64,000 nucleotides of DNA from Mayamaea pseudoterrestris. Its lineage: Eukaryota. Each line of letters begins with the position of its first letter. Position 1 is the stretch's first letter. Position numbers and translations under genes: made by a program. Location: positions 620,001 through 684,000 of the forward strand of contig BROI01000012.1 in the NCBI GenBank assembly GCA_027923505.1, read 5' to 3'. Under the pieces are notes generated by a model. That model saw nothing but the letters and a program-made list of their open reading frames with translations. It had not been told where the DNA came from and made no database searches. Shown in pieces: positions 1-64,000 of the stretch.

Positions 1-430
1 ACCTACCATCTTGTAGTGCAGCCTGAATTAAGGATGTTGGCACCATTCTGGTGTAATTTGGGCACCTACAGGGCTTGCTGTAGGGGCGTTTGAATGTCAT
101 GGCATCTGCGGGCTGAGATTGGTGACAAGTTGTCACCAAATACATTGCCATCCCCTGAGACACCAGCCAAGCCTACCATCTTGTAGCGCAGCATGGATAA
201 TGTTGTTGGCACCATTCTGGTGTTATTTGGGCACCTACAGGGCTTGCTGTAGGGGCGTTTGAATGTCACGGCATCTGCGGGCTGAGATTGGTGACAAGTT
301 GTCACCAAATACATTGCCATCCCCTGAGACACCAGCCAAGCCTACCATCTTGTAGCGCAGCCTGAATAATGATTTTGGCACCATTCTGGCGTGATTTGGG
401 TTTACGCATGGCTCTGAGAAAGGGCTGTTC
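1..430. repeat. ~170-bp tandem repeat, at least 2.4 units, running off the window start and decaying after ~400
   Basis: cctaccatcttgtag recurs at 2, 172 and 341. Each unit has internal palindromes cctacag-N6-ctgtagg and ttggtgacaa-g-ttgtcaccaa. Confidence 0.9.
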
Positions 431-701
431 AAAGTCATGGCAACTGCTGGATAGGATCTCACCGATGGCATTGCAGCATCATGAGGCATCAGCCAGGTGC
501 TCCAACTTTTATAGCAGCCTAAAAGGGATGTTTCCATCATCCTGGTGTCTGATATGGGTCATGGGCAGGCAGTGCGTAACTTGCACTGCTTCATAGAGGA
601 CTATCGCATAGCTTGTGTCCTACCGGCAATGTTTACGACACACATCCCTTCCACCATGACAACTCCCACTTCCTACTTGCGTACTGTACTGGCTTGCTAC
701 C

Positions 702-2246
702 ATGCCAACTACGAACAAAGATGACAGCGATGATTATGACGAGGAAGGATTAAATAACGATGATCCTCAATTCTCATCTGCTGCCCTCTGCATTGAATTT
801 GAATTGCTCGGGCAATCCTTTCGTCCGGTTTTCACCCACCAAGTGTTTGCCGATGAGTGGATTCGCGGCTACCAACCATTTTATCAACATCTGTCAGAGA
901 CCTTCGAGAGAAATGCACACTCGTCCTTTTCAAACCATGACAAGGTGAACATGGAGTTGGCAATTGCAATCAACTTGTCACCATCGTGCGAATATTGCAG
1001 CATAGATATGACGGTGCGCAAAATCCAGCCGCATGTTGAAGCCCGTCGCTACACCAAGCGCCCAAGACTTGAAACGACAATAAAAGCAGATGCTTGTGAC
1101 ACTCTTGTGAACGCTGAAAACTCAGAAGTCGAAAGCATTGATGCCGCGGATGAGGAATACGAGGAGGAATCTGTGAATGATGACGATGACGATGCAGCCG
1201 AGGCCAATAACATCAGTTTGCATGGAAAGGAAGGCGCGACCCGATTGGCGCGAATGCCACTGGCCGAGGTTCGGCAAGCCATGGAGTTTGCTCTTCCTCA
1301 GCATGCCCAAGACAGCATGGCTCGTTCCTGCTTTCTGCCAAGTCCGGTCGGCGAAATTATCAAGACATATCGCCACAACGACATAGAATTTGTCTTGACT
1401 CTTGCAACCGGCAAGGACGCTTTGACGTTTCACAATCAGGTCCAAAAGTTGGCAATCTGGTACATTGAGACTGCTGACGATGTTAATATTGCCGACGAGT
1501 CGGAAGGATATTGGAAGGTTCTCTATCTTTTCCGAAAGCATGAGCGAATGCAGTTTTCGTTTGCTGGCTACATGACTCTCTTTCATTTTCGATCGCCCTT
1601 TCACAAACCTACTCCTGGTGTTATTCTTCGCGTCGCACAGGCGCTACTGCTTCCTTGTTACCAGCGCATGGGGCATGGACGTACTATGCTGCACGCAGTC
1701 TTTGATAACGTTGCGGCTAACACGACGGACGCTGCCGATGATGCCATGGGGCTGTCAAAGATTGTCCAAGTTAATGTGGAAGATCCGGCACCAGAATTTA
1801 CGCAGCTTCGCAATCGAGTCGACTTGGAACGATACGTTCAGTCAAGAACGGACGCTACGGATTGGTTTGGTGAGGATGGTGACAAGATGCCAGACGATGC
1901 CTCGTTCTTTACTCCCTTGTCGGAATTAGTTCTCGCCAAGGCCGCTGGTGAAGCTAAGATTACAAAGCAGCAACTTCAGATTGTTTATGAATTGTTTCGG
2001 CTTCAGCAACTAGCACGTCATGAGGGATCGGCGGACGACTTGGTAGTCAGGGATGATTTTGAGAAGAAGTTTCGACTCATGGTCAAAGCTCGGCTAAACA
2101 AAGTGCATGCTGATGAGTTAAGCGGATATCGCAACAAGGAAGAGAAACAAAAGCTGCTGGCCAAGCTGTTTGACGAGCGCCTGCGGCAGTACCAAGCTAT
2201 ATTGGCAAGCTTGAAGGCAGGCAGTGCGAAGACTATTGGCACATAA
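702..2246 (+). CDS. HAT1: Histone acetyltransferase type B catalytic subunit (HAT1 family)
   Basis: N-terminal FRPVFTHQVFADEWIRGY, WYIETAD, acetyl-CoA motif RVAQALLLPCYQRMGHG, and VEDP..F..LR all match HAT1 hallmarks. 514 aa intronless ORF. Confidence 0.85.
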   Translation: MPTTNKDDSDDYDEEGLNNDDPQFSSAALCIEFELLGQSFRPVFTHQVFADEWIRGYQPFYQHLSETFERNAHSSFSNHDKVNMELAIAINLSPSCEYCSIDMTVRKIQPHVEARRYTKRPRLETTIKADACDTLVNAENSEVESIDAADEEYEEESVNDDDDDAAEANNISLHGKEGATRLARMPLAEVRQAMEFALPQHAQDSMARSCFLPSPVGEIIKTYRHNDIEFVLTLATGKDALTFHNQVQKLAIWYIETADDVNIADESEGYWKVLYLFRKHERMQFSFAGYMTLFHFRSPFHKPTPGVILRVAQALLLPCYQRMGHGRTMLHAVFDNVAANTTDAADDAMGLSKIVQVNVEDPAPEFTQLRNRVDLERYVQSRTDATDWFGEDGDKMPDDASFFTPLSELVLAKAAGEAKITKQQLQIVYELFRLQQLARHEGSADDLVVRDDFEKKFRLMVKARLNKVHADELSGYRNKEEKQKLLAKLFDERLRQYQAILASLKAGSAKTIGT

Positions 2247-2381
2247 TTTAACGGTCTTGGTGTACTTAGGACAATTTGTGGGAGAGGTGTCATACAATGC
2301 ATTATTGTAACATGTGTTGCCTGCGCGTTAAAAAACAGTAATTTGACAGCGCAACTGGATCTTCCCCATAGACAGGCGTCC

Positions 2382-2608
2382 TTATGGGTCAGCTACGTCT
2401 TTAGCATTCTCCATGGCTGTGCTTTCAAGCAGTCGGACAGCTGTAGCATTGTAGTTTTCCGGAAAGCGCACATAGCCACCATAGGGCAAGAGGCGTAGTT
2501 TGAAATCATCTCCAAATGCCTTCAATCCAAGAAGTTTGGGCCCAATAATGTACCGATGGAAAACCCGTCAACCTTCATACCAAAGTATCGTGCCGCAAGG
2601 TAGTGGCC
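2382..2608 (-). pseudogene. Fragment of an M50/RseP (ARASP-like) intramembrane zinc metalloprotease
   Basis: Manual translation gives GHYLAARYFGMKVDGFSIG, then a frameshift near 2545-2552, then GPKLLGLKAFGDDFKLRLLPYGGYVRFPENYN...*. The HE of HExxH and the rest of the protein are missing. Confidence 0.75.
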
Positions 2609-2818
2609 GCGTCGACGAAGCTCCAGCATGGCACAGTTACAAAAGATTTTTGGTCCATACATCGCTTGCCGATACGTTCTCAGTGGTAAACTGCTGTTCT
2701 ACCGGTAGTAATCATGTTACCTTCTTATATTGAAATTCTTAATGCTACAAGGTGCTTGTATTATTCTACAAGAGCAAGTCTTTCTTGCCGACCTGTAATT
2801 CTTTATACGCATGGACCG

Positions 2819-3754
2819 TTACATCGAACCAAGCCTATCAATGTCTGGATAACGCAGAACACCCTTCGTGTCAAGTCTCATGACCGCTTGTAACATGGCA
2901 CTGGCCAAGCTTGAAACTGTAACGGGACGATCAACAAAGGGAAGGCCGACTTTATTGCCAACGAAGAAAGCTCCGACTGGAAGCAAGCTTGCCGGTCGGT
3001 CCATACTGTAAATCAAAGACGGACGTAAAATAACCGGGCGCAATGTAGGCTCGGAGCTCATTAGTTTGTTTTCCACTTCGCGCTTGGCTTTTAAATAGCG
3101 GCGAAGCCACTCTGGTGCAAGATATTGCTCAATTCCCTGCCCAAACGTAACATCCGGCCAACCTGCTTCTGCCGCGGACGTGAAAACAAATGGAAACTCC
3201 ATGTCACCATTACGTTCCGCATAAGCCTTCGTCGCATCGATCGCATTAAAAGCAGTCAGCCGCGTAATGCTGTCATAGGTTGACCCCTTGTCAGGAACGG
3301 ATCCACTGCCACTGACAAAGACGTTGTAATCGCCGAGACCTGATGAATCGTCAAACAGCAGACCGATGCAATGGATTACCGCCTTGTAGTTTCCTTCGTC
3401 CAGGACGTTCCGAATGCTGTCAATATCACATGCGTCGCCTTGTCGATAGTCAACGTCGAGCGTCGTCTGGCCGTTTGTCTTTGCATTAGCTGGAGGTGGC
3501 AGTCCGCGGCGGCTCAAACTTGTGACGGCATAACCCTTTGCAGTTGCTCTCCTGCAAATCTCCTGTCCAAGAAAGCCTGTTCCTCCAAGAACCAGTATTT
3601 TTTCGTTGCTTTGTGCAGCTGAACTCATGGAAAGTGGACGGACCAGATGAAGTCGACTGCTTCTCGTCGCAAGAAGGCTCTGGGTCCGAATGATCTGCGA
3701 AAAAGTCATCAGCAGTCGCAAAGCTCTACTAGACTTTTTCCAAACGGCGACCAT
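2819..3754 (-). CDS. NAD(P)-binding Rossmann-fold atypical SDR (COQ11/YLR290C, NDUFA9-like)
   Basis: ILVLGGTGFLGQEIC...VTSLSRRG, Y..AKREVE, ILRPSLIY, PVTV..LA, plus a targeting-like N-terminal extension. Confidence 0.8.
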   Translation of the reverse strand: MVAVWKKSSRALRLLMTFSQIIRTQSLLATRSSRLHLVRPLSMSSAAQSNEKILVLGGTGFLGQEICRRATAKGYAVTSLSRRGLPPPANAKTNGQTTLDVDYRQGDACDIDSIRNVLDEGNYKAVIHCIGLLFDDSSGLGDYNVFVSGSGSVPDKGSTYDSITRLTAFNAIDATKAYAERNGDMEFPFVFTSAAEAGWPDVTFGQGIEQYLAPEWLRRYLKAKREVENKLMSSEPTLRPVILRPSLIYSMDRPASLLPVGAFFVGNKVGLPFVDRPVTVSSLASAMLQAVMRLDTKGVLRYPDIDRLGSM

Positions 3755-4368
3755 AGTACTCAGTAAGCAGTTGGTTGCTTCAATACGACATCTTGTAGTC
3801 AGCGCCTCTACGAACGGCGCGGCGCGTCGTCATCGTCGCAGAAGAAAACGCTGACAAACAATGCGACACATATATGTCGTACCGATACCAAATCGGAACG
3901 CTCCTTCGAATTCGATGCAAAACCTAGCCACGTGTGTGGTCATTCGAAAAGGTCAATGGTGAGAAAAAGCAAGATATCAATGGGCCCTGAAGAGTCACCT
4001 TTTGGTCCCTGCACGCATCCAAGGAAGGCCCGTGAAGCATTTTCGAATAAAGCAGCTTATGGAAGTATTTACACAGCAAACAACGGAATGGAATACGGCC
4101 ATCGTCACTAATTAATTGTTCGCTTCTATGACCGCACGTGCATCGCGGTCATGATCGGAACGGATTTTCCGACTGAAACGCCCGTCTACATCACGTTTCA
4201 TCGCCACAAAAAATGCTGCAGTCACTCCACAAACAAGCTCGAACAGCCATTTTCGCACGCATCCTGCTTACAGCTCCACTCCCCGGATTGCTCTCTACTG
4301 AACCTTCTTGCTCATAGCATCATATAGTTTTGTTTCTCGTCGGCTGTTAGCAATTAAAGGGAAATTCC

Positions 4369-5049
4369 ATGACGAACATTCCGCTGGTTGAACCATCCTT
4401 TGAAGAACGATTGGATGCATGCACTGCAACCTTTGCCTTTGATGCAATGATTGCCGAAGACTGTCAGAAGTCAACGAACGACAGTACAAAGAACAAGAGT
4501 ACTTTCGACGATTTGAATTCCAGCAAGCGCAGTTTTGAGACGACCAGCAAAGCACAAGAATTCTCGCATCAACCTGCTACCATGAATGACTCGCATCATG
4601 TCCCTTCCCTCGAGCGACTGACATACCATGCACTCCTCCGAGATGGAAATGGCCGCATCATGAGCAGCTCCATGCCAGTTCTGAATTACACTCATAATGA
4701 TCAGGAAGAAGAGCTGCAAGATGAGGAACAAGACCGAGGGAAATGGATTGCCAATATTCTCAAGCAAGTTCCGCAGTCACCGGAGGAAGCTGCTTGCAAC
4801 GACTCAAACGATTGCAACATGCTACATAACGAAGCGACAGCTGAAGCATATGGTTACGGTGACGAAGGCGGTGGTAGGAGCTTTTCAGTGCATGATGCTG
4901 TCAACTTGGACTCGTCGGCGAAGCGTCGGCGCGTCATGCGTCGGAATTCCTTTGTGATTCCGCGGGGCCGTGGCCTCGTTCCAGGCCTACTTGACTTGCA
5001 AGATGCCGGCAAGTTTCACTTTGGCGCAAGCGAAGAGAAAGAGACATGA
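4369..5049 (+). CDS. Hypothetical protein (226 aa, low complexity, C-terminal RRRVMRRNSFVI motif)
   Basis: ORF with coding-like composition, converging on the next gene. No domain recognised. Confidence 0.55.
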   Translation: MTNIPLVEPSFEERLDACTATFAFDAMIAEDCQKSTNDSTKNKSTFDDLNSSKRSFETTSKAQEFSHQPATMNDSHHVPSLERLTYHALLRDGNGRIMSSSMPVLNYTHNDQEEELQDEEQDRGKWIANILKQVPQSPEEAACNDSNDCNMLHNEATAEAYGYGDEGGGRSFSVHDAVNLDSSAKRRRVMRRNSFVIPRGRGLVPGLLDLQDAGKFHFGASEEKET

Positions 5050-5223
5050 TTTACTGATAGTAACTTTTAGTGCATCTCGGAGTGATGTTTGTATATAATT
5101 CCTGTTTTGAAACCGAAATAAACAAGCTATGTGTTTTTTCATCTTCCTACATTTTGCATTACATAAAGAGACCGTGTACAGCAAGTGCGCGTGGTTTAAC
5201 AATACACAATACACTGCTCGTTC

Positions 5224-6564
5224 TCATTTCCTTTCTTCCGATGCTTCTCGCGCCAAACTAAACGACGCAAGAATGTCGTCAGCCGTGAGCTTTTCCGGAG
5301 CTGGGACATCGTCGAGAGACGCCAGCGACTGCAAGAAACAGTACGGATAAGAGACAAATGGGTACTTGGGATTACCATCCGCGTCAAGCTCTATACGAGT
5401 TTGTGATTTCGGTACGCTTCGCTCAGTGGCATGAAGATGTTGGACGAAAAAGTCGTCCACTTTCCCTTCAAACAGGTTGAAAGACGTCAATTGCCCAGTT
5501 TTCCATCCAGACTGCCCAACTGAAGCGGTAGAGTCAGATACAATTTGTCTTGAGCCAGTCACATCCTTTCCTTGGCCGATACTTGACGCAAAGATGCGAG
5601 CTTGAAAACTGTTCTCGGGCAAAGACTCTTCGTCACTCTCATCACTGCTGCTTAAAGTAATGACAGGCTTTTCAAATTGCTTGGTAGGAGAAGCTATCAA
5701 CTTTGAAGCATTCATTTTCGGAGTGGCAGGTTTGAATTCAGTTAACTTGGTCTTCTTGGTAAAGCGTTCGCTCGACGGGGATGGAGCGACTCGCTTCTTA
5801 TGCGGAGCTGCAGGCTTTGGCTTTTCCTCCATCGCGGGCGGTGCTCGCTTGGCCTTTTCCTCCACCCTGGGAGCACGCTTAGCTTTCTCCTCCGAATCTG
5901 AACCGCGCTGTGTCTCTTCATCTTCATCATACGCTCGCTTGGCCTCCTCCTCTCGCTTGGCGTTGTTTTGTTCCATCATAATCTGTCGCGAGGTCTTGCG
6001 GGCGATATGGGTCACCTCTTCTGCTACTCCTTCCGGTGAACTCTTCAGTTTATGAGGAGAAGGACTACCGGCAGATTTGCCAGTCACTTCTTCAATGTTC
6101 TTTTTTATCATCGAAAGGTCCTTTTCCGAAATTCTGGGCAAGGTATCTGGCGGGACGCGTGCGTTCATCGGTCGCTTCTTGCTCTCAAACTGTCGATACT
6201 GACGTGGACATCCATTCTTCTTCTCGCGAAGCGCCTGGCACGTCTTCTCCAACGCTTGCTCAAAGGGTGCCAGGATGCAGCGCCTGTCTTCGACCAGCGT
6301 TCCTTCAATGAGCTCGACGAATCGTCCAGGAGGATCTTGGGCCGCGATCTGGTCCATAATCTTTTGAGCAATATCTCGTTTCTCTTGACGATGTGCCTTG
6401 GTATAGAGCTCCTTGACCTTGTAGCATATGAAACGAAATTCAACGTTACCGATGAAGCAAGAAGTTCCAGTCCCTCGGCCGCAAATAACATCCGTATCCC
6501 GAAGAACAAGCTCCTGCTCCTGCGGCTGCTTCTGCGCCTTTTTGCTGCGATTCGCCATTGTCAA
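5224..6564 (-). CDS. DUF6824-domain protein (diatom-expanded family)
   Basis: DVICGRG...GNVEFR...K..IA..I...PGRF...ALEKTCQALRE signature, followed by a disordered tail with short EEKAKRAP repeats. Confidence 0.8.
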   Translation of the reverse strand: MTMANRSKKAQKQPQEQELVLRDTDVICGRGTGTSCFIGNVEFRFICYKVKELYTKAHRQEKRDIAQKIMDQIAAQDPPGRFVELIEGTLVEDRRCILAPFEQALEKTCQALREKKNGCPRQYRQFESKKRPMNARVPPDTLPRISEKDLSMIKKNIEEVTGKSAGSPSPHKLKSSPEGVAEEVTHIARKTSRQIMMEQNNAKREEEAKRAYDEDEETQRGSDSEEKAKRAPRVEEKAKRAPPAMEEKPKPAAPHKKRVAPSPSSERFTKKTKLTEFKPATPKMNASKLIASPTKQFEKPVITLSSSDESDEESLPENSFQARIFASSIGQGKDVTGSRQIVSDSTASVGQSGWKTGQLTSFNLFEGKVDDFFVQHLHATERSVPKSQTRIELDADGNPKYPFVSYPYCFLQSLASLDDVPAPEKLTADDILASFSLAREASEERK

Positions 6565-6938
6565 TAAGATAAAGGCGATAATGAATAGACAGGTCTCTAT
6601 GGCACTATTCAGGTTTGCTGCGATTTGTGACGTTTACGGCTAGATTCCGTGAGGAAAGAATCCTCATGGTGTGACTCCACGATCAGCCACGGACACTACG
6701 ACCAGAAATGTCGTATCGGTACCAAACATGATCGTTTCTTCTTTTTTAGCTTCAACAATAAGAAATTTCATGACGGTTGATAGCCGACACATTATAAGTA
6801 ATATGCAGTTTTACCGGTATATGTTTGACCGCATGGAGTCTGTAAGAGATTCGTTGACGATGCAAGCAGAATGGCTAGCCTTTTCGAGCCAGGAGAAAAG
6901 TACAAGTGCAGAAGCATCTGCGCCCGTTGGAGATGCGT

Positions 6939-7976
6939 TCATTCCGCGCTGGTGATTGATGAGGAGGGAGGCGAGTAGCCAATCATTGATTCTACATCCC
7001 AATCAATCTTATCCTTTAACCAATCCAAGTACTTTCCTTGTACTTTGTACAGTTTGAGTGGTTTCGGTGGATACGGCTTGCACCTGGCTTCGAAACCTAG
7101 TGCCTTTTCGAGTCGACGAAGCAAAGCATTCGTTCCATTTTGTACAAGTTGTTCGTACTGGACTGGCTCAAAGTCTAAGATTCCGTCAAATTTGGCAATG
7201 GACATGAAATTGAGCACCTTGTCTCGTCGAAGGTCGACAATGCTTTTGTAGGGCTCACCAGAACCGTCGTGTCGAAGCTCGTAGTTTGGTCTCATGGATA
7301 TACTCCTAGTGACTGACACAAAATCTTCTTCTAGACAAGGAACGACCTGCTTGGGTGTGAATTGTTCCTGGCAAATGGATTTGTTACTTTGGTAATCGGA
7401 TGCCGTTAACTTCAAATCTTTTCCAAAATACTTCATTGTCCATGGCTTTGTGACAAAGTCGTACCACTCGAGTCCGTAATGTTTCGGCGCATGATGTGAA
7501 ACTGTGTGCATTGCCTCAATCCATTGAATAGGATCGCGAAACATTACCACAACCATGGACTTGCGCCCAGCGTATTGGCCGTCCTCTTGGAACCAGTGCT
7601 TCCATCGGTGCAAACCGGTGCGGATCAGAATGTCCGAGTGGTTGAAACATTCACGCAAATGATTTTGAATCCACGTGGTTCCAGAATGGCGCTCTCCTAA
7701 CAAATGTAGACTGCGAACGCGTGGTGTCCTTCTCTTCACTGCTGACTGACTTGCTGGCGGACGAGGAGGTGCGTCTGACACGGTTGCACCACGTAAGTCT
7801 AGCTTTAAATTGGCTTGAATGAGCAGCACAACGACAAAACTTATTATCAGGACATCGCGAGCTTGTCTTCGATACTTCTTCAATGCCCTTGGGTGCAGCA
7901 TTGTCGAACGATGATTCCATGGTGGAACTTGTTGACTGAATCGGCGAGACGAGGTCGTCGCCGAAAACGTGTTCAT
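6939..7976 (-). CDS. Sulfotransferase-like type II membrane protein
   Basis: TM segment VLIISFVVVLLI, PAPS-loop-like LLGERHSGTTW, WKHWFQ, VVMFRDP..W, VQYEQL. Confidence 0.7.
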   Translation of the reverse strand: MNTFSATTSSRRFSQQVPPWNHRSTMLHPRALKKYRRQARDVLIISFVVVLLIQANLKLDLRGATVSDAPPRPPASQSAVKRRTPRVRSLHLLGERHSGTTWIQNHLRECFNHSDILIRTGLHRWKHWFQEDGQYAGRKSMVVVMFRDPIQWIEAMHTVSHHAPKHYGLEWYDFVTKPWTMKYFGKDLKLTASDYQSNKSICQEQFTPKQVVPCLEEDFVSVTRSISMRPNYELRHDGSGEPYKSIVDLRRDKVLNFMSIAKFDGILDFEPVQYEQLVQNGTNALLRRLEKALGFEARCKPYPPKPLKLYKVQGKYLDWLKDKIDWDVESMIGYSPPSSSITSAE

Positions 7977-9255
7977 TGATGATGCGACGTGGCAAACGAG
8001 TATACAATAAGTAGCTTGTAGAGGTACGTACCGTGGTTTATTGTACTACTGTAAAGGTTGTCCCCAAAGGTACGTAAGGCCTCACAATTGGCATGTTTAC
8101 TATATTCTGTCATCAGTATAACTGCTGAGGGACAAGCTTTTGGAGCTTGTGACGTCAAATTTGAGGGATGGAATCCATCAAGTGGGTGGAAGAGTTTCGT
8201 TTATCGCTGGGGGATAAACGCTCACAAGTTTCCACATGCAGCCATGTTCAATCCACGTATGATGAGCTCACGCCAACTACCGCCATATCCAGTATTATTA
8301 TCTTTGCTTTAGCTACCTTACTTTTTGACTCATGCACACGCAAGCATCCTGCTGTTGGAAAACGAACACACTTGATCTATACATCGACGAAATGACCTCC
8401 GACAACCACTAAACATTGCTGTTGAGCGGAACGGATAGAATACTTTATCCTGGTCTTCGACGACTTCGTTTGAGTTCGTGTGGAGTGGACAACAATGGCG
8501 ACGACGTGCCAAGTCGTCGCGTTGTGACGGCCGAATTTTGCGATCGTGTGAGCAAAATAGGCGAACTATTTTATGCGTTATCATTTGCGCCTATCTTGAA
8601 TTCTCGACTGCAACGGCGAAGTCCGATATGTCGACCTCACGCCAGGGCCTTTGATTATTTGAATTCCGGGCTCGGCTGGCGTTCCCAGATTTTTCCAAGA
8701 GTCACCTATTCCATGTCGACATCTCGCTCAGCTTCACTTTATCAGGCACAAAGACTGCGACGGAAATCAAAGGTAAGACCATGGCAAAGCGAGACAGTGG
8801 TGCATCTGATGATAATTAGAGCAAGGTATTTGCAATGGAACTGGGCGGCGAAGCAGCAGCGGATATGATTGTTCGACTGCTCGACTGCTCGAGTGCTCGT
8901 CCCTCGCCACAATTGATGGAGCAAGAAACGACGACCTCCTCGATTGATGCCTATTTCGAACTGTGCCGCATACTACTGAGTGAGAAGCGTACCGGTGCTG
9001 ACTATAGTGTGTGCTTTGGTAGCCTTGTTGCTGCATTATTGACTATACGTCGGCGGCATTTGTAACGACAAAACGCGTTATCGACAACTAGTTCGTTCGT
9101 CAGTCTCTGACGAGAAATGAGTGCAGCATGCCAAGCTTTGGTGATCTAATGAGTCAGGGTGCTTTTAATCTTTGGTCTTTTTAATCAAGCTCACTCTGTC
9201 GCCATCAATCTTCTCAATCACGCAGTGCATTCCTTGCTATTGCTAACTACACAAA

Positions 9256-11577
9256 ATGAGGTGTCTTTTACTCGTCGCCTTTGGTGTTTCTCTCGCAAGC
9301 GCTGACAAACAGCAATCACTTCGGGCTCGTAGCCTGGAGCGCAAGCTCACATACGACGACTGCTGTACCTGCAAGTATGTTCCGCTCGGTGCTGCAGCTG
9401 GTGCACGACGACAACTTATGACGGGCTCTAGCAGCGGCGGATACGAGTTAGTCTGCACGTGCGATCCAGCATGCGAAGCTGGAAGTGGGTCAGGCTCTGG
9501 ATCGGGATCAGGCTCAAGTGTATCAGACGGATCAAAACATGCGAAGGGGTCAAAAATTAAGGGCGGAAGCAGTGGTTCAAGCAGTTCAAAAGCTTCAAAA
9601 GGATCCAAAGGCGGTAGCAAGAGCAAGAAAGGCAGCAAGGGAGGTAGCAAGAGCTCCAAGGGCAGCAAGGGAGGAAAAGGCGGATCCAAGAGCTCCAAGG
9701 GCAGCAAGGGAGGAAAAGGTGGATCCAAGAGCGTCAAGGGGAGCGATAGCGGGTCATCGTCCCATTCGAACGGCTCCGGGAGCTCTAGTGGCCACTTTTC
9801 GGGCTCCGGTTCGGACTCCAGTTCCGGTCCTGGTAGTAAGGGCGCTAAGGGATCGAAAATCAAGGGCGGGTCAGGTTCAGGGACAAGCTCGGGTTCAGGC
9901 TCAGGGTCAGGATCAGGCTCAGGTTCAAGCTCAGGCTCAGGTTCAAGCTCAGGTTCGAAAGCTACGAAAGGCTCAAAGCACACGAGTAATTCAAGTTCTG
10001 CATCCGGCTCGGCCTCGGGCTCACGGTCAGGCTCAAGCTCGAGTAGTGGGTCGAAAGCAACGAAGGGCTCAAAACACACGAGTAATTCAGGTTCTGCATC
10101 AGGCTCAAGCTCAGGGTCAAGTGGGTCGAAAGCTACGAAGGGCTCAAAGCACGCAAGCAATTCAAATTCTATCTCGGGTTCGGGTTCGGGCTCGGGCTCG
10201 AGTTCCAGCAGCAAAGGTGTGAAAGGCTCGAAAGCCACCAGTGGGTCAAGTTCGGGCTCGGGCTCGGGCTCAGACTCAGGCTCAGGCTCAAGCTCAAATG
10301 GGTCAAAAGCTACAAAGGGCTCAAAACACACAAGCGATTCAGGCTCAAGTTCGGGCTCTAGTTCCGGTTCCAGCAGCAAAAGTGTGAAGGGCTCGAAAGC
10401 CACCAGTGGGTCAGGATCGGGCTCAGGATCGGTGTCAGACTCAGGATCAGGATCAGGCGGATCGAAAGCGGTAAAGGGCTCGAAACATACAAGTGATTCA
10501 GGATCTGTATCAGGATCAGGGTCGGGCTCAAGTTCAGGATCTCGCAGCTCCAAGGTGAAGAGTTCTGGCAGCAGTAAAGGCTCGGGATCCGGTAGCTCCG
10601 AGGTGAAGGGTTCCAGTGGCAGCAAAGGATCGTCCAGCAAGCACAAGCAATCTGGATCGGGTAGCTCGAAAGGCAAGGGTTCTGGTAGCAGCAAGGGAAT
10701 GAATGGTAGCACAAGCTCTTCCGGGCATGCAAGCGGATCCAATGTTGAAGGAAGCAAGGCTGTGAAAGGGAGCCACAGCGGTCCATGCTGCGACGAATAT
10801 GAATTTGTGTGTACGCGGGGATCATTCAGTGGAGACGCAAACTGTGATTATGTATGCATCAAACCATGCTCAAGTTCATCGTCCAGCGGGTCGACAAGCC
10901 ACAGTGTAAGTGGGAAGGTGTCAAAGAGCAGCAGTTCACACAAGAGCTCACACAAGAGCGGATCGAAAGGTGGCTCGTCAAAGGGATCCAAATCAACGTC
11001 GAAAAAGTCCAGCAAAGGCGGATCGTCCAAGGGGTCCAAGACAACATCAAAGAAGAGCTCCGGTAGCAAACATGGTGGATCCAAGGGCTCCAAAACTTCG
11101 TCCAAGGCATCGCACAAAGGCAGCGGATCTAGCACCAGTAAAGCGGCCAAGTCTTCAAAATCCAAAGGTGGCAGCAAAGGTTCCAAAGCTGCGTCGCACA
11201 AGTCCAGCGGCTCGGGCGGGGGCAGCGGCTCAAACCAGAGCGGCTCGTCATCAAGTTCGTCAAGCAAGGGACACAGTGGTTCAACCAAGGAAACGACTGC
11301 TCCTGTGTCGTCTTCGAAAGGGCAATCGAGTAAATCAAGCGGCTCCACCGTGTTTGGAAGTGGATCAACGAAAGGTTCGGTAGCTCCGCCTTCTAAAAGC
11401 TCCAAAACAGGAGGTACTCCGGTTGTTGGATCGGGTGCATCAGTCGAAGACGAATGTTGCGAGTGGAGGGAAGTCTGCGACGAGGCACCAGAGAACCAAG
11501 CTGGCAGTGGAAGCAACGGTGTTTTCCGTGCACTTGGTGCGAGCTGCGAAAAGATTTGTATCTCGTATGACTGCTAA
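9256..11577 (+). CDS. Secreted Ser/Gly/Lys-rich protein with KxxK motifs, RXL sites and three Cys modules (silaffin/cingulin-type biosilica candidate)
   Basis: Signal peptide [19 protein letters not shown] sites RSL, RKL, RQL and RAL. Many SKGSK/SKATK motifs. 773 aa intronless ORF. Confidence 0.8.
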
Positions 11578-11948
11578 TTTCAGGCATTGAACGCCTGGAG
11601 ACGATGCTGTTAGATTTTGCGTGCATGTCGATTTGCGCCATGCAGATAAGAAATTAAAGCACATTTATACATTATTGGAGACGCATTCATATAGCTGTAC
11701 GCTCTTGTGTGATAGTAGATAGCCGAGTTGTGGCAGGAAAGTTGCCTTGGAAATTTGGATATCCATGTCCAAGCCGATTCGGCGACTGATGAGGTGCGTG
11801 AAACGGTGCGACATGAGCGATGGCGCGGTGATCCTTTCTTGTGACAACCAACCATGCGGCGATGACCAACTCTTTCGTCGCGATTAGACCTCCAATGAGT
11901 AAACTAATTGAAACCTAGCAAGCACTTGCATCTCTTATACTAATAAGA

Positions 11949-13505
11949 TTGGTTAAACGGGCTACCGGTAGATTTTACCGTGTTTACTGCTTGCTTGTCG
12001 GCGTCAGAATGAGAGTCGCTTCTTTGCTGCCGACGACGACGACGAGGTCTATGCTCGTTGGCATGCGCGACATGTCGACAGCGAAGCTGCGGACACTTCG
12101 GTCTCTATCAAGCTACCCTTCTCGTCTCTACTCGACGTCAAGTCCATTGTCTGAAAGTCACAAGCAAAGGAATGCTCTCGTTTCCTCGCGAGGTGCGTCG
12201 GTCGTCGGTCGTTTACCAACATACTTGGCGGACGCTCGAGCGGTTGAATCATACTCCAAGGAAACTCCTAATGGAGCTCTCCAGCTTGGTGTTGCGGAAT
12301 CACTGTTACTAGAAGACTGGCTCCTGCCCATGCTGAACGTCCAGCCGCAACTGGAAATTCCAGCCGACTGCATTTACTATCAGCAAACCATGGGACGACT
12401 GGCCACGCGAGAGGCATTTGCAGATTACATGAAGGAAGTCCTCAATCTATCCTACACTCCTGATCCTGACAATATTGTACTGGGTTCTGGATGCAACGCT
12501 GTTTTAGAGAATTTGTGCATGGTATTGGCCGACGTTGGCGATGCTATATTGATACCCACTCCTTACTATGCGGCATTTGAGTTTGACGTTGGCGCTAGAG
12601 CTGGTTTGATAGTTGAGCCAGTCATTACGGGAGGAGCAGAGCGTGTGAAAGAAATGAAGAATAGGTTTGCTCGCGTCGACAAACTTGATGCTACCATGTA
12701 CTATCCAACCACTCAATCACTGGAAGCGGCATATCAACAATGTTTACAAGCTGACCGGGCGCCTCGCATACTCCTCTTGAGCCATCCGCACAATCCGCTC
12801 GGTATTTGCTATCCAGCCGCTGTTGTGAATGAGTGTATTGACTGGGCCGTTTCAAAGGAAATTCATGTCATTTCTGACGAAATTTACGCCGGAAGCATTT
12901 ACAAACCCGACGACGCGCAGTTTGTTTCGGCGCTGGAACTTTGCAATGACGGATCTGGCAATGTTGGACCCTTTGTTCACTGGGTCTACTCCTTGAGTAA
13001 AGATTTTTGCTCGTCGGGTCTGCGAGTCGGCGTGTCGTACACGTGCAACGACAAAATTCGTCTCCCGTTGCAAAAGCTCAATGATCTTTGTCAACTACCA
13101 TCCACGACGCAAGTATGGACGCAACATATGTTGACGGCTCGAGCCAAGGGCGAATCGTGGACGACTGCCTTTCGAAGAGAGAACCATGAGCGACTAAAAG
13201 CACGATGCGATGCGTTGACGCAAGTGTTGCGAAAGATTGGTGTACCCTACCTGCCGGCGACGGCCGGCTTGTTTCTGTGGATTGATTTTAGCCGCTTTCT
13301 TCCGCATGAAGGCACCGCTGCAGAGCGAGAGCGAGCTCTGTACATGGAGATGGTCAAGGAGCATGGATTGTTGTTTACGCCAGGCTGGTCGATGAGAAAT
13401 GACAAACCAGGTTTCTTTCGATGCGTCTTTACGGCCGCTACTGACGAAGAATTTGCGATGGCTCTACAAAGACTTCGCAAATTTGCGGAAAGCAAGAAGC
13501 AATAG
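11949..13505 (+). CDS. PLP-dependent class I/II aminotransferase, ACC-synthase-like (true start probably ATG 12009 or later)
   Basis: LGVAES, PTPYY, HPHNPLG, SDEIY, SLSKDF..GLRVG (PLP lysine), GLFLWIDF, PGFFRC. Confidence 0.85.
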   Translation: MVKRATGRFYRVYCLLVGVRMRVASLLPTTTTRSMLVGMRDMSTAKLRTLRSLSSYPSRLYSTSSPLSESHKQRNALVSSRGASVVGRLPTYLADARAVESYSKETPNGALQLGVAESLLLEDWLLPMLNVQPQLEIPADCIYYQQTMGRLATREAFADYMKEVLNLSYTPDPDNIVLGSGCNAVLENLCMVLADVGDAILIPTPYYAAFEFDVGARAGLIVEPVITGGAERVKEMKNRFARVDKLDATMYYPTTQSLEAAYQQCLQADRAPRILLLSHPHNPLGICYPAAVVNECIDWAVSKEIHVISDEIYAGSIYKPDDAQFVSALELCNDGSGNVGPFVHWVYSLSKDFCSSGLRVGVSYTCNDKIRLPLQKLNDLCQLPSTTQVWTQHMLTARAKGESWTTAFRRENHERLKARCDALTQVLRKIGVPYLPATAGLFLWIDFSRFLPHEGTAAERERALYMEMVKEHGLLFTPGWSMRNDKPGFFRCVFTAATDEEFAMALQRLRKFAESKKQ

Positions 13506-13610
13506 AGTCTTTAAGATGAAGGCTTTGTCTTGATACAATTTTGTGTGACATAATGGGATGTAAAGTCGCTAACAACCGTTTTCTACGCACTCGAAAAAAC
13601 GTGTTCATGA

Positions 13611-14302
13611 TTATAAAGTCGCAGGAGCAAACTGGCGTCTTGATGCTGCTCTGTCTAGCGGAAGAGTGACGTTCGGCAATCCTTTCGTTGATGAACTGTC
13701 GTCGGCCAAGCGTACGTTCGTCGCCAAAACCTTCTTGTAGAGCAGATAGCAGTGCGGGTGATCAATGCGCTTGTAATAGTTCTTGATGAGATCACCCTTT
13801 GCAAAATTGAAGCGGTCTGTATAGAATCGAATCGCGTCAATATTAGATACTTGCACATGCAGGGCAACTTCCTCGATCGCTGGTTGCTTGGTGCATCCAT
13901 CCAGTATATTCTGCAGCAACTGACTGCCAATTTCTCGACCTCGAAAGGCTGCTACTACAGCGAGTGTCATGATGTATAGTCGTCGTGGCTCGCTTGGGTC
14001 TAATCGAGCGCAAATTGCACCAACCAATGTTCCCTTGTAATAAGCGCATCGATTTAAGATGTTTCCGTTCTTTCCCTTCAGTATATTCCGGTATAATGAT
14101 TCATTGTACGCGACAGGCAGCGATGCATCGTTCATCTTCCGAACCTGGAAATAAGAATGAAAAATAAAGACTCTTTCAGATGAGGTAGATGCAAAGTGCA
14201 AAGTGCATCTGGATGAAAGTGCAGCGAACATCAACAACAACTGCATACCTGAGCAACATTTTCGGCGGTGATGGGGCCAAACTCAACTTTAAGAGGCTTC
14301 AT
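13611..14302 (-). CDS. NAA50: N-alpha-acetyltransferase 50 (NatE); exons 14302-14249 and 14144-13611
   Basis: Spliced model MKPLKVEFGPITAENVAQ|VRKMN..LPVAY across a GT-AG intron at 14248-14145. YIMTLAV..FRGREIGS, LHVQVSN, KNYYKRID. Confidence 0.9.
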
Positions 14303-14414
14303 GGCATCCTATTTGTCTGTCATGGGCATGGGATCAACTCGTGTTGTCAGTGCAACGAAAAAATGGAAGCGCATTGGCTCATGGTCATTGTCGAAGAAAC
14401 ACAAAATCACTCAT

Positions 14415-14619
14415 TGACTTTTCACTGGCACTCGTTCCGTACTATTGCCTTTGTGACGCAGTTTTCACTGGCACGCGTTTCATGTTATAGCCTTATGACG
14501 TAGCTTTCACTGGCACCCGTTTTGTATTATTGCCTTGTGACGTAATTGACACTGGCACTTGTTTCGTTCTATTGCCTCATGACGTAATTGACACTGGCAC
14601 TTGTTTCATACTATTGCCT
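14415..14619. repeat. 42-bp minisatellite, ~5 units
   Basis: Unit tgacgtaattgacactggcacttgtttcrtwctattgcctya. Same family as 31961 and 50685. Confidence 0.9.
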
Positions 14620-17012
14620 AGCCACAAAAGCGCTGGCTCCCACCGTCACATTGATGACAACCATCAAAGTACAAGTACTTGTCCTTCTCCTTTACAGCAA
14701 CCGGCTCTTTCGCAATGATTGACATCGTCCCAGTCTTTTGTACAAAGGAATGATTGTGCAGGTCCTCAAAAGCAGTGGAGACTGCCGGTAGTACCTTTCA
14801 ACGGGGTTTGATGCGGCAACTGCCAAGGAAACAGGAACGCGGGTGTTTCCTACTACCATTTCTTCTAGTGTTACATCAAAGCCGACCGTTTCTGCCACTA
14901 GAAGCAGAAGCAACAATGGCGCTAATTTTGAAGTGGTCTGTTTGTGCTGCAGCTGTCAGACAGGACCGAAGGATCTTGTTGATGGTTAGATACGCACACG
15001 CACGCTCCAGCTGCAAGCTGCAATCCCCCAATCCTATGGATTATAGCGCTGAAATATGATGCGCTACTCGAAAACAGTTATTAATCAGTCGCATTTTTGG
15101 TCCTCTGCTGCGCTGCTGCTCGGCATATAGGCGAGTTGCTCAGGATTGGTGGGATTGATTGCTCGTGATTGTTGCGGCGCTTGCCTTTGATCCTTTCATA
15201 AAGCTGACAATGACTGTCACCCTACGATAGCAAATCGAAACTGCAGCTCCAGCAGCCGTCGCAGCAACTGGAGTTCCAAATCAATCAGCGGCTCAATGGA
15301 GTAGCATAAACGCTGCGTCGACGTTTAGAGCTATCGCAAGTCTTCATTCCGTCATGTCAAGCATCATTGCTGGTTCGGTTTTGGTAAGAGTTAGCTGACT
15401 GCTATGGACTTAAATGAGTAAAAAGATCAAGTTATTATAGACTGACTTACGTTCCGCGTATGCAGGAGTGTTAACATACTGTGAAAAAACCAGAAGTGGT
15501 CGCACCGAGCTTGACAACGCCACACTCAAACGGCTCCATGCTGCCTTAAAAAAACCTTGCTGGCTGATACGCGTTCCACTGGTTTTAGGCAGTGCTACCA
15601 CCACAGATTCCACGACATGTGTTTGGTCGGACCGGGCTGCTGGAACACTCACGCCATTTGCGAGCGTTGCTGCCAAGCTGGATCAACAGTCTTCGCTCAG
15701 GTCCAATGAAATTAATGCAGAGCGAAAATCGAGCACAGGATCCATTTAAACAAGTTGAATTGGCCTAGTGTTGCTAGTGGGATCTTGCAGCGAGCTTCAT
15801 TTTTCCAGCTGCTCTCTAATCTGTTCCGGCACGCTTTGAGTGATGTGCTTATGTTGCCTTCGAGTAGTCGGGTGAAGAAGCATGGGATAAATAGACACTC
15901 TTCCGATGAAGCCTCGTCGATAGCATCGTTAGCATCTTCCTCGTCAATGGCAGCTACTTTAGAGCAAATCCATCCTCTTCGTCCACATCCATCTAATTGA
16001 TCTCATTGAGGTGCGACGGCTTCTTGCTCGTCAATGTGCCCCGTTCACCGATAACAAGGCATCAGAACTTGCAACCCGCTTGGTAGCTCTATCAGCAATT
16101 TCCTCTTCTTCCAATTCAACAAAAGTCCCTCATACACTCGAGAATCGCGTGACGTTTGTGCGTCGGTTGGAAGTAGAGGCACAACATTCGGAAATGGAGC
16201 ATCCCATTCTCAAGGTTTTGTTTATGAATCAATCTTATTACTGCTGGATCTCTTCAATAAAGATGTTTGACTTACCTCACCGCCTCTAGCGCTGCCCAAA
16301 GGCGCGGATGGCGATGAAGGAATCAAATATTGTTGCGTTTGATTGCATACTATTTGCAGCATCGAATAGTTCCGCGGCCCAAAGCAACAAGCAGCTAGTC
16401 GCTTCCAAAACTTGTCTTGTCTTGTTGTTGCTCTTCTATATATATAAACGCTAGCAGCAGTCGTCGTTGTTGTTGGGTTCAAATTGCCAGGCAAGGGTAC
16501 GCTCATGTTCATGACGGCAGCTGTTGTGCATTGTTCTGCCGCTGCAGATCCGTCCGACACATTGCCCTGCGCACTTGACCTACTAGCCGCTATTGATGCT
16601 CCCATGCGCTCAAGATAGGCCAAATGAACGCCGTTCAATGCATATAATGTCTTGATTCTCGATTGACCTTGATGCTATCAAATCGAACGTGCATGATACC
16701 GGCGCGAGCGACAGCCCCGGCGAGCAAACAAGTGGGAGTGAACGCCATCACGAGCAGATGGTTGCATAGTCAACGTGTTGTTAATGTAAAGATAAGATGT
16801 CGAGGGTAAAGATCCATTTTGCTGGTGAACATGAATGTTGCGATGAAAATGGCACTGAGAGAACCAGTGTGACACTGTCACGCGAGTCGTGCGAATCGCA
16901 AGTTCGACGAATTTTCACCATGAACGATTCAATCAGTCTTGCAATGCGATGGCCGGCGACGCGTCCCTTCTAATGAGAGACCTTCTTAGTAGAGGTCGCG
17001 GAACTAACGTAG

Positions 17013-19412
17013 TTGCTGCTTGAAGCGATTGACAATGAATGCATGAAAGCTTTACTAAAGGCCGCCAAGCATAGCATGCCGAGCAGGCAGAATCGGCATG
17101 CTGAATTACAAGAAGCACCTGCACAGCACCAGCAGGAACAAGAGTTACATGGAAGAAAGGTTAAACATCAGCAATCTAAAAGAAAGGACGATAGTTCCGA
17201 ATCTTTGTCGTTGACTCGCGATGGAACGACTTTAACCTTGTCACTCCAGCAACACAACGATCGCGACGTATCGGGGACACCAACACCGTTCGATGAAGAC
17301 GACGACGAGCATGACAACAATGATGATACAGCATCGTCGCCAACCACCATGGTAGAATCATTGGTCTTCTCGACGTTCAACTCAGAACATAAAAGTCGAC
17401 TGCCTCATCCAGATGCCGCCCTCATTAGATTGGCCGAGTCGCGACATGCATCACCACTTCGTGCTGTATCATCCGTTTCGAGCACGGGCAGCTCATCGTT
17501 TCAAATGCTGGATGTAGATGGAAGTATAGCGAGACGTCGAAGGAGGCGATCGGGGGCCTTGATGAACTTGGCAACCATTGAGCGACTGCACTCGTCGGCT
17601 GATCCGTATACCATAAAGCGTGAGGAGAACATTGTTCGGCAGCAACACCCAGCGGAGCAGCAACGACATCAAGATACACACATTCATAACTTGAATTTAC
17701 CTAATCCGCACCAGCAACCATTATCTGAAACTCAGCACGGCAACGTCGACCAAAGCGTACCGTACTACCAACCTGGACCCACCATGCGGACGCTGCAGCA
17801 ACCACGGACGCTGACTCAATTCTTTCGTGAGCGTGAGCAACACGTCGATAACACCAGTGATGAGCTTGTCAATATGAAAATGTTTGTGGAGACGCTACGT
17901 CAAGCGGAAACATCGGAAGACAAACATGGCGTTGGTGGGAGAAGGACCACTTGTCTGCCATCTACGCAAACACAACCATTAACGCATCAGCAGCCCAGAG
18001 ATCATCTATTATTACCAACATACGCAACTTTGGAGCAGCAGAAAGCCGGCAATCAGCGACATCATCAACAGACGACACAGCTACGCTCAATTTACTTGTA
18101 CGAGGAAAAGAAGGAAGCGGATCTTGGGGATGGCAACATAGCGCGGCCTACTCCCCGCAAGGATTCCGTTGTTGGGCGCTCTCGCCAATGCTACAATGAT
18201 CAGCAGCAAGATCAATGTATGCATAAATTATCACCGGAGGATCACCGGTCAGGACACGCACATGAGTTGGAAAGTGATTTTGAACAGTTACATAAAATTT
18301 CGCAGCAATATAGAAGGTTTGACCCGCAAAAACCTCGGCCAGCACTGCCCTCACAGTGCCTAATAGCGAATCAGCGGGAACATAACGATTGCACACCTTT
18401 GCAACAATATCAACAGCAAGGGCAGCGACTATCGACTGATGATCAAGCAGCTGAGTCACGGCGATTTGACGGCCTGCAAATGTCGGAGACTCGTGTCGCT
18501 TACCAGCAAGATCAGCACGACCGAACAAGCTCGCTACAGGCACTACAAAATGTGGAATCACAATTCTCTGGCATTCGGCCGTCGGAGCAGCTAATGCGCG
18601 AGTCAGAGAATCGTGCTTACAAAACGTCGCAACAGCACGAACAGCTGGAGCAATTTGTAAACCATCCCTCGCCCGCCACATCGCTTTCAAATCAATCCAA
18701 ACGATTGGCACTAGTTCATGCGCCGATCAACCGTTCCACTTCGCTTACTTCAAATCAATCAAGAATAACTGATACAATTGATGAGATATCGCCTGCTGAC
18801 CGATCCCCAAGGTGGTCATCTTTTTCCTCGTCGCTGGTGTCGCCGAACATGCGTAGTAAAGCTGTCGAGGAAGGGCCCATGCGAGCAAAACTTCACCGCC
18901 ATACAATTGCTAGCACAACCGAACCAAGTGGCATTCCAGTCCAATGGTCGCGAAACATTTCTGACGACGAACTGCGGGAAGATAGCAAGCTCAATGTAGA
19001 TCCGCGTACGATTTCGAGAGCTGACGAAATTGGCAAGACCGCAGAGCCGGAAAATGCTGGGGCAAACGAGCGACGTGCCAAGCCAAGTGAGCGACACCGT
19101 AGGAAGAGTCAGTCCATTCTGCGCGCCCACGATTACGAACACGTAAGCTATGACCTGACTGGATGCAAAAATGGATTACCAAAAGTACTTTGGAAGCTCT
19201 TTCGAGATTGTGCTGACATCGAAGACAATTTAAGCGAGGCATCGGAGGAGTTCTTTGTTGAGCAAACTTCTTTTATTGAAGCACAATTCGAAAGCGGAGA
19301 CAATATCGGAACCAGGCCGGGCCATGTGCCTTTTGGACATGGCCCGCAGATTCTTGCTAAAAATTCGACCCACTTGGCTGGAGTCAATTCTCAAACAACC
19401 GCCAAGTCGTGA
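17013..19412 (+). CDS. Hypothetical Gln/Ser-rich low-complexity protein (~790 aa; likely ATG at 17043)
   Basis: 2.4 kb uninterrupted ORF. No domain recognised. Confidence 0.65.
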   Translation: MLLEAIDNECMKALLKAAKHSMPSRQNRHAELQEAPAQHQQEQELHGRKVKHQQSKRKDDSSESLSLTRDGTTLTLSLQQHNDRDVSGTPTPFDEDDDEHDNNDDTASSPTTMVESLVFSTFNSEHKSRLPHPDAALIRLAESRHASPLRAVSSVSSTGSSSFQMLDVDGSIARRRRRRSGALMNLATIERLHSSADPYTIKREENIVRQQHPAEQQRHQDTHIHNLNLPNPHQQPLSETQHGNVDQSVPYYQPGPTMRTLQQPRTLTQFFREREQHVDNTSDELVNMKMFVETLRQAETSEDKHGVGGRRTTCLPSTQTQPLTHQQPRDHLLLPTYATLEQQKAGNQRHHQQTTQLRSIYLYEEKKEADLGDGNIARPTPRKDSVVGRSRQCYNDQQQDQCMHKLSPEDHRSGHAHELESDFEQLHKISQQYRRFDPQKPRPALPSQCLIANQREHNDCTPLQQYQQQGQRLSTDDQAAESRRFDGLQMSETRVAYQQDQHDRTSSLQALQNVESQFSGIRPSEQLMRESENRAYKTSQQHEQLEQFVNHPSPATSLSNQSKRLALVHAPINRSTSLTSNQSRITDTIDEISPADRSPRWSSFSSSLVSPNMRSKAVEEGPMRAKLHRHTIASTTEPSGIPVQWSRNISDDELREDSKLNVDPRTISRADEIGKTAEPENAGANERRAKPSERHRRKSQSILRAHDYEHVSYDLTGCKNGLPKVLWKLFRDCADIEDNLSEASEEFFVEQTSFIEAQFESGDNIGTRPGHVPFGHGPQILAKNSTHLAGVNSQTTAKS

Positions 19413-19770
19413 TGCGCACAAGCGTACTCGCGCGTATGACGACGACAATCAGATAGACACAATGGCGGAAGGGAATGAGCTCTATGCATAACAAACAGCA
19501 GTGCAGCTTTGCAGCTTTGCGCGGTCTGTGCCAATAGGGAGAAGCTCCATTGAATGTTGACGTCGTATAGGCAACAATTGCCTTCATCCTGGGGTAAGAT
19601 AGTCATGCAAAAAATGAGGATGTACAGGATGATAATCAAGCTGAAAGCAATGAGCGACATGGCAAACGAGTTTTGTCAAAACGTCAAGGGCAATGTGTAC
19701 AACGTAGCCTACCGGTAGTAGTTGCTTATGAAAATAGGTTGTTTATCTTCCCGTACTTGATCAGACAGCT

Positions 19771-21222
19771 TTACTTCTTCTTTGCCTTCTTGCTCTTTGA
19801 GGCATTTGCGAGTGTTTGCTTCCGCCGCTTGGCCTTGTCCGCCGCACGATACGCATTTTCTGCCAATGAAGCAATCTGTCCCGATCGCTCGCGCGCTTCC
19901 TTGAGGTCGTCCGGCACATTATCTGCAATACCAATAATGACGCGATCCTCCTGTCGTAGTTTGACAGCTCCGAGCGGCGCGCCCCGTGGCTTTTGGACAT
20001 GCTTGGCTAGCGTCACGGTGACTGGTGCTTTTCTCTCGTTCCTCGCGTCGCTGTAAAATAGTGCTAAATTGGCTGCAAGCTGCAAGCAGTCAGTTGTTGG
20101 CTCTGGCATGCCGCGGCTCTGCGGAATTAGCACGTGTGCTCCTGGTGTTCCTCTGGCGTGCATCCAAACGTCGTTTGGTCGCGCCTTGGTCATGCTCAAA
20201 TACTCGTTTCCTCGACGATTGCGACCAACGAGTATCATGGAGCCTGCCGGTGTAAATAATTTACGAACGTTTGATGAGGGTGTTCCAACTGACGGTTTGC
20301 GTTCTTTTTGTCGAGACTTTTGCATTTTCACTTCATCCCCATTGTCCACGGGCGGTTGAAAGCCTGTCGTTCGAGATGACTTTAACAATCGATCCTGGAC
20401 GAGTCGAAACAATTGCTCGTCGATGCTTCCATCAAGTGCCATTGCAGCCCCCAAATCCTTTTGCAACCCTTGCATCTTTTCTGCAGCTGCCGTCGTTTCT
20501 TCCGATAGTGCAACTACACGTTGCGAGCCACGTTTCAGCTTGCGAGCACGATCAAACAAGGCGGCTGCTTCGTCGGCGGCAGAGTCGTACTCAGGATCAA
20601 GTTTGAGTTCCACATTTTCTCCAGTATCCCAGTCTTGCACCGTTGCCGACTTGATACCAGGTTTGGCATACATGTACATGTAAGTTGTCAATAATTGAGC
20701 TCGTTGAATCAAGCTGTCAACCAATTCAATCGTTTTCGCCTCTTTCTCCAGCGACGCTTGTCGTCGTTGCAAATCCGACAAGCACTTCTCCACAGCAGTA
20801 CGCCACTGGTCGTATTCTCGTTGCTGATTGCTATCTTCGTCTTGTAGATCTGGTTCTGATTCTTCAATTTTGGAAAGTTCAGTTGATGGATGTGACCTGC
20901 CGTCATTGTCGTTACTATAATCATTGTCCCATATCGACTTGGACGAGTCGTCAAAGAGATTTTGTTGCAAGTCCTCATTGGCATCTTTTGCAACATTCAT
21001 TAACAAGCAAGTAGAAGTATGCATTTGCTTGTAAGCTGCATTTTCGAATGGTTTAATGATGAGCAAACAATGGTTACAGCCATTGTAGAGCCGATCATGA
21101 TGTTGGCCATGATGCGAAAGTGCCAAGTTTGAATGCATGCACCACGAGATTGCAGGTCGTATTTGCTTCGAGCAGAACAGTGATAGGGAGAGCATGAATC
21201 TTCTATTCATTACATGCCGCAT
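19771..21222 (-). CDS. NFACT-R (FbpA/RqcH C-terminal-type) RNA-binding domain protein
   Basis: Coiled coil with LFDRARKLKR, then ILVGRNRRGNEYLS...DVWMHARGTPGAHVLI...AANLALFYS...KHVQKPRGAPLGAV. Confidence 0.85.
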   Translation of the reverse strand: MRHVMNRRFMLSLSLFCSKQIRPAISWCMHSNLALSHHGQHHDRLYNGCNHCLLIIKPFENAAYKQMHTSTCLLMNVAKDANEDLQQNLFDDSSKSIWDNDYSNDNDGRSHPSTELSKIEESEPDLQDEDSNQQREYDQWRTAVEKCLSDLQRRQASLEKEAKTIELVDSLIQRAQLLTTYMYMYAKPGIKSATVQDWDTGENVELKLDPEYDSAADEAAALFDRARKLKRGSQRVVALSEETTAAAEKMQGLQKDLGAAMALDGSIDEQLFRLVQDRLLKSSRTTGFQPPVDNGDEVKMQKSRQKERKPSVGTPSSNVRKLFTPAGSMILVGRNRRGNEYLSMTKARPNDVWMHARGTPGAHVLIPQSRGMPEPTTDCLQLAANLALFYSDARNERKAPVTVTLAKHVQKPRGAPLGAVKLRQEDRVIIGIADNVPDDLKEARERSGQIASLAENAYRAADKAKRRKQTLANASKSKKAKKK

Positions 21223-21696
21223 TATGTTATAAGGGCCGTATTCGAATAGTTACAAGCATGTCGATACAAGTGGAGGGCCTGGCGCAGCGATGAAAGTGAT
21301 TTGAGTTGCTTTTGCCAAATGAGGTGCGACAAACAGCACGCATCGCACCGGTACACGTAGCGTTTCTCGGAGAAACTTCCAAAGTTGATGTCGCTTTCTG
21401 CGAAATCGTTCAATTTTTTCTTAGTATCACTGTGCCAAAAATTCCTCCGCCTTCAACTTCAAGATACATTCGATGCGAAGGCCTTAAGTATACTTAACGC
21501 CACGTATTGAAAATGACAATGACCTTCCCTTTGACCCTTTTGACTTTCCGGCGTGGGCGTCGGACTTTCCGCCGTTGGAAGCCGGCATCCCGACTCGCAT
21601 CAACCGCTAACATTTTTCTGACCCATTCGGAAACAAGTGCATTACGTACATACTTCATACGGTACAATTGTAGATCATTCGGTGTATGCAAATGCC

Positions 21697-23792
21697 ATGC
21701 CAGACAATAGCGAGTCGGACGATTATGATGACAAAGGAGAGACTGCAAACAATGGTGGCACAGCAGCAGCAGCATCATCGGCAGGTAGCCATCAAGCTCC
21801 ATCAAAATGCAGCTATCACGACTACTCAAAGGAACCCACCGAGGACGGCGCCATCACTCTGAAAAAGGATGGCGTCCAAAACTTTCCAATGAAGCTTCAT
21901 ACGATTCTTTCCAATAGCGAATTTAGCGATATCATTTCTTGGTTGCCGCATGGACGAGCCTGGCGGATCCTGCAGCACAAGGCGTTTGAGGAACGAGTCA
22001 TTCCGCTATTCTTTCGTCATGGCAGGTGGGTGTACATGATATGTGATTTAGTGTTGGTTTGAGGAGTTTGCATGCAGTTTGCTTGTTACAGGAGCAGAGG
22101 AATTTCTTGCACTGACCAATTCTGGATGCAATTTCTTACGCTTGAGCTACTTTCCTCATCTTATTTCACTGTCTGCCAACTACAGGTACTCCAGCTTTGC
22201 TCGCCAAGTCAATGGATGGGGCTTTAAAAGGATCAGTGCAGGTCCGGATTACAACTCTTACTATCACGAACTGTGAGTTGACCGAAAATGTGAGGGGTGC
22301 TGTTCAGTAATGAAACGCTCGTTTAGCTTTTACGCTCCGTTTGGTCACTTGAGCTAATCGCTCATGAACTGCCTTTTAACTTATATTATTCATCAGATTT
22401 CTCCGAGGGCTTCCACATCTCAGTCAGCGAATGAAGCGCGTCAGCACCAAGGAGGGAAAGTCTACCGGTAGTGAAGCAGTTGATCACGATGGAGAGCAAG
22501 TGGTGCCAGACTTTTATGCTATAAGTCGCGAGAATCCCATTCCTGATCTTCCAAGCGAAAGTGAGCATCAATCTCATCTTCCAGGGCTTTCATTAAATAC
22601 CAAGTCTCCAACACTGACAGGTCTCGGAATGGGAGGCAAGTCTAGTGGATTGCCGTCCACTGCTCCGCCTGCATCGAGTGTCAATGACGAGATTGCCTTG
22701 CTCGAGCAACGTCGGCGTGAATTACTCCTCCTCCAGCTTGCCACGCTCCAAGGTTCGCAAGGAAATCAAAATAGTCATCAAGGTTATAATATACCACCTG
22801 CTCCAGCGCATCAGCTTGACTTGAATGGCAATAGCAGCCAGCTCCTGGCGATGCTTGCTCCATACGGATTGGCAAACAATATGCCAACCAATCACGTCCA
22901 GCACGCAGGACTGGCAAACCCACCGCTTCCATCTGCAGCTACGATGCAACAGCTCTTGGCGTTCCAGCAGCTCGCTCCTGCGCCTTTACCAAACGCCATA
23001 CCAAACAACATTAATTGGAACGACTTGTTGAATCACAAACCACCAGCTGCTGCTGCGACTCCAGCTCCAGGTGCCTTGAATTTGTCGCAGCAATTGAATG
23101 GAGTCAATCTGCAGGCGTTACTGAGCGGTGGCAGCAATAATCCTGCTGCCGCTCTACAGCAACTACTTGGCAACCTCGGTAATCATTCGTCACAAGCCAG
23201 TGGCGGAGATGGCGTGTCACGGACGTCCCAAAGTCAAGCTATTAGTGAGAACGGTGGTGCCACATCGTCCCAATCTTCGTCACAAGGCCAATCTTCAGTT
23301 GATGATGTCCAAAAACTACTGCAGGCGGCGGCAGGTAACGGATGCATGACGAATGATGCATTGGAAGGGCTCAAGCGACAAATGGGTGTGTTGCAAAATG
23401 CTCCTAGTGCGCCGCAGGCGTCATTAAATACTGATTGGCAGCGCCAACTTGGTCTCATGACTGCAGCTGCATCGAATAACTTGACATTGCCACAGCCACC
23501 TGCAGCGACAAATGTTGCCGACTTGCTGGCTCAGTTGCAACGTCAGGCGGCGGGCGGTAGCACGAACAATGCTTTGACGACACAGGAGCTCGCGCAACGG
23601 CAACACTCACAAGAGTCTAACGGAGTTCCATCTAGTTTGCGTACCGGTAATCAGGGTAGCGGTGGATCTGGTCAGCCGCAAAGTTCTTCTGAATCACAAG
23701 TCGCCGACATGCAGCGGTTGTTGACGAGCGGCGGGGGAGCAAATGCGAACGAACTGATAGCTATGTTACTAGGTAATAGTGGTGGAAGGTGA
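21697..23792 (+). CDS. HSF: Heat-shock-factor-type transcription factor; exons 21697-22025, 22186-22272 and 22397-23792
   Basis: FPMKLH.IL...IISWLPHGRAW...FF.HG|RYSSFARQVNGWGFKRI..YYHE|LFLRGLPHL, assembled across two GT-AG introns. Q/N/S-rich tail. Confidence 0.9.
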
Positions 23793-24011
23793 TCACAGCT
23801 TCATCGTGTACTTGCTGCTCCGCTGGCAATGATTAGACCAATGAGAATATTGCTAATATCCACTACTGCATTCGTGACGCGAACGGAGTGGATGCTTATA
23901 TTGTTACTTGTCGTTTGAGTATCCTTCAATATCATTATTCTTCTGTGTATACTCAAACTAATAACAGACGACTTATTGTGAAGTGGCTGCTTTGTAAATA
24001 GGGGTACGCAA

Positions 24012-24819
24012 TTATTCAGAGTTTGCGACAACGTCAGCTCCTTCTACCGCTCCATCGGCTTTCGTGTCTTGCCATCCATGATGCTGCTGCTGTCGCTGCG
24101 GTCCATCGTCAGCTGATGATGAAAGGTCACCTGCAGCACCGGCCGGCATTTCAGTTCGTTGCGTGCCAGTGTTGAGTCGAATGACCTGGTCAATATCGGC
24201 TGGGGCAAAAATATCTCGACCATCCACTAAATGAATCTTATACGGCGCCAAGGCCCCCTCCGGCCACTGCGCCTCGCGATACCATAGCTGCGTGACAACG
24301 CCTGGCAACCAGTCCGTGGCGCCGACCCGGCAAAGTACTTGAGTTCCAACGTTGAATCGAAGAGCGGGTACTTCAGTGGGCGGCCATGCCGCCTCCTCGC
24401 CGCAAAACCACTTTTCCAACACTTCGACTGTAGGAAAGCTATGTTCAAGTTCTTCCTTGTCAATATCCTTGGCTTCTGCTGGAATACCAAACATACCCTG
24501 TCCTCCGCTAGAATTGTAATGAGAGTAGTAGAAGGACTAAACAAGTAAGTTCCAGCAGATCCAGAAGACCGTCAAGAAGTATAATGGCACACTGCAAAAC
24601 TAAACCTCTTTTTGCTGCTCACCTTTCAAACAATAACGTAACAACTGTATCAATGGGAGCGCATTGTGGATCACCGCATTGCATTTCCTGGATGCTAATC
24701 GTTGCGGCCGCCTGCAAATGCTGGGGAATGAGTTCCTCAACGAGTCCTTCGAGTCGTCGGTAATGAGCCTGCTTCTCCGCGAGCTCCTGCTTGACGTCTC
24801 TACCCGGCATGAACATCAT
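24012..24819 (-). CDS. Two-domain protein: QCGDPQCAPIDT Cys motif plus LRF.VG..V.C SH3-like domain; exons 24819-24623 and 24507-24012
   Basis: GT-AG intron at 24622-24508 joins ...LLFE-S-GGQGMFGIP in frame. Confidence 0.75.
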
Positions 24820-25305
24820 GATGAACTATTGTCTTCGTGCAGATGTTTATCGACAAGAGAAATAGAGAAAAAGGCCTTGATGCGTTCTAGTTTTCTGACA
24901 ATTTTGTTCGTCTACGACTGTCGTTTGGTTTGACGCAAATCCGGGATTAGTTCCTTACAATCTGCTGCCAACTTTGGTTTGTCGTGCAGAGTGATAAAGG
25001 CGATGCCGATTGGAGAAGAAGCAACCCACTCGCTGTAAGTCTTCACCTCAACTTTTCCTCGGTGCGGTTTTGTGTTTGTGGTCTTCGAACATGGCATTGC
25101 CATTCGCTTTGCGACATCGCCACGTCATTACTTTATGCCGCTGCGACGTTTTCAGATGACCTTTCCAACTCTTCCGAGCCACGCGACCATGAGAGTAACA
25201 GCAGGATCCGTTTCTGCATTTCTGAATCGCGGCGCTGAGTATCATAGCGCCGTATTTCTTTCCATTTCAGACAGTGCGGTTTTTTGTTGCAAAAGTTTGT
25301 CGAGT

Positions 25306-27825
25306 ATGGATGAAGGGGATGACGATTCGGCGTTTGCACGTCCCTCCGAATCACAAAACGCCGACGATGGGACGACGATGTCGTTGACGCCTCCATCGCC
25401 AGACCCAGTGGACACAGGTCCATTGACAGACAATAAGGCTTTGCCGGAAGCAGAAATGGACCATGATCTATTGGGATTTGGAGTTGATGCACCCGTAGTG
25501 GGACCAGTCGCTACGTCTTCGGCCGCCGAATCAAACGACATTCTAGACTTGTTTTCGTCTCCGTCGCCACAACAGCCTGCTACCAGCGCTCCTATGGTAG
25601 ATCCATTCGCGGACTTTACGACAACTCCAAACAGCTCTTTCGCTGCAACTGAAGATCCTGTCACTTTAGATAATGGAAATGGCCACAAAAACACAGAACT
25701 AGCGAGTGCTAATGGTATATTTAATGATGTCTTTTCCTCGCCTTCAGCCGCAGTGACAACGACGACGTCAATGAAGTCTTCAACCTTGGACCCACTCTAT
25801 CAAGAGTCTCCGCAATTTGGAAATGACTTTGCCCAAATTAGTGAAAAGGAGGAATCAGATTCTTTCGTTCAACAAGCTGCAGACGTACAGAAAACTGCGC
25901 CAGCCGAGGTGCAACACGTCAATCAACCAGCTTCGGAAGCAGCCGATGATGACAACGACGCGATGAAGCGTACAAAGCAACAGTTGGAAAATCTGCAGCT
26001 AGACTGTAATGAGAAAGACAGGACCATTAAGGAGTTACAGCAAGCGCTTGATAAAGCTGCATCGCCAGAGCAGTTACAAGTTGTCAATCCCGAAATGGAG
26101 CGCCTGCAGCAAGCACTAGATCAAGCACAAACGCAGATACAACAAGAGCAGCAAGATGCAGCTACAAAGCTGCAGCAGGTGGAAGCAAAACAACGAGATG
26201 AACTTGCGGATCTACAGAAACAGCTCGACGAGGCCAATGCGCGTGCACAAGGATTCAAAACTGATCAAGCTCGGTACAGGGAGCTTCAATCGCTTTGGAG
26301 CACGGAGCAAACCAAGCGCGTGCAGGCAGAGGAGAGATCAACGACTGCCGAAAGTACCGTTGGGGAATTGAGAAAGCTGCTGGACCAGCAGGGCGACGAT
26401 ATAAATCGATTGCGCGACAAGATCGCCACTGTCACGAGAGAATCTGACGAAAAGGTTCGAGCTGCTGAGGAAAGTGTTGGCAGGTTGGAAGAGGTCTTAC
26501 AGCAACAAAAGGCGGAGCTGACGACAATGCAGGAAGCTGCAATTGCTGCCGCTAACGAACCAGCACCAGACGCTGTAGACGAAATGCGCCGAATGAAGCT
26601 GGAGCTTGAAACAAAAACTGTTGATTTGGAACGCATGGAGAAGGAGATTCAGACACTACGCGAAGAAAATGCGCGACAAGAAACGGAGCATAACTTGCTC
26701 AAGGCTGCCTACGATGAGCAGCATCGAAAGGAGGTGGCACTTACGAATCGACTTAATGCGGCCAAGAAGACGGAAGCCGAAAAGAGTGGTATCGCCGAGC
26801 GACTGGAAGATTTGTTGAAGGCTGTGACGGAGGAACTGGAAGTGACAAAACTTGATTTGAAGAATGCGCAGATGGATAAGGAGCAAGTGGAGAATGCATT
26901 GGAAAAGCTCACCAAGTCATCGCAAGCCAAACTTGCTGATGCAGAAGCAGCGCTCAACGATGAACGCACTCTCAATGAAGAACGGAAAAAGAAAATGAAG
27001 GCCTTTGTTGAAACCAAAGTTGATGAGATGCGGCAGTTGCAAACGGACAATGATGCTCTTCAAAGCGAAGTATCCACGACGAGCAAATCATTGGTCGACC
27101 TCAATAACCGGTGGAAGCAACTTCATGCCCAGTGGGTACAATCTCAGACGCGCAACCGGGAGCTGCAGCGCGATTTAAACCGGATGAAGAAGGATTCCGA
27201 AAATTTACATAAAGCCGGTGATTCGATTCAAATGAAGCTTTCGCGCTCAACTAACGAAACGGAAGAGCACAAGAATAAGCGCCTCGCGGCAAAGCATGAA
27301 CTCATGACTGTTTTACGAACTTTGGAAATCGAGCGCGAGCTGAACAACAGGCTACGCGACAATATCAAATATACATTTACACCAAAAGCGCTCAGCCAGC
27401 AGCAGCTTGTACGTGAAGCGTTAGAGGATTTTGAGGCCCAGCTATTGAAGCTCGCACAGCGCCTTTCCGTTCCATTGCCGCCAACATCATCAAGTGTGTC
27501 GCTAACAGACATGGCAAATGGAGCGTCGCCCATCTCCAATGGAGACGCTGCTACTCTCGATGATGATGTTGCCAAGTTGGATCATGAAACGCAGCGCGTC
27601 TCGCAAAGCATCATGTTGCTGTCGGACAACATTGAAAGGCTTCGAACTATGCTGGAGATACGGGGTAGTCGAAGCTGCGCCAGTGTCTTGACGGAGCTGA
27701 TAACGACCGGAGCTATGCGCTCAAGTCCAGCAGCCATTGCTGACGATCGAGTGCCAATGACTGGTGCGAGAATGAACGCGGTAGGGTCACAGCGCTATGG
27801 ACATGTACCGGGCGGTTCACCTTGA
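25306..27825 (+). CDS. Large coiled-coil protein with acidic disordered N-terminus (golgin/myosin-tail-like)
   Basis: Long heptad-rich E/K/Q/L region, with DLLGF and DPFADF short motifs in the N-terminus. Likely start MDEGDDD. Confidence 0.75.
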   Translation: MDEGDDDSAFARPSESQNADDGTTMSLTPPSPDPVDTGPLTDNKALPEAEMDHDLLGFGVDAPVVGPVATSSAAESNDILDLFSSPSPQQPATSAPMVDPFADFTTTPNSSFAATEDPVTLDNGNGHKNTELASANGIFNDVFSSPSAAVTTTTSMKSSTLDPLYQESPQFGNDFAQISEKEESDSFVQQAADVQKTAPAEVQHVNQPASEAADDDNDAMKRTKQQLENLQLDCNEKDRTIKELQQALDKAASPEQLQVVNPEMERLQQALDQAQTQIQQEQQDAATKLQQVEAKQRDELADLQKQLDEANARAQGFKTDQARYRELQSLWSTEQTKRVQAEERSTTAESTVGELRKLLDQQGDDINRLRDKIATVTRESDEKVRAAEESVGRLEEVLQQQKAELTTMQEAAIAAANEPAPDAVDEMRRMKLELETKTVDLERMEKEIQTLREENARQETEHNLLKAAYDEQHRKEVALTNRLNAAKKTEAEKSGIAERLEDLLKAVTEELEVTKLDLKNAQMDKEQVENALEKLTKSSQAKLADAEAALNDERTLNEERKKKMKAFVETKVDEMRQLQTDNDALQSEVSTTSKSLVDLNNRWKQLHAQWVQSQTRNRELQRDLNRMKKDSENLHKAGDSIQMKLSRSTNETEEHKNKRLAAKHELMTVLRTLEIERELNNRLRDNIKYTFTPKALSQQQLVREALEDFEAQLLKLAQRLSVPLPPTSSSVSLTDMANGASPISNGDAATLDDDVAKLDHETQRVSQSIMLLSDNIERLRTMLEIRGSRSCASVLTELITTGAMRSSPAAIADDRVPMTGARMNAVGSQRYGHVPGGSP

Positions 27826-28132
27826 AATAGCCTAGCAAGTGTGGTCTCGTCAGCTGCAATCATGGAGCTAAAGGCGTGCTTCTTGCGTTACTGTATGTCT
27901 GCCTTGCATCTGAAAGCCGGTACAAATAATGGCAGATTCAAATATAAATGTAATTGACGCTAGTATATATCAAGGCGCAGCAAATAGCTGGCTTAAGAGT
28001 GGCTCTTTCTTTTTTACAATACGAAACAATCAGAAGTGCTGCCATCTTACAACCCGGCGAAGGTAATGTGAAAAGTGCCGATATCTGACCATTGAAAGAC
28101 AGGCACAATAATATTGTCGCAAGAGCACACTA

Positions 28133-28845
28133 TCAGTTGCTGTGCACGGGAGCACCTCTCTCCAGCACAGGAGACGGAGGATCATCCTGCTCGCCACCAG
28201 CTGCATCCGCCGCCGCTGCCGCCTGCATTTGCAAATGCTCCTGCAAGTGAATAGGATGGACTAATTCTCCAGAAACACTACATATATACATGCCTTCATC
28301 TTCGGTCACGCCCTTCCAAGTCCAGCCTTCGCTCGCATATTCCAAGGCGTTTCTGTGAGAAGGTAAACGTAACGTGAGATGCTGCGCCATGCTGCTGATT
28401 ATTACCTATGAATAACCAATGTCTAACAGCCAACTCACCGTTCAGCATTTTCCTGTAGCTCATGTCGATTGCTCCAAATTAAACTCTTAATGCGGTCGCT
28501 ATATTCATGTCGTGTTGGTATCGGAACGACTTCCACCTCCTCATTGAAAACGATGCGGCGATTATTCTTTCCCTCCTCTGATAATGATGATGGCGGTTCC
28601 GCATTGTTGAGCTTGTCCGTGTAGGGAACAACGTTACCGAGCGGTGGGCGAATGGCGCTACCGTCGGGTGGAGATGGTCGCAACGTGTACCCAACTCCCA
28701 TGCCGCGAAGGATCCGGAGCCGACGATTCTGTGCGGCTGTTAATGGCTGGGCGCCACTAGTCTGATTCATGGGATCGTATATGCCGAGTTTGTTCAAAAG
28801 GCGAGATCGGATCTGCGTATCGGATGCGTTTGGCGGGCTGCTCAT
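28133..28845 (-). CDS. Conserved diatom-type hypothetical protein; exons 28845-28439 and 28352-28133
   Basis: IRSRLLNKLGI ... VFNEEVEVVPIP.RHEYS...W...ENAER|NALEYASEGW.W...HPIH, joined by a GT-AG intron at 28438-28353. Confidence 0.75.
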
Positions 28846-29502
28846 GACGTTTAAAGGGCGAAGAAAGTCGTGGTGACGGACAAATGGGTTGCGAGTTGGT
28901 AAAAAGCCTGTCGATTCAGTATAAGGAGATCGAAAGAGAGGTGCTATGATATTGATGATCGCTGTATGTGATTGGAATTACAGTGTCAAGCTATGTAAAG
29001 GTAAATGATGGACTTCCTCGTTTCGGTCTCTTTTGTTTTCGGAGGAGAAAGCAGCTTGTGTGTGTTGAGTTGAGCAGCGGGTTTGGACGCAGCTCGTCGA
29101 TGCAGCAGTGGCCGAGTGACATGCCGACGCGTCAGCGTCGCTATTTAATATTCCCCCAACTCCTCAACGTTCGTATGACATTCAACGATTAGCCAATCTT
29201 TCAGTTCCTGTCATAGTCAACGGTCATAAACTTCAACTTCTTCCGGAGTATTTAGAAGGCAATACGCCAGATTGTGTGTCGTGCGTTCTCAAGCGTACGT
29301 ACTTACTTATTGCTTTCTATCTTGATCTCGGAGCATCCTCTAAAGAGTGGGAAAAGACGCATCCAAAGGCACTCTGCTTGAAAGTACAAACTGACTCGTA
29401 TGGTAGCTACATACATAACATGCTGCCCAAAACTTAACGGTGCTAACCTTTACGTAGTATGAATCTTTAATCTGTAAACAAAGCATACATTTCTATTTCA
29501 GG

Positions 29503-31787
29503 CTAGCTGATGGAGTGCACAATCGTTTCGCGGACATTTTGAGGACCAAAGGTTTCGGTTGATGCGCAAATCTCCTCGTGTTTGATCTTGGAGCCTGAGG
29601 GTCTCGTCTCGACAGGTGCTGGATTCACCGCTCTGATTGGCGTTCTAGTTTTATATATCGTTTCTGATGCGGCTACTTTGAGCTGCTTAACCTTTCCAAT
29701 GAGCTCATCTAGCGATAGACAGTCGCAAGTCTTGGGGGCCAATTCCTCGCCATGCTCACATGGGCAGACGAATCGACGATGATCGGAGGAGATTTCCGAG
29801 CTGGCGGGGTAAGCCAGCACTGTCGATCCGTCAACAATTTGGAGAGGCGACCCTCCTAACGCGGTGGATACCAGTCGCCGACGTAGCGCAGCATCAAATG
29901 AAGCTTGACTCAAAAAATCATTTTCAATGGGCATTTGCCCTTTCGTTGCCAGGAGTAACTTGTGCGATTGCAGCAAACCAACAGTGGTGGGAAGAAGCGT
30001 AAATCCAGCTTGTTCGACTCGCCGCCTGTGTTCACTAATGGCCGTACCCTCGACAAAAGATGTTTCTTCGATTTTGAATGAAAAGAGTTGAAATGTCCTT
30101 GACTTGCCACTAGCATGCCATTTTGTGCCATGGACCGATAAATATCCTCGAAGGAGAAACGAGCCGCATTGGTGGCGTTAGAAGCACCAAAGAGAGATAC
30201 AGGGTCACTGCAAGGCACCGCAAACTGTTGTTAGAACATGACAGTGGAATAAATTATATGTAAGCACAGCTTGACTTACACGTCCAGTATCACCACGTCG
30301 TATTCGTATGTTGGTGACTGCCGGAACCAGTCCACGCCATTCGCGTACTCGATGGACACTCGAGTGTCGTCAAAGCAAGATAGAACATTGCTGCCAACTA
30401 GGTCGCTGCAGTTGCTCCAATCCATTAAGTGAGTGCGGGCTAGGCTAACCAAAGTTTCGTCTCTCTCAATGACCACCACTGACTGAACACTTTCGTGTCG
30501 AAGCACTTCTCGCAGGGCAGCTCCAGTTCCTCCTCCAACAATGACAACCTTGCGAGGATGTTCATGCATTAACATGGCCGGATGAACTAGCACTTCAATA
30601 TACTGCGCCTCGGTTAGCCGACGACTTTGGACAACACCATTCATCAGCAAAATTCGGTCAGGTTTGTAAAGATCCGCGTGCTGCGACTCGTACGAGCCAT
30701 TCGTCGCGTCCAGTGACCGCTCATGGTCGGCACGCCGTCTCGGATACCCAATCACATCGTACACTTCCAGCAAGTCGCCGTGGGAGGTTGTCCTTGACGT
30801 TACTCGTTCCTTGAGCTCATATTCCATCGACCCAAGCACATATCGCTCGAACAATGCTTGCTCGGCATCAGTTTCGTCATTGTCGTTGGAAAAGCCTCGT
30901 CGTTTGAGCGCCCACTTGCTCTGCGGCAGCGTCGTAGCCTTGGTTGGATCCGCCGATGGCACTCCAAAAAACTCTTGGAGTGCGTGGACGATCTCATGTA
31001 TGGCATCCTCTCGCTGAAATGTCATTAGGTCCAAGAGTATTACACCCTCATCCGGCCACGTGTGAAAGGTAATGTGGCTCTTGAGCATGACGCCTACACA
31101 AGTGACGCCGGTTGGAAAGAGCGCGTGGCAGTGAACCGAGAGTAATTGCAGATTGCCTCGTTGCGACGTATCAATCATGGCTTGGGACAGTCGACCCGCA
31201 TGATTGAGAAACAGCGAGTCAACGTGTTGAATATCAATGAGAATGTGCTGGCCTGATGAGTATGAATAATGAAAGTCTGTCGGTGATGGTGGTGGCTTTG
31301 ATTCGAAAGATGAAGCACTGGTATCAATCGCAGAAAAATCCTTGCGAGCCAACACGGATGTCGACGTCGCTGGAAACGATGTATCAAAGTTTCTTGCCGA
31401 GTAGACTGTAGATGGTAAGGACACATTCATCAAGTACGTCACCGGAGGAAGATCCATGTGACCATTTGCAATTGACTGCTCGTCTCCTATGATTTCGACC
31501 GTTAAAAGATTTCGTGAAGCATCCATTTGCAACCGACACGCTTGTCCGAAACCAAAGGAAAGCATCGACGCAACTAACAAAGAAGCGACCATGAAGGATC
31601 CCGGAAGGGCGAACCGAAAGGAAGACGGTAACATATCATCAACATGAAAGTCATGGTGAGACACAACCGACTCCTTCACTTTGATGTTGCTACCGAAAGA
31701 CTTCATTGTACCTCGTCGTCGGCTCTTGCCTGCCGCGATATTGTGGTTTGGTTCGTTGCAAGGGTCCCGAGCGACGTCCTTGCACAT
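29503..31787 (-). CDS. S-adenosylmethionine decarboxylase / spermidine-synthase-like aminopropyltransferase fusion; intron 30279-30208; apparent frameshift near 30060-30110
   Basis: GQHILIDI...GVTCVGVMLKSHITFHTWPDEGVILLDL (class 1b AdoMetDC), then ILLMNGVVQS..YIEVLVHPAM..HPRKVVIVGGGTGAALREVLRH...YDVVILD|VDP. The C-terminal RRR..T..G.SPL...DG segment is in a different frame. Confidence 0.85.
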
Positions 31788-31960
31788 GACAAGATTTATA
31801 TCAAGGCCTTCCGGATGCTATTATGTCGACATGGGTCGACGGATGGCGAGGCAATGGAACGCTTCCAGGAAATGTTATGTGACCACGCGCGCTTATTTTC
31901 CAACGCGCAAGCCGAGTCGTTCGGCGAGCACGAAATTTCGAGAACCAATACGATTAATGC

Positions 31961-32325
31961 TGACGTAGTTTTCACTGGCACTCGTTTCATATTATTGCCT
32001 TGTGACGTAGTTTTCACTGGCACTTGTTTCGCATTATTGCCTTTTGACGCAATTGACATTGGCACTCGTTTCGTACTATTGCCTTGTGACGTAATTGACA
32101 CTGGCACTTGTTTCATACTATTGCCTCATGACGTAATTGACACTGGCACTCGCTTCGTGTTATTGTCTCATGACGTAGTTTCACTGTCTTTCGTTTCATA
32201 TTATTGCCTTATGACGTAATTGACACTGGCACTTGTTTCGCATTATAGCCTTATGGCGTAATTGACACTGGCACTTGTTTTTTACTATTGCCTCGTGACG
32301 TAATTGACACTGGCACTTGTTTCAT
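31961..32325. repeat. 42-bp minisatellite, ~8-9 units
   Basis: tgacgtaattgacactggcacttgtttc... in tandem, lying between divergently transcribed genes. Confidence 0.92.
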
Positions 32326-32439
32326 GTTTAACCCCTGTCTGAATGTCGCGGCCTGTTGCCGATCTGGGCAGGCATCCGGGCGGCATACCTCGTTCATCAT
32401 CCATTGTTGCTTCCACCATGAACTACCTCGAAACAAACG

Positions 32440-34368
32440 ATGAATCATTGTAGCGCGCAATCCGTCATCTCTGGATTACATGGCCGAGAGCGTCGACAAG
32501 AACGCAACATTTCCAAGGATGATGGTAAGCTGGCGAAACGGTTTGGCATGAAGGAGTCGGCAGGAGGGTCGGAAGGTCTCGTCAAATATACCCACAAGGG
32601 AAATGTCTTCGTAATGAATCCTAGCGAAAATAAAGAAGTAACTTGCTACGTGAGCAACGACTATGCGTCACCATTCTCGGGGACGAGACGCACCGAACCA
32701 CTGTTTGTTCCCATGAAGCAGTGCTCGGGGCACAAGGAAGCTTGGCGCATGCTAAAGGATTATTCGACTCATACCATCTTTCTAGTCGACATGTCGTCGC
32801 TCATGAGACAGGATGACTTGGATGGAGCAAGGTGTCGATCGGACGGCATGTTTTACTCACTCGCCACCGGTTTTGTGGAATCTGCCTTGGAGCACAAAAA
32901 TTGCAATCAAGTTGTTAGCGTTATTCTCATGCATGACTCAAAGACAACAATTTACATGCGAAAGAAGCCCATGACCGAGACTATTTATAATCAGATTATC
33001 AATTTGAGGGAGTGGAATACCTTTCGGCCCAATGGCGACTGTGATTACGTTGATGCCCTGCGAACGGCAAGACGAATCATGAGGAAGTCGCTGCCTGGCT
33101 GTCAATTCAATTTATGCATTATTGCAAATGACGTTGCAATGGCACCAATACAAAATGATATAACAAACGGCTCGGCTCATCTTGTTGAAGGAAATATGTT
33201 GAAAATGATTACGAAAGTCGCACGAGAATTTTCGCGACGACTCTTTATGAACTGCATTGGAATCGGCCATGAGTCCGATTCCTTTACTGTACTCAAACGT
33301 ATGATGGCGAAAGCAAGACAACTGGCTCTTAAGTGCAATTTTCATCGGTGCAATCTGGATGTTCATTCTCTGTCCGAGGCACTGTCAATTTTGGGGCGAG
33401 CCAGTGCGGATGGTGCGACTTCTGCTCCGACACTACACCGCCCCCACCTCCCTAGAACCATTGCTAAGGCATATACATGGAATGCAGCAACAAGTGACTA
33501 TGAATTGCTCATCGATCGCCGATGCCAATCCTGTTATGTACTTGTTGGAGACGAGTCGCTCACGGCTGACCTACAACACGGCTGGAAATGCGCGAGCTGC
33601 CAGGCTTGCTTCTTTTGTGTCGCCTGCATGAACCATTTTACGTGGCACCTGGGGTCTCCACAATGCATAAAAGCGGCATCAAAACATGAGGACATGGTTC
33701 AGGCAACGATTCCGTCATACTCAGTTTTGATACAATATGATGCGCCGATTCATTACGTCGCATTTTCCGGTCGACAGCTGCGTTTCATAGATCAGAATGC
33801 TCAAGTGATTGAATCATGCTTTACCAGTCGCGAACTTAGTGGAAGCAACTTCGATCAAGTTGGGGTTGTATTGATGAATGAAATCAAACGTCTAGGGCAA
33901 ACGCGAGCTGTAATTGCGGAGTTCGCCGGTCGCTTTAACGCAGAACTCGACAGGCGACAGCCGCATCATCATTACTTACGACTGCGAGTTGCTCTTCCAA
34001 TAATTATAGAGATTGAGGGCGGATGTTGTTATTTGGCGAGCGAGCAAGGACCATGCGACAAGGTGGTAAGCGATTCAGCTTACGTTGGCGACACGAGAGA
34101 ACTTCTTGACGCTTTCACCCACTACACATACGCAAGAAGCAACAATACTTATCTGGCTGTGGCAACAACCGACATTCCAGCGTTACAAGCGAATCAGCTA
34201 CTTTTGAAGAATGTCATACTCTACGCAAAGTCTAAATTATCAATTTCGGACGATATCATGACTTTTAATGCGTATGAAAGTTATTATCGACAGTCGCATG
34301 ATTGCAACAAAGTGTGTCATAGCCTTGGACTGTCAGTAAGTGGTCGACTCAGAAACCTTTATATATGA
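32440..34368 (+). CDS. vWA domain + Cys/His zinc-finger + degenerate alpha-kinase (eEF2K/MHCK-like) protein
   Basis: HTIFLVDMSSLMRQDD (vWA/MIDAS-like), CQSC...CASC..C..C..C...H...C, and LDAFTHYTYARS...SHDCNKVCHSLGL (alpha-kinase C-terminal Zn site). Confidence 0.75.
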   Translation: MNHCSAQSVISGLHGRERRQERNISKDDGKLAKRFGMKESAGGSEGLVKYTHKGNVFVMNPSENKEVTCYVSNDYASPFSGTRRTEPLFVPMKQCSGHKEAWRMLKDYSTHTIFLVDMSSLMRQDDLDGARCRSDGMFYSLATGFVESALEHKNCNQVVSVILMHDSKTTIYMRKKPMTETIYNQIINLREWNTFRPNGDCDYVDALRTARRIMRKSLPGCQFNLCIIANDVAMAPIQNDITNGSAHLVEGNMLKMITKVAREFSRRLFMNCIGIGHESDSFTVLKRMMAKARQLALKCNFHRCNLDVHSLSEALSILGRASADGATSAPTLHRPHLPRTIAKAYTWNAATSDYELLIDRRCQSCYVLVGDESLTADLQHGWKCASCQACFFCVACMNHFTWHLGSPQCIKAASKHEDMVQATIPSYSVLIQYDAPIHYVAFSGRQLRFIDQNAQVIESCFTSRELSGSNFDQVGVVLMNEIKRLGQTRAVIAEFAGRFNAELDRRQPHHHYLRLRVALPIIIEIEGGCCYLASEQGPCDKVVSDSAYVGDTRELLDAFTHYTYARSNNTYLAVATTDIPALQANQLLLKNVILYAKSKLSISDDIMTFNAYESYYRQSHDCNKVCHSLGLSVSGRLRNLYI

Positions 34369-34467
34369 CACGCAACAATCAACACAAGAATAATTGGCAG
34401 GCGCCAGAAGCCACTGGCGATCGGGTGTTAATCATACGCACACCTTGTTCGCGCATTTGCGTGAGAA

Positions 34468-36059
34468 TCATACGCACACTTTGTTCGCGCATTTGCGTGA
34501 GCCGCAACAGTCATTAGAAACGGTGCATCGGCGCAGCCTTTTGCGGCATCGGGAGCACCGGCTAGATCCACTGGCGCGTTTGATACATTTGAGCGCGTTA
34601 CAGCAGTCTTGAGTAGCGGAGCATTTGCTTGCTACTGGAGAGCAAGTTTTTCCGCCGACAGCAAGGATTGTTAAAGGTACATCCTTGCCGCAATATGAGC
34701 GTCCGAAGCCGATACTGATCACCATCGCATCAACATCTAAATCAGCGTTATACACGCGCCGACAGACTGTGACGATCATTTGGCGGCCAGACCCTTGGTA
34801 GTTGTTGTCAACAAAGCGTCCACCAACGCCTAAACCTGCTACGCTATTGCTGTACAATGAGCCGTCTTGGGTTATGGTAACAAGATCAGCTTTTGCCTGA
34901 GTGTGCAAGTTGAAACCTTTCGCGCGATTGTATTGAATGGCATAGTTCCCCACCGTGATCAAGACAGGACTGTTGGTTGCCTTGCGATAGTCTGCGAAGG
35001 AAGTGAGTTTAACCTTCACACCACCTTCGAATGGATTAACGTCTATCTTGCGATTTTTGTACCAGCCGAGCTGATTATTTTTGATGCCATTGAAGCACAT
35101 CAGAGGCCAATCGGTCGACGTATAAGAAAATCCCTGCGTGAGAGCCTAGTGTGAGAGCTTGCTATCGGTTGTTGCTTACTATGAATGTAACCACGTACCA
35201 TGAACCCTGTAGCGTCACCGTATGATTGAGAACCAAGTCCTGAATGCAGCAGACCAAGTGAATGGCCCATTTCGTGCATGAGTGCAGACAGCGATGTGCA
35301 CCAAGTATCCTTCATATTCAAACGCCACCCGTTCACTACCGCCACTGAGGTCCATTCCAAATTGTCAGGAGGCTGGCAAAAGATGACCTTGTCCGCAAGG
35401 TCGGTCATCGAATCTGCATTTAGAATATCCAAGACCTTTGCTTCGGATGCAGCTGCGAGGTCCGCGGGCGACGTATAATATGAACGCTGACGGGGGAGCG
35501 TGATTTCCATCGCTCGCGCTTCGCGAAACCGGAGCTTGCCAAAGGAGCATGCTTTGTACTGTGACGCCATGCTAGTTCCTGTCCCAAGAATGTGTGTTCT
35601 GAGGTCATTTAAACTCGCGGAAGGTGCGTATCCATCGCTGCTCGATACTCGGACAATCATCACCGACAACGTTCCGGTCGTCGTCAAGGTGGTAGCGACC
35701 GCATTTGATGGTTGATACTCGGCAATTGTAAATGTGGAATTGGTAGCCAAATCAAGCTCATACTCTCCATAAAGTGACGCATGTTCGGCGTGAACATACA
35801 AGGTGCCATTCAGTAATCGACGTTCAGCGGACGCATCCATCATGTCTTGAGGCAGTTCGATTGGCACAATGGCGTCGCTCTCGGTGCCATCATCCATAAC
35901 GGGGATGCAGAGCGTTTCCATCGATGCTGCGGCTGTGACGACGCGACAGAGAAGCTTTTTGTTGGTTGCATGCGAGGAAGCCGTATCTTTGCTTGTCTCA
36001 TGGCCGCTCACCACCAGAAGAAGCATTGCACCCAGGATCAAAAGTGGAAATCGCGTCAT
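34468..36059 (-). CDS. Secreted M11 (gametolysin-like) metzincin with C-terminal knottin-like Cys repeats; exons 36059-35199 and 35133-34468
   Basis: Signal peptide, SQYKACSFGKL, HEMGHSLGLLHSG...YGDATGFM|GFS...P.MCFNG.K..QLGWY, and two C..C...CC...C repeats. Confidence 0.88.
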
Positions 36060-36328
36060 TGTACTCGTAGTACCTTTATTGAAACATAATGGGCGGATGA
36101 GCCTATTTGTGCAGCGTGGATATAGCCCATGGCTTTCGCCGCGATGGCTTCACGCTGATTATCCACGCTGCGAGCTGGTCTCGTTATAACGCAGCGGAAG
36201 GTGCGCTGTATGTACGAGTTCAAGCAACCAAAGTCGAATAATACGTACGGAAGAGGTGCTTTTGCATGCCACAAAGATAGCTAAAAATGTCAATAATCAT
36301 ATCAGTGGCATACTATTATTGAAACGAT

Positions 36329-37473
36329 CTATTCGACAATGCTCCACAATACTTCCTCGCCAGCTCGCAGAGGCGTCACCGTCTGCTCGTTTCCAAACTG
36401 CATTGACTTTGGAACAGTCCAGCTTTTCTTCTCTAGCACTAGTGTGTCTGTCGACCGCGAAAGGCCATAATGATCCGCTCCAAACGAGCTGCAAAAGTCT
36501 TCCAGCTTGTCCAAGGCACCGAATCGATCAAAGGCTTCTGCATACAATTCCACAGCGGCATGAGCCGAAAATACGCCGGCGCATCCACAGGCCGACTCTT
36601 TACGCGTCGTGGCGTGCGGCGCCGAGTCGGTGCCAAGAAAGAATTTCGGACTGCCTACAGTGGCAGCCTCGAGGAGCGCCTGTCGATGGACTTCGGCTTT
36701 TAGAATGGGAAGGCAGTACAAGTGAGGACGAATGCCACCCACAAGCATGTCTGCGTGTCACAAGATGTATGAGTAAATGAAATGTCAAATGTGCGTGCTC
36801 TTGCCTTATAAATGATGCACTTACGATTTCTGTTGTATAGCAGGTGGTGGCATGTAATGCTCGCCTTGACAGTGTCAGGAGCGCTCTTGACATACTCAAC
36901 CGCCTCCTTTGTGGAAATATGCTCCATTGTAATCTTGAGTGTTGGAAAATCATTGACGAGTGGCTTCATGACTCGCTCAATGAAGATTGGTTCACGCTCG
37001 AATATGTCAGCGTCCGTGACTTCGGAGTGAATGCAAAGCATCATGTTTTGACGATTGAGCTCCTTGAGCGCGTCATAGCAGTTGCGAATATCCGTCACGC
37101 CAAAGTCACTGTTAGTCGTTGCGCCTGCTGGGTAGTACTTGCAGCCGACAATGCCTGCTTGAGCTGCTTTGGTGATTTCGTCAGCCGTTGTTTTATCCGT
37201 TAAGTATAGCGTCATGAGCGGCTCCATGGTGCTGCCGTCTGGCAACGAGTCAGTAATATGCTGCTTGTATTCAAGTGCCTGCTTTGTAGTAGTCACTGGA
37301 GGAACCAAGTTGGGCATGATCAAGCATCGTCCAAACCGCTTGCATGCGTGTTGGAGAATCAACTTGGTTTGCAATCCGTCGCGAGCATGGTGGTGAAAGT
37401 CATCCGGCAGGCGAATCGTGACGCGAGTTCCGGGAGCAGAGACACCAACTGGAGTCTCATTGTGTAAAGACAT
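36329..37473 (-). CDS. pyrC: Dihydroorotase (homodimeric E. coli PyrC type); exons 37473-36825 and 36750-36329
   Basis: [79 protein letters not shown]. Confidence 0.95.
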
Positions 37474-37728
37474 GTCAATATTGTAGATGTAGAATTAAAC
37501 GGTAGACTTGGGACATGGAGAGATTAGTCGACCAAGCAATGCATTGTGTCGGCAGGTAGGCAAAGATCTTCATGGTTGTCACGCGAAGGAAGCATTCAGT
37601 ACCGGTGCGATGATTGATGATTGATGCAGCCGCTGCAACAATCGTGAAGATCTTTGTCGTCACTGCGATGCTGCTCTCTCTATATCTTTGCAACGAGCGT
37701 AGCATTCACTTAATGACGAAATGCAACA

Positions 37729-39171
37729 ATGGATGGATTTGACTGGATGAACGATTGTAGCGACGGCGATGACCAAGGCAATGACGCTGACGCCGACGAC
37801 AAGTCACAATCGTCGTCCTCGTCCTCTTCCAGCATTACCTCTTCCTCGCATCCTCGGCCGTCCCTTTCACAATGCACTCGCGAGGACGATTCTGATATAT
37901 TCTTGCTAGCTCCAGCAGTCATTCCCGAACAACCGGAAATTAGTTCAGACGAAGTCCTTCGACGAATTGAAGACTTTGCTGCAAGCTTCATTGATCAACT
38001 CGACAATTCGCACTCATTCCCAATGCTGCAAAGCTACAATGATCCGGCTGCGACAACTGACAACGACGACGACATGCCTGCCATGAAACAAATCAGCAAA
38101 CGCTTCACTGCCCTCCATCAGTCACGATCCTATACGAGCATTTGGTTAGTCCTTTCCTTTTGTCACTCCTTGCTGCGCTCCAATCGCACCGCCACCAACC
38201 GCGAAGTGTACTACCACTATGTCACTCACTTTCGCAAGCAGCGCGAGTGCGATGCGGCTATTTTGGATGTTGCCTTGTTGCTGCAGGTTCCACGCATGGC
38301 GCTTGGTCTAAAGGCGTCTCCCAAGGGATGGTACTGTGGTTGCGTGTTGCTTATCAGTGACAATGTTCATGACAGCAAAGACGGTAGCGACAAAGAAAAC
38401 GTTGGTGAAAGAAAAGAAGAAAACATTCTTTGCGACGGCCGCAAGCTATCCAGTCCCAATGGCTTTCCCGTTACATCCGAGTGGCTCATGGGTAAGCATC
38501 GGCGCAACTTTACCATTCGCTCCACGAACGAGTGCATTTGCATTCTCGTCATTGAAAAGGAGGGTGTCTACAATCGTCTAGCGGAGGATCGCTTCTTTGA
38601 CAATTATCCATGCGTCTTGGTCTGTGGCAAGGGCTTTCCCGACTTGGCGACGCGAGCGTGCGTCTACACGCTCTCCAATGAACTGGACTTGCCAGTATGG
38701 GGTGTCGCGGATTGTGATCCATATGGAATACTGGTCTTACATTGCTACATGTATGGCAACAATGCGCAGCTGGGCGTTGATGGAGGGTCTCGGTATGGAG
38801 TTCCCATTCAGTGGGTTGGATTACGACCGTCGCAAGTTCCGCACATTGCCACGGACAAGAACGAGCTTCCAAGTCAATGTCTCATGGAATTGACGGACAA
38901 GGATCGCAAGGTAGTGGAGTCTATATTGGCACGAGAGGATCATCGTTGGACAAACTTTGGCGACAACGATCGACGCGTTGCTGAAATGGAAACCATGCTG
39001 GAAGATGGGTATAAGGTGGAGCTCGAGGCATTCAACTGGATTGGCATGGACTACTTTTCCGAGTGGCTCGGCAAGATTTTCGAGCACTATTTACAAGTAA
39101 ATAAGCCAAATTCTGATGCAGGAGACTCTGAAATTGATGTCGAACAACTTGGATGGATGGAGATTATCTAA
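37729..39171 (+). CDS. SPO11: SPO11 / topoisomerase VI subunit A family (probably the meiotic SPO11-2 type)
   Basis: REVYY (catalytic Tyr), ASPKG, IEKEGVY.RL, GKGFPDLATR, ADCDPYG (TOPRIM DxD), GLRPSQ, KVELEA. Confidence 0.92.
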   Translation: MDGFDWMNDCSDGDDQGNDADADDKSQSSSSSSSSITSSSHPRPSLSQCTREDDSDIFLLAPAVIPEQPEISSDEVLRRIEDFAASFIDQLDNSHSFPMLQSYNDPAATTDNDDDMPAMKQISKRFTALHQSRSYTSIWLVLSFCHSLLRSNRTATNREVYYHYVTHFRKQRECDAAILDVALLLQVPRMALGLKASPKGWYCGCVLLISDNVHDSKDGSDKENVGERKEENILCDGRKLSSPNGFPVTSEWLMGKHRRNFTIRSTNECICILVIEKEGVYNRLAEDRFFDNYPCVLVCGKGFPDLATRACVYTLSNELDLPVWGVADCDPYGILVLHCYMYGNNAQLGVDGGSRYGVPIQWVGLRPSQVPHIATDKNELPSQCLMELTDKDRKVVESILAREDHRWTNFGDNDRRVAEMETMLEDGYKVELEAFNWIGMDYFSEWLGKIFEHYLQVNKPNSDAGDSEIDVEQLGWMEII

Positions 39172-39266
39172 TGTTGCTCTTTGTTCTTGTTTGTATCGAC
39201 ATGTCATTCCTGCATAAACATAATGCACATATATTATGATTGAGCATTGTTTTACATTACTGCACT

Positions 39267-41568
39267 CTGTACCATTTAGTCAGCCGCAAGCCAACCTGCA
39301 AACTAATGGTACCACTTAGTCCACCTGCAAACATACTGTACCAATTAGTCAGTGTGCCACAAGCCAACCTGCAAACTAATGGTACCACTTAGTCTGCCCG
39401 CACACGTACTGTACCCATTAGTCAGCCGCAAGCCAACCTGCAAACTAATGGTACCACTAAGTCCGCCCTCAAACGTATTGTACCAATTAGTCAGCCACAA
39501 GCCAACCTGCAAACTAATGGTACCACTTAGTCCGCCCGCAAACGTACTGTACCAATGAATCAGCCGCAAGCCAACCTGCAAACTAGTGGTACCACTTAGT
39601 CCGCCCGCAAACGTACTGTACCCATTAGTCAGCCGCAAGCCAACCTGCAAACTAATGGTTCCACTTAGTCAACCCGCAAACGTACTGTACCAATTCGTCA
39701 GCCGCAAGCCAACCTGCAAACTAAGGGTACCACTTAGTCCGCCCGCAACTGTACTGTACCCAGTAGTCAGCCGCTAGCCAACCTGCAAACTAATGGTACC
39801 ACTTAGTCCGCCCGCAAACGCACTGTACCTATTAGTCAGCCGCAAGCCAATCTGCAAATTAATGGTACCACTTAGTCCGCCCGCAAACGTACTGACCCAT
39901 TAGTCAGCTGCAAGCCAACCTGCAAACTAATGGTACCACTTAGTCCGCCCGCAAACGTACTGTACCCATTAGTCAGCCGCAAGCTAACCGGCAAACTAAT
40001 GGTACCATTTAGTCCGCCCGCAACTGTACTGTACCCATTAGTCAGCCGCAAGCCAACCTGCAAACTAATGGTACCACTTAGTCCACCCGCAAACGTACTG
40101 TACCAATGAGTCAGCCACAAGCTAACCTGCAAACTAATGGTACCACTTAGTCCACCCGCAAACGTACTGTACCCATTAGTCAGCCACAAGCCAACCTGCA
40201 AACTAATGGTACCACTTAGTCCACCCGCAAACGTACTGTACCCATTAGTCAGCCGCAAGCCAATCTGCAAATTAATGGTACCACTTAGTCTGCCCGCAAA
40301 CGTACTGTACCCATTAGTCAGCCGCAAGCCAACCTGCAAACTAATGGTACCACTTAGTCCGCCCGCAAACGTACTGTACCAATGAGTCAGCAGCAAGCCA
40401 ACCTGCAAACTAATGGTACCACTTAGTCTGCCCGCAAATGTACTGTACCAATTAGTCAGCCGCAAGCCAACCTGCAAACTAATGGTACCACTTAGTCCGC
40501 CCGCGAACGTACTGTACCCATTAGTCAGCCGCAAGCCAACCTGCAAACTAATGGTACCACTTAGTCTGCCCGCAAATGTACTGTACCCAACCGACGCCAA
40601 CTAGCGTGCCATTAAGGTGCTGTCGACCCCATTAGTCAGCCGCAAGCCAACCTGCAAACTAATGGTACCACTTAGTCCGCCCGCAAACGTACTGTACCAA
40701 TGAGTCAGCAGCAAGCCAACCTGCAAACTAATGGTACCACTTAGTCTGCCCGCAAATGTACTGTACCAATTAGTCAGCCGCAAGCCAACCTGCAAACTAA
40801 TGGTACCACTGTACCAATTAGTCAGCCGCAAGCCAACCTGCAAACTAATGGTACCACTGTACCAATTAGTCAGCCGCAAGCCAACCTGCAAACTAATGGT
40901 ACCACTTAGTCCGCCCGCAAACGTACTGTACCCATTAGTCAGCCGCAAGCCAACCTGCAAACTAATGGTACCACTTAGTCCACCCGCAAACATACTGTAC
41001 CCAATAGTCAGCCACAAGCGAACCTGCAAACTAATGGTACCACTAAGTCTGCCCGCAAACGTACTGTACCAATTAGTCAGCCGCAAACTAATGGTACCAC
41101 TTAGTCCACCCGCAAACGTGCTGTACCCATTAGTCAGCCGCAAGCCAACCTGCAAACTAATGGTACCACTTAGTCCGCCCCCAAATGTACAGTCAGCCGC
41201 AAGCCAATGCTTGGTCTGCACGCAAACGTACTGTACACTTAGTCAGCCGCAAAAACTGCGCCAATTAGTCAGCCATGGCAACCTGCAAACTAATGGCACC
41301 ACTAATCCCACCTGTCATTAGTCAATGCAAGCCAGCCTGCAATAATGGTACCATGAATCCGCCCGCAACGTGCAAACTAATGGTACCACTGAGTCCCATC
41401 TTAAAACGTATTGTACCCATTAGTCAGCCGCAAGCCAACCTGCAAACTAATGGTACCACTTAGTCCGCCCGCAAACGTATTGTACCCATGAGTCAGCCGC
41501 AAGCCAACCTGCAAACTAATGGTACCACTTAGTCCACCCGCAAACATACTGTACCCATGAGTCAGCCG
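39267..41568. repeat. 69-bp satellite array, ~33 units
   Basis: Unit ttagtcagccgcaagccaacctgcaaactaatggtaccacttagtccgcccgcaaacgtactgtaccca. Confidence 0.97.
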
Positions 41569-41963
41569 TAACACCGTTGACGATTTCGCAGTCAACGTCT
41601 TACCTCCAAAAAGCTCCGATACAGGGTCCTTGGCCACGGTCTGTACAGCTCTTGATGGAGATGGCTCATCGAATAGTCTTGCGCTCGCCACTACACGAAT
41701 ACGACTGCACTCTTGTCGCAAACTAGTAGTTCTATATTGTGAGCTTATCGCTACATCGCTACATCGACCACTCGGAAGATCATCCAATCAATCCGTTTCT
41801 TTCAATCACATTACATCAGTCGTAATCGCTCATTCCATTCATACAACGCATCCACACGACGGTTGCGCACTTTCTTCATTCACATGTCACATACGACAGC
41901 TGCGGACTCGACACAAGCTAATTAGGGTTCGGGCTCTTGACTTCGCCGCTCTGCGACTTGTCA
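41569..41963 (-). repeat. 3' LTR (starts TGACAAG after the PPT; terminal ~8 nt missing)
   Basis: PPT at 41964-41971. Matches 47871-48191 and abuts the satellite without the AATTAACA end. Confidence 0.85.
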
Positions 41964-44900
41964 CTCCCCTCGGGTACGCTGCTCGTCGTAGCCGCATTCT
42001 TGTCCTTCACAATCGCATACGATGTATCGCCGCGCCAAAACAATACTGGCTTGAGCAATGGCATCGCATCACAGTACGGCAGGTACTTCGTCAGTACGTC
42101 CGCAATGTTCTCCTTTCCGTCAATCTTTACAAACTTGATAATCCCCGCAGCAACTGCCCAACGAACACGATGGTAGGCCAACGCATTGTGTCGCTTGGAC
42201 AATGTCGAACTCGGGATTGTAGATTGCGTAATCACTGCTTGGTTGTCTCCGTACATCCAGGCAGACTTCTCCAATGGTACGCCCATAGCCATGAGCGACG
42301 CACGTAGAGAAATGCTGATATCCGTTCCACTCTTTGCTACGCCGAATTCCGATCCGAAGGTCGCGGTCTCGACTGTAGCCTGGAGTTTGCAATGCCAGTC
42401 GACAGGCGTCTGGTTGACAAATGACAAAACTCCTTCCAATGACTTGCCTGTCACCATGCAATGCATGAGACACGCATCCTCGAAAGTTGATGTTCGTACG
42501 GTCACACCCTTTGGCGGTGGGTAGACGTCCAACATCTCATCAACTCCGTCCTTCCCGTAAACGCTGCGCTCCCAATCTTGTTCCTCCATGGTGCCGAAGT
42601 GCTCCTCGTTGGCTGGCCACTTCGTACGGAAACGGATTGCTGCGTCCGGTAACTCTCGCAAATATCCACAGACTCGCTTCACCCGCTGCAGGTGTCCCTT
42701 GCGCGGCTCCACACGGAATCGCGACAGACTCACAACTGCTACGGCAATGTCAAATCGTCCCAAAGTAATCGCCCACTGAAGTGCTCCAACTAGAGACTGG
42801 TAAATCTTCTTCTCTTGGTCGTTCAGTAGCTCGCTTTGGTCAAGTTCTGGATGATCGTCTTTGTCGATTGGTGATGAGTACTTCTTCGGAGGACCTTCAA
42901 ACAAACGCTCGTACTGCGCCAAGAGTTTCGCAACGTAGGTCTTGGCCGACCAGTAAAGGGTTCCGTCAGGGTCTCGTCCAAAGTCACCGCCGAGATGATA
43001 CTCGGGATGTCCAACACCTTTAAGCTTAAACTTGTACTTCTCCTCTAGCATCTTGAAGAACGCTGCTGGATCGTCTGAAATATTCAACAGATCGTCGACC
43101 CATACACAGAGGTAGTCGTAGCTGTCGCCGGCGTCCTTGATCCACAGATCGGAATCGCAATAGGACGGCTTCCACCCTTCCGCAAGTAGGGCGTCGGCTA
43201 AGCGTTCGTGAAATCGTGCTCCGCTCGTTCGCAATCCGTACAAAGCCTTGACGATGACCAGGATGTGTCCTTCGCGCTCCCCGAACTCGGGGCCTCCAAC
43301 GAAGTATACCTTCTCCTTGGTGAACGCTTCGAGATAAGCATTCCCAATGTCACCGACCATGCACTTCTTGCCGTTCGCTTCTCCAATGACGAGAGCTAGA
43401 CGCATTGCCTTCAATGAGATAACACTGGAGTAGGCATCGTCGTTGTCTTTCGTCAGGTGGCCGCCTGCAACGAGACGTGCCTTGTATCGCAAATCGTGCT
43501 TGACATCGTACACAAAATGGACTCGGATCTTTTGGTAACCAGTTGGTGGTGCTGTGGTGGAACTCGGACCGAGATCTTGAAACGTCTCGTACTCGTCCAG
43601 GTTCGCAAGCTCCACGCCTTCCGCATCCGTCCACTTCGTGTGCCCTGCAGCTTCCTGCAAACGCCGCGCTTCCTTCCAATCTCGGGGTACTTGGACTCCA
43701 AACTTGTAGCGCGGTCCGTTCTTCTGCTGCTCCATTCGGGCGGTCGCCACCTTGCGCGCAACCTTCTTGGCGTTCCGGGCCCATCGATTCAACGATGCCC
43801 ATCCGTCCTTGTCGAGAAGATTATGCTTTTGCGCGTAGGCTGCCACTGATACTTTGTCGCTTTCGATCATCGCGTTGAGAGGCTCCCAAGTCTTGGATCC
43901 ATCGTCCCATTGTACAAGGACGTTCCACTTGGAGTGCTTCCAGTTCTTCGACTTGCTCGTCAGCGGACCCTGATGGTCTAGAATCTCCTTGAAGAACCAT
44001 TTACGCTCAGGATTCGCCATGTCTTGGTTCACTTCATTCTCGTAGAGATCGGAAACCTCGACATAGGACATGACTTCGTCCGCTTCGCCGTTACCAAGCT
44101 TCAGCATCATTTTAATGTTCTGATGGTTCTGGGCGTCGCGGTTGTTCAGCTTGCTCATGACGGTCGCTCGAACTTCTTGCCCGTCGTCCGTCTTCATGAG
44201 AAACGACTTGCCGATAAGTTCATCGGGTGCATACTTCGGGAGTTTGCGCCACGGATTGATGTTCTTCTTCTTCGGCTTGTCGTCGTCGTCATCGTCATCG
44301 GCAGGATTAGGATCTCCCTCCCCGTCGGTCATATCGTCGTCTTCCGGGTATTCCACCGTCTCAACCAAAGGGGTATCGTCTTCGTCAGGAATGAAAGAAT
44401 CATTGTCTCTGCTGTCGGCATCGGTAATCTTCTTGATCATTTCCGGCATAAGGATCTCGCCACCTAGACCAGGTACGGTATAGAGACGCGGCCCCCCTTC
44501 TTTCATGACTGGGGAAGCAGGTGCCGGTACGTGAAGGTTCAAAAATTTTGGGTCGTTTCTGGGTAAGCAAACCGATCGCGTCATGATCTCGTGGGTCTCG
44601 CAATCGCAGATGAAGTACGTCAGGTCGTCTCCGCACGTCGTGTTGGGACCAAGCCAGTACGCCGCGCGCTGGCGGGTACCCGGGGCCTCGACATCCTTGA
44701 CAAAGTAGTTGACAATTTCAAACCAACGAAAATGCAAATACTTCGACACGTCGGGGACTTGCCCAGTGATAAACTCGATGGGAGACTTGCCGTCCAAGGC
44801 AGGATGCGACAAATGACGGTACATCTCGGTCTGAAAGAGTAAAGCGCGTAGCCAGAAGCATGCCGGAGTGCCCGTTCGGTCCATAAGTCGTTCATGACTT

Positions 44901-45466
44901 TCCTTTACGTGCCCGATGATGCGCTCGGCTGGATTTTGATTCTGGTAGTACGGCTCCGATGTATGACGACGGCGAATCATGAACTCGCGCATTACTTCGT
45001 CAAACTCGGCACTCATCGCTTCTTTCGCATTATCCGAGAAGACTTCCAACGGAGCTCCAAACTCGCGGATGAAATCACGGAATCGTTTCGGTACGTCACC
45101 TTTCGTCCGCATGGGATACACGACAATGATCTGACTGCGACAACCATAGAATAGCTGCACGCATGTGCACCCTGCATGTCCGTCGATATGATCATCCATG
45201 GCTGGTTCGTCGAAGAACATGGTGTCATGGGCCACTCGATCATCTAGACGGTAGACGTTCAGGAATCGGCTCTTTCGATGCATTCGTGGGGGGTATCGGC
45301 GCTCGTGCATGTTGAACTGCGTGCTATGGCGCAAAGTATCCTTGATCGTCTGCGCCGGGTACCATGCAAAGTTCGGCAGCAATGCGTCGATATCAGGTTG
45401 GCAGGATAGACTTGTAGGGCTGATAGACGAGATCCGCATTGTACTTCTGTACGACGGCACAAACAT
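41918..45466 (-). CDS. pol: Copia pol: integrase, chromodomain-like module, reverse transcriptase, RNase H
   Basis: VAHDTMF/FSDNAKE/QNPAER (DDE), KARLVAGG, DIGNAYL, KALYGLRTSG, WVDDLL, ETATFGSEF, GDNQAV, NIADVLTK. Confidence 0.95.
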   Translation of the reverse strand: MFVPSYRSTMRISSISPTSLSCQPDIDALLPNFAWYPAQTIKDTLRHSTQFNMHERRYPPRMHRKSRFLNVYRLDDRVAHDTMFFDEPAMDDHIDGHAGCTCVQLFYGCRSQIIVVYPMRTKGDVPKRFRDFIREFGAPLEVFSDNAKEAMSAEFDEVMREFMIRRRHTSEPYYQNQNPAERIIGHVKESHERLMDRTGTPACFWLRALLFQTEMYRHLSHPALDGKSPIEFITGQVPDVSKYLHFRWFEIVNYFVKDVEAPGTRQRAAYWLGPNTTCGDDLTYFICDCETHEIMTRSVCLPRNDPKFLNLHVPAPASPVMKEGGPRLYTVPGLGGEILMPEMIKKITDADSRDNDSFIPDEDDTPLVETVEYPEDDDMTDGEGDPNPADDDDDDDKPKKKNINPWRKLPKYAPDELIGKSFLMKTDDGQEVRATVMSKLNNRDAQNHQNIKMMLKLGNGEADEVMSYVEVSDLYENEVNQDMANPERKWFFKEILDHQGPLTSKSKNWKHSKWNVLVQWDDGSKTWEPLNAMIESDKVSVAAYAQKHNLLDKDGWASLNRWARNAKKVARKVATARMEQQKNGPRYKFGVQVPRDWKEARRLQEAAGHTKWTDAEGVELANLDEYETFQDLGPSSTTAPPTGYQKIRVHFVYDVKHDLRYKARLVAGGHLTKDNDDAYSSVISLKAMRLALVIGEANGKKCMVGDIGNAYLEAFTKEKVYFVGGPEFGEREGHILVIVKALYGLRTSGARFHERLADALLAEGWKPSYCDSDLWIKDAGDSYDYLCVWVDDLLNISDDPAAFFKMLEEKYKFKLKGVGHPEYHLGGDFGRDPDGTLYWSAKTYVAKLLAQYERLFEGPPKKYSSPIDKDDHPELDQSELLNDQEKKIYQSLVGALQWAITLGRFDIAVAVVSLSRFRVEPRKGHLQRVKRVCGYLRELPDAAIRFRTKWPANEEHFGTMEEQDWERSVYGKDGVDEMLDVYPPPKGVTVRTSTFEDACLMHCMVTGKSLEGVLSFVNQTPVDWHCKLQATVETATFGSEFGVAKSGTDISISLRASLMAMGVPLEKSAWMYGDNQAVITQSTIPSSTLSKRHNALAYHRVRWAVAAGIIKFVKIDGKENIADVLTKYLPYCDAMPLLKPVLFWRGDTSYAIVKDKNAATTSSVPEGSDKSQSGEVKSPNPN

Positions 45467-47524
45467 TCAGCTCCTTCTCGGTGTAAACAGGTTGATTGTC
45501 GTGTCCGAGATTCGTATAAGTCACGTTGCTCTGACGATGGGTGCGATTCCGCGTACGCGAACGTGTCACGCGCGTGAAGCCCTCTTCGTTGTCTTCGTCG
45601 CGCGACAACAAGTCCGGTACGTCGTCATCGTCATCCGAAGAGTCATAGTCGTCGTCCTCAGTCGGCTCGACGTCAAACTCATTCGGATCCCAAGGCCCAT
45701 CGAAGGTCATCATGACCCGAGGTAAGGTGTGAAGCTCATGCGCCGACACTGGAAACATTGGCAAGGTCGCCATGCCACTTTCCATTCCGAGCATAAACTT
45801 GTATCCGTCTGGCGTTTCGATTCGTAACTTGCCACCAAAGTTGTAATGCTTGTCGTTGACATGAAGTCCGAAGGCTTCCATCTGCATACTCGAATGAATC
45901 GTCTTGCCGGTTCCAGAATATGCGTAATTATGGAACTCGCCGATGACCCAACCCTTGGTGCTCTTAAGCTTGGCGACTGCTGTGATGGTAGACAAGTCCG
46001 GAAGTTTGAGACCACCGACTCCAGTGACTTCAATCTTGTGGAACTTGTCCTCGGTAAGGATGCGGCCGTCCGCTCCCCATACTCCGCCACTTGCGCCGCG
46101 ATCGACAGTCGACGCTGAATGCTTATCCAAGTCAATGCTCGCAACTTTGTACTTGCGACTCTGAGCAATATTTGCTCCCCGAGTCGTAGTCGTGGGCTGG
46201 TCTGGACCTAAGAAACTTCGCATCGCTGAGCCACGGCTGGTGTTGTTCACACGCTCGGTCGCCGCACTCGCCGTCGTTGCCGCTGATGAAGTGGCTGCGA
46301 CGTTTGCGTTGCGTGTTGTACTCGTCGTCTGCGTGGTGCCTGCCTGTGTTGCTGATGTCGAACCACCTGCAGCACTGGCCGCTCGACTCGTACCACGGCG
46401 TTCAAACACTTCATGTTGCTGATCGCGGGTAAGGAGTCGCCACGTGTTTGGTGGAATCGTCGCATTCACGTCGCTGGGAACTTCGATCGTTTTCGTGTCG
46501 GCATAGCTGCGAACATACGAACGAGTATCTCCCCAACCGCGGCGGCCGCCGCCGCTCCGTGCTCAAGTCGCCGCGACCACTGCCCCCTGGTTGGATTGCT
46601 GATTGTTGCTGCTACTTGGCGTAGACTGGGAATTGTTCGCGCTTGCCTTCTTCGTCTTCTCCTTCTCTTTCTTGGTCTGCTCAGATTGGTTTGCCTGACG
46701 CTTCTCCGTCTCCTTGATGCCACGACGATTGTCAGATTGACGTGCGACGTCGTTCAGGAGGTTCCAAAACTGGGTGTACGCCATTGGGTTGCCGGTCTTG
46801 GACTCTTCGATCAGCGCCATGTTCACCGCCGCTGCCATATCCGCGTGGCGGAAAACCGCGCTCCAAATCTGACGCTTCGTGCTTGCTGTAAGTGAGCTCG
46901 GTTTCCTCGGCGTAGTCATTGTAGTTCTCTTCCTTGCTGGACCACTGGATTGAGCCAATTGACGAGAGACTTGGCGTAACCGCGTCGAGGGTGAGAAATG
47001 TGCCATTTGTCTTCGGCCGAACGTAGATCCAACTTGCGCGCGCCATCCCATCGAGGAATGTCGCCTCCAACTCTGCAATGCACGCTTTCGAGGCATTCGC
47101 GCTGTCGATGTGCTTGCGGACAATGAGCTTGCTCTGCGGTTGTCTTGCAGGTATACTCGAGCGCCGCTAAAAGCTTCGAACACTGATACTGATACTGGCG
47201 AATTCGGGCTCGAGTGCAGCTGGTGCCCTGCGAACTCTCTCGTCCCAAAGTAGCCAAGTCGGCTTCGCCCATGCGGTTCTTGAAGGCCCACCAGTAGGAG
47301 CAGAACTTGCGACGGTTCTTGAGCTCCAGCATGGTCTTCAGATCCAGCTTGATGCGTGTCGCTTCGTGGGTGATTATGCGTTGCCTCGATAACGCTAAAG
47401 TCTCCGAAACTGCGGTTGCCCTGCGGTCGGTGACCCCGGTGCTACTGGGAGGTCTCGGCTCGTAATCTGGTCTTTCTCCAAGTCTTGCCATTGCGCAGTC
47501 GTCCGATGTTGCTCGTGAATCCAA
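45393..47524 (-). pseudogene. Gag and aspartic protease region of the retrotransposon, split by several frameshifts
   Basis: Overlapping ORF pieces 47524-46916, 47070-46732, 47291-46563 and 46469-45393. STVDRGASGG protease motif, IHSSMQMEAFG and WDP motifs. Confidence 0.75.
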
Positions 47525-47862
47525 CGCTCAGCTAATGCTGAATCCGGCTTGTTCGTATCGTCGACCAATGGTACTGGTTCTTAATGTTTCGTCACGTCTT
47601 GTTCCGACAGCTCGCCGCCGCCTCCGCAGTCATGAGTTCCCTCCTTGCTCGAAACATACTGCGGTAGGGTCGTTTGGATCCCCAAGCTGCGGACGCTGCG
47701 GAGAGCCCACGGAATCTCGAAGACTTTACCGACGGCAACCCGCTTGTAGGTCGTTACATCAATCGTCGTCATGGTGAGGTTGATCAGAGGAGATCGGACT
47801 CGCTGCAGACGAGAATGTGTCACGATAGCTCCTCTGCCTCGTTCGCTCTCAAAGCACTGAAA

Positions 47863-48191
47863 TGTTAATTTAACACCGTTGACGATTTCGCACAGTCAAC
47901 GTCTTACCTCCAAAAGCTCCGATACAGGGTCCTTGGCCACGGTCTGTGTACAGCTCTTTGATGGAGATGGCTTCGTCGAATAGTACTTGCGCTCGCCACT
48001 ACACAAATACGACTGCACTCTTGTCGCAAACTAGTAGTTCTATATTGTGACCGCCAGCTGCATCGCTACACTTCGACCACGGAAGATCATCCGATCAATC
48101 CGTTTCTTTCAATCACATTACATCAGTCGTAATCGGTCGTTCCATTCATACACGCATCCACGACGGTTGTGCGCACTCTTCATTCACATGT
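47863..48191 (-). repeat. 5' LTR (ends ...TTAAATTAACA; first ~75 nt missing)
   Basis: Matches the 3' LTR. Followed on the minus strand by tttcagtgctttgagagc at the expected primer-binding-site position. Confidence 0.85.
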
Positions 48192-48212
48192 AGCATACAT
48201 TTCTTTTCAGGC

Positions 48213-50508
48213 TAGCTGATGGAGTGCACAATCGTTTCGCCCCGGACATTTTGAGGACCAAAGGTTTCGGTTGATGCGCAAATCTCCTCGTGTTTGATCT
48301 TGGAGCCTTGAGGGTCTCGTCTCGACAGGTGCTGGATTCACCGCTCTGATTGGCGTTCTAGTTTTATATATCGTTTCTGATGCGGCTACTTTGAGCTGCT
48401 TAACCTTTCCAATGAGCTCATCTAGCGATAGACAGTCGCAAGTCTTGGGGGCCAATTCCTCGCCATGCTCACATGGGCAGACGAATCAGACGATGATCGG
48501 AGGAGATTTCCGAGCTGGCGGGGTAAGCCAGCACTGTCGATCCGTCAACAATTTGGAGGCGACCCACTCTAACGCGGTGGATACCAGTCGCCGACGTAGC
48601 GCAATCAAATGAAGCTTGACTCAAAAATCATTTCAATGGGCATTTGCCCTTTCGTTGCCAGGAGTAACTTGGTGCGATTGCAGCAAACCAATAGTGGGAA
48701 GAAGTAAACCAGCTTGTTTCGACTCGCCGCCTGTGTTCACTAATGGCCGTACCCTCGACAAAAGATGTTTCTTTCGATTTTGAATGAAAAGAGTTGAAAT
48801 GTCCTTGACTTCTTGCCACTTAGCATGCCATTTTGTGCCATGGACCGGATAAATATCCTCGAAGCGAGAACGAGCCGCATTGGTGGCGTTAGGAAGCACC
48901 AAAAGAGAGATACAGGGTCACTGCAAGGCACCGCAAACTGTTGTTAGAACATGACAGTGGAATAAATTATATGTAAGCACAGCTTGACTACACGTCCAGT
49001 ATCACCACGTCGTATTCGTATGTTGGTGACTGCGGAACTACCACCATTCGCGTACTCGATGGACACTCGAGTGTCGAAAAGCAAGATAGAACATTGCTGC
49101 CAACTAGGTCGCTGCAGTTGCTCCAATCCATTAAGTGAGTGCGGGCTAGGCTAACCAAAGTTTCGTCTCTCCTAATGACCACCACTGACTGAACACTTTC
49201 GTGTCCGAAGCACTTCTCGCAGGGCAGCTCCAGTTCCTCCTCAACCAATGACAACCATGCGAGGATGTTCATGCATTAACATGGCCGGATGAACTAGCAC
49301 TTCAATATACTGCGCCTCGGTTAGCCGGACGACACCTGGACAACACCATTCATCAGCAAAATTCGGTCAGGTTTGTAAAGATCCGCGTGCTGCGACTCGT
49401 ACGAGCCATTCGTCGCGTCCAGTGACCGCTCATGGTCGGCACGCCGTCTCGGATACCCAATCACATCGTACACTTCCAGCAAGTCGCCGTGGGAGGTTGT
49501 CCTTGACTATTCACTCGTTCCTTGAGCTCATATTCCATCGACCCAAGCACATATCAGCTCGAACAATGCTTGCTCGGCATCAGTTTCGTCATTGTCGTTG
49601 GAAAAGCCTCGTCGTTTGAGCGCCCACTTGCTCTGCGGCAGCGTCGTAGCGCTGGTTGGATCCGCCGATGGCACTCAAAAAACTCTTGGAGTGCGTGGAC
49701 GATCTCATGTATGGCATCCTCCTCGCTGAAATGTCATTAGGTCCAAGAGTATTACACCTCATCCGGCCACGTGAGAAGGTAATGTGGCTCTTGAGCGCAC
49801 GCCTACAAAAGTGACGCCGGTTGGAAAGAGCGCGTGGCAGTGAACCGAGAGTAATTGCAGATTGCCCTCGTTGGGAACGTATCAATCATGGCTTGGGGGA
49901 CAGTCGACCCGCATGATTGAGAAACAGCGAGTCAACGTGTTGAATATCAAATGAGAATGTGCTGGCCTGATGAGTATGAATAATGAAAGTCTGTCGGTGA
50001 TGGTGGTGGCTTTGATTCGAAAGATGAAGCACTGGTATCAATCGCAGAAAAATCCTGCAGAGCCAACACGGATGTCGACCGTCGCTGGAAACGATGTATC
50101 AAAGTTTCTTGCCGAGTAGACTGTAGATGGTAAGGACACATTCATCAAGTACGTCACCGGAGGAAGATCCATGTGACCATTTGCAATTGACTGCTCGTCT
50201 CCTATGATTTCGACCGTTAAAAGATTTCGTGAAGCATCCATTTGCAACCGACACGCTTGTCCGAAACCAAAGGAAAGCATCGACGCAACTAACAAAGGAA
50301 GGACCATGAAGGGATCCCGGAAGGGGCGAACCGAAAGGAAGACGGTAACATATCATCAACATGAAAGTCATGGTGAGACACAACCGACTCCTTCACTTTG
50401 ATGTTGCTACCGAAAGACTCATTGTACCTCGTCGTCGGCTCTTACAGCCTCCGCATTCATTGTGGTTTGGTTCGTTGCAAGGGTCCCGAGCGCGACGTCC
50501 TTGCACAT
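48213..50508 (-). pseudogene. Second AdoMetDC/SpdS fusion copy with many 1-2 bp indels (pseudogene or low-quality consensus)
   Basis: Aligns to 29503-31787 but is broken into more than 10 short ORF pieces. Confidence 0.8.
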
Positions 50509-50684
50509 GACAAGATTTATATCGGCGCCTTCCGGATGCTATTTGTCGACATGGGTCGATTGGGATGAGGCGAGGCAATGGAACGCTTCCAGGAAATGTT
50601 ATGTGACCACGCGCGCTTATTTTCCAACGCGCAAGCCGAGTCGTTCGGCGAGCACGAAATTTCGAGAACCAATACGATTAATGC

Positions 50685-51049
50685 TGACGTAGTTTTCACT
50701 GGCACTCGTTTCATATTATTGCCTTGTGACGTAGTTTTCACTGGCACTTGTTTCGCATTATTGCCTTTTGACGCAATTGACATTGGCACTCGTTTCGTAA
50801 TATTGCCTCGTGACGTAATTGACACTGGCACTTGTTTCATACTATTGTCTCATGACGTAATTGACACTGGCACTCGCTTCGTGTTATTGTCTCATGACGT
50901 AGTTTCACTGTCTTTCGTTTCATATTATTGCCTTATGACGTAATTGCCACTAGCACTGGTTTCGCATTATAGCCTTATGGCGTAATTGACACTGGCACTT
51001 GTTTTTTACTATTGCCTCGTGACGTAATTGACACTGGCACTTGTTTCAT
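50685..51049. repeat. 42-bp minisatellite (copy B)
   Basis: Duplicate of 31961-32325. Confidence 0.92.
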
Positions 51050-51163
51050 GTTTAACCCCTGTCTGAATGTCGCGGCCTGTTGCCGATCTGGGCAGGCATC
51101 CGGGCGGCATACCTCGTTCATCATCCATTGTTGCTTCCACCATGAACTACCTCGAAACAAACG

Positions 51164-53092
51164 ATGAATCATTGTAGCGCGCAATCCGTCATCTCTGGAT
51201 TACATGGCCGAGAGCGTCGACAAGAACGCAACATTTCCAAGGATGATGGTAAGCTGGCGAAACGGTTTGGCATGAAGGAGTCGGCAGGAGGGTCGGAAGG
51301 TCTCGTCAAATATACCCACAAGGGAAATGTCTTCGTAATGAATCCTAGCGAAAATAAAGAAGTAACTTGCTACGTGAGCAACGACTATGCGTCACCATTC
51401 TCGGGGACGAGACGCACCGAACCACTGTCTGTTCCCATGAAGCAGTGCTCGGGGCACAAGGAAGCTTGGCGCATGCTAAAGGATTATTCGACTCATACCA
51501 TCTTTCTAGTCGACATGTCGTCGCTCATGAGACAGGATGACTTGGATGGAGCAAGGTGTCGATCGGACGGCATGTTTTACTCACTCGCCACCGGTTTTGT
51601 GGAATCTGCCTTGGAGCACAAAAATTGCAATCAAGTCGTTAGCGTTATTCTCATGCATGACTCAAAGACAACAATTTACATGCGAAAGAAGCCCATGACC
51701 GAGACTATTTATAATCAGATTATCAATTTGAGGGAGTGGAATACCTTTCGGCCCAATGGCGACTGTGATTACGTTGATGCCCTGCGAACGGCAAGACGAA
51801 TCATGAGGAAGTCGCTGCCTGGCTGTCAATTCAATTTATGCATTATTGCAAATGACGTTGCAATGGCACCAATACAAAATGATATAACAAACGGCTCGGC
51901 TCATCTTGTTGAAGGAAATATGTTGAAAATGATTACGAAAGTCGCACGAGAATTTTCGCGACGACTCTTTATGAACTGCATTGGAATCGGCCATGAGTCC
52001 GATTCCTTTACTGTACTCAAACGTATGATGGCGAAAGCAAGACAACTGGCTCTTAAGTGCAATTTTCATCGGTGCAATCTGGATGTTCATTCTCTGTCCG
52101 AGGCACTGTCAATTTTGGGGCGAGCCAGTGCGGATGGTGCGACTTCTGCTCCGACACTACACCGCCCCCACCTCCCTAGAACCATTGCTAAGGCATATAC
52201 ATGGAATGCAGCAACAAGTGACTATGAATTGCTCATCGATCGCCGATGCCAATCCTGTTATGTACTTGTTGGAGACGAGTCGCTCACGGCTGACCTACAA
52301 CACGGCTGGAAATGCGCGAGCTGCCAGGCTTGCTTCTTTTGTGTCGCCTGCATGAATTATTTTACGTGGCACCTGGGGTCTCCACAATGCATAAAAGCGG
52401 CATCAAAACATGAGGACATGGTTCAGGCAACGATTCCGTCATACTCAGTTTTGATACAATATGATGCGCCGATTCATTACGTCGCATTTTCCGGTCGACA
52501 GCTGCGTTTCATAGATCAGAATGCTCAAGTGATTGAATCATGCTTTACCAGTCGCGAACTTAGTGGAAGCAACTTCGATCAAGTTGGGGTTGTATTGATG
52601 AATGAAATCAAACGTCTAGGGCAAACGCGAGCTGTAATTGCGGAGTTCGCCGGTCGCTTTAACGCAGAACTCGACAGGCGACAGCCGCATCATCATTACT
52701 TACGACTGCGAGTTGCTCTTCCAATAATTATAGAGATTGAGGGCGGATGTTGTTATTTGGCGAGCGAGCAAGGACCATGCGACAAGGTGGTAAGCGATTC
52801 AGCTTACGTTGGCGACACGAGAGAACTTCTTGACGCTTTCACCCACTACACATACGCAAGAAGCAACAATACTTATCTGGCTGTGGCAACAACCGACATT
52901 CCAGCGTTACAAGCGAATCAGCTACTTTTGAAGAATGTCATACTCTACGCAAAGTCTAAATTATCAATTTCGGACGATATCATGACTTTTAATGCGTATG
53001 AAAGTTATTATCGACAGTCGCATGATTGCAACAAAGTGTGTCATAGCCTTGGACTGTCAGTAAGTGGTCGACTCAGAAACCTTTATATATGA
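51164..53092 (+). CDS. vWA + Zn-finger + degenerate alpha-kinase protein (copy B)
   Basis: 642 aa. I can see two differences from copy A (PLFVP/PLSVP and NHF/NYF). Confidence 0.75.
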   Translation: MNHCSAQSVISGLHGRERRQERNISKDDGKLAKRFGMKESAGGSEGLVKYTHKGNVFVMNPSENKEVTCYVSNDYASPFSGTRRTEPLSVPMKQCSGHKEAWRMLKDYSTHTIFLVDMSSLMRQDDLDGARCRSDGMFYSLATGFVESALEHKNCNQVVSVILMHDSKTTIYMRKKPMTETIYNQIINLREWNTFRPNGDCDYVDALRTARRIMRKSLPGCQFNLCIIANDVAMAPIQNDITNGSAHLVEGNMLKMITKVAREFSRRLFMNCIGIGHESDSFTVLKRMMAKARQLALKCNFHRCNLDVHSLSEALSILGRASADGATSAPTLHRPHLPRTIAKAYTWNAATSDYELLIDRRCQSCYVLVGDESLTADLQHGWKCASCQACFFCVACMNYFTWHLGSPQCIKAASKHEDMVQATIPSYSVLIQYDAPIHYVAFSGRQLRFIDQNAQVIESCFTSRELSGSNFDQVGVVLMNEIKRLGQTRAVIAEFAGRFNAELDRRQPHHHYLRLRVALPIIIEIEGGCCYLASEQGPCDKVVSDSAYVGDTRELLDAFTHYTYARSNNTYLAVATTDIPALQANQLLLKNVILYAKSKLSISDDIMTFNAYESYYRQSHDCNKVCHSLGLSVSGRLRNLYI

Positions 53093-53191
53093 CACGCAAC
53101 AATCAACACAAGAATAATTGGCAGGCGCCAGAAGCCACTGGCGATCGGGTGTTAATCATACGCACACCTTGTTCGCGCATTTGCGTGAGAA

Positions 53192-54783
53192 TCATACGCA
53201 CACTTTGTTCGCGCATTTGCGTGAGCCGCAACAGTCATTAGAAACGGTGCATCGGCGCAGCCTTTTGCGGCATCGGGAGCACCGGCTAGATCCACTGGCG
53301 CGTTTGATACATTTGAGCGCGTTACAGCAGTCTTGAGTAGCGGAGCATTTGCTTGCTACTGGAGAGCAAGTTTTTCCGCCGACAGCAAGGATTGTTAAAG
53401 GTACATCCTTGCCGCAATATGAGCGTCCGAAGCCGATACTGATCACCATCGCATCAACATCTAAATCAGCGTTATACACGCGCCGACAGACTGTGACGAT
53501 CATTTGGCGGCCAGACCCTTGGTAGTTGTTGTCAACAAAGCGTCCACCAACGCCTAAACCTGCTACGCTATTGCTGTACAATGAGCCGTCTTGGGTTATG
53601 GTAACAAGATCAGCTTTTGCCTGAGTGTGCAAGTTGAAACCTTTCGCGCGATTGTATTGAATGGCATAGTTCCCCACCGTGATCAAGACAGGACTGTTGG
53701 TTGCCTTGCGATAGTCTGCGAAGGAAGTGAGTTTAACCTTCACACCACCTTCGAATGGATTAACGTCTATCTTGCGATTTTTGTACCAGCCGAGCTGATT
53801 ATTTTTGATGCCATTGAAGCACATCAGAGGCCAATCGGTCGACGTATAAGAAAATCCCTGCGTGAGAGCCTAGTGTGAGAGCTTGCTATCGGTTGTTGCT
53901 TACTATGAATGTAACCACGTACCATGAACCCTGTAGCGTCACCGTATGATTGAGAACCAAGTCCTGAATGCAGCAGACCAAGTGAATGGCCCATTTCGTG
54001 CATGAGTGCAGACAGCGATGTGCACCAAGTATCCTTCATATTCAAACGCCACCCGTTCACTACCGCCACTGAGGTCCATTCCAAATTGTCAGGAGGCTGG
54101 CAAAAGATGACCTTGTCCGCAAGGTCGGTCATCGAATCTGCATTTAGAATATCCAAGACCTTTGCTTCGGATGCAGCTGCGAGGTCCGCGGGCGACGTAT
54201 AATATGAACGCTGACGGGGGAGCGTGATTTCCATCGCTCGCGCTTCGCGAAACTGGAGCTTGCCAAAGGAGCATGCTTTGTACTGTGACGCCATGCTAGT
54301 TCCTGTCCCAAGAATGTGTGTTCTGAGGTCATTTAAACTCGCGGAAGGTGCGTATCCATCGCTGCTCGATACTCGGACAATCATCACCGACAACGTTCCG
54401 GTCGTCGTCAAGGTGGTAGCGACCGCATTTGATGGTTGATACTCGGCAATTGTAAATGTGGAATTGGTAGCCAAATCAAGCTCATACTCTCCATAAAGTG
54501 ACGCATGTTCGGCGTGAACATACAAGGTGCCATTCAGTAATCGACGTTCAGCGGACGCATCCATCATGTCTTGAGGCAGTTCGATTGGCACAATGGCGTC
54601 GCTCTCGGTGCCATCATCCATAACGGGGATGCAGAGCGTTTCCATCGATGCTGCGGCTGTGACGACGCGACAGAAAAGCTTTTTGTTGGTTGCATGCGAG
54701 GAAGCCGTATCTTTGCTTGTCTCATGGCCGCTCACCACCAGAAGAAGCATTGCACCCAGGATCAAAAGTGGAAATCGCGTCAT
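53192..54783 (-). CDS. M11 gametolysin-like metalloprotease (copy B); exons 54783-53923 and 53857-53192
   Basis: Near-identical to copy A (LLC/LFC, KLR/KLQ). Confidence 0.88.
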
Positions 54784-55052
54784 TGTACTCGTAGTACCTT
54801 TATTGAAACATAATGGGCGGATGAGCCTATTTGTGCAGCGTGGATATAGCCCATGGCTTTCGCCGCGATGGCTTCACGCTGATTATCCACGCTGCGAGCT
54901 GGTCTCGTTATAACGCAGCGGAAGGTGCGCTGTATGTACGAGTTCAAGCAACCAAAGTCGAATAATACGTACGGAAGAGGTGCTTTTGCATGCCACAAAG
55001 ATAGCTAAAAATGTCAATAATCATATCAGTGGCATACTATTATTGAAACGAT

Positions 55053-56197
55053 CTATTCGACAATGCTCCACAATACTTCCTCGCCAGCTCGCAGAGGCGT
55101 CACCGTCTGCTCGTTTCCAAACTGCATTGACTTTGGAACAGTCCAGCTTTTCTTCTCTAGCACTAGTGTGTCTGTCGACCGCGAAAGGCCATAATGATCC
55201 GCTCCAAACGAGCTGCAAAAGTCTTCCAGCTTGTCCAAGGCACCGAATCGATCAAAGGCTTCTGCATACAATTCCACAGCGGCATGAGCCGAAAATACGC
55301 CGGCGCATCCACAGGCCGACTCTTTACGCGTCGTGGCGTGCGGCGCCGAGTCGGTGCCAAGAAAGAATTTCGGACTGCCTACAGTGGCAGCCTCGAGGAG
55401 CGCCTGTCGATGGACTTCGGCTTTTAGAATGGGAAGGCAGTACAAGTGAGGACGAATGCCACCCACAAGCATGTCTGCGTGTCACAAGATGTATGAGTAA
55501 ATGAAATGTCAAATGTGCGTGCTCTTGCCTTATAAATGATGCACTTACGATTTCTGTTGTATAGCAAGTGATGACATGTAATGCTCGCCTTGACAGTGTC
55601 AGGAGCGCTCTTGACATACTCAACCGCCTCCTTTGTGGAAATATGCTCCATTGTAATCTTGAGCGTTGGGAAATCATTGACGAGTGGCTTCATGACTCGC
55701 TCAATAAAGATTGGTTCACGCTCAAAAATGTCTGCGTCCGTGACTTCGGAGTGAATGCAAAGCATCATGTTTTGACGATTGAGCTCCTTGAGCGCGTGAT
55801 AGCAGTTGCGAATATCCGTCACGCCAAAGTCACTGTTAGTCGTTGCGCCTGCTGGATAGTACTTGCAGCCGACGATGCCTGCTTGAGCTGCTTTGGTGAT
55901 TTCGTCTGCCGTTGTTTTATCCGTCAAGTATAGCGTCATGAGCGGCTCCATGGCGCTGCCGTCTGGCAACGAGTCAAGAATATGCTGCTTGTATTCAAGT
56001 GCCTGCTTTGTAGTAGTCACTGGAGGAACCAAATTGGGCATGATCAAGCATCGTCCAAACCGCTTGCATGCGTGTTGGAGAATCAGCTTGGTTTGCAATC
56101 CGTCGCGAGCATGGTGGTGAAGGTCATCCGGCAGGCGAATCGTGACGCGAGTTCCTGGAGGAGAAACACCAACTGGAGTCTCATTTTGTAAAGACAT
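55053..56197 (-). CDS. pyrC: Dihydroorotase (copy B); exons 56197-55549 and 55474-55053
   Basis: Same motifs as copy A. Exon 1 carries several substitutions (e.g. DDLHHH). Confidence 0.95.
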
Positions 56198-56468
56198 GTC
56201 AATATTGTAGAGGTATAGAGATCTTAAATTAACAAACGGTAGTCATGGAGAGATCAGTCGACCAAGGCAATGCAGTATGACGGCGGCAAAGATCTTCATG
56301 GTTTTGTCACGCGAAGAAGCATTCAGTACCGGTGCGATGATTGATGATTGGTGCCGCTGCAACATCAATCGTGAAGATCTTTGTCGTCACAGCGTCACAG
56401 CGACGATGCTCTCTCTATATTATATCTTTGCAACGAGCGTAGCATTCACTTAATGACGAAATGCAACA

Positions 56469-57911
56469 ATGGATGGATTTGACTGGATGAAGGAATGTAG
56501 CGACGGCGATGACCAAGGCAATGACGCTGACGAGTCGTCCTCGTCCTCGTCCTCGTCCAGCAATAGCTCTTCCTCGCATCCTCATCGGCCGTCCCTTTCA
56601 CAATGCACTCGCGAGGACGATTCTGATATATTCTTGGTAGCTCCAGCAGTCATTCCCGAACAACCGGAAATTAGTTCAGATGAAGTCCTTCGACGAATTG
56701 AAGACTTTACTGCAAGCTTTATTGATCAACTAGACGACGACTCGCAATTGTCTTTTCCAATGCTGCAAAGCTACAATGATCCGGCTGCTGCGACAACTGA
56801 CAACGACCACGACATGCCTGCCATGAAACAAATCAACAAACGCTTCACTGCCCTCCACCAGTCACGATCCTATACGAGCATTTGGTTGGTCCTTTCCTTT
56901 TGTCACTCCTTGCTGCGCTCCAATCGCACCGCCACCAACCGCGAAGTGTACTACCACTATGTCACTCACTTTCGCAAGCAGCGCGAGTGCGATGCGGCTA
57001 TTTTGGATGTTGCCTTGTTACTGCAGGTTCCGCGCATGGCGCTTGGTCTAAAGGCGTCTCCCAAGGGATGGTACTGTGGTTGCGTGTTGCTTATCAGTGA
57101 CAATGTTCATGGCAGCAACGATGGTAGCGACAAAGAAAACGTCGGTGAAAGAAAAGAAGAAAACATTCTTTGCGACGGCCGCAAGCTATCCAGTCCCAAT
57201 GGCTTTCCCGTTACATCCGAGTGGCTTATGGGTAGGCATCGGCGCAACTTTACCATTCGCTCCACGAACGACTGCATTTGCATTCTCGTCATTGAAAAGG
57301 AGGGTGTCTACAATCGTCTAGCGGATGATCGCTTCTTTGACAATTATCCATGCGTCTTGGTCTGTGGCAAGGGCTTTCCCGACTTGGCGACGCGAGCATG
57401 CGTCTACACGCTCTCCAATGAACTGGACTTGCCAGTATGGGGCGTCGCGGATTGTGATCCTTATGGAATACTGGTCTTACATTGCTACATGTATGGCAAC
57501 AATGCGCAGCTGGGCGTTGATGGAGGGTCTCGGTATGGAGTTCCCATTCAATGGGTTGGATTACGACCGTCGCAAGTTCCGCACATTGCCAAAGACAAGA
57601 ACGAGCTTCCAAGTCAATGTCTCATGGAATTGACTGACAAGGATCGCAAGATAGTGGAGTCTATATTGGCACGAGAGGATCATCGTTGGACAAACTTTGG
57701 CGACAACGATCGACGCGTTGCTGAATTGGAAACCATGCTGGAAGATGGGTATAAGGTGGAGCTCGAGGCATTCAACTGGATTGGCATGGACTACTTTTCC
57801 AAGTGGCTCGGCAAGATTTTTGAGCACTATTTACGAGTAAATAAGCCAAATTCTGATGCAGGAGACTCTGAAATTGATGACGAACAACTTGGATGGATGG
57901 AGATTATCTAA
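56469..57911 (+). CDS. SPO11: SPO11 / TopoVI-A (copy B, diverged, intact)
   Basis: All catalytic motifs are retained. In-frame indels in the N-terminal Ser/Asp-rich region. Confidence 0.92.
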   Translation: MDGFDWMKECSDGDDQGNDADESSSSSSSSSNSSSSHPHRPSLSQCTREDDSDIFLVAPAVIPEQPEISSDEVLRRIEDFTASFIDQLDDDSQLSFPMLQSYNDPAAATTDNDHDMPAMKQINKRFTALHQSRSYTSIWLVLSFCHSLLRSNRTATNREVYYHYVTHFRKQRECDAAILDVALLLQVPRMALGLKASPKGWYCGCVLLISDNVHGSNDGSDKENVGERKEENILCDGRKLSSPNGFPVTSEWLMGRHRRNFTIRSTNDCICILVIEKEGVYNRLADDRFFDNYPCVLVCGKGFPDLATRACVYTLSNELDLPVWGVADCDPYGILVLHCYMYGNNAQLGVDGGSRYGVPIQWVGLRPSQVPHIAKDKNELPSQCLMELTDKDRKIVESILAREDHRWTNFGDNDRRVAELETMLEDGYKVELEAFNWIGMDYFSKWLGKIFEHYLRVNKPNSDAGDSEIDDEQLGWMEII

Positions 57912-58001
57912 TGTTGCTTTTTGTTCTTGTTTGTATCGACATGTCATTCCTGCATAAACATAAGGACATACTTTATGATTGAGCATTGTTTTACATTACT
58001 G

Positions 58002-60589
58002 GCAAACGTACTGTACCCATTAGTCAGCCACAAGTCAACCTGCAAACTAATGGTACCACTTAGTCCGCCCGCAAACATACTGTACCAATTAGTCAGCCGC
58101 AAGCCAACCTGCAAACTAATGGTACCACTTAGTCCGCCCGCAAACGTACTGTACCAATTAGTCAGCCGCAAGCCAACCTGCAAACTAATGGTACCACTTA
58201 GTCCGCCCGCAAACGTACTGTACCAATTAGTCAGCTGCAAGCCAACCTGCAAACTAATGGTACCACTTAGTCCACCCGCAAACGTACTGTACCCATTAGT
58301 CAGCCGCAAGCCAACCTGCAAACTAATGGTACCACTTAGTCCGCCCGCAAACGTACTGTACCCATTAGTCAGCCGCAAGCCAACCTGCAAACTAATGGTA
58401 CCACTTAGTCTGCCCGCAAACGTACTGTACCAATTAGTCAGCTGCAAGCCAACCTGCAAACTAATGGTACCACTTAGTCCACCCGCAAACATACTGTACC
58501 AATTAGTCAGCCGCAAGCCAACCTGCAAACTAATGGTACCACTTAGTCCACCCGCAAACGTACTGTACCAATTAGTCAGCCGCAAGCCAACCTGCAAACT
58601 AATGGTACCACTTAGTCCGCCCGCAAACGTACTGTACCAATGAGTCAGCTGCAAGCCAACCTGCAAACTAATGGTACCACTTAGTCCACCCGCAAATGTA
58701 CTGTACCCATTAGTCAGCCGCAAGCCAACCTGCAAACTAATGGTACCACTTAGTCCGCCCGCAAACGTACTGTACCCATTAGTCAGCCGCAAGCCAACCT
58801 GCAAACTAATGGTACCACTTAGTCCGCCTGCAAACGCACTGTACCCATTAGTCAGCCGCAAGCCAACCTGCAATGGTACCACTTAGTCCGCCCGCAAACG
58901 TACTGTACCCATTAGTCAGCCGCAAGCCAACCTGCAAACTAATGGTACCACTTAGTCCGCCCGCAAACGTACTGTACCCATTAGTCAGCCGCAAGCCAAC
59001 CTGCAAACTAATGGTACCACTTAGTCCACCCGCAAACATACTGTACCCATTAGTCAGCCGCAAGCCAACCTGCAAACTAATGGTACCACTTAGTCCGCCC
59101 GCAAACGTACTGTACCCATTAGTCAGCCGCAAGCAAACCAGCAAACTAATGGTACCACTTAGTCTGCCCGCAAACGAACTGTACCAACTAGTCAGCCGCA
59201 AGCCAATCTGCAAACTAATGGTACCACTTAGTCCACCCGCAAACGTACTGTACCCATTAATCAGCTGCAAGCCAACCTGCAAACTAATGGTACCACTTAG
59301 TCCGCCCGCAAACGTACTGTACCCATTAGTCAGCCACAAAGTCAACCTGCAAACTAATGGTACCACTTAGTCCACCCGCAAACATACAGTCAGCCGCAAG
59401 CAAACCAGCAAACTAATGGTACCACATGCGTACTGTACCGTCAGCGGCAAGCCAACCTGCAAACTAATGGTACCAAAAGTTCGCCCGCAACGTACTATAC
59501 CCATTAGTCAGCCGCATACCATAGTGCGCAAAGCTGTCCATTAGTCAGCCGCAAGCCAACCTGCAAACTAATGGTACCACTTAGTCCGCCCGCAAACATA
59601 CTGTACCCATTAGTCAGCCGCAAGCCAACCTGCAAACTAACGGTACCACTTAGTCTGCCCGCAAACATACTGTACCAATGAGTCAGCCGCAAGCCAACCT
59701 GCAAACTAATGGTACCACTTAGTCCGCCCGCAAACATAGTGTACCCATTAGTCAGCCACAAGTCAACCTGCAAACTAATGGTACCACTTAGTCCGCCCGC
59801 AAACGTACTGTACCAATGAGTCAGCTGCAAGCCAACCTGCAAACTAATGGTACCACTTAGTCCACCCGCAAACATACAGTCAGCCGCAAGCAAACCAGCA
59901 AACTAATGGTACCACTTAGTCTGCCCGCAAACGTACTGTACCCATTAGTCAGCGGCAAGCCAACCTGCAAACTAATGGTACCAATAAGTCTGCCCGCAAA
60001 CGTACTATACCCATTAGTCAGCCGCAAGCCAATCGCAAACTAATGGTACCACTTAGTCCACCCGCAAACGTGCTGTACCCATTAGTCAGCCGCAAGCCAG
60101 CCTGCAAACTAATGGTACCACTTAGTCCGCCCGCAAACGTACAGTCAGCTGCAAGCCAACCTGCAAACTAATGGTACCACTTAGTCCGCCCGCAAACGTA
60201 CAGTCAGCCGCAAGCCAACCTGCAAACTAATGGTACCACTTAGTCCGCCCGCAAACGTACAGTCAGCCGCAAGCCAACCTGCAAACTAATGGTACCACTT
60301 AGTCCGCCCGCAAACGTACTGTACCAATTAGTCAGCCGCAAGCCAACCTGCAAACTAATGGTACCACTTAGTCCGCCCGCAAACATACTGTACCAAGCCG
60401 CAAGCCAACCTGCAAACTAATGGTACCACTTAGTCCGCCCGCAAATGTACAGTCAGCCGCAAGCCAACCTGCAAACTAATGGTACCACTTAGTCCGCCCG
60501 CAAACGTACTGTACCAATTAGTCAGCCGCAAGCCAACCTGCAAACTAATGGTACCACTTAGTCTGCCCACAAACGTACTGTACCAATTA
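58002..60589. repeat. 69-bp satellite array, ~37 units (copy B)
   Basis: Same unit as 39267-41568, with a run of shorter ~58-bp deletion variants near 60120-60270. Confidence 0.97.
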
Positions 60590-60604
60590 CTCTTCCATTT
60601 AAAC

Positions 60605-60822
60605 AAAGATGTGCACACCACTCTGGCTTGATTTGGGCATACACATGGCTCAAGGTATAGGCATTTAAAATACATGGCAGCTGCTGGCTGAGACTGGTGA
60701 CAAGTTACCACCAATCACATTGCAGCCCACTGAGACACCAGCCAGTCAACTTACTTGTAGCGCATCATGTTAGCACCCTTCCGGCTTGATTAGGGCATAC
60801 CCATGGCTCGAGGTATGGGTAG
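60605..60822. repeat. Diverged ~1.3 units of the ~170-bp repeat family seen at 1-430
   Basis: Shared blocks cacc..tctgg...atttgggca, ggctgaga.tggtgacaagtt..caccaa, cattgc, ctgagacaccagcca, cttgtagcgca. Confidence 0.85.
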
Positions 60823-61020
60823 ACAAAATCAGTACCGGTGAGATGATTTTAAAGATCTATACGCACTTACTAGGCTACAGTAACTCATATTAGTTCGGAT
60901 ATCCGACTGATGAGGAGAGCCATCAAAAAGCGACCATGGCACTTTTCTTGACAAAGCGCAGCTCCTTCACCGATCGATTGGGCTCTCGCATCCGTAACGA
61001 GGCAATCTTTCTCACTCAGA

Positions 61021-63399
61021 TTGAGCATGCGGACAGGCGGGCAGCAGCAAAATCTTGTCTTCATGATAATGCTGACGAGTTTCTTGCGAACAAGTAGTAG
61101 CGCCTTTTCAAGGCGTTCGTTGATATTACGTCGACCCTCTTCGACGACTTGTGCTACTCGAACAACAATGTACCAGCGAAGGACATTTGCATCTCGTGCA
61201 ATTAACAATAATCAGGAGTGGGATGTCATTGTCGTTGGCGGAGGACACGCCGGATGCGAGGCGGCCGCCGCAGCTGCTCGCATGGGCGCCAAGACTGCAC
61301 TGGTGACGCAGCGATTAGACACTGTCGGCGAATTGTCGTGCAATCCAAGCATAGGAGGAATTGGCAAAGGACATCTAGTGAGGGAAGTGGATGCGCTGGA
61401 TGGATTGATCGGAAAGATTGCGGATGAAGCTGGAATTCATTACAGAATGTTGAATCGACGCAAAGGACTTGCCGTTCGTGGTCCTCGCGCGCAAATGGAT
61501 CGTGACTTATACAAGAAAGCCATGCAGAATTGTCTACGAGATTATCCAAACTTGTCTTTGGTAGAAGCAAGCGTCCAAGACTTGCTGTTGGACGAGAGTA
61601 GTAGCGGAACTGTCATGGAAAGTATGGCGCCAATGGCAAATCCAAGCATGCTTGGAAGCACTAGTCGAACTGACGTTTCCGAACAGCAACAGCGCATGAT
61701 GGAGTCGGCGGCAACAATGAAGCGTCATGCAAGGATTCGCGGCGTCAAGGTGGAACTCTCTGATGGCGCAACGCAGGAATTAGTTTCGCGAGCGGTGGTG
61801 ATTACGACTGGTACCTTTTTACGAGGCGTCTTGCTCATGGGCAAGGACAGATACGCCGGCGGCCGGCATTTGCGCGACTCAGAGCAGGTTGAACCTCCGT
61901 CAGTCGGATTGGCAAAGACACTGGAGCGATTCGACTTTCCACTCGGTCGGCTCAAGACTGGAACGCCCCCGCGCATTGATGGAACGACAATTGATTGGGA
62001 TATACTGCAGATTCAGCCGTCGGAAAATCCAGCGCAACCATTTTCGCATGTTTTGCAGTTTAATGAGGAACAGCCGCCGAATATTGCAGCTGGCAGAGTC
62101 ATTGATTGTTACCAGACGGCAACTAACGAGGAGACGCACAAGCTTGTCATGGAGTTTGAACATACTTTGCCAGAGTACGATGGCATGGAAGGCAAAGGAA
62201 ACGGTCCGCGATATTGTCCGTCTCTCTATAAAAAGGTACAACGCTTTTCGGAGCGCAATAGTCACAATTGCTTTCTCGAGCCAGAAGGCTTGAGTACAGA
62301 CATTGTATATCCGAACGGCATGAGCGGCCCATTTCCACCAGAGATTCAGCTAAAAATCATGCGCAGCATGAAGGGTCTCGGCGCCGTCGAAATTGTTCGG
62401 CCTGGATACGACGTGGAGTACGATTTTGTCAATCCACAATCACTCACACATACACTGGAAACGAAACGAATCGGCGGCTTGTATCTGGCAGGTCAAATCT
62501 GCGGCACGACTGGTTATGAGGAAGCTGCGGCCCAGGGAATTATTGCCGGAGCAAATGCTGGCCAATCAGCAGTAGCTGCCTCTTCGGGCGACACAGCTCC
62601 TTTACCTTTTGTAATTGGGCGTGATGAAGGTTACATTGGGGTGCTTATTGACGATTTAGTGACGCGGGGTACATTAGAACCTTATCGAATGTTCACTTCT
62701 CGAGCAGAATATCGCATCAGCTTACGAGCAGACAATGCCGACTTGCGATTGACGCGCAAGGGGGCCGAGTGTGGTCTTGTAGTCGATGACGAAAGGATAT
62801 CTGCCGTGGATGCTCGCGAGCTCATGATTGATGATCGAATCAGGCGTCTGCAAGCATTTGACTTGAAGGTGGTTGACTGGGCTGCACGTGGCGGCAATAG
62901 TCTAATGGGAGGGCAGCAGATCAACCGCAAAAAGGGTCAGAAGAAGACTGCGGAAGAGGTCCTCATAATGCCTCATGTTTCATTAAAAGACGTTGAAGAT
63001 ATTATGGTCGAGCATCTCTCACCTGATGACTTGTTGGAAGGTGGGCATGCAGATAGTCGGACGCCGCTCGCTGTTTTCGACACAGTTGAAGCGTCCATCA
63101 AATACAAGTCATACGTGAGACGACAATATAAAGATATGGAGAGCTGGCGGCGAGCGCAAGGACTTCGCATTCCTCCTGATGTTGTGTACGACCGGATAAA
63201 TTTGCCAACGCTAAGTATTGAGGAGCTTGAAAAGCTTCGAGATGCAAGACCAGCTACTTTTGCAGAGGCATCTCAAATCAGCGGCGTAACCCCACAAAGT
63301 CTTGTGTATTTGTACCACCATGTGAATCGTCGGAACCGACAACGAGACGGTCGGGCAAAATCATACGTTGCAAAGAAACGCGACATCGCAGCAGTATAG
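61021..63399 (+). CDS. mnmG: tRNA uridine 5-carboxymethylaminomethyl modification enzyme MnmG/GidA/MTO1 (likely ATG 61027 or 61063)
   Basis: DVIVVGGGHAGCEAA, SCNPSIGGIGKGHL, TTGTFL, RLKTGTPPR, GPRYCPS, AGQICGTTGYEEAAAQG, EPYRMFTSRAEYR. Confidence 0.97.
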   Translation: MSMRTGGQQQNLVFMIMLTSFLRTSSSAFSRRSLILRRPSSTTCATRTTMYQRRTFASRAINNNQEWDVIVVGGGHAGCEAAAAAARMGAKTALVTQRLDTVGELSCNPSIGGIGKGHLVREVDALDGLIGKIADEAGIHYRMLNRRKGLAVRGPRAQMDRDLYKKAMQNCLRDYPNLSLVEASVQDLLLDESSSGTVMESMAPMANPSMLGSTSRTDVSEQQQRMMESAATMKRHARIRGVKVELSDGATQELVSRAVVITTGTFLRGVLLMGKDRYAGGRHLRDSEQVEPPSVGLAKTLERFDFPLGRLKTGTPPRIDGTTIDWDILQIQPSENPAQPFSHVLQFNEEQPPNIAAGRVIDCYQTATNEETHKLVMEFEHTLPEYDGMEGKGNGPRYCPSLYKKVQRFSERNSHNCFLEPEGLSTDIVYPNGMSGPFPPEIQLKIMRSMKGLGAVEIVRPGYDVEYDFVNPQSLTHTLETKRIGGLYLAGQICGTTGYEEAAAQGIIAGANAGQSAVAASSGDTAPLPFVIGRDEGYIGVLIDDLVTRGTLEPYRMFTSRAEYRISLRADNADLRLTRKGAECGLVVDDERISAVDARELMIDDRIRRLQAFDLKVVDWAARGGNSLMGGQQINRKKGQKKTAEEVLIMPHVSLKDVEDIMVEHLSPDDLLEGGHADSRTPLAVFDTVEASIKYKSYVRRQYKDMESWRRAQGLRIPPDVVYDRINLPTLSIEELEKLRDARPATFAEASQISGVTPQSLVYLYHHVNRRNRQRDGRAKSYVAKKRDIAAV

Positions 63400-63494
63400 C
63401 ATCCTAACAGTAACGGCATAAAGTATGTCAAGTTTAATCAACTTTCTATTTTGTAAATGATGCTTTTTCTGATTCAACAAGCCATCTTTAATAC

Positions 63495-63953
63495 TTAAAT
63501 ACCCGTCTCGACGGCAAGAAGCACAAGTTTGTCCCTTTTCAAGTTCTCGGGTGCGTAGATGCCCCTGATCTGGAGAAGTCGGCGAATCGAGGAACTGTCC
63601 ATTGACTTCAGCGTCGCGCTGTACTTTTCGCAAGTCTTGTAAACTAGTTCAAACTTGCTCATGTGGCTGAGTGCCTTGTAGTTAAAACCTTCCAACAAAA
63701 CCTTTTCAAGGTCTTCCTTTGTCAGCATCTCATAGTTGCGCGTATCAAACGGCAAAGGCTTGCCATTCCCACCTCGGCCTCGGCGGCCTTGACGCTGCAA
63801 AGTAGATTGCCAACGAACCATGAGCGTGTTCAAATCCCCGCGGCAAACACTCGCCACTCCAACGTTGCCACCACGGCATGCCTGGTACGCCTTGTACACG
63901 AGAATGGCGGCAATGACAGAAAATGCTCCATATGCATGGCTGCTTTGTGCCAT
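63495..63953 (-). CDS. Hypothetical protein with N-terminal hydrophobic anchor (152 aa)
   Basis: ORF converging on mnmG, with a TM-like AFSVIAAILVY segment. Confidence 0.55.
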   Translation of the reverse strand: MAQSSHAYGAFSVIAAILVYKAYQACRGGNVGVASVCRGDLNTLMVRWQSTLQRQGRRGRGGNGKPLPFDTRNYEMLTKEDLEKVLLEGFNYKALSHMSKFELVYKTCEKYSATLKSMDSSSIRRLLQIRGIYAPENLKRDKLVLLAVETGI

Positions 63954-64000
63954 GCTCGTTCGTCCTTCTAGCAGAGAGACAGCTCCACTTCTGCTAAAGT

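Follow-up and report, generated by a model that had tools for sequence, protein, structure and literature searches.

The window, the whole 64,000-nucleotide stretch of Mayamaea pseudoterrestris DNA analysed here, holds a Ty1/copia retrotransposon at 41569-48191 on the minus strand. It belongs to a family (family A) represented by 71 LTRs in the 30.6-Mb genome and marked by 5-bp target-site duplications, intact copies of which carry a single ORF of 1955-1963 codons. The features of the locus are as follows.

2..400, no strand: end of a 169-bp satellite array (TRF)
29482..41568, plus strand: first copy of a 12.1-kb tandem duplicate, ending at the element (BLASTN, 95.1% over 12,265 columns)
39267..41568, no strand: 69-bp tandem array in which the element's 3' end is inserted (TRF)
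41569..41963, minus strand: complete 3' LTR of 395 bp with element-sense ends TG...TA, the same ends as in most of 30 LTR loci compared
41964..41972, minus strand: polypurine tract, a purine run directly before the 3' LTR here and in other families
42060..42490, minus strand: RNase H region of pol, bounds approximate (motif positions in P0001)
42911..43546, minus strand: reverse transcriptase (Pfam RVT_2, P0001 residues 641-852, E 9.9e-21)
43811..44008, minus strand: divergent chromo-fold domain, predicted as three strands and a helix (AF2, Foldseek, VIA, alignment column counts)
44018..44236, minus strand: predicted small SH3/Tudor-like beta-barrel and helix, directly before the chromo fold (AF2 and VIA)
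44270..44420, minus strand: acidic linker with a lysine run at its end, bounds approximate (translation)
44915..45229, minus strand: integrase catalytic core, D,D,E (motif positions)
45467..47530, minus strand: gag-protease region, split into several frames in the window copy (ORF list)
47863..47870, minus strand: primer-binding site of half-tRNA-Asn type, 8 nt, the same 8 nt following the 5' LTR in 4 families
47871..48191, minus strand: 5' LTR, truncated by ~76 bp on its outer side and meeting unique DNA at a short microhomology
48192..60338, plus strand: the other copy of the duplicate (BLASTN), which begins at the truncated 5' LTR and has its own 69-bp array at 58002-60589 that holds no element

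The ORF P0001 (41918-45466, minus strand, 1182 codons) encodes the integrase D,D,E, with core residues at 45229, 45040 and 44932, followed by the acidic linker, the chromo segment, reverse transcriptase (RT) and RNase H. Protease motif, D,D,E, RVT_2 and RNase H motifs occur in that sequence, so the copia order PR-IN-RT-RH given in an initial annotation of this DNA is borne out. Pfam rve gave no match in the integrase core of the window copy, and PF00665 is precomputed on 3 of the 120 listed homologs; the RNase H region of P0001 is likewise without a Pfam match, and is assigned by its position and by characteristic copia motifs. Relative to an intact copy, the indels of the window copy are concentrated at 44.0-48.2 kb.

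As the initial annotation stated, the 3' end of the element adjoins the 69-bp satellite, the LTR meeting the array exactly at the family-A terminus, a true junction. This satellite is a minor one, with 5 arrays genome-wide, two of them in the window (TRF; 77 exact 23-mer matches on contigs C3, C12 (two arrays), C13 and C18). The neighbourhood is gene-dense, and a SPO11/TOP6A-like gene borders the array. The 5' side of the element lies outside satellite: ~76 bp of the LTR are missing on its outer side, and what is left runs directly into the start of a 12.1-kb block repeating 29482-41568, so that the element sits between two tandem copies. Because the cut 5' LTR joins the duplicate, the element is without a target-site duplication. 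Two more family-A 5' LTRs, at C15:247886 and C10:569297, end within the same 8 bp. The first five bases of the LTR recur internally beside this shared endpoint, an indication that the break is recurrent and biological in origin. One-ended integration giving a large duplication is known from retroviral work, and no paper on aberrant one-ended integration was found in the literature search. Integration of one end with host repair of the faulty end could have produced the large duplication at this locus, a reading whose chances we judge to be even. Misassembly at the 5' end in the window is an alternative that we hold more tentatively; the interval at 44-51 kb is indel-rich relative both to intact copies and to the duplicate, which counts toward it. 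Among the contig matches listed from four sequencing runs, which may represent other strains or the source itself, none bridges the joint at 48191/48192, a gap that proves nothing, and no RNA run occurs among the sequencing runs listed as carrying the locus. By itself, the window locus offers little information on targeting.

Between the integrase core and RT, WFFKEILDH (43999-43973) and TWEPL (43891-43877) stand in frame on the minus strand, and the chromo-like motif initially annotated there is present. The chromo-fold match expected from it was obtained by fold but not by sequence. PF00385 gave no match in the window protein and matched 2 of 84 relatives, at E of at least 0.022; no chromodomain appeared among PDB sequence matches (phmmer and profile); HHalign against 3 host chromodomains returned a probability of 0.5%; and of the 7 matches to PF00385 found genome-wide, none lies at the chromo-bearing copia elements. 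Atlas proposed PF00385 for the domain only at 0.79, which is a lead, and Bacillariophyta is the commonest phylum in the Atlas clusters for the domain, where phylum is known for only 2 members; for a host gene, the leading clusters belong to Chlorophyta and Bacillariophyta. The AlphaFold2 (AF2) model of the domain, built from 84 sequences, has a pLDDT of 85, rising to 93-96 over the core (three strands and the following helices), and contains the three-stranded sheet and C-terminal helix of an HP1-type chromodomain, with a 10-residue insert between strands 1 and 2. Ranks 1-30 of the 48,161 chains compared by VIA (Z 4.6-7.5) are nearly all chromo or chromoshadow domains, the rest being matched through one, as exemplified by the Rhino chromoshadow domain (rmsd 1.1 over 42) and the dHP1 chromodomain (rmsd 1.9 over 50). 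Foldseek returned the same families at E 0.12 or worse. No structural match reached Z 8 in VIA or E 1e-3 in Foldseek and, because a Z below 8 may mean a common arrangement, the case for the fold rests on the uniform match list together with the motif. By its predicted fold the domain is a chromodomain, below detection by sequence. Chromoshadow domains tie with chromodomains among the top VIA matches, and the chromo folds of GEN1 and cpSRP43, which are not known as methyl-lysine readers, are also found among the structural matches.

The aromatic cage, in HP1 cage numbering, was mapped by motif via a host chromodomain aligned to HP1 (PDB 1kna) rather than on coordinates. Cage position 1 corresponds to W490, aromatic in 82% of 84 sequences, and position 2 to W520, aromatic in 99%. 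Position 3, in contrast to these, is G523, aromatic in 1 of the 84 sequences and Gly in 69, and the loop that holds it has 3 residues fewer than its counterparts in HP1 and the host chromodomains. An extra conserved aromatic lies inside the insert in 90% of sequences. As the third cage residue is Gly, ordinary methyl-lysine reading is doubtful, and the aligned residues suggest a module that probably works without a complete three-aromatic cage of the HP1 type. A second AF2 model places an SH3/Tudor-like barrel immediately upstream (VIA Tudor/SH3 matches at Z 4.7-6.0, model residues 10-82). This barrel is probably the integrase C-terminal domain, presuming that retroviral integrase structures are a fair guide.

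The domain is present in 110/110 RT homologs having at least 130 residues upstream; its profile matches 20/20 chromo-family loci and 0/15 control elements, and 1,134 representatives match it at E<=1e-3. In a midpoint-rooted RT tree, with 14 other copia RTs of the genome as the comparison, the six chromo-bearing families of the genome and 8 outside homologs form one clade (SH-aLRT 99). A CCHC array occurs in 0/11 chromo-family ORFs, including 5 near full-length family-A ORFs, and in 8/15 control ORFs. Integrases of CoDi clade A have been described as ending in a putative chromodomain whose capture was probably independent of chromoviruses, in elements with no CCHC array (Llorens et al., 2009; PMC2774666), an account repeated under the name CoDi-I (Ustyantsev et al., 2017; PMC5348765). 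CoDi-A, equivalent to CoDi-I, comprises CoDi2.4, 3.1, 4.1, 4.3, 4.4, 4.5 and 7.1 of Phaeodactylum and Thalassiosira (Maumus et al., 2009, PMC2806351; PMC5348765). As described in these sources, CoDi-A shares with the family of the window element the copia order, the putative integrase C-terminal chromodomain, the absence of a CCHC array and a 5-bp target-site duplication. The element is thus very probably a young copy of a CoDi-A (CoDi-I) type Ty1/copia, membership being assigned by diagnostic features rather than by the tree because no named CoDi sequence was in the comparison. It is a new member of a type whose domain, and the independent origin of that domain, are already known. The initial annotation was right that the domain is not a textbook feature of copia elements, although it has been published for CoDi-A (PMC2774666), and its suggestion of independent acquisition in a diatom copia lineage is plausible but had already been proposed (PMC2774666; PMC5348765). 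The passages of the CoDi-A papers on this domain give neither a structure nor an analysis of the cage, mention no upstream barrel and include no test of insertion sites, and the passages of Maumus et al. on insertions name no satellite target (PMC2806351).

Priming in this lineage is of the half-tRNA-Asn type, with a primer-binding site of 8 nt in family A and of 14-15 nt in sister families. The sites of families C and F pair with a tRNA-Asn-like match at C23:41584 over 11-12 nt, plus 3 nt inferred from stem pairing. One tRNA pattern had no match in the genome; a second had 3 matches, versus 14 for a reversed control, and one of the three (C23:41584) looks like a tRNA. In the half-tRNA-primed copia lineages described by Neumann et al. 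(Osser, Bryco and Gymco-II with half tRNA-Met, Bianca with half tRNA-Ile; PMC6317226), the primer-binding site pairs with the anticodon arm and not the tRNA 3' end, as here; the window element differs from them in its use of tRNA-Asn, cut to 8 nt in family A. The literature search found no paper on half-tRNA-Asn priming in diatoms.

Insertion into satellite was scored genome-wide on 3' LTR ends. Family A was covered as a census: of 35 ends initially classed as 3', a tandem LTR, a misclassed 5' LTR and an internal duplication were excluded, and 32 remained. Family E contributed 31 intact ends from the 39 sites taken out of 54 listed; family C contributed 23 intact ends from 24 sites deliberately taken out of 49 listed, together with 1 further end, a biased pick, that was met inside an E locus in satellite. 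Controls were the best 40 RVT_2 matches of chromo-less families. Of these, 6 were truncated, with no end in the 169-bp satellite, and a tandem LTR and 3 singletons were set aside; the 30 intact ends that remained represent 11 families with a within-family identity (91-100%) similar to that of the chromo families. The 169-bp satellite, which forms several arrays on contig C1 alone, received 11/32 ends of family A, 7/31 of E and 9/24 of C, versus 0/30 of the controls, and both family-B elements examined lie in it. With duplicate flanks removed, 25/83 chromo-family ends and 0/30 control ends were in this satellite (Fisher p=2e-4). The satellite makes up between 4.1% (exact 18-mers only, 7,487 exact matches) and ~6.0% of the genome, against which 25/83 is about six times chance (binomial p<1e-11). 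In the subset chosen from coordinate lists before the flanks were known, the count was 11/34. The controls show no avoidance of satellite, since 0/30 is compatible with chance (p 0.16-0.28). When satellites of any kind are counted, family A has 17/32 (p=0.001), E 9/31 (p=0.21) and C 9/24 (p=0.056) versus 4/30 in controls, so that only A exceeds them; the any-satellite background is 10.6% (bootstrap 3.6-19.3%; 40 evenly spread 5-kb stretches). On the other side of the element, 8/25 family-A 5' ends adjoin satellite, as do 3/5 further complete ends.

Roughly 70% of the 3' ends of chromo families fall elsewhere than in the 169-bp satellite, and chromo-family ends also occur in other TEs (11/87, versus 1/30 for controls, in a library biased to chromo families). 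The 69-bp satellite received only 1/32 family-A 3' ends. The expectation in the initial annotation that insertions would be enriched in satellite thus proved sound for satellite, mainly the 169-bp one, but not for the 69-bp satellite at which it had been raised. A common origin of the two satellites was rejected, their monomers being unrelated (shuffle p=0.875). The two ends of some insertions lie on separate contigs, and target-site duplications agree in 8/15 two-ended family-A elements, from which it follows that recombination or misassembly is common. A satellite preference at the time of insertion is likely to be real; it is seen as a pattern of existing copies, not of de novo insertions. 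The pattern suggests guided landing in satellite, which does not in itself establish the module as the guide.

Counting ends of the same family and orientation within 2 bp of one position as one event reduced the 39 ends in the 169-bp satellite to 25 events. Twelve of these fall at monomer positions 152-168, a stretch of 17 bp, in both orientations and 4 families (A 6/10, E 4/6, B 1/2, C 1/7), with scan-corrected p of 7e-5 (17 bp), 9e-4 (25 bp) and 3e-3 (34 bp). An interval set on family A alone holds 6/15 events of the other families (p=0.002). The 76 flanks outside the 169-bp satellite hold no target consensus (at most 0.09 bit per position), and the flank profile predicts 9-13% of events in the hot stretch versus 48% observed. 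The hot stretch is G+C-rich, with few AA/TT/TA steps and 2 of the monomer's 4 common CpGs. As the 169-bp period suits one nucleosome per monomer, phased chromatin may be the simplest reading of the hot spot. No relevant paper on phased insertion in satellite monomers was found in the literature search. Seen against this background, the window copy may represent one insertion of a satellite-preferring clade, made into a minor satellite, with a 5' end that was rearranged or misassembled.

The explanation that we propose, which in its entirety we regard as evenly poised between right and wrong, is that of a CoDi-A type element with a two-part integrase C-terminal module, satellite-preferring integration and tethering. 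By predicted fold, the integrase ends in an SH3/Tudor-like barrel and a divergent chromodomain; judging from the existing insertions, the clade integrates preferentially into satellite, chiefly the 169-bp satellite of nucleosome-repeat length, favouring one ~17-bp stretch; and the integrase would probably be tethered to satellite chromatin via its C-terminal module, with its cut site set by phased nucleosomes or a bound protein. That the satellite preference is mediated by the C-terminal module is, in our estimation, somewhat probable, and because all chromo-bearing families form one clade, a single contrast, any trait of the lineage could be its cause. A further possibility, which is speculative and somewhat doubtful, is that the CoDi-A integrase would act as a tandem Tudor-like and chromo reader with a rebuilt pocket, docking on phased satellite nucleosomes (perhaps CENH3 or heterochromatic) and integrating at a fixed point of the monomer, as its own route to satellite homing in copia.

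Several other explanations may be considered. The domain could bind H3K9me or H3K27me like HP1 and type I chromovirus chromodomains and so bring the integrase to heterochromatin, as is suggested by the chromo fold itself, by the aromatics at cage positions 1 and 2 (82% and 99% of 84), by the conserved insert aromatic (90%), which might complete the cage, by the excess of chromo-family ends in other TEs given above and by the presence of H3K9me2/3 and H3K27me3 on TEs of Phaeodactylum (Veluchamy et al., 2015; PMC4504042). However, the third cage position is aromatic in 1/84 and sits in a loop 3 residues shorter than that of HP1, chromoshadow domains match the structure as well as chromodomains do, and a mark alone leaves the 17-bp phase unexplained, which makes canonical mark reading unlikely. 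Integration guided by a chromatin mark, as put forward in the initial annotation, is accordingly not upheld, the third cage aromatic being absent in 83/84 and the domain being inseparable from the rest of its lineage. That same confounding of domain and clade favours an explanation in which a genuine preference stems from some other feature of the lineage, be it the integrase core, the acidic linker, a host tether or the barrel on its own, while the chromo fold would have a different role such as DNA binding or protein contact; the GEN1 and cpSRP43 folds among the structural matches, neither of them known as a methyl-lysine reader, are in keeping with it, and copia Tal1 targets centromeric repeats via its integrase C-terminus with no chromodomain named in the passages on its targeting (PMC11735389). 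However, the domain is kept in 110/110 homologs at the place where chromovirus integrases bear their targeting domain, and we consider this explanation quite unlikely.

It is also conceivable that there is no targeting at all and that the pattern arose by purging from genes, by arrays amplifying their passengers or by haplotypes repeated in the assembly. Target-site duplications are mismatched in 7/15 elements, the ends of one insertion can lie on two contigs, and small contigs may be haplotigs. However, controls of similar within-family identity (91-100%) gave 0/30, the insertions occupy 22 different monomer positions in both orientations and 4 families, and a phase is not expected from purging; the absence of targeting therefore appears improbable to a marked degree. 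Most improbable is the recognition by the integrase of a DNA sequence that happens to occur in the satellite monomer. A 6-9 nt motif in which the window junction resembles the hot-spot junctions and a weak trend of the flank profile at one of three widths (width 12, p=0.04) are in its favour, whereas the 76 other sites are without consensus, the flank profile falls far short of the share of events seen in the hot stretch (9-13% versus 48%) and the 69-bp and 169-bp monomers are unrelated overall.

Among known systems, Ty3/gypsy chromoviruses (type I/II; PMC6317226) and the oomycete element Chronos (PMC5348765) are likewise described as bearing a chromodomain at the integrase end, with a presumed role in targeting. 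Chromoviruses have the order PR-RT-RH-IN, whereas the window element has IN before an RT of the RVT_2 type. In the classification of Neumann et al. (2019; PMC6317226), type I chromodomains have three cage aromatics, and type II lack the first and usually the third; the window-element domain keeps the first and second without the third and, on that description, belongs to neither type. An integrase C-terminus can aim a copia element at centromeric repeats, as reported for Tal1 (Tsukahara et al., 2025; PMC11735389). Tal1, an ALE4 copia of Arabidopsis lyrata, resembles the window clade in inserting into nucleosome-length tandem repeats, its specificity lying in the integrase C-terminal region; unlike that for the window clade, the evidence for Tal1 is experimental and tied to CENH3 chromatin (PMC11735389). 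In Phaeodactylum, CoDi insertions are reported as mostly intergenic, with some in other TEs (Maumus et al., 2009; PMC2806351). The literature searched, with most subscription papers lying outside it, yielded no test of a role of the CoDi chromodomain in targeting, and the CoDi-A domain has been called putative since 2009.

The preference for satellite and the phase within it constitute new evidence, and they make the targeting question testable. The genome provides a natural read-out, with several young chromo-bearing families, chromo-less controls, a satellite of ~5% of the DNA and a 17-bp hot spot, and whether the CoDi-A chromodomain steers integration becomes a question that swapping domains could answer, with a clear-cut signal to read. 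Should the module prove responsible, copia elements would have arrived at satellite targeting by a second, convergent route, and with a cage pattern that matches neither plant type.

Chromo-bearing copia families (those with a chromodomain-like module in pol) are frequently found inside or adjoining one another, with copies that lie in tandem or are internally duplicated (loci L012, L021, L022, L031, L049, L112 and L113). Of the three arrays of the 69-bp satellite outside the window, two have a copy of family E, one such family, some 5 kb away (G000:C3:745368 and C18:151024, as contig and position). The ends of chromo-less copia elements, our controls, were observed at or near other satellites, with periods of about 180 and 344-360 (L051, L053, L056, L062, L063 and L073), including both copies of one family. 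Some of these chromo-less families may have their own preferences. Two single insertions have their ends on separate contigs with matching target-site duplications (C27:272754 with C39:9384, and C29:124111 with C41:34292), which could reflect either inter-copy recombination or assembly misjoins. Repeated sequence within the window includes:

29482-41568 and 48192-60338: 12.1-kb tandem duplicate, genuine or misassembled, with genes for AdoMetDC/spermidine synthase, VWA-alpha-kinase, peptidase M11 and a SPO11/TOP6A-like protein
14419-14619, 31961-32325 and 50685-51049: 42-bp tandem repeat, intergenic at all three sites

Compared with each other, the 12.1-kb copies show many indels at 48-51 kb and near-identity at 51-55 kb.

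In a simple pattern search, the HHCC zinc-finger pattern was found in none of 11 chromo-family ORFs (window region 45230-45466) and in 7 of 15 control ORFs. All family A LTRs, including that at window 41569, have non-canonical TG...TA termini, and those of family E differ again. Three family A 5' LTRs (window 48191; G000:C15:247886; G000:C10:569297) end 70-76 bp into U3, their end points falling inside one 8-bp span, next to a place within the LTR where its first five bases recur.

A tRNA-Asn-like gene (G000:C23:41584) has an anticodon arm complementary to the primer-binding sites of four chromo-bearing families, for example:

window 47863-47870: family A site, with the pairing stretch down to 8 nt
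L035, L037, L043 and L050: further complementary sites

Because of this pairing, the sequences point to priming by half-tRNA-Asn in these four families.
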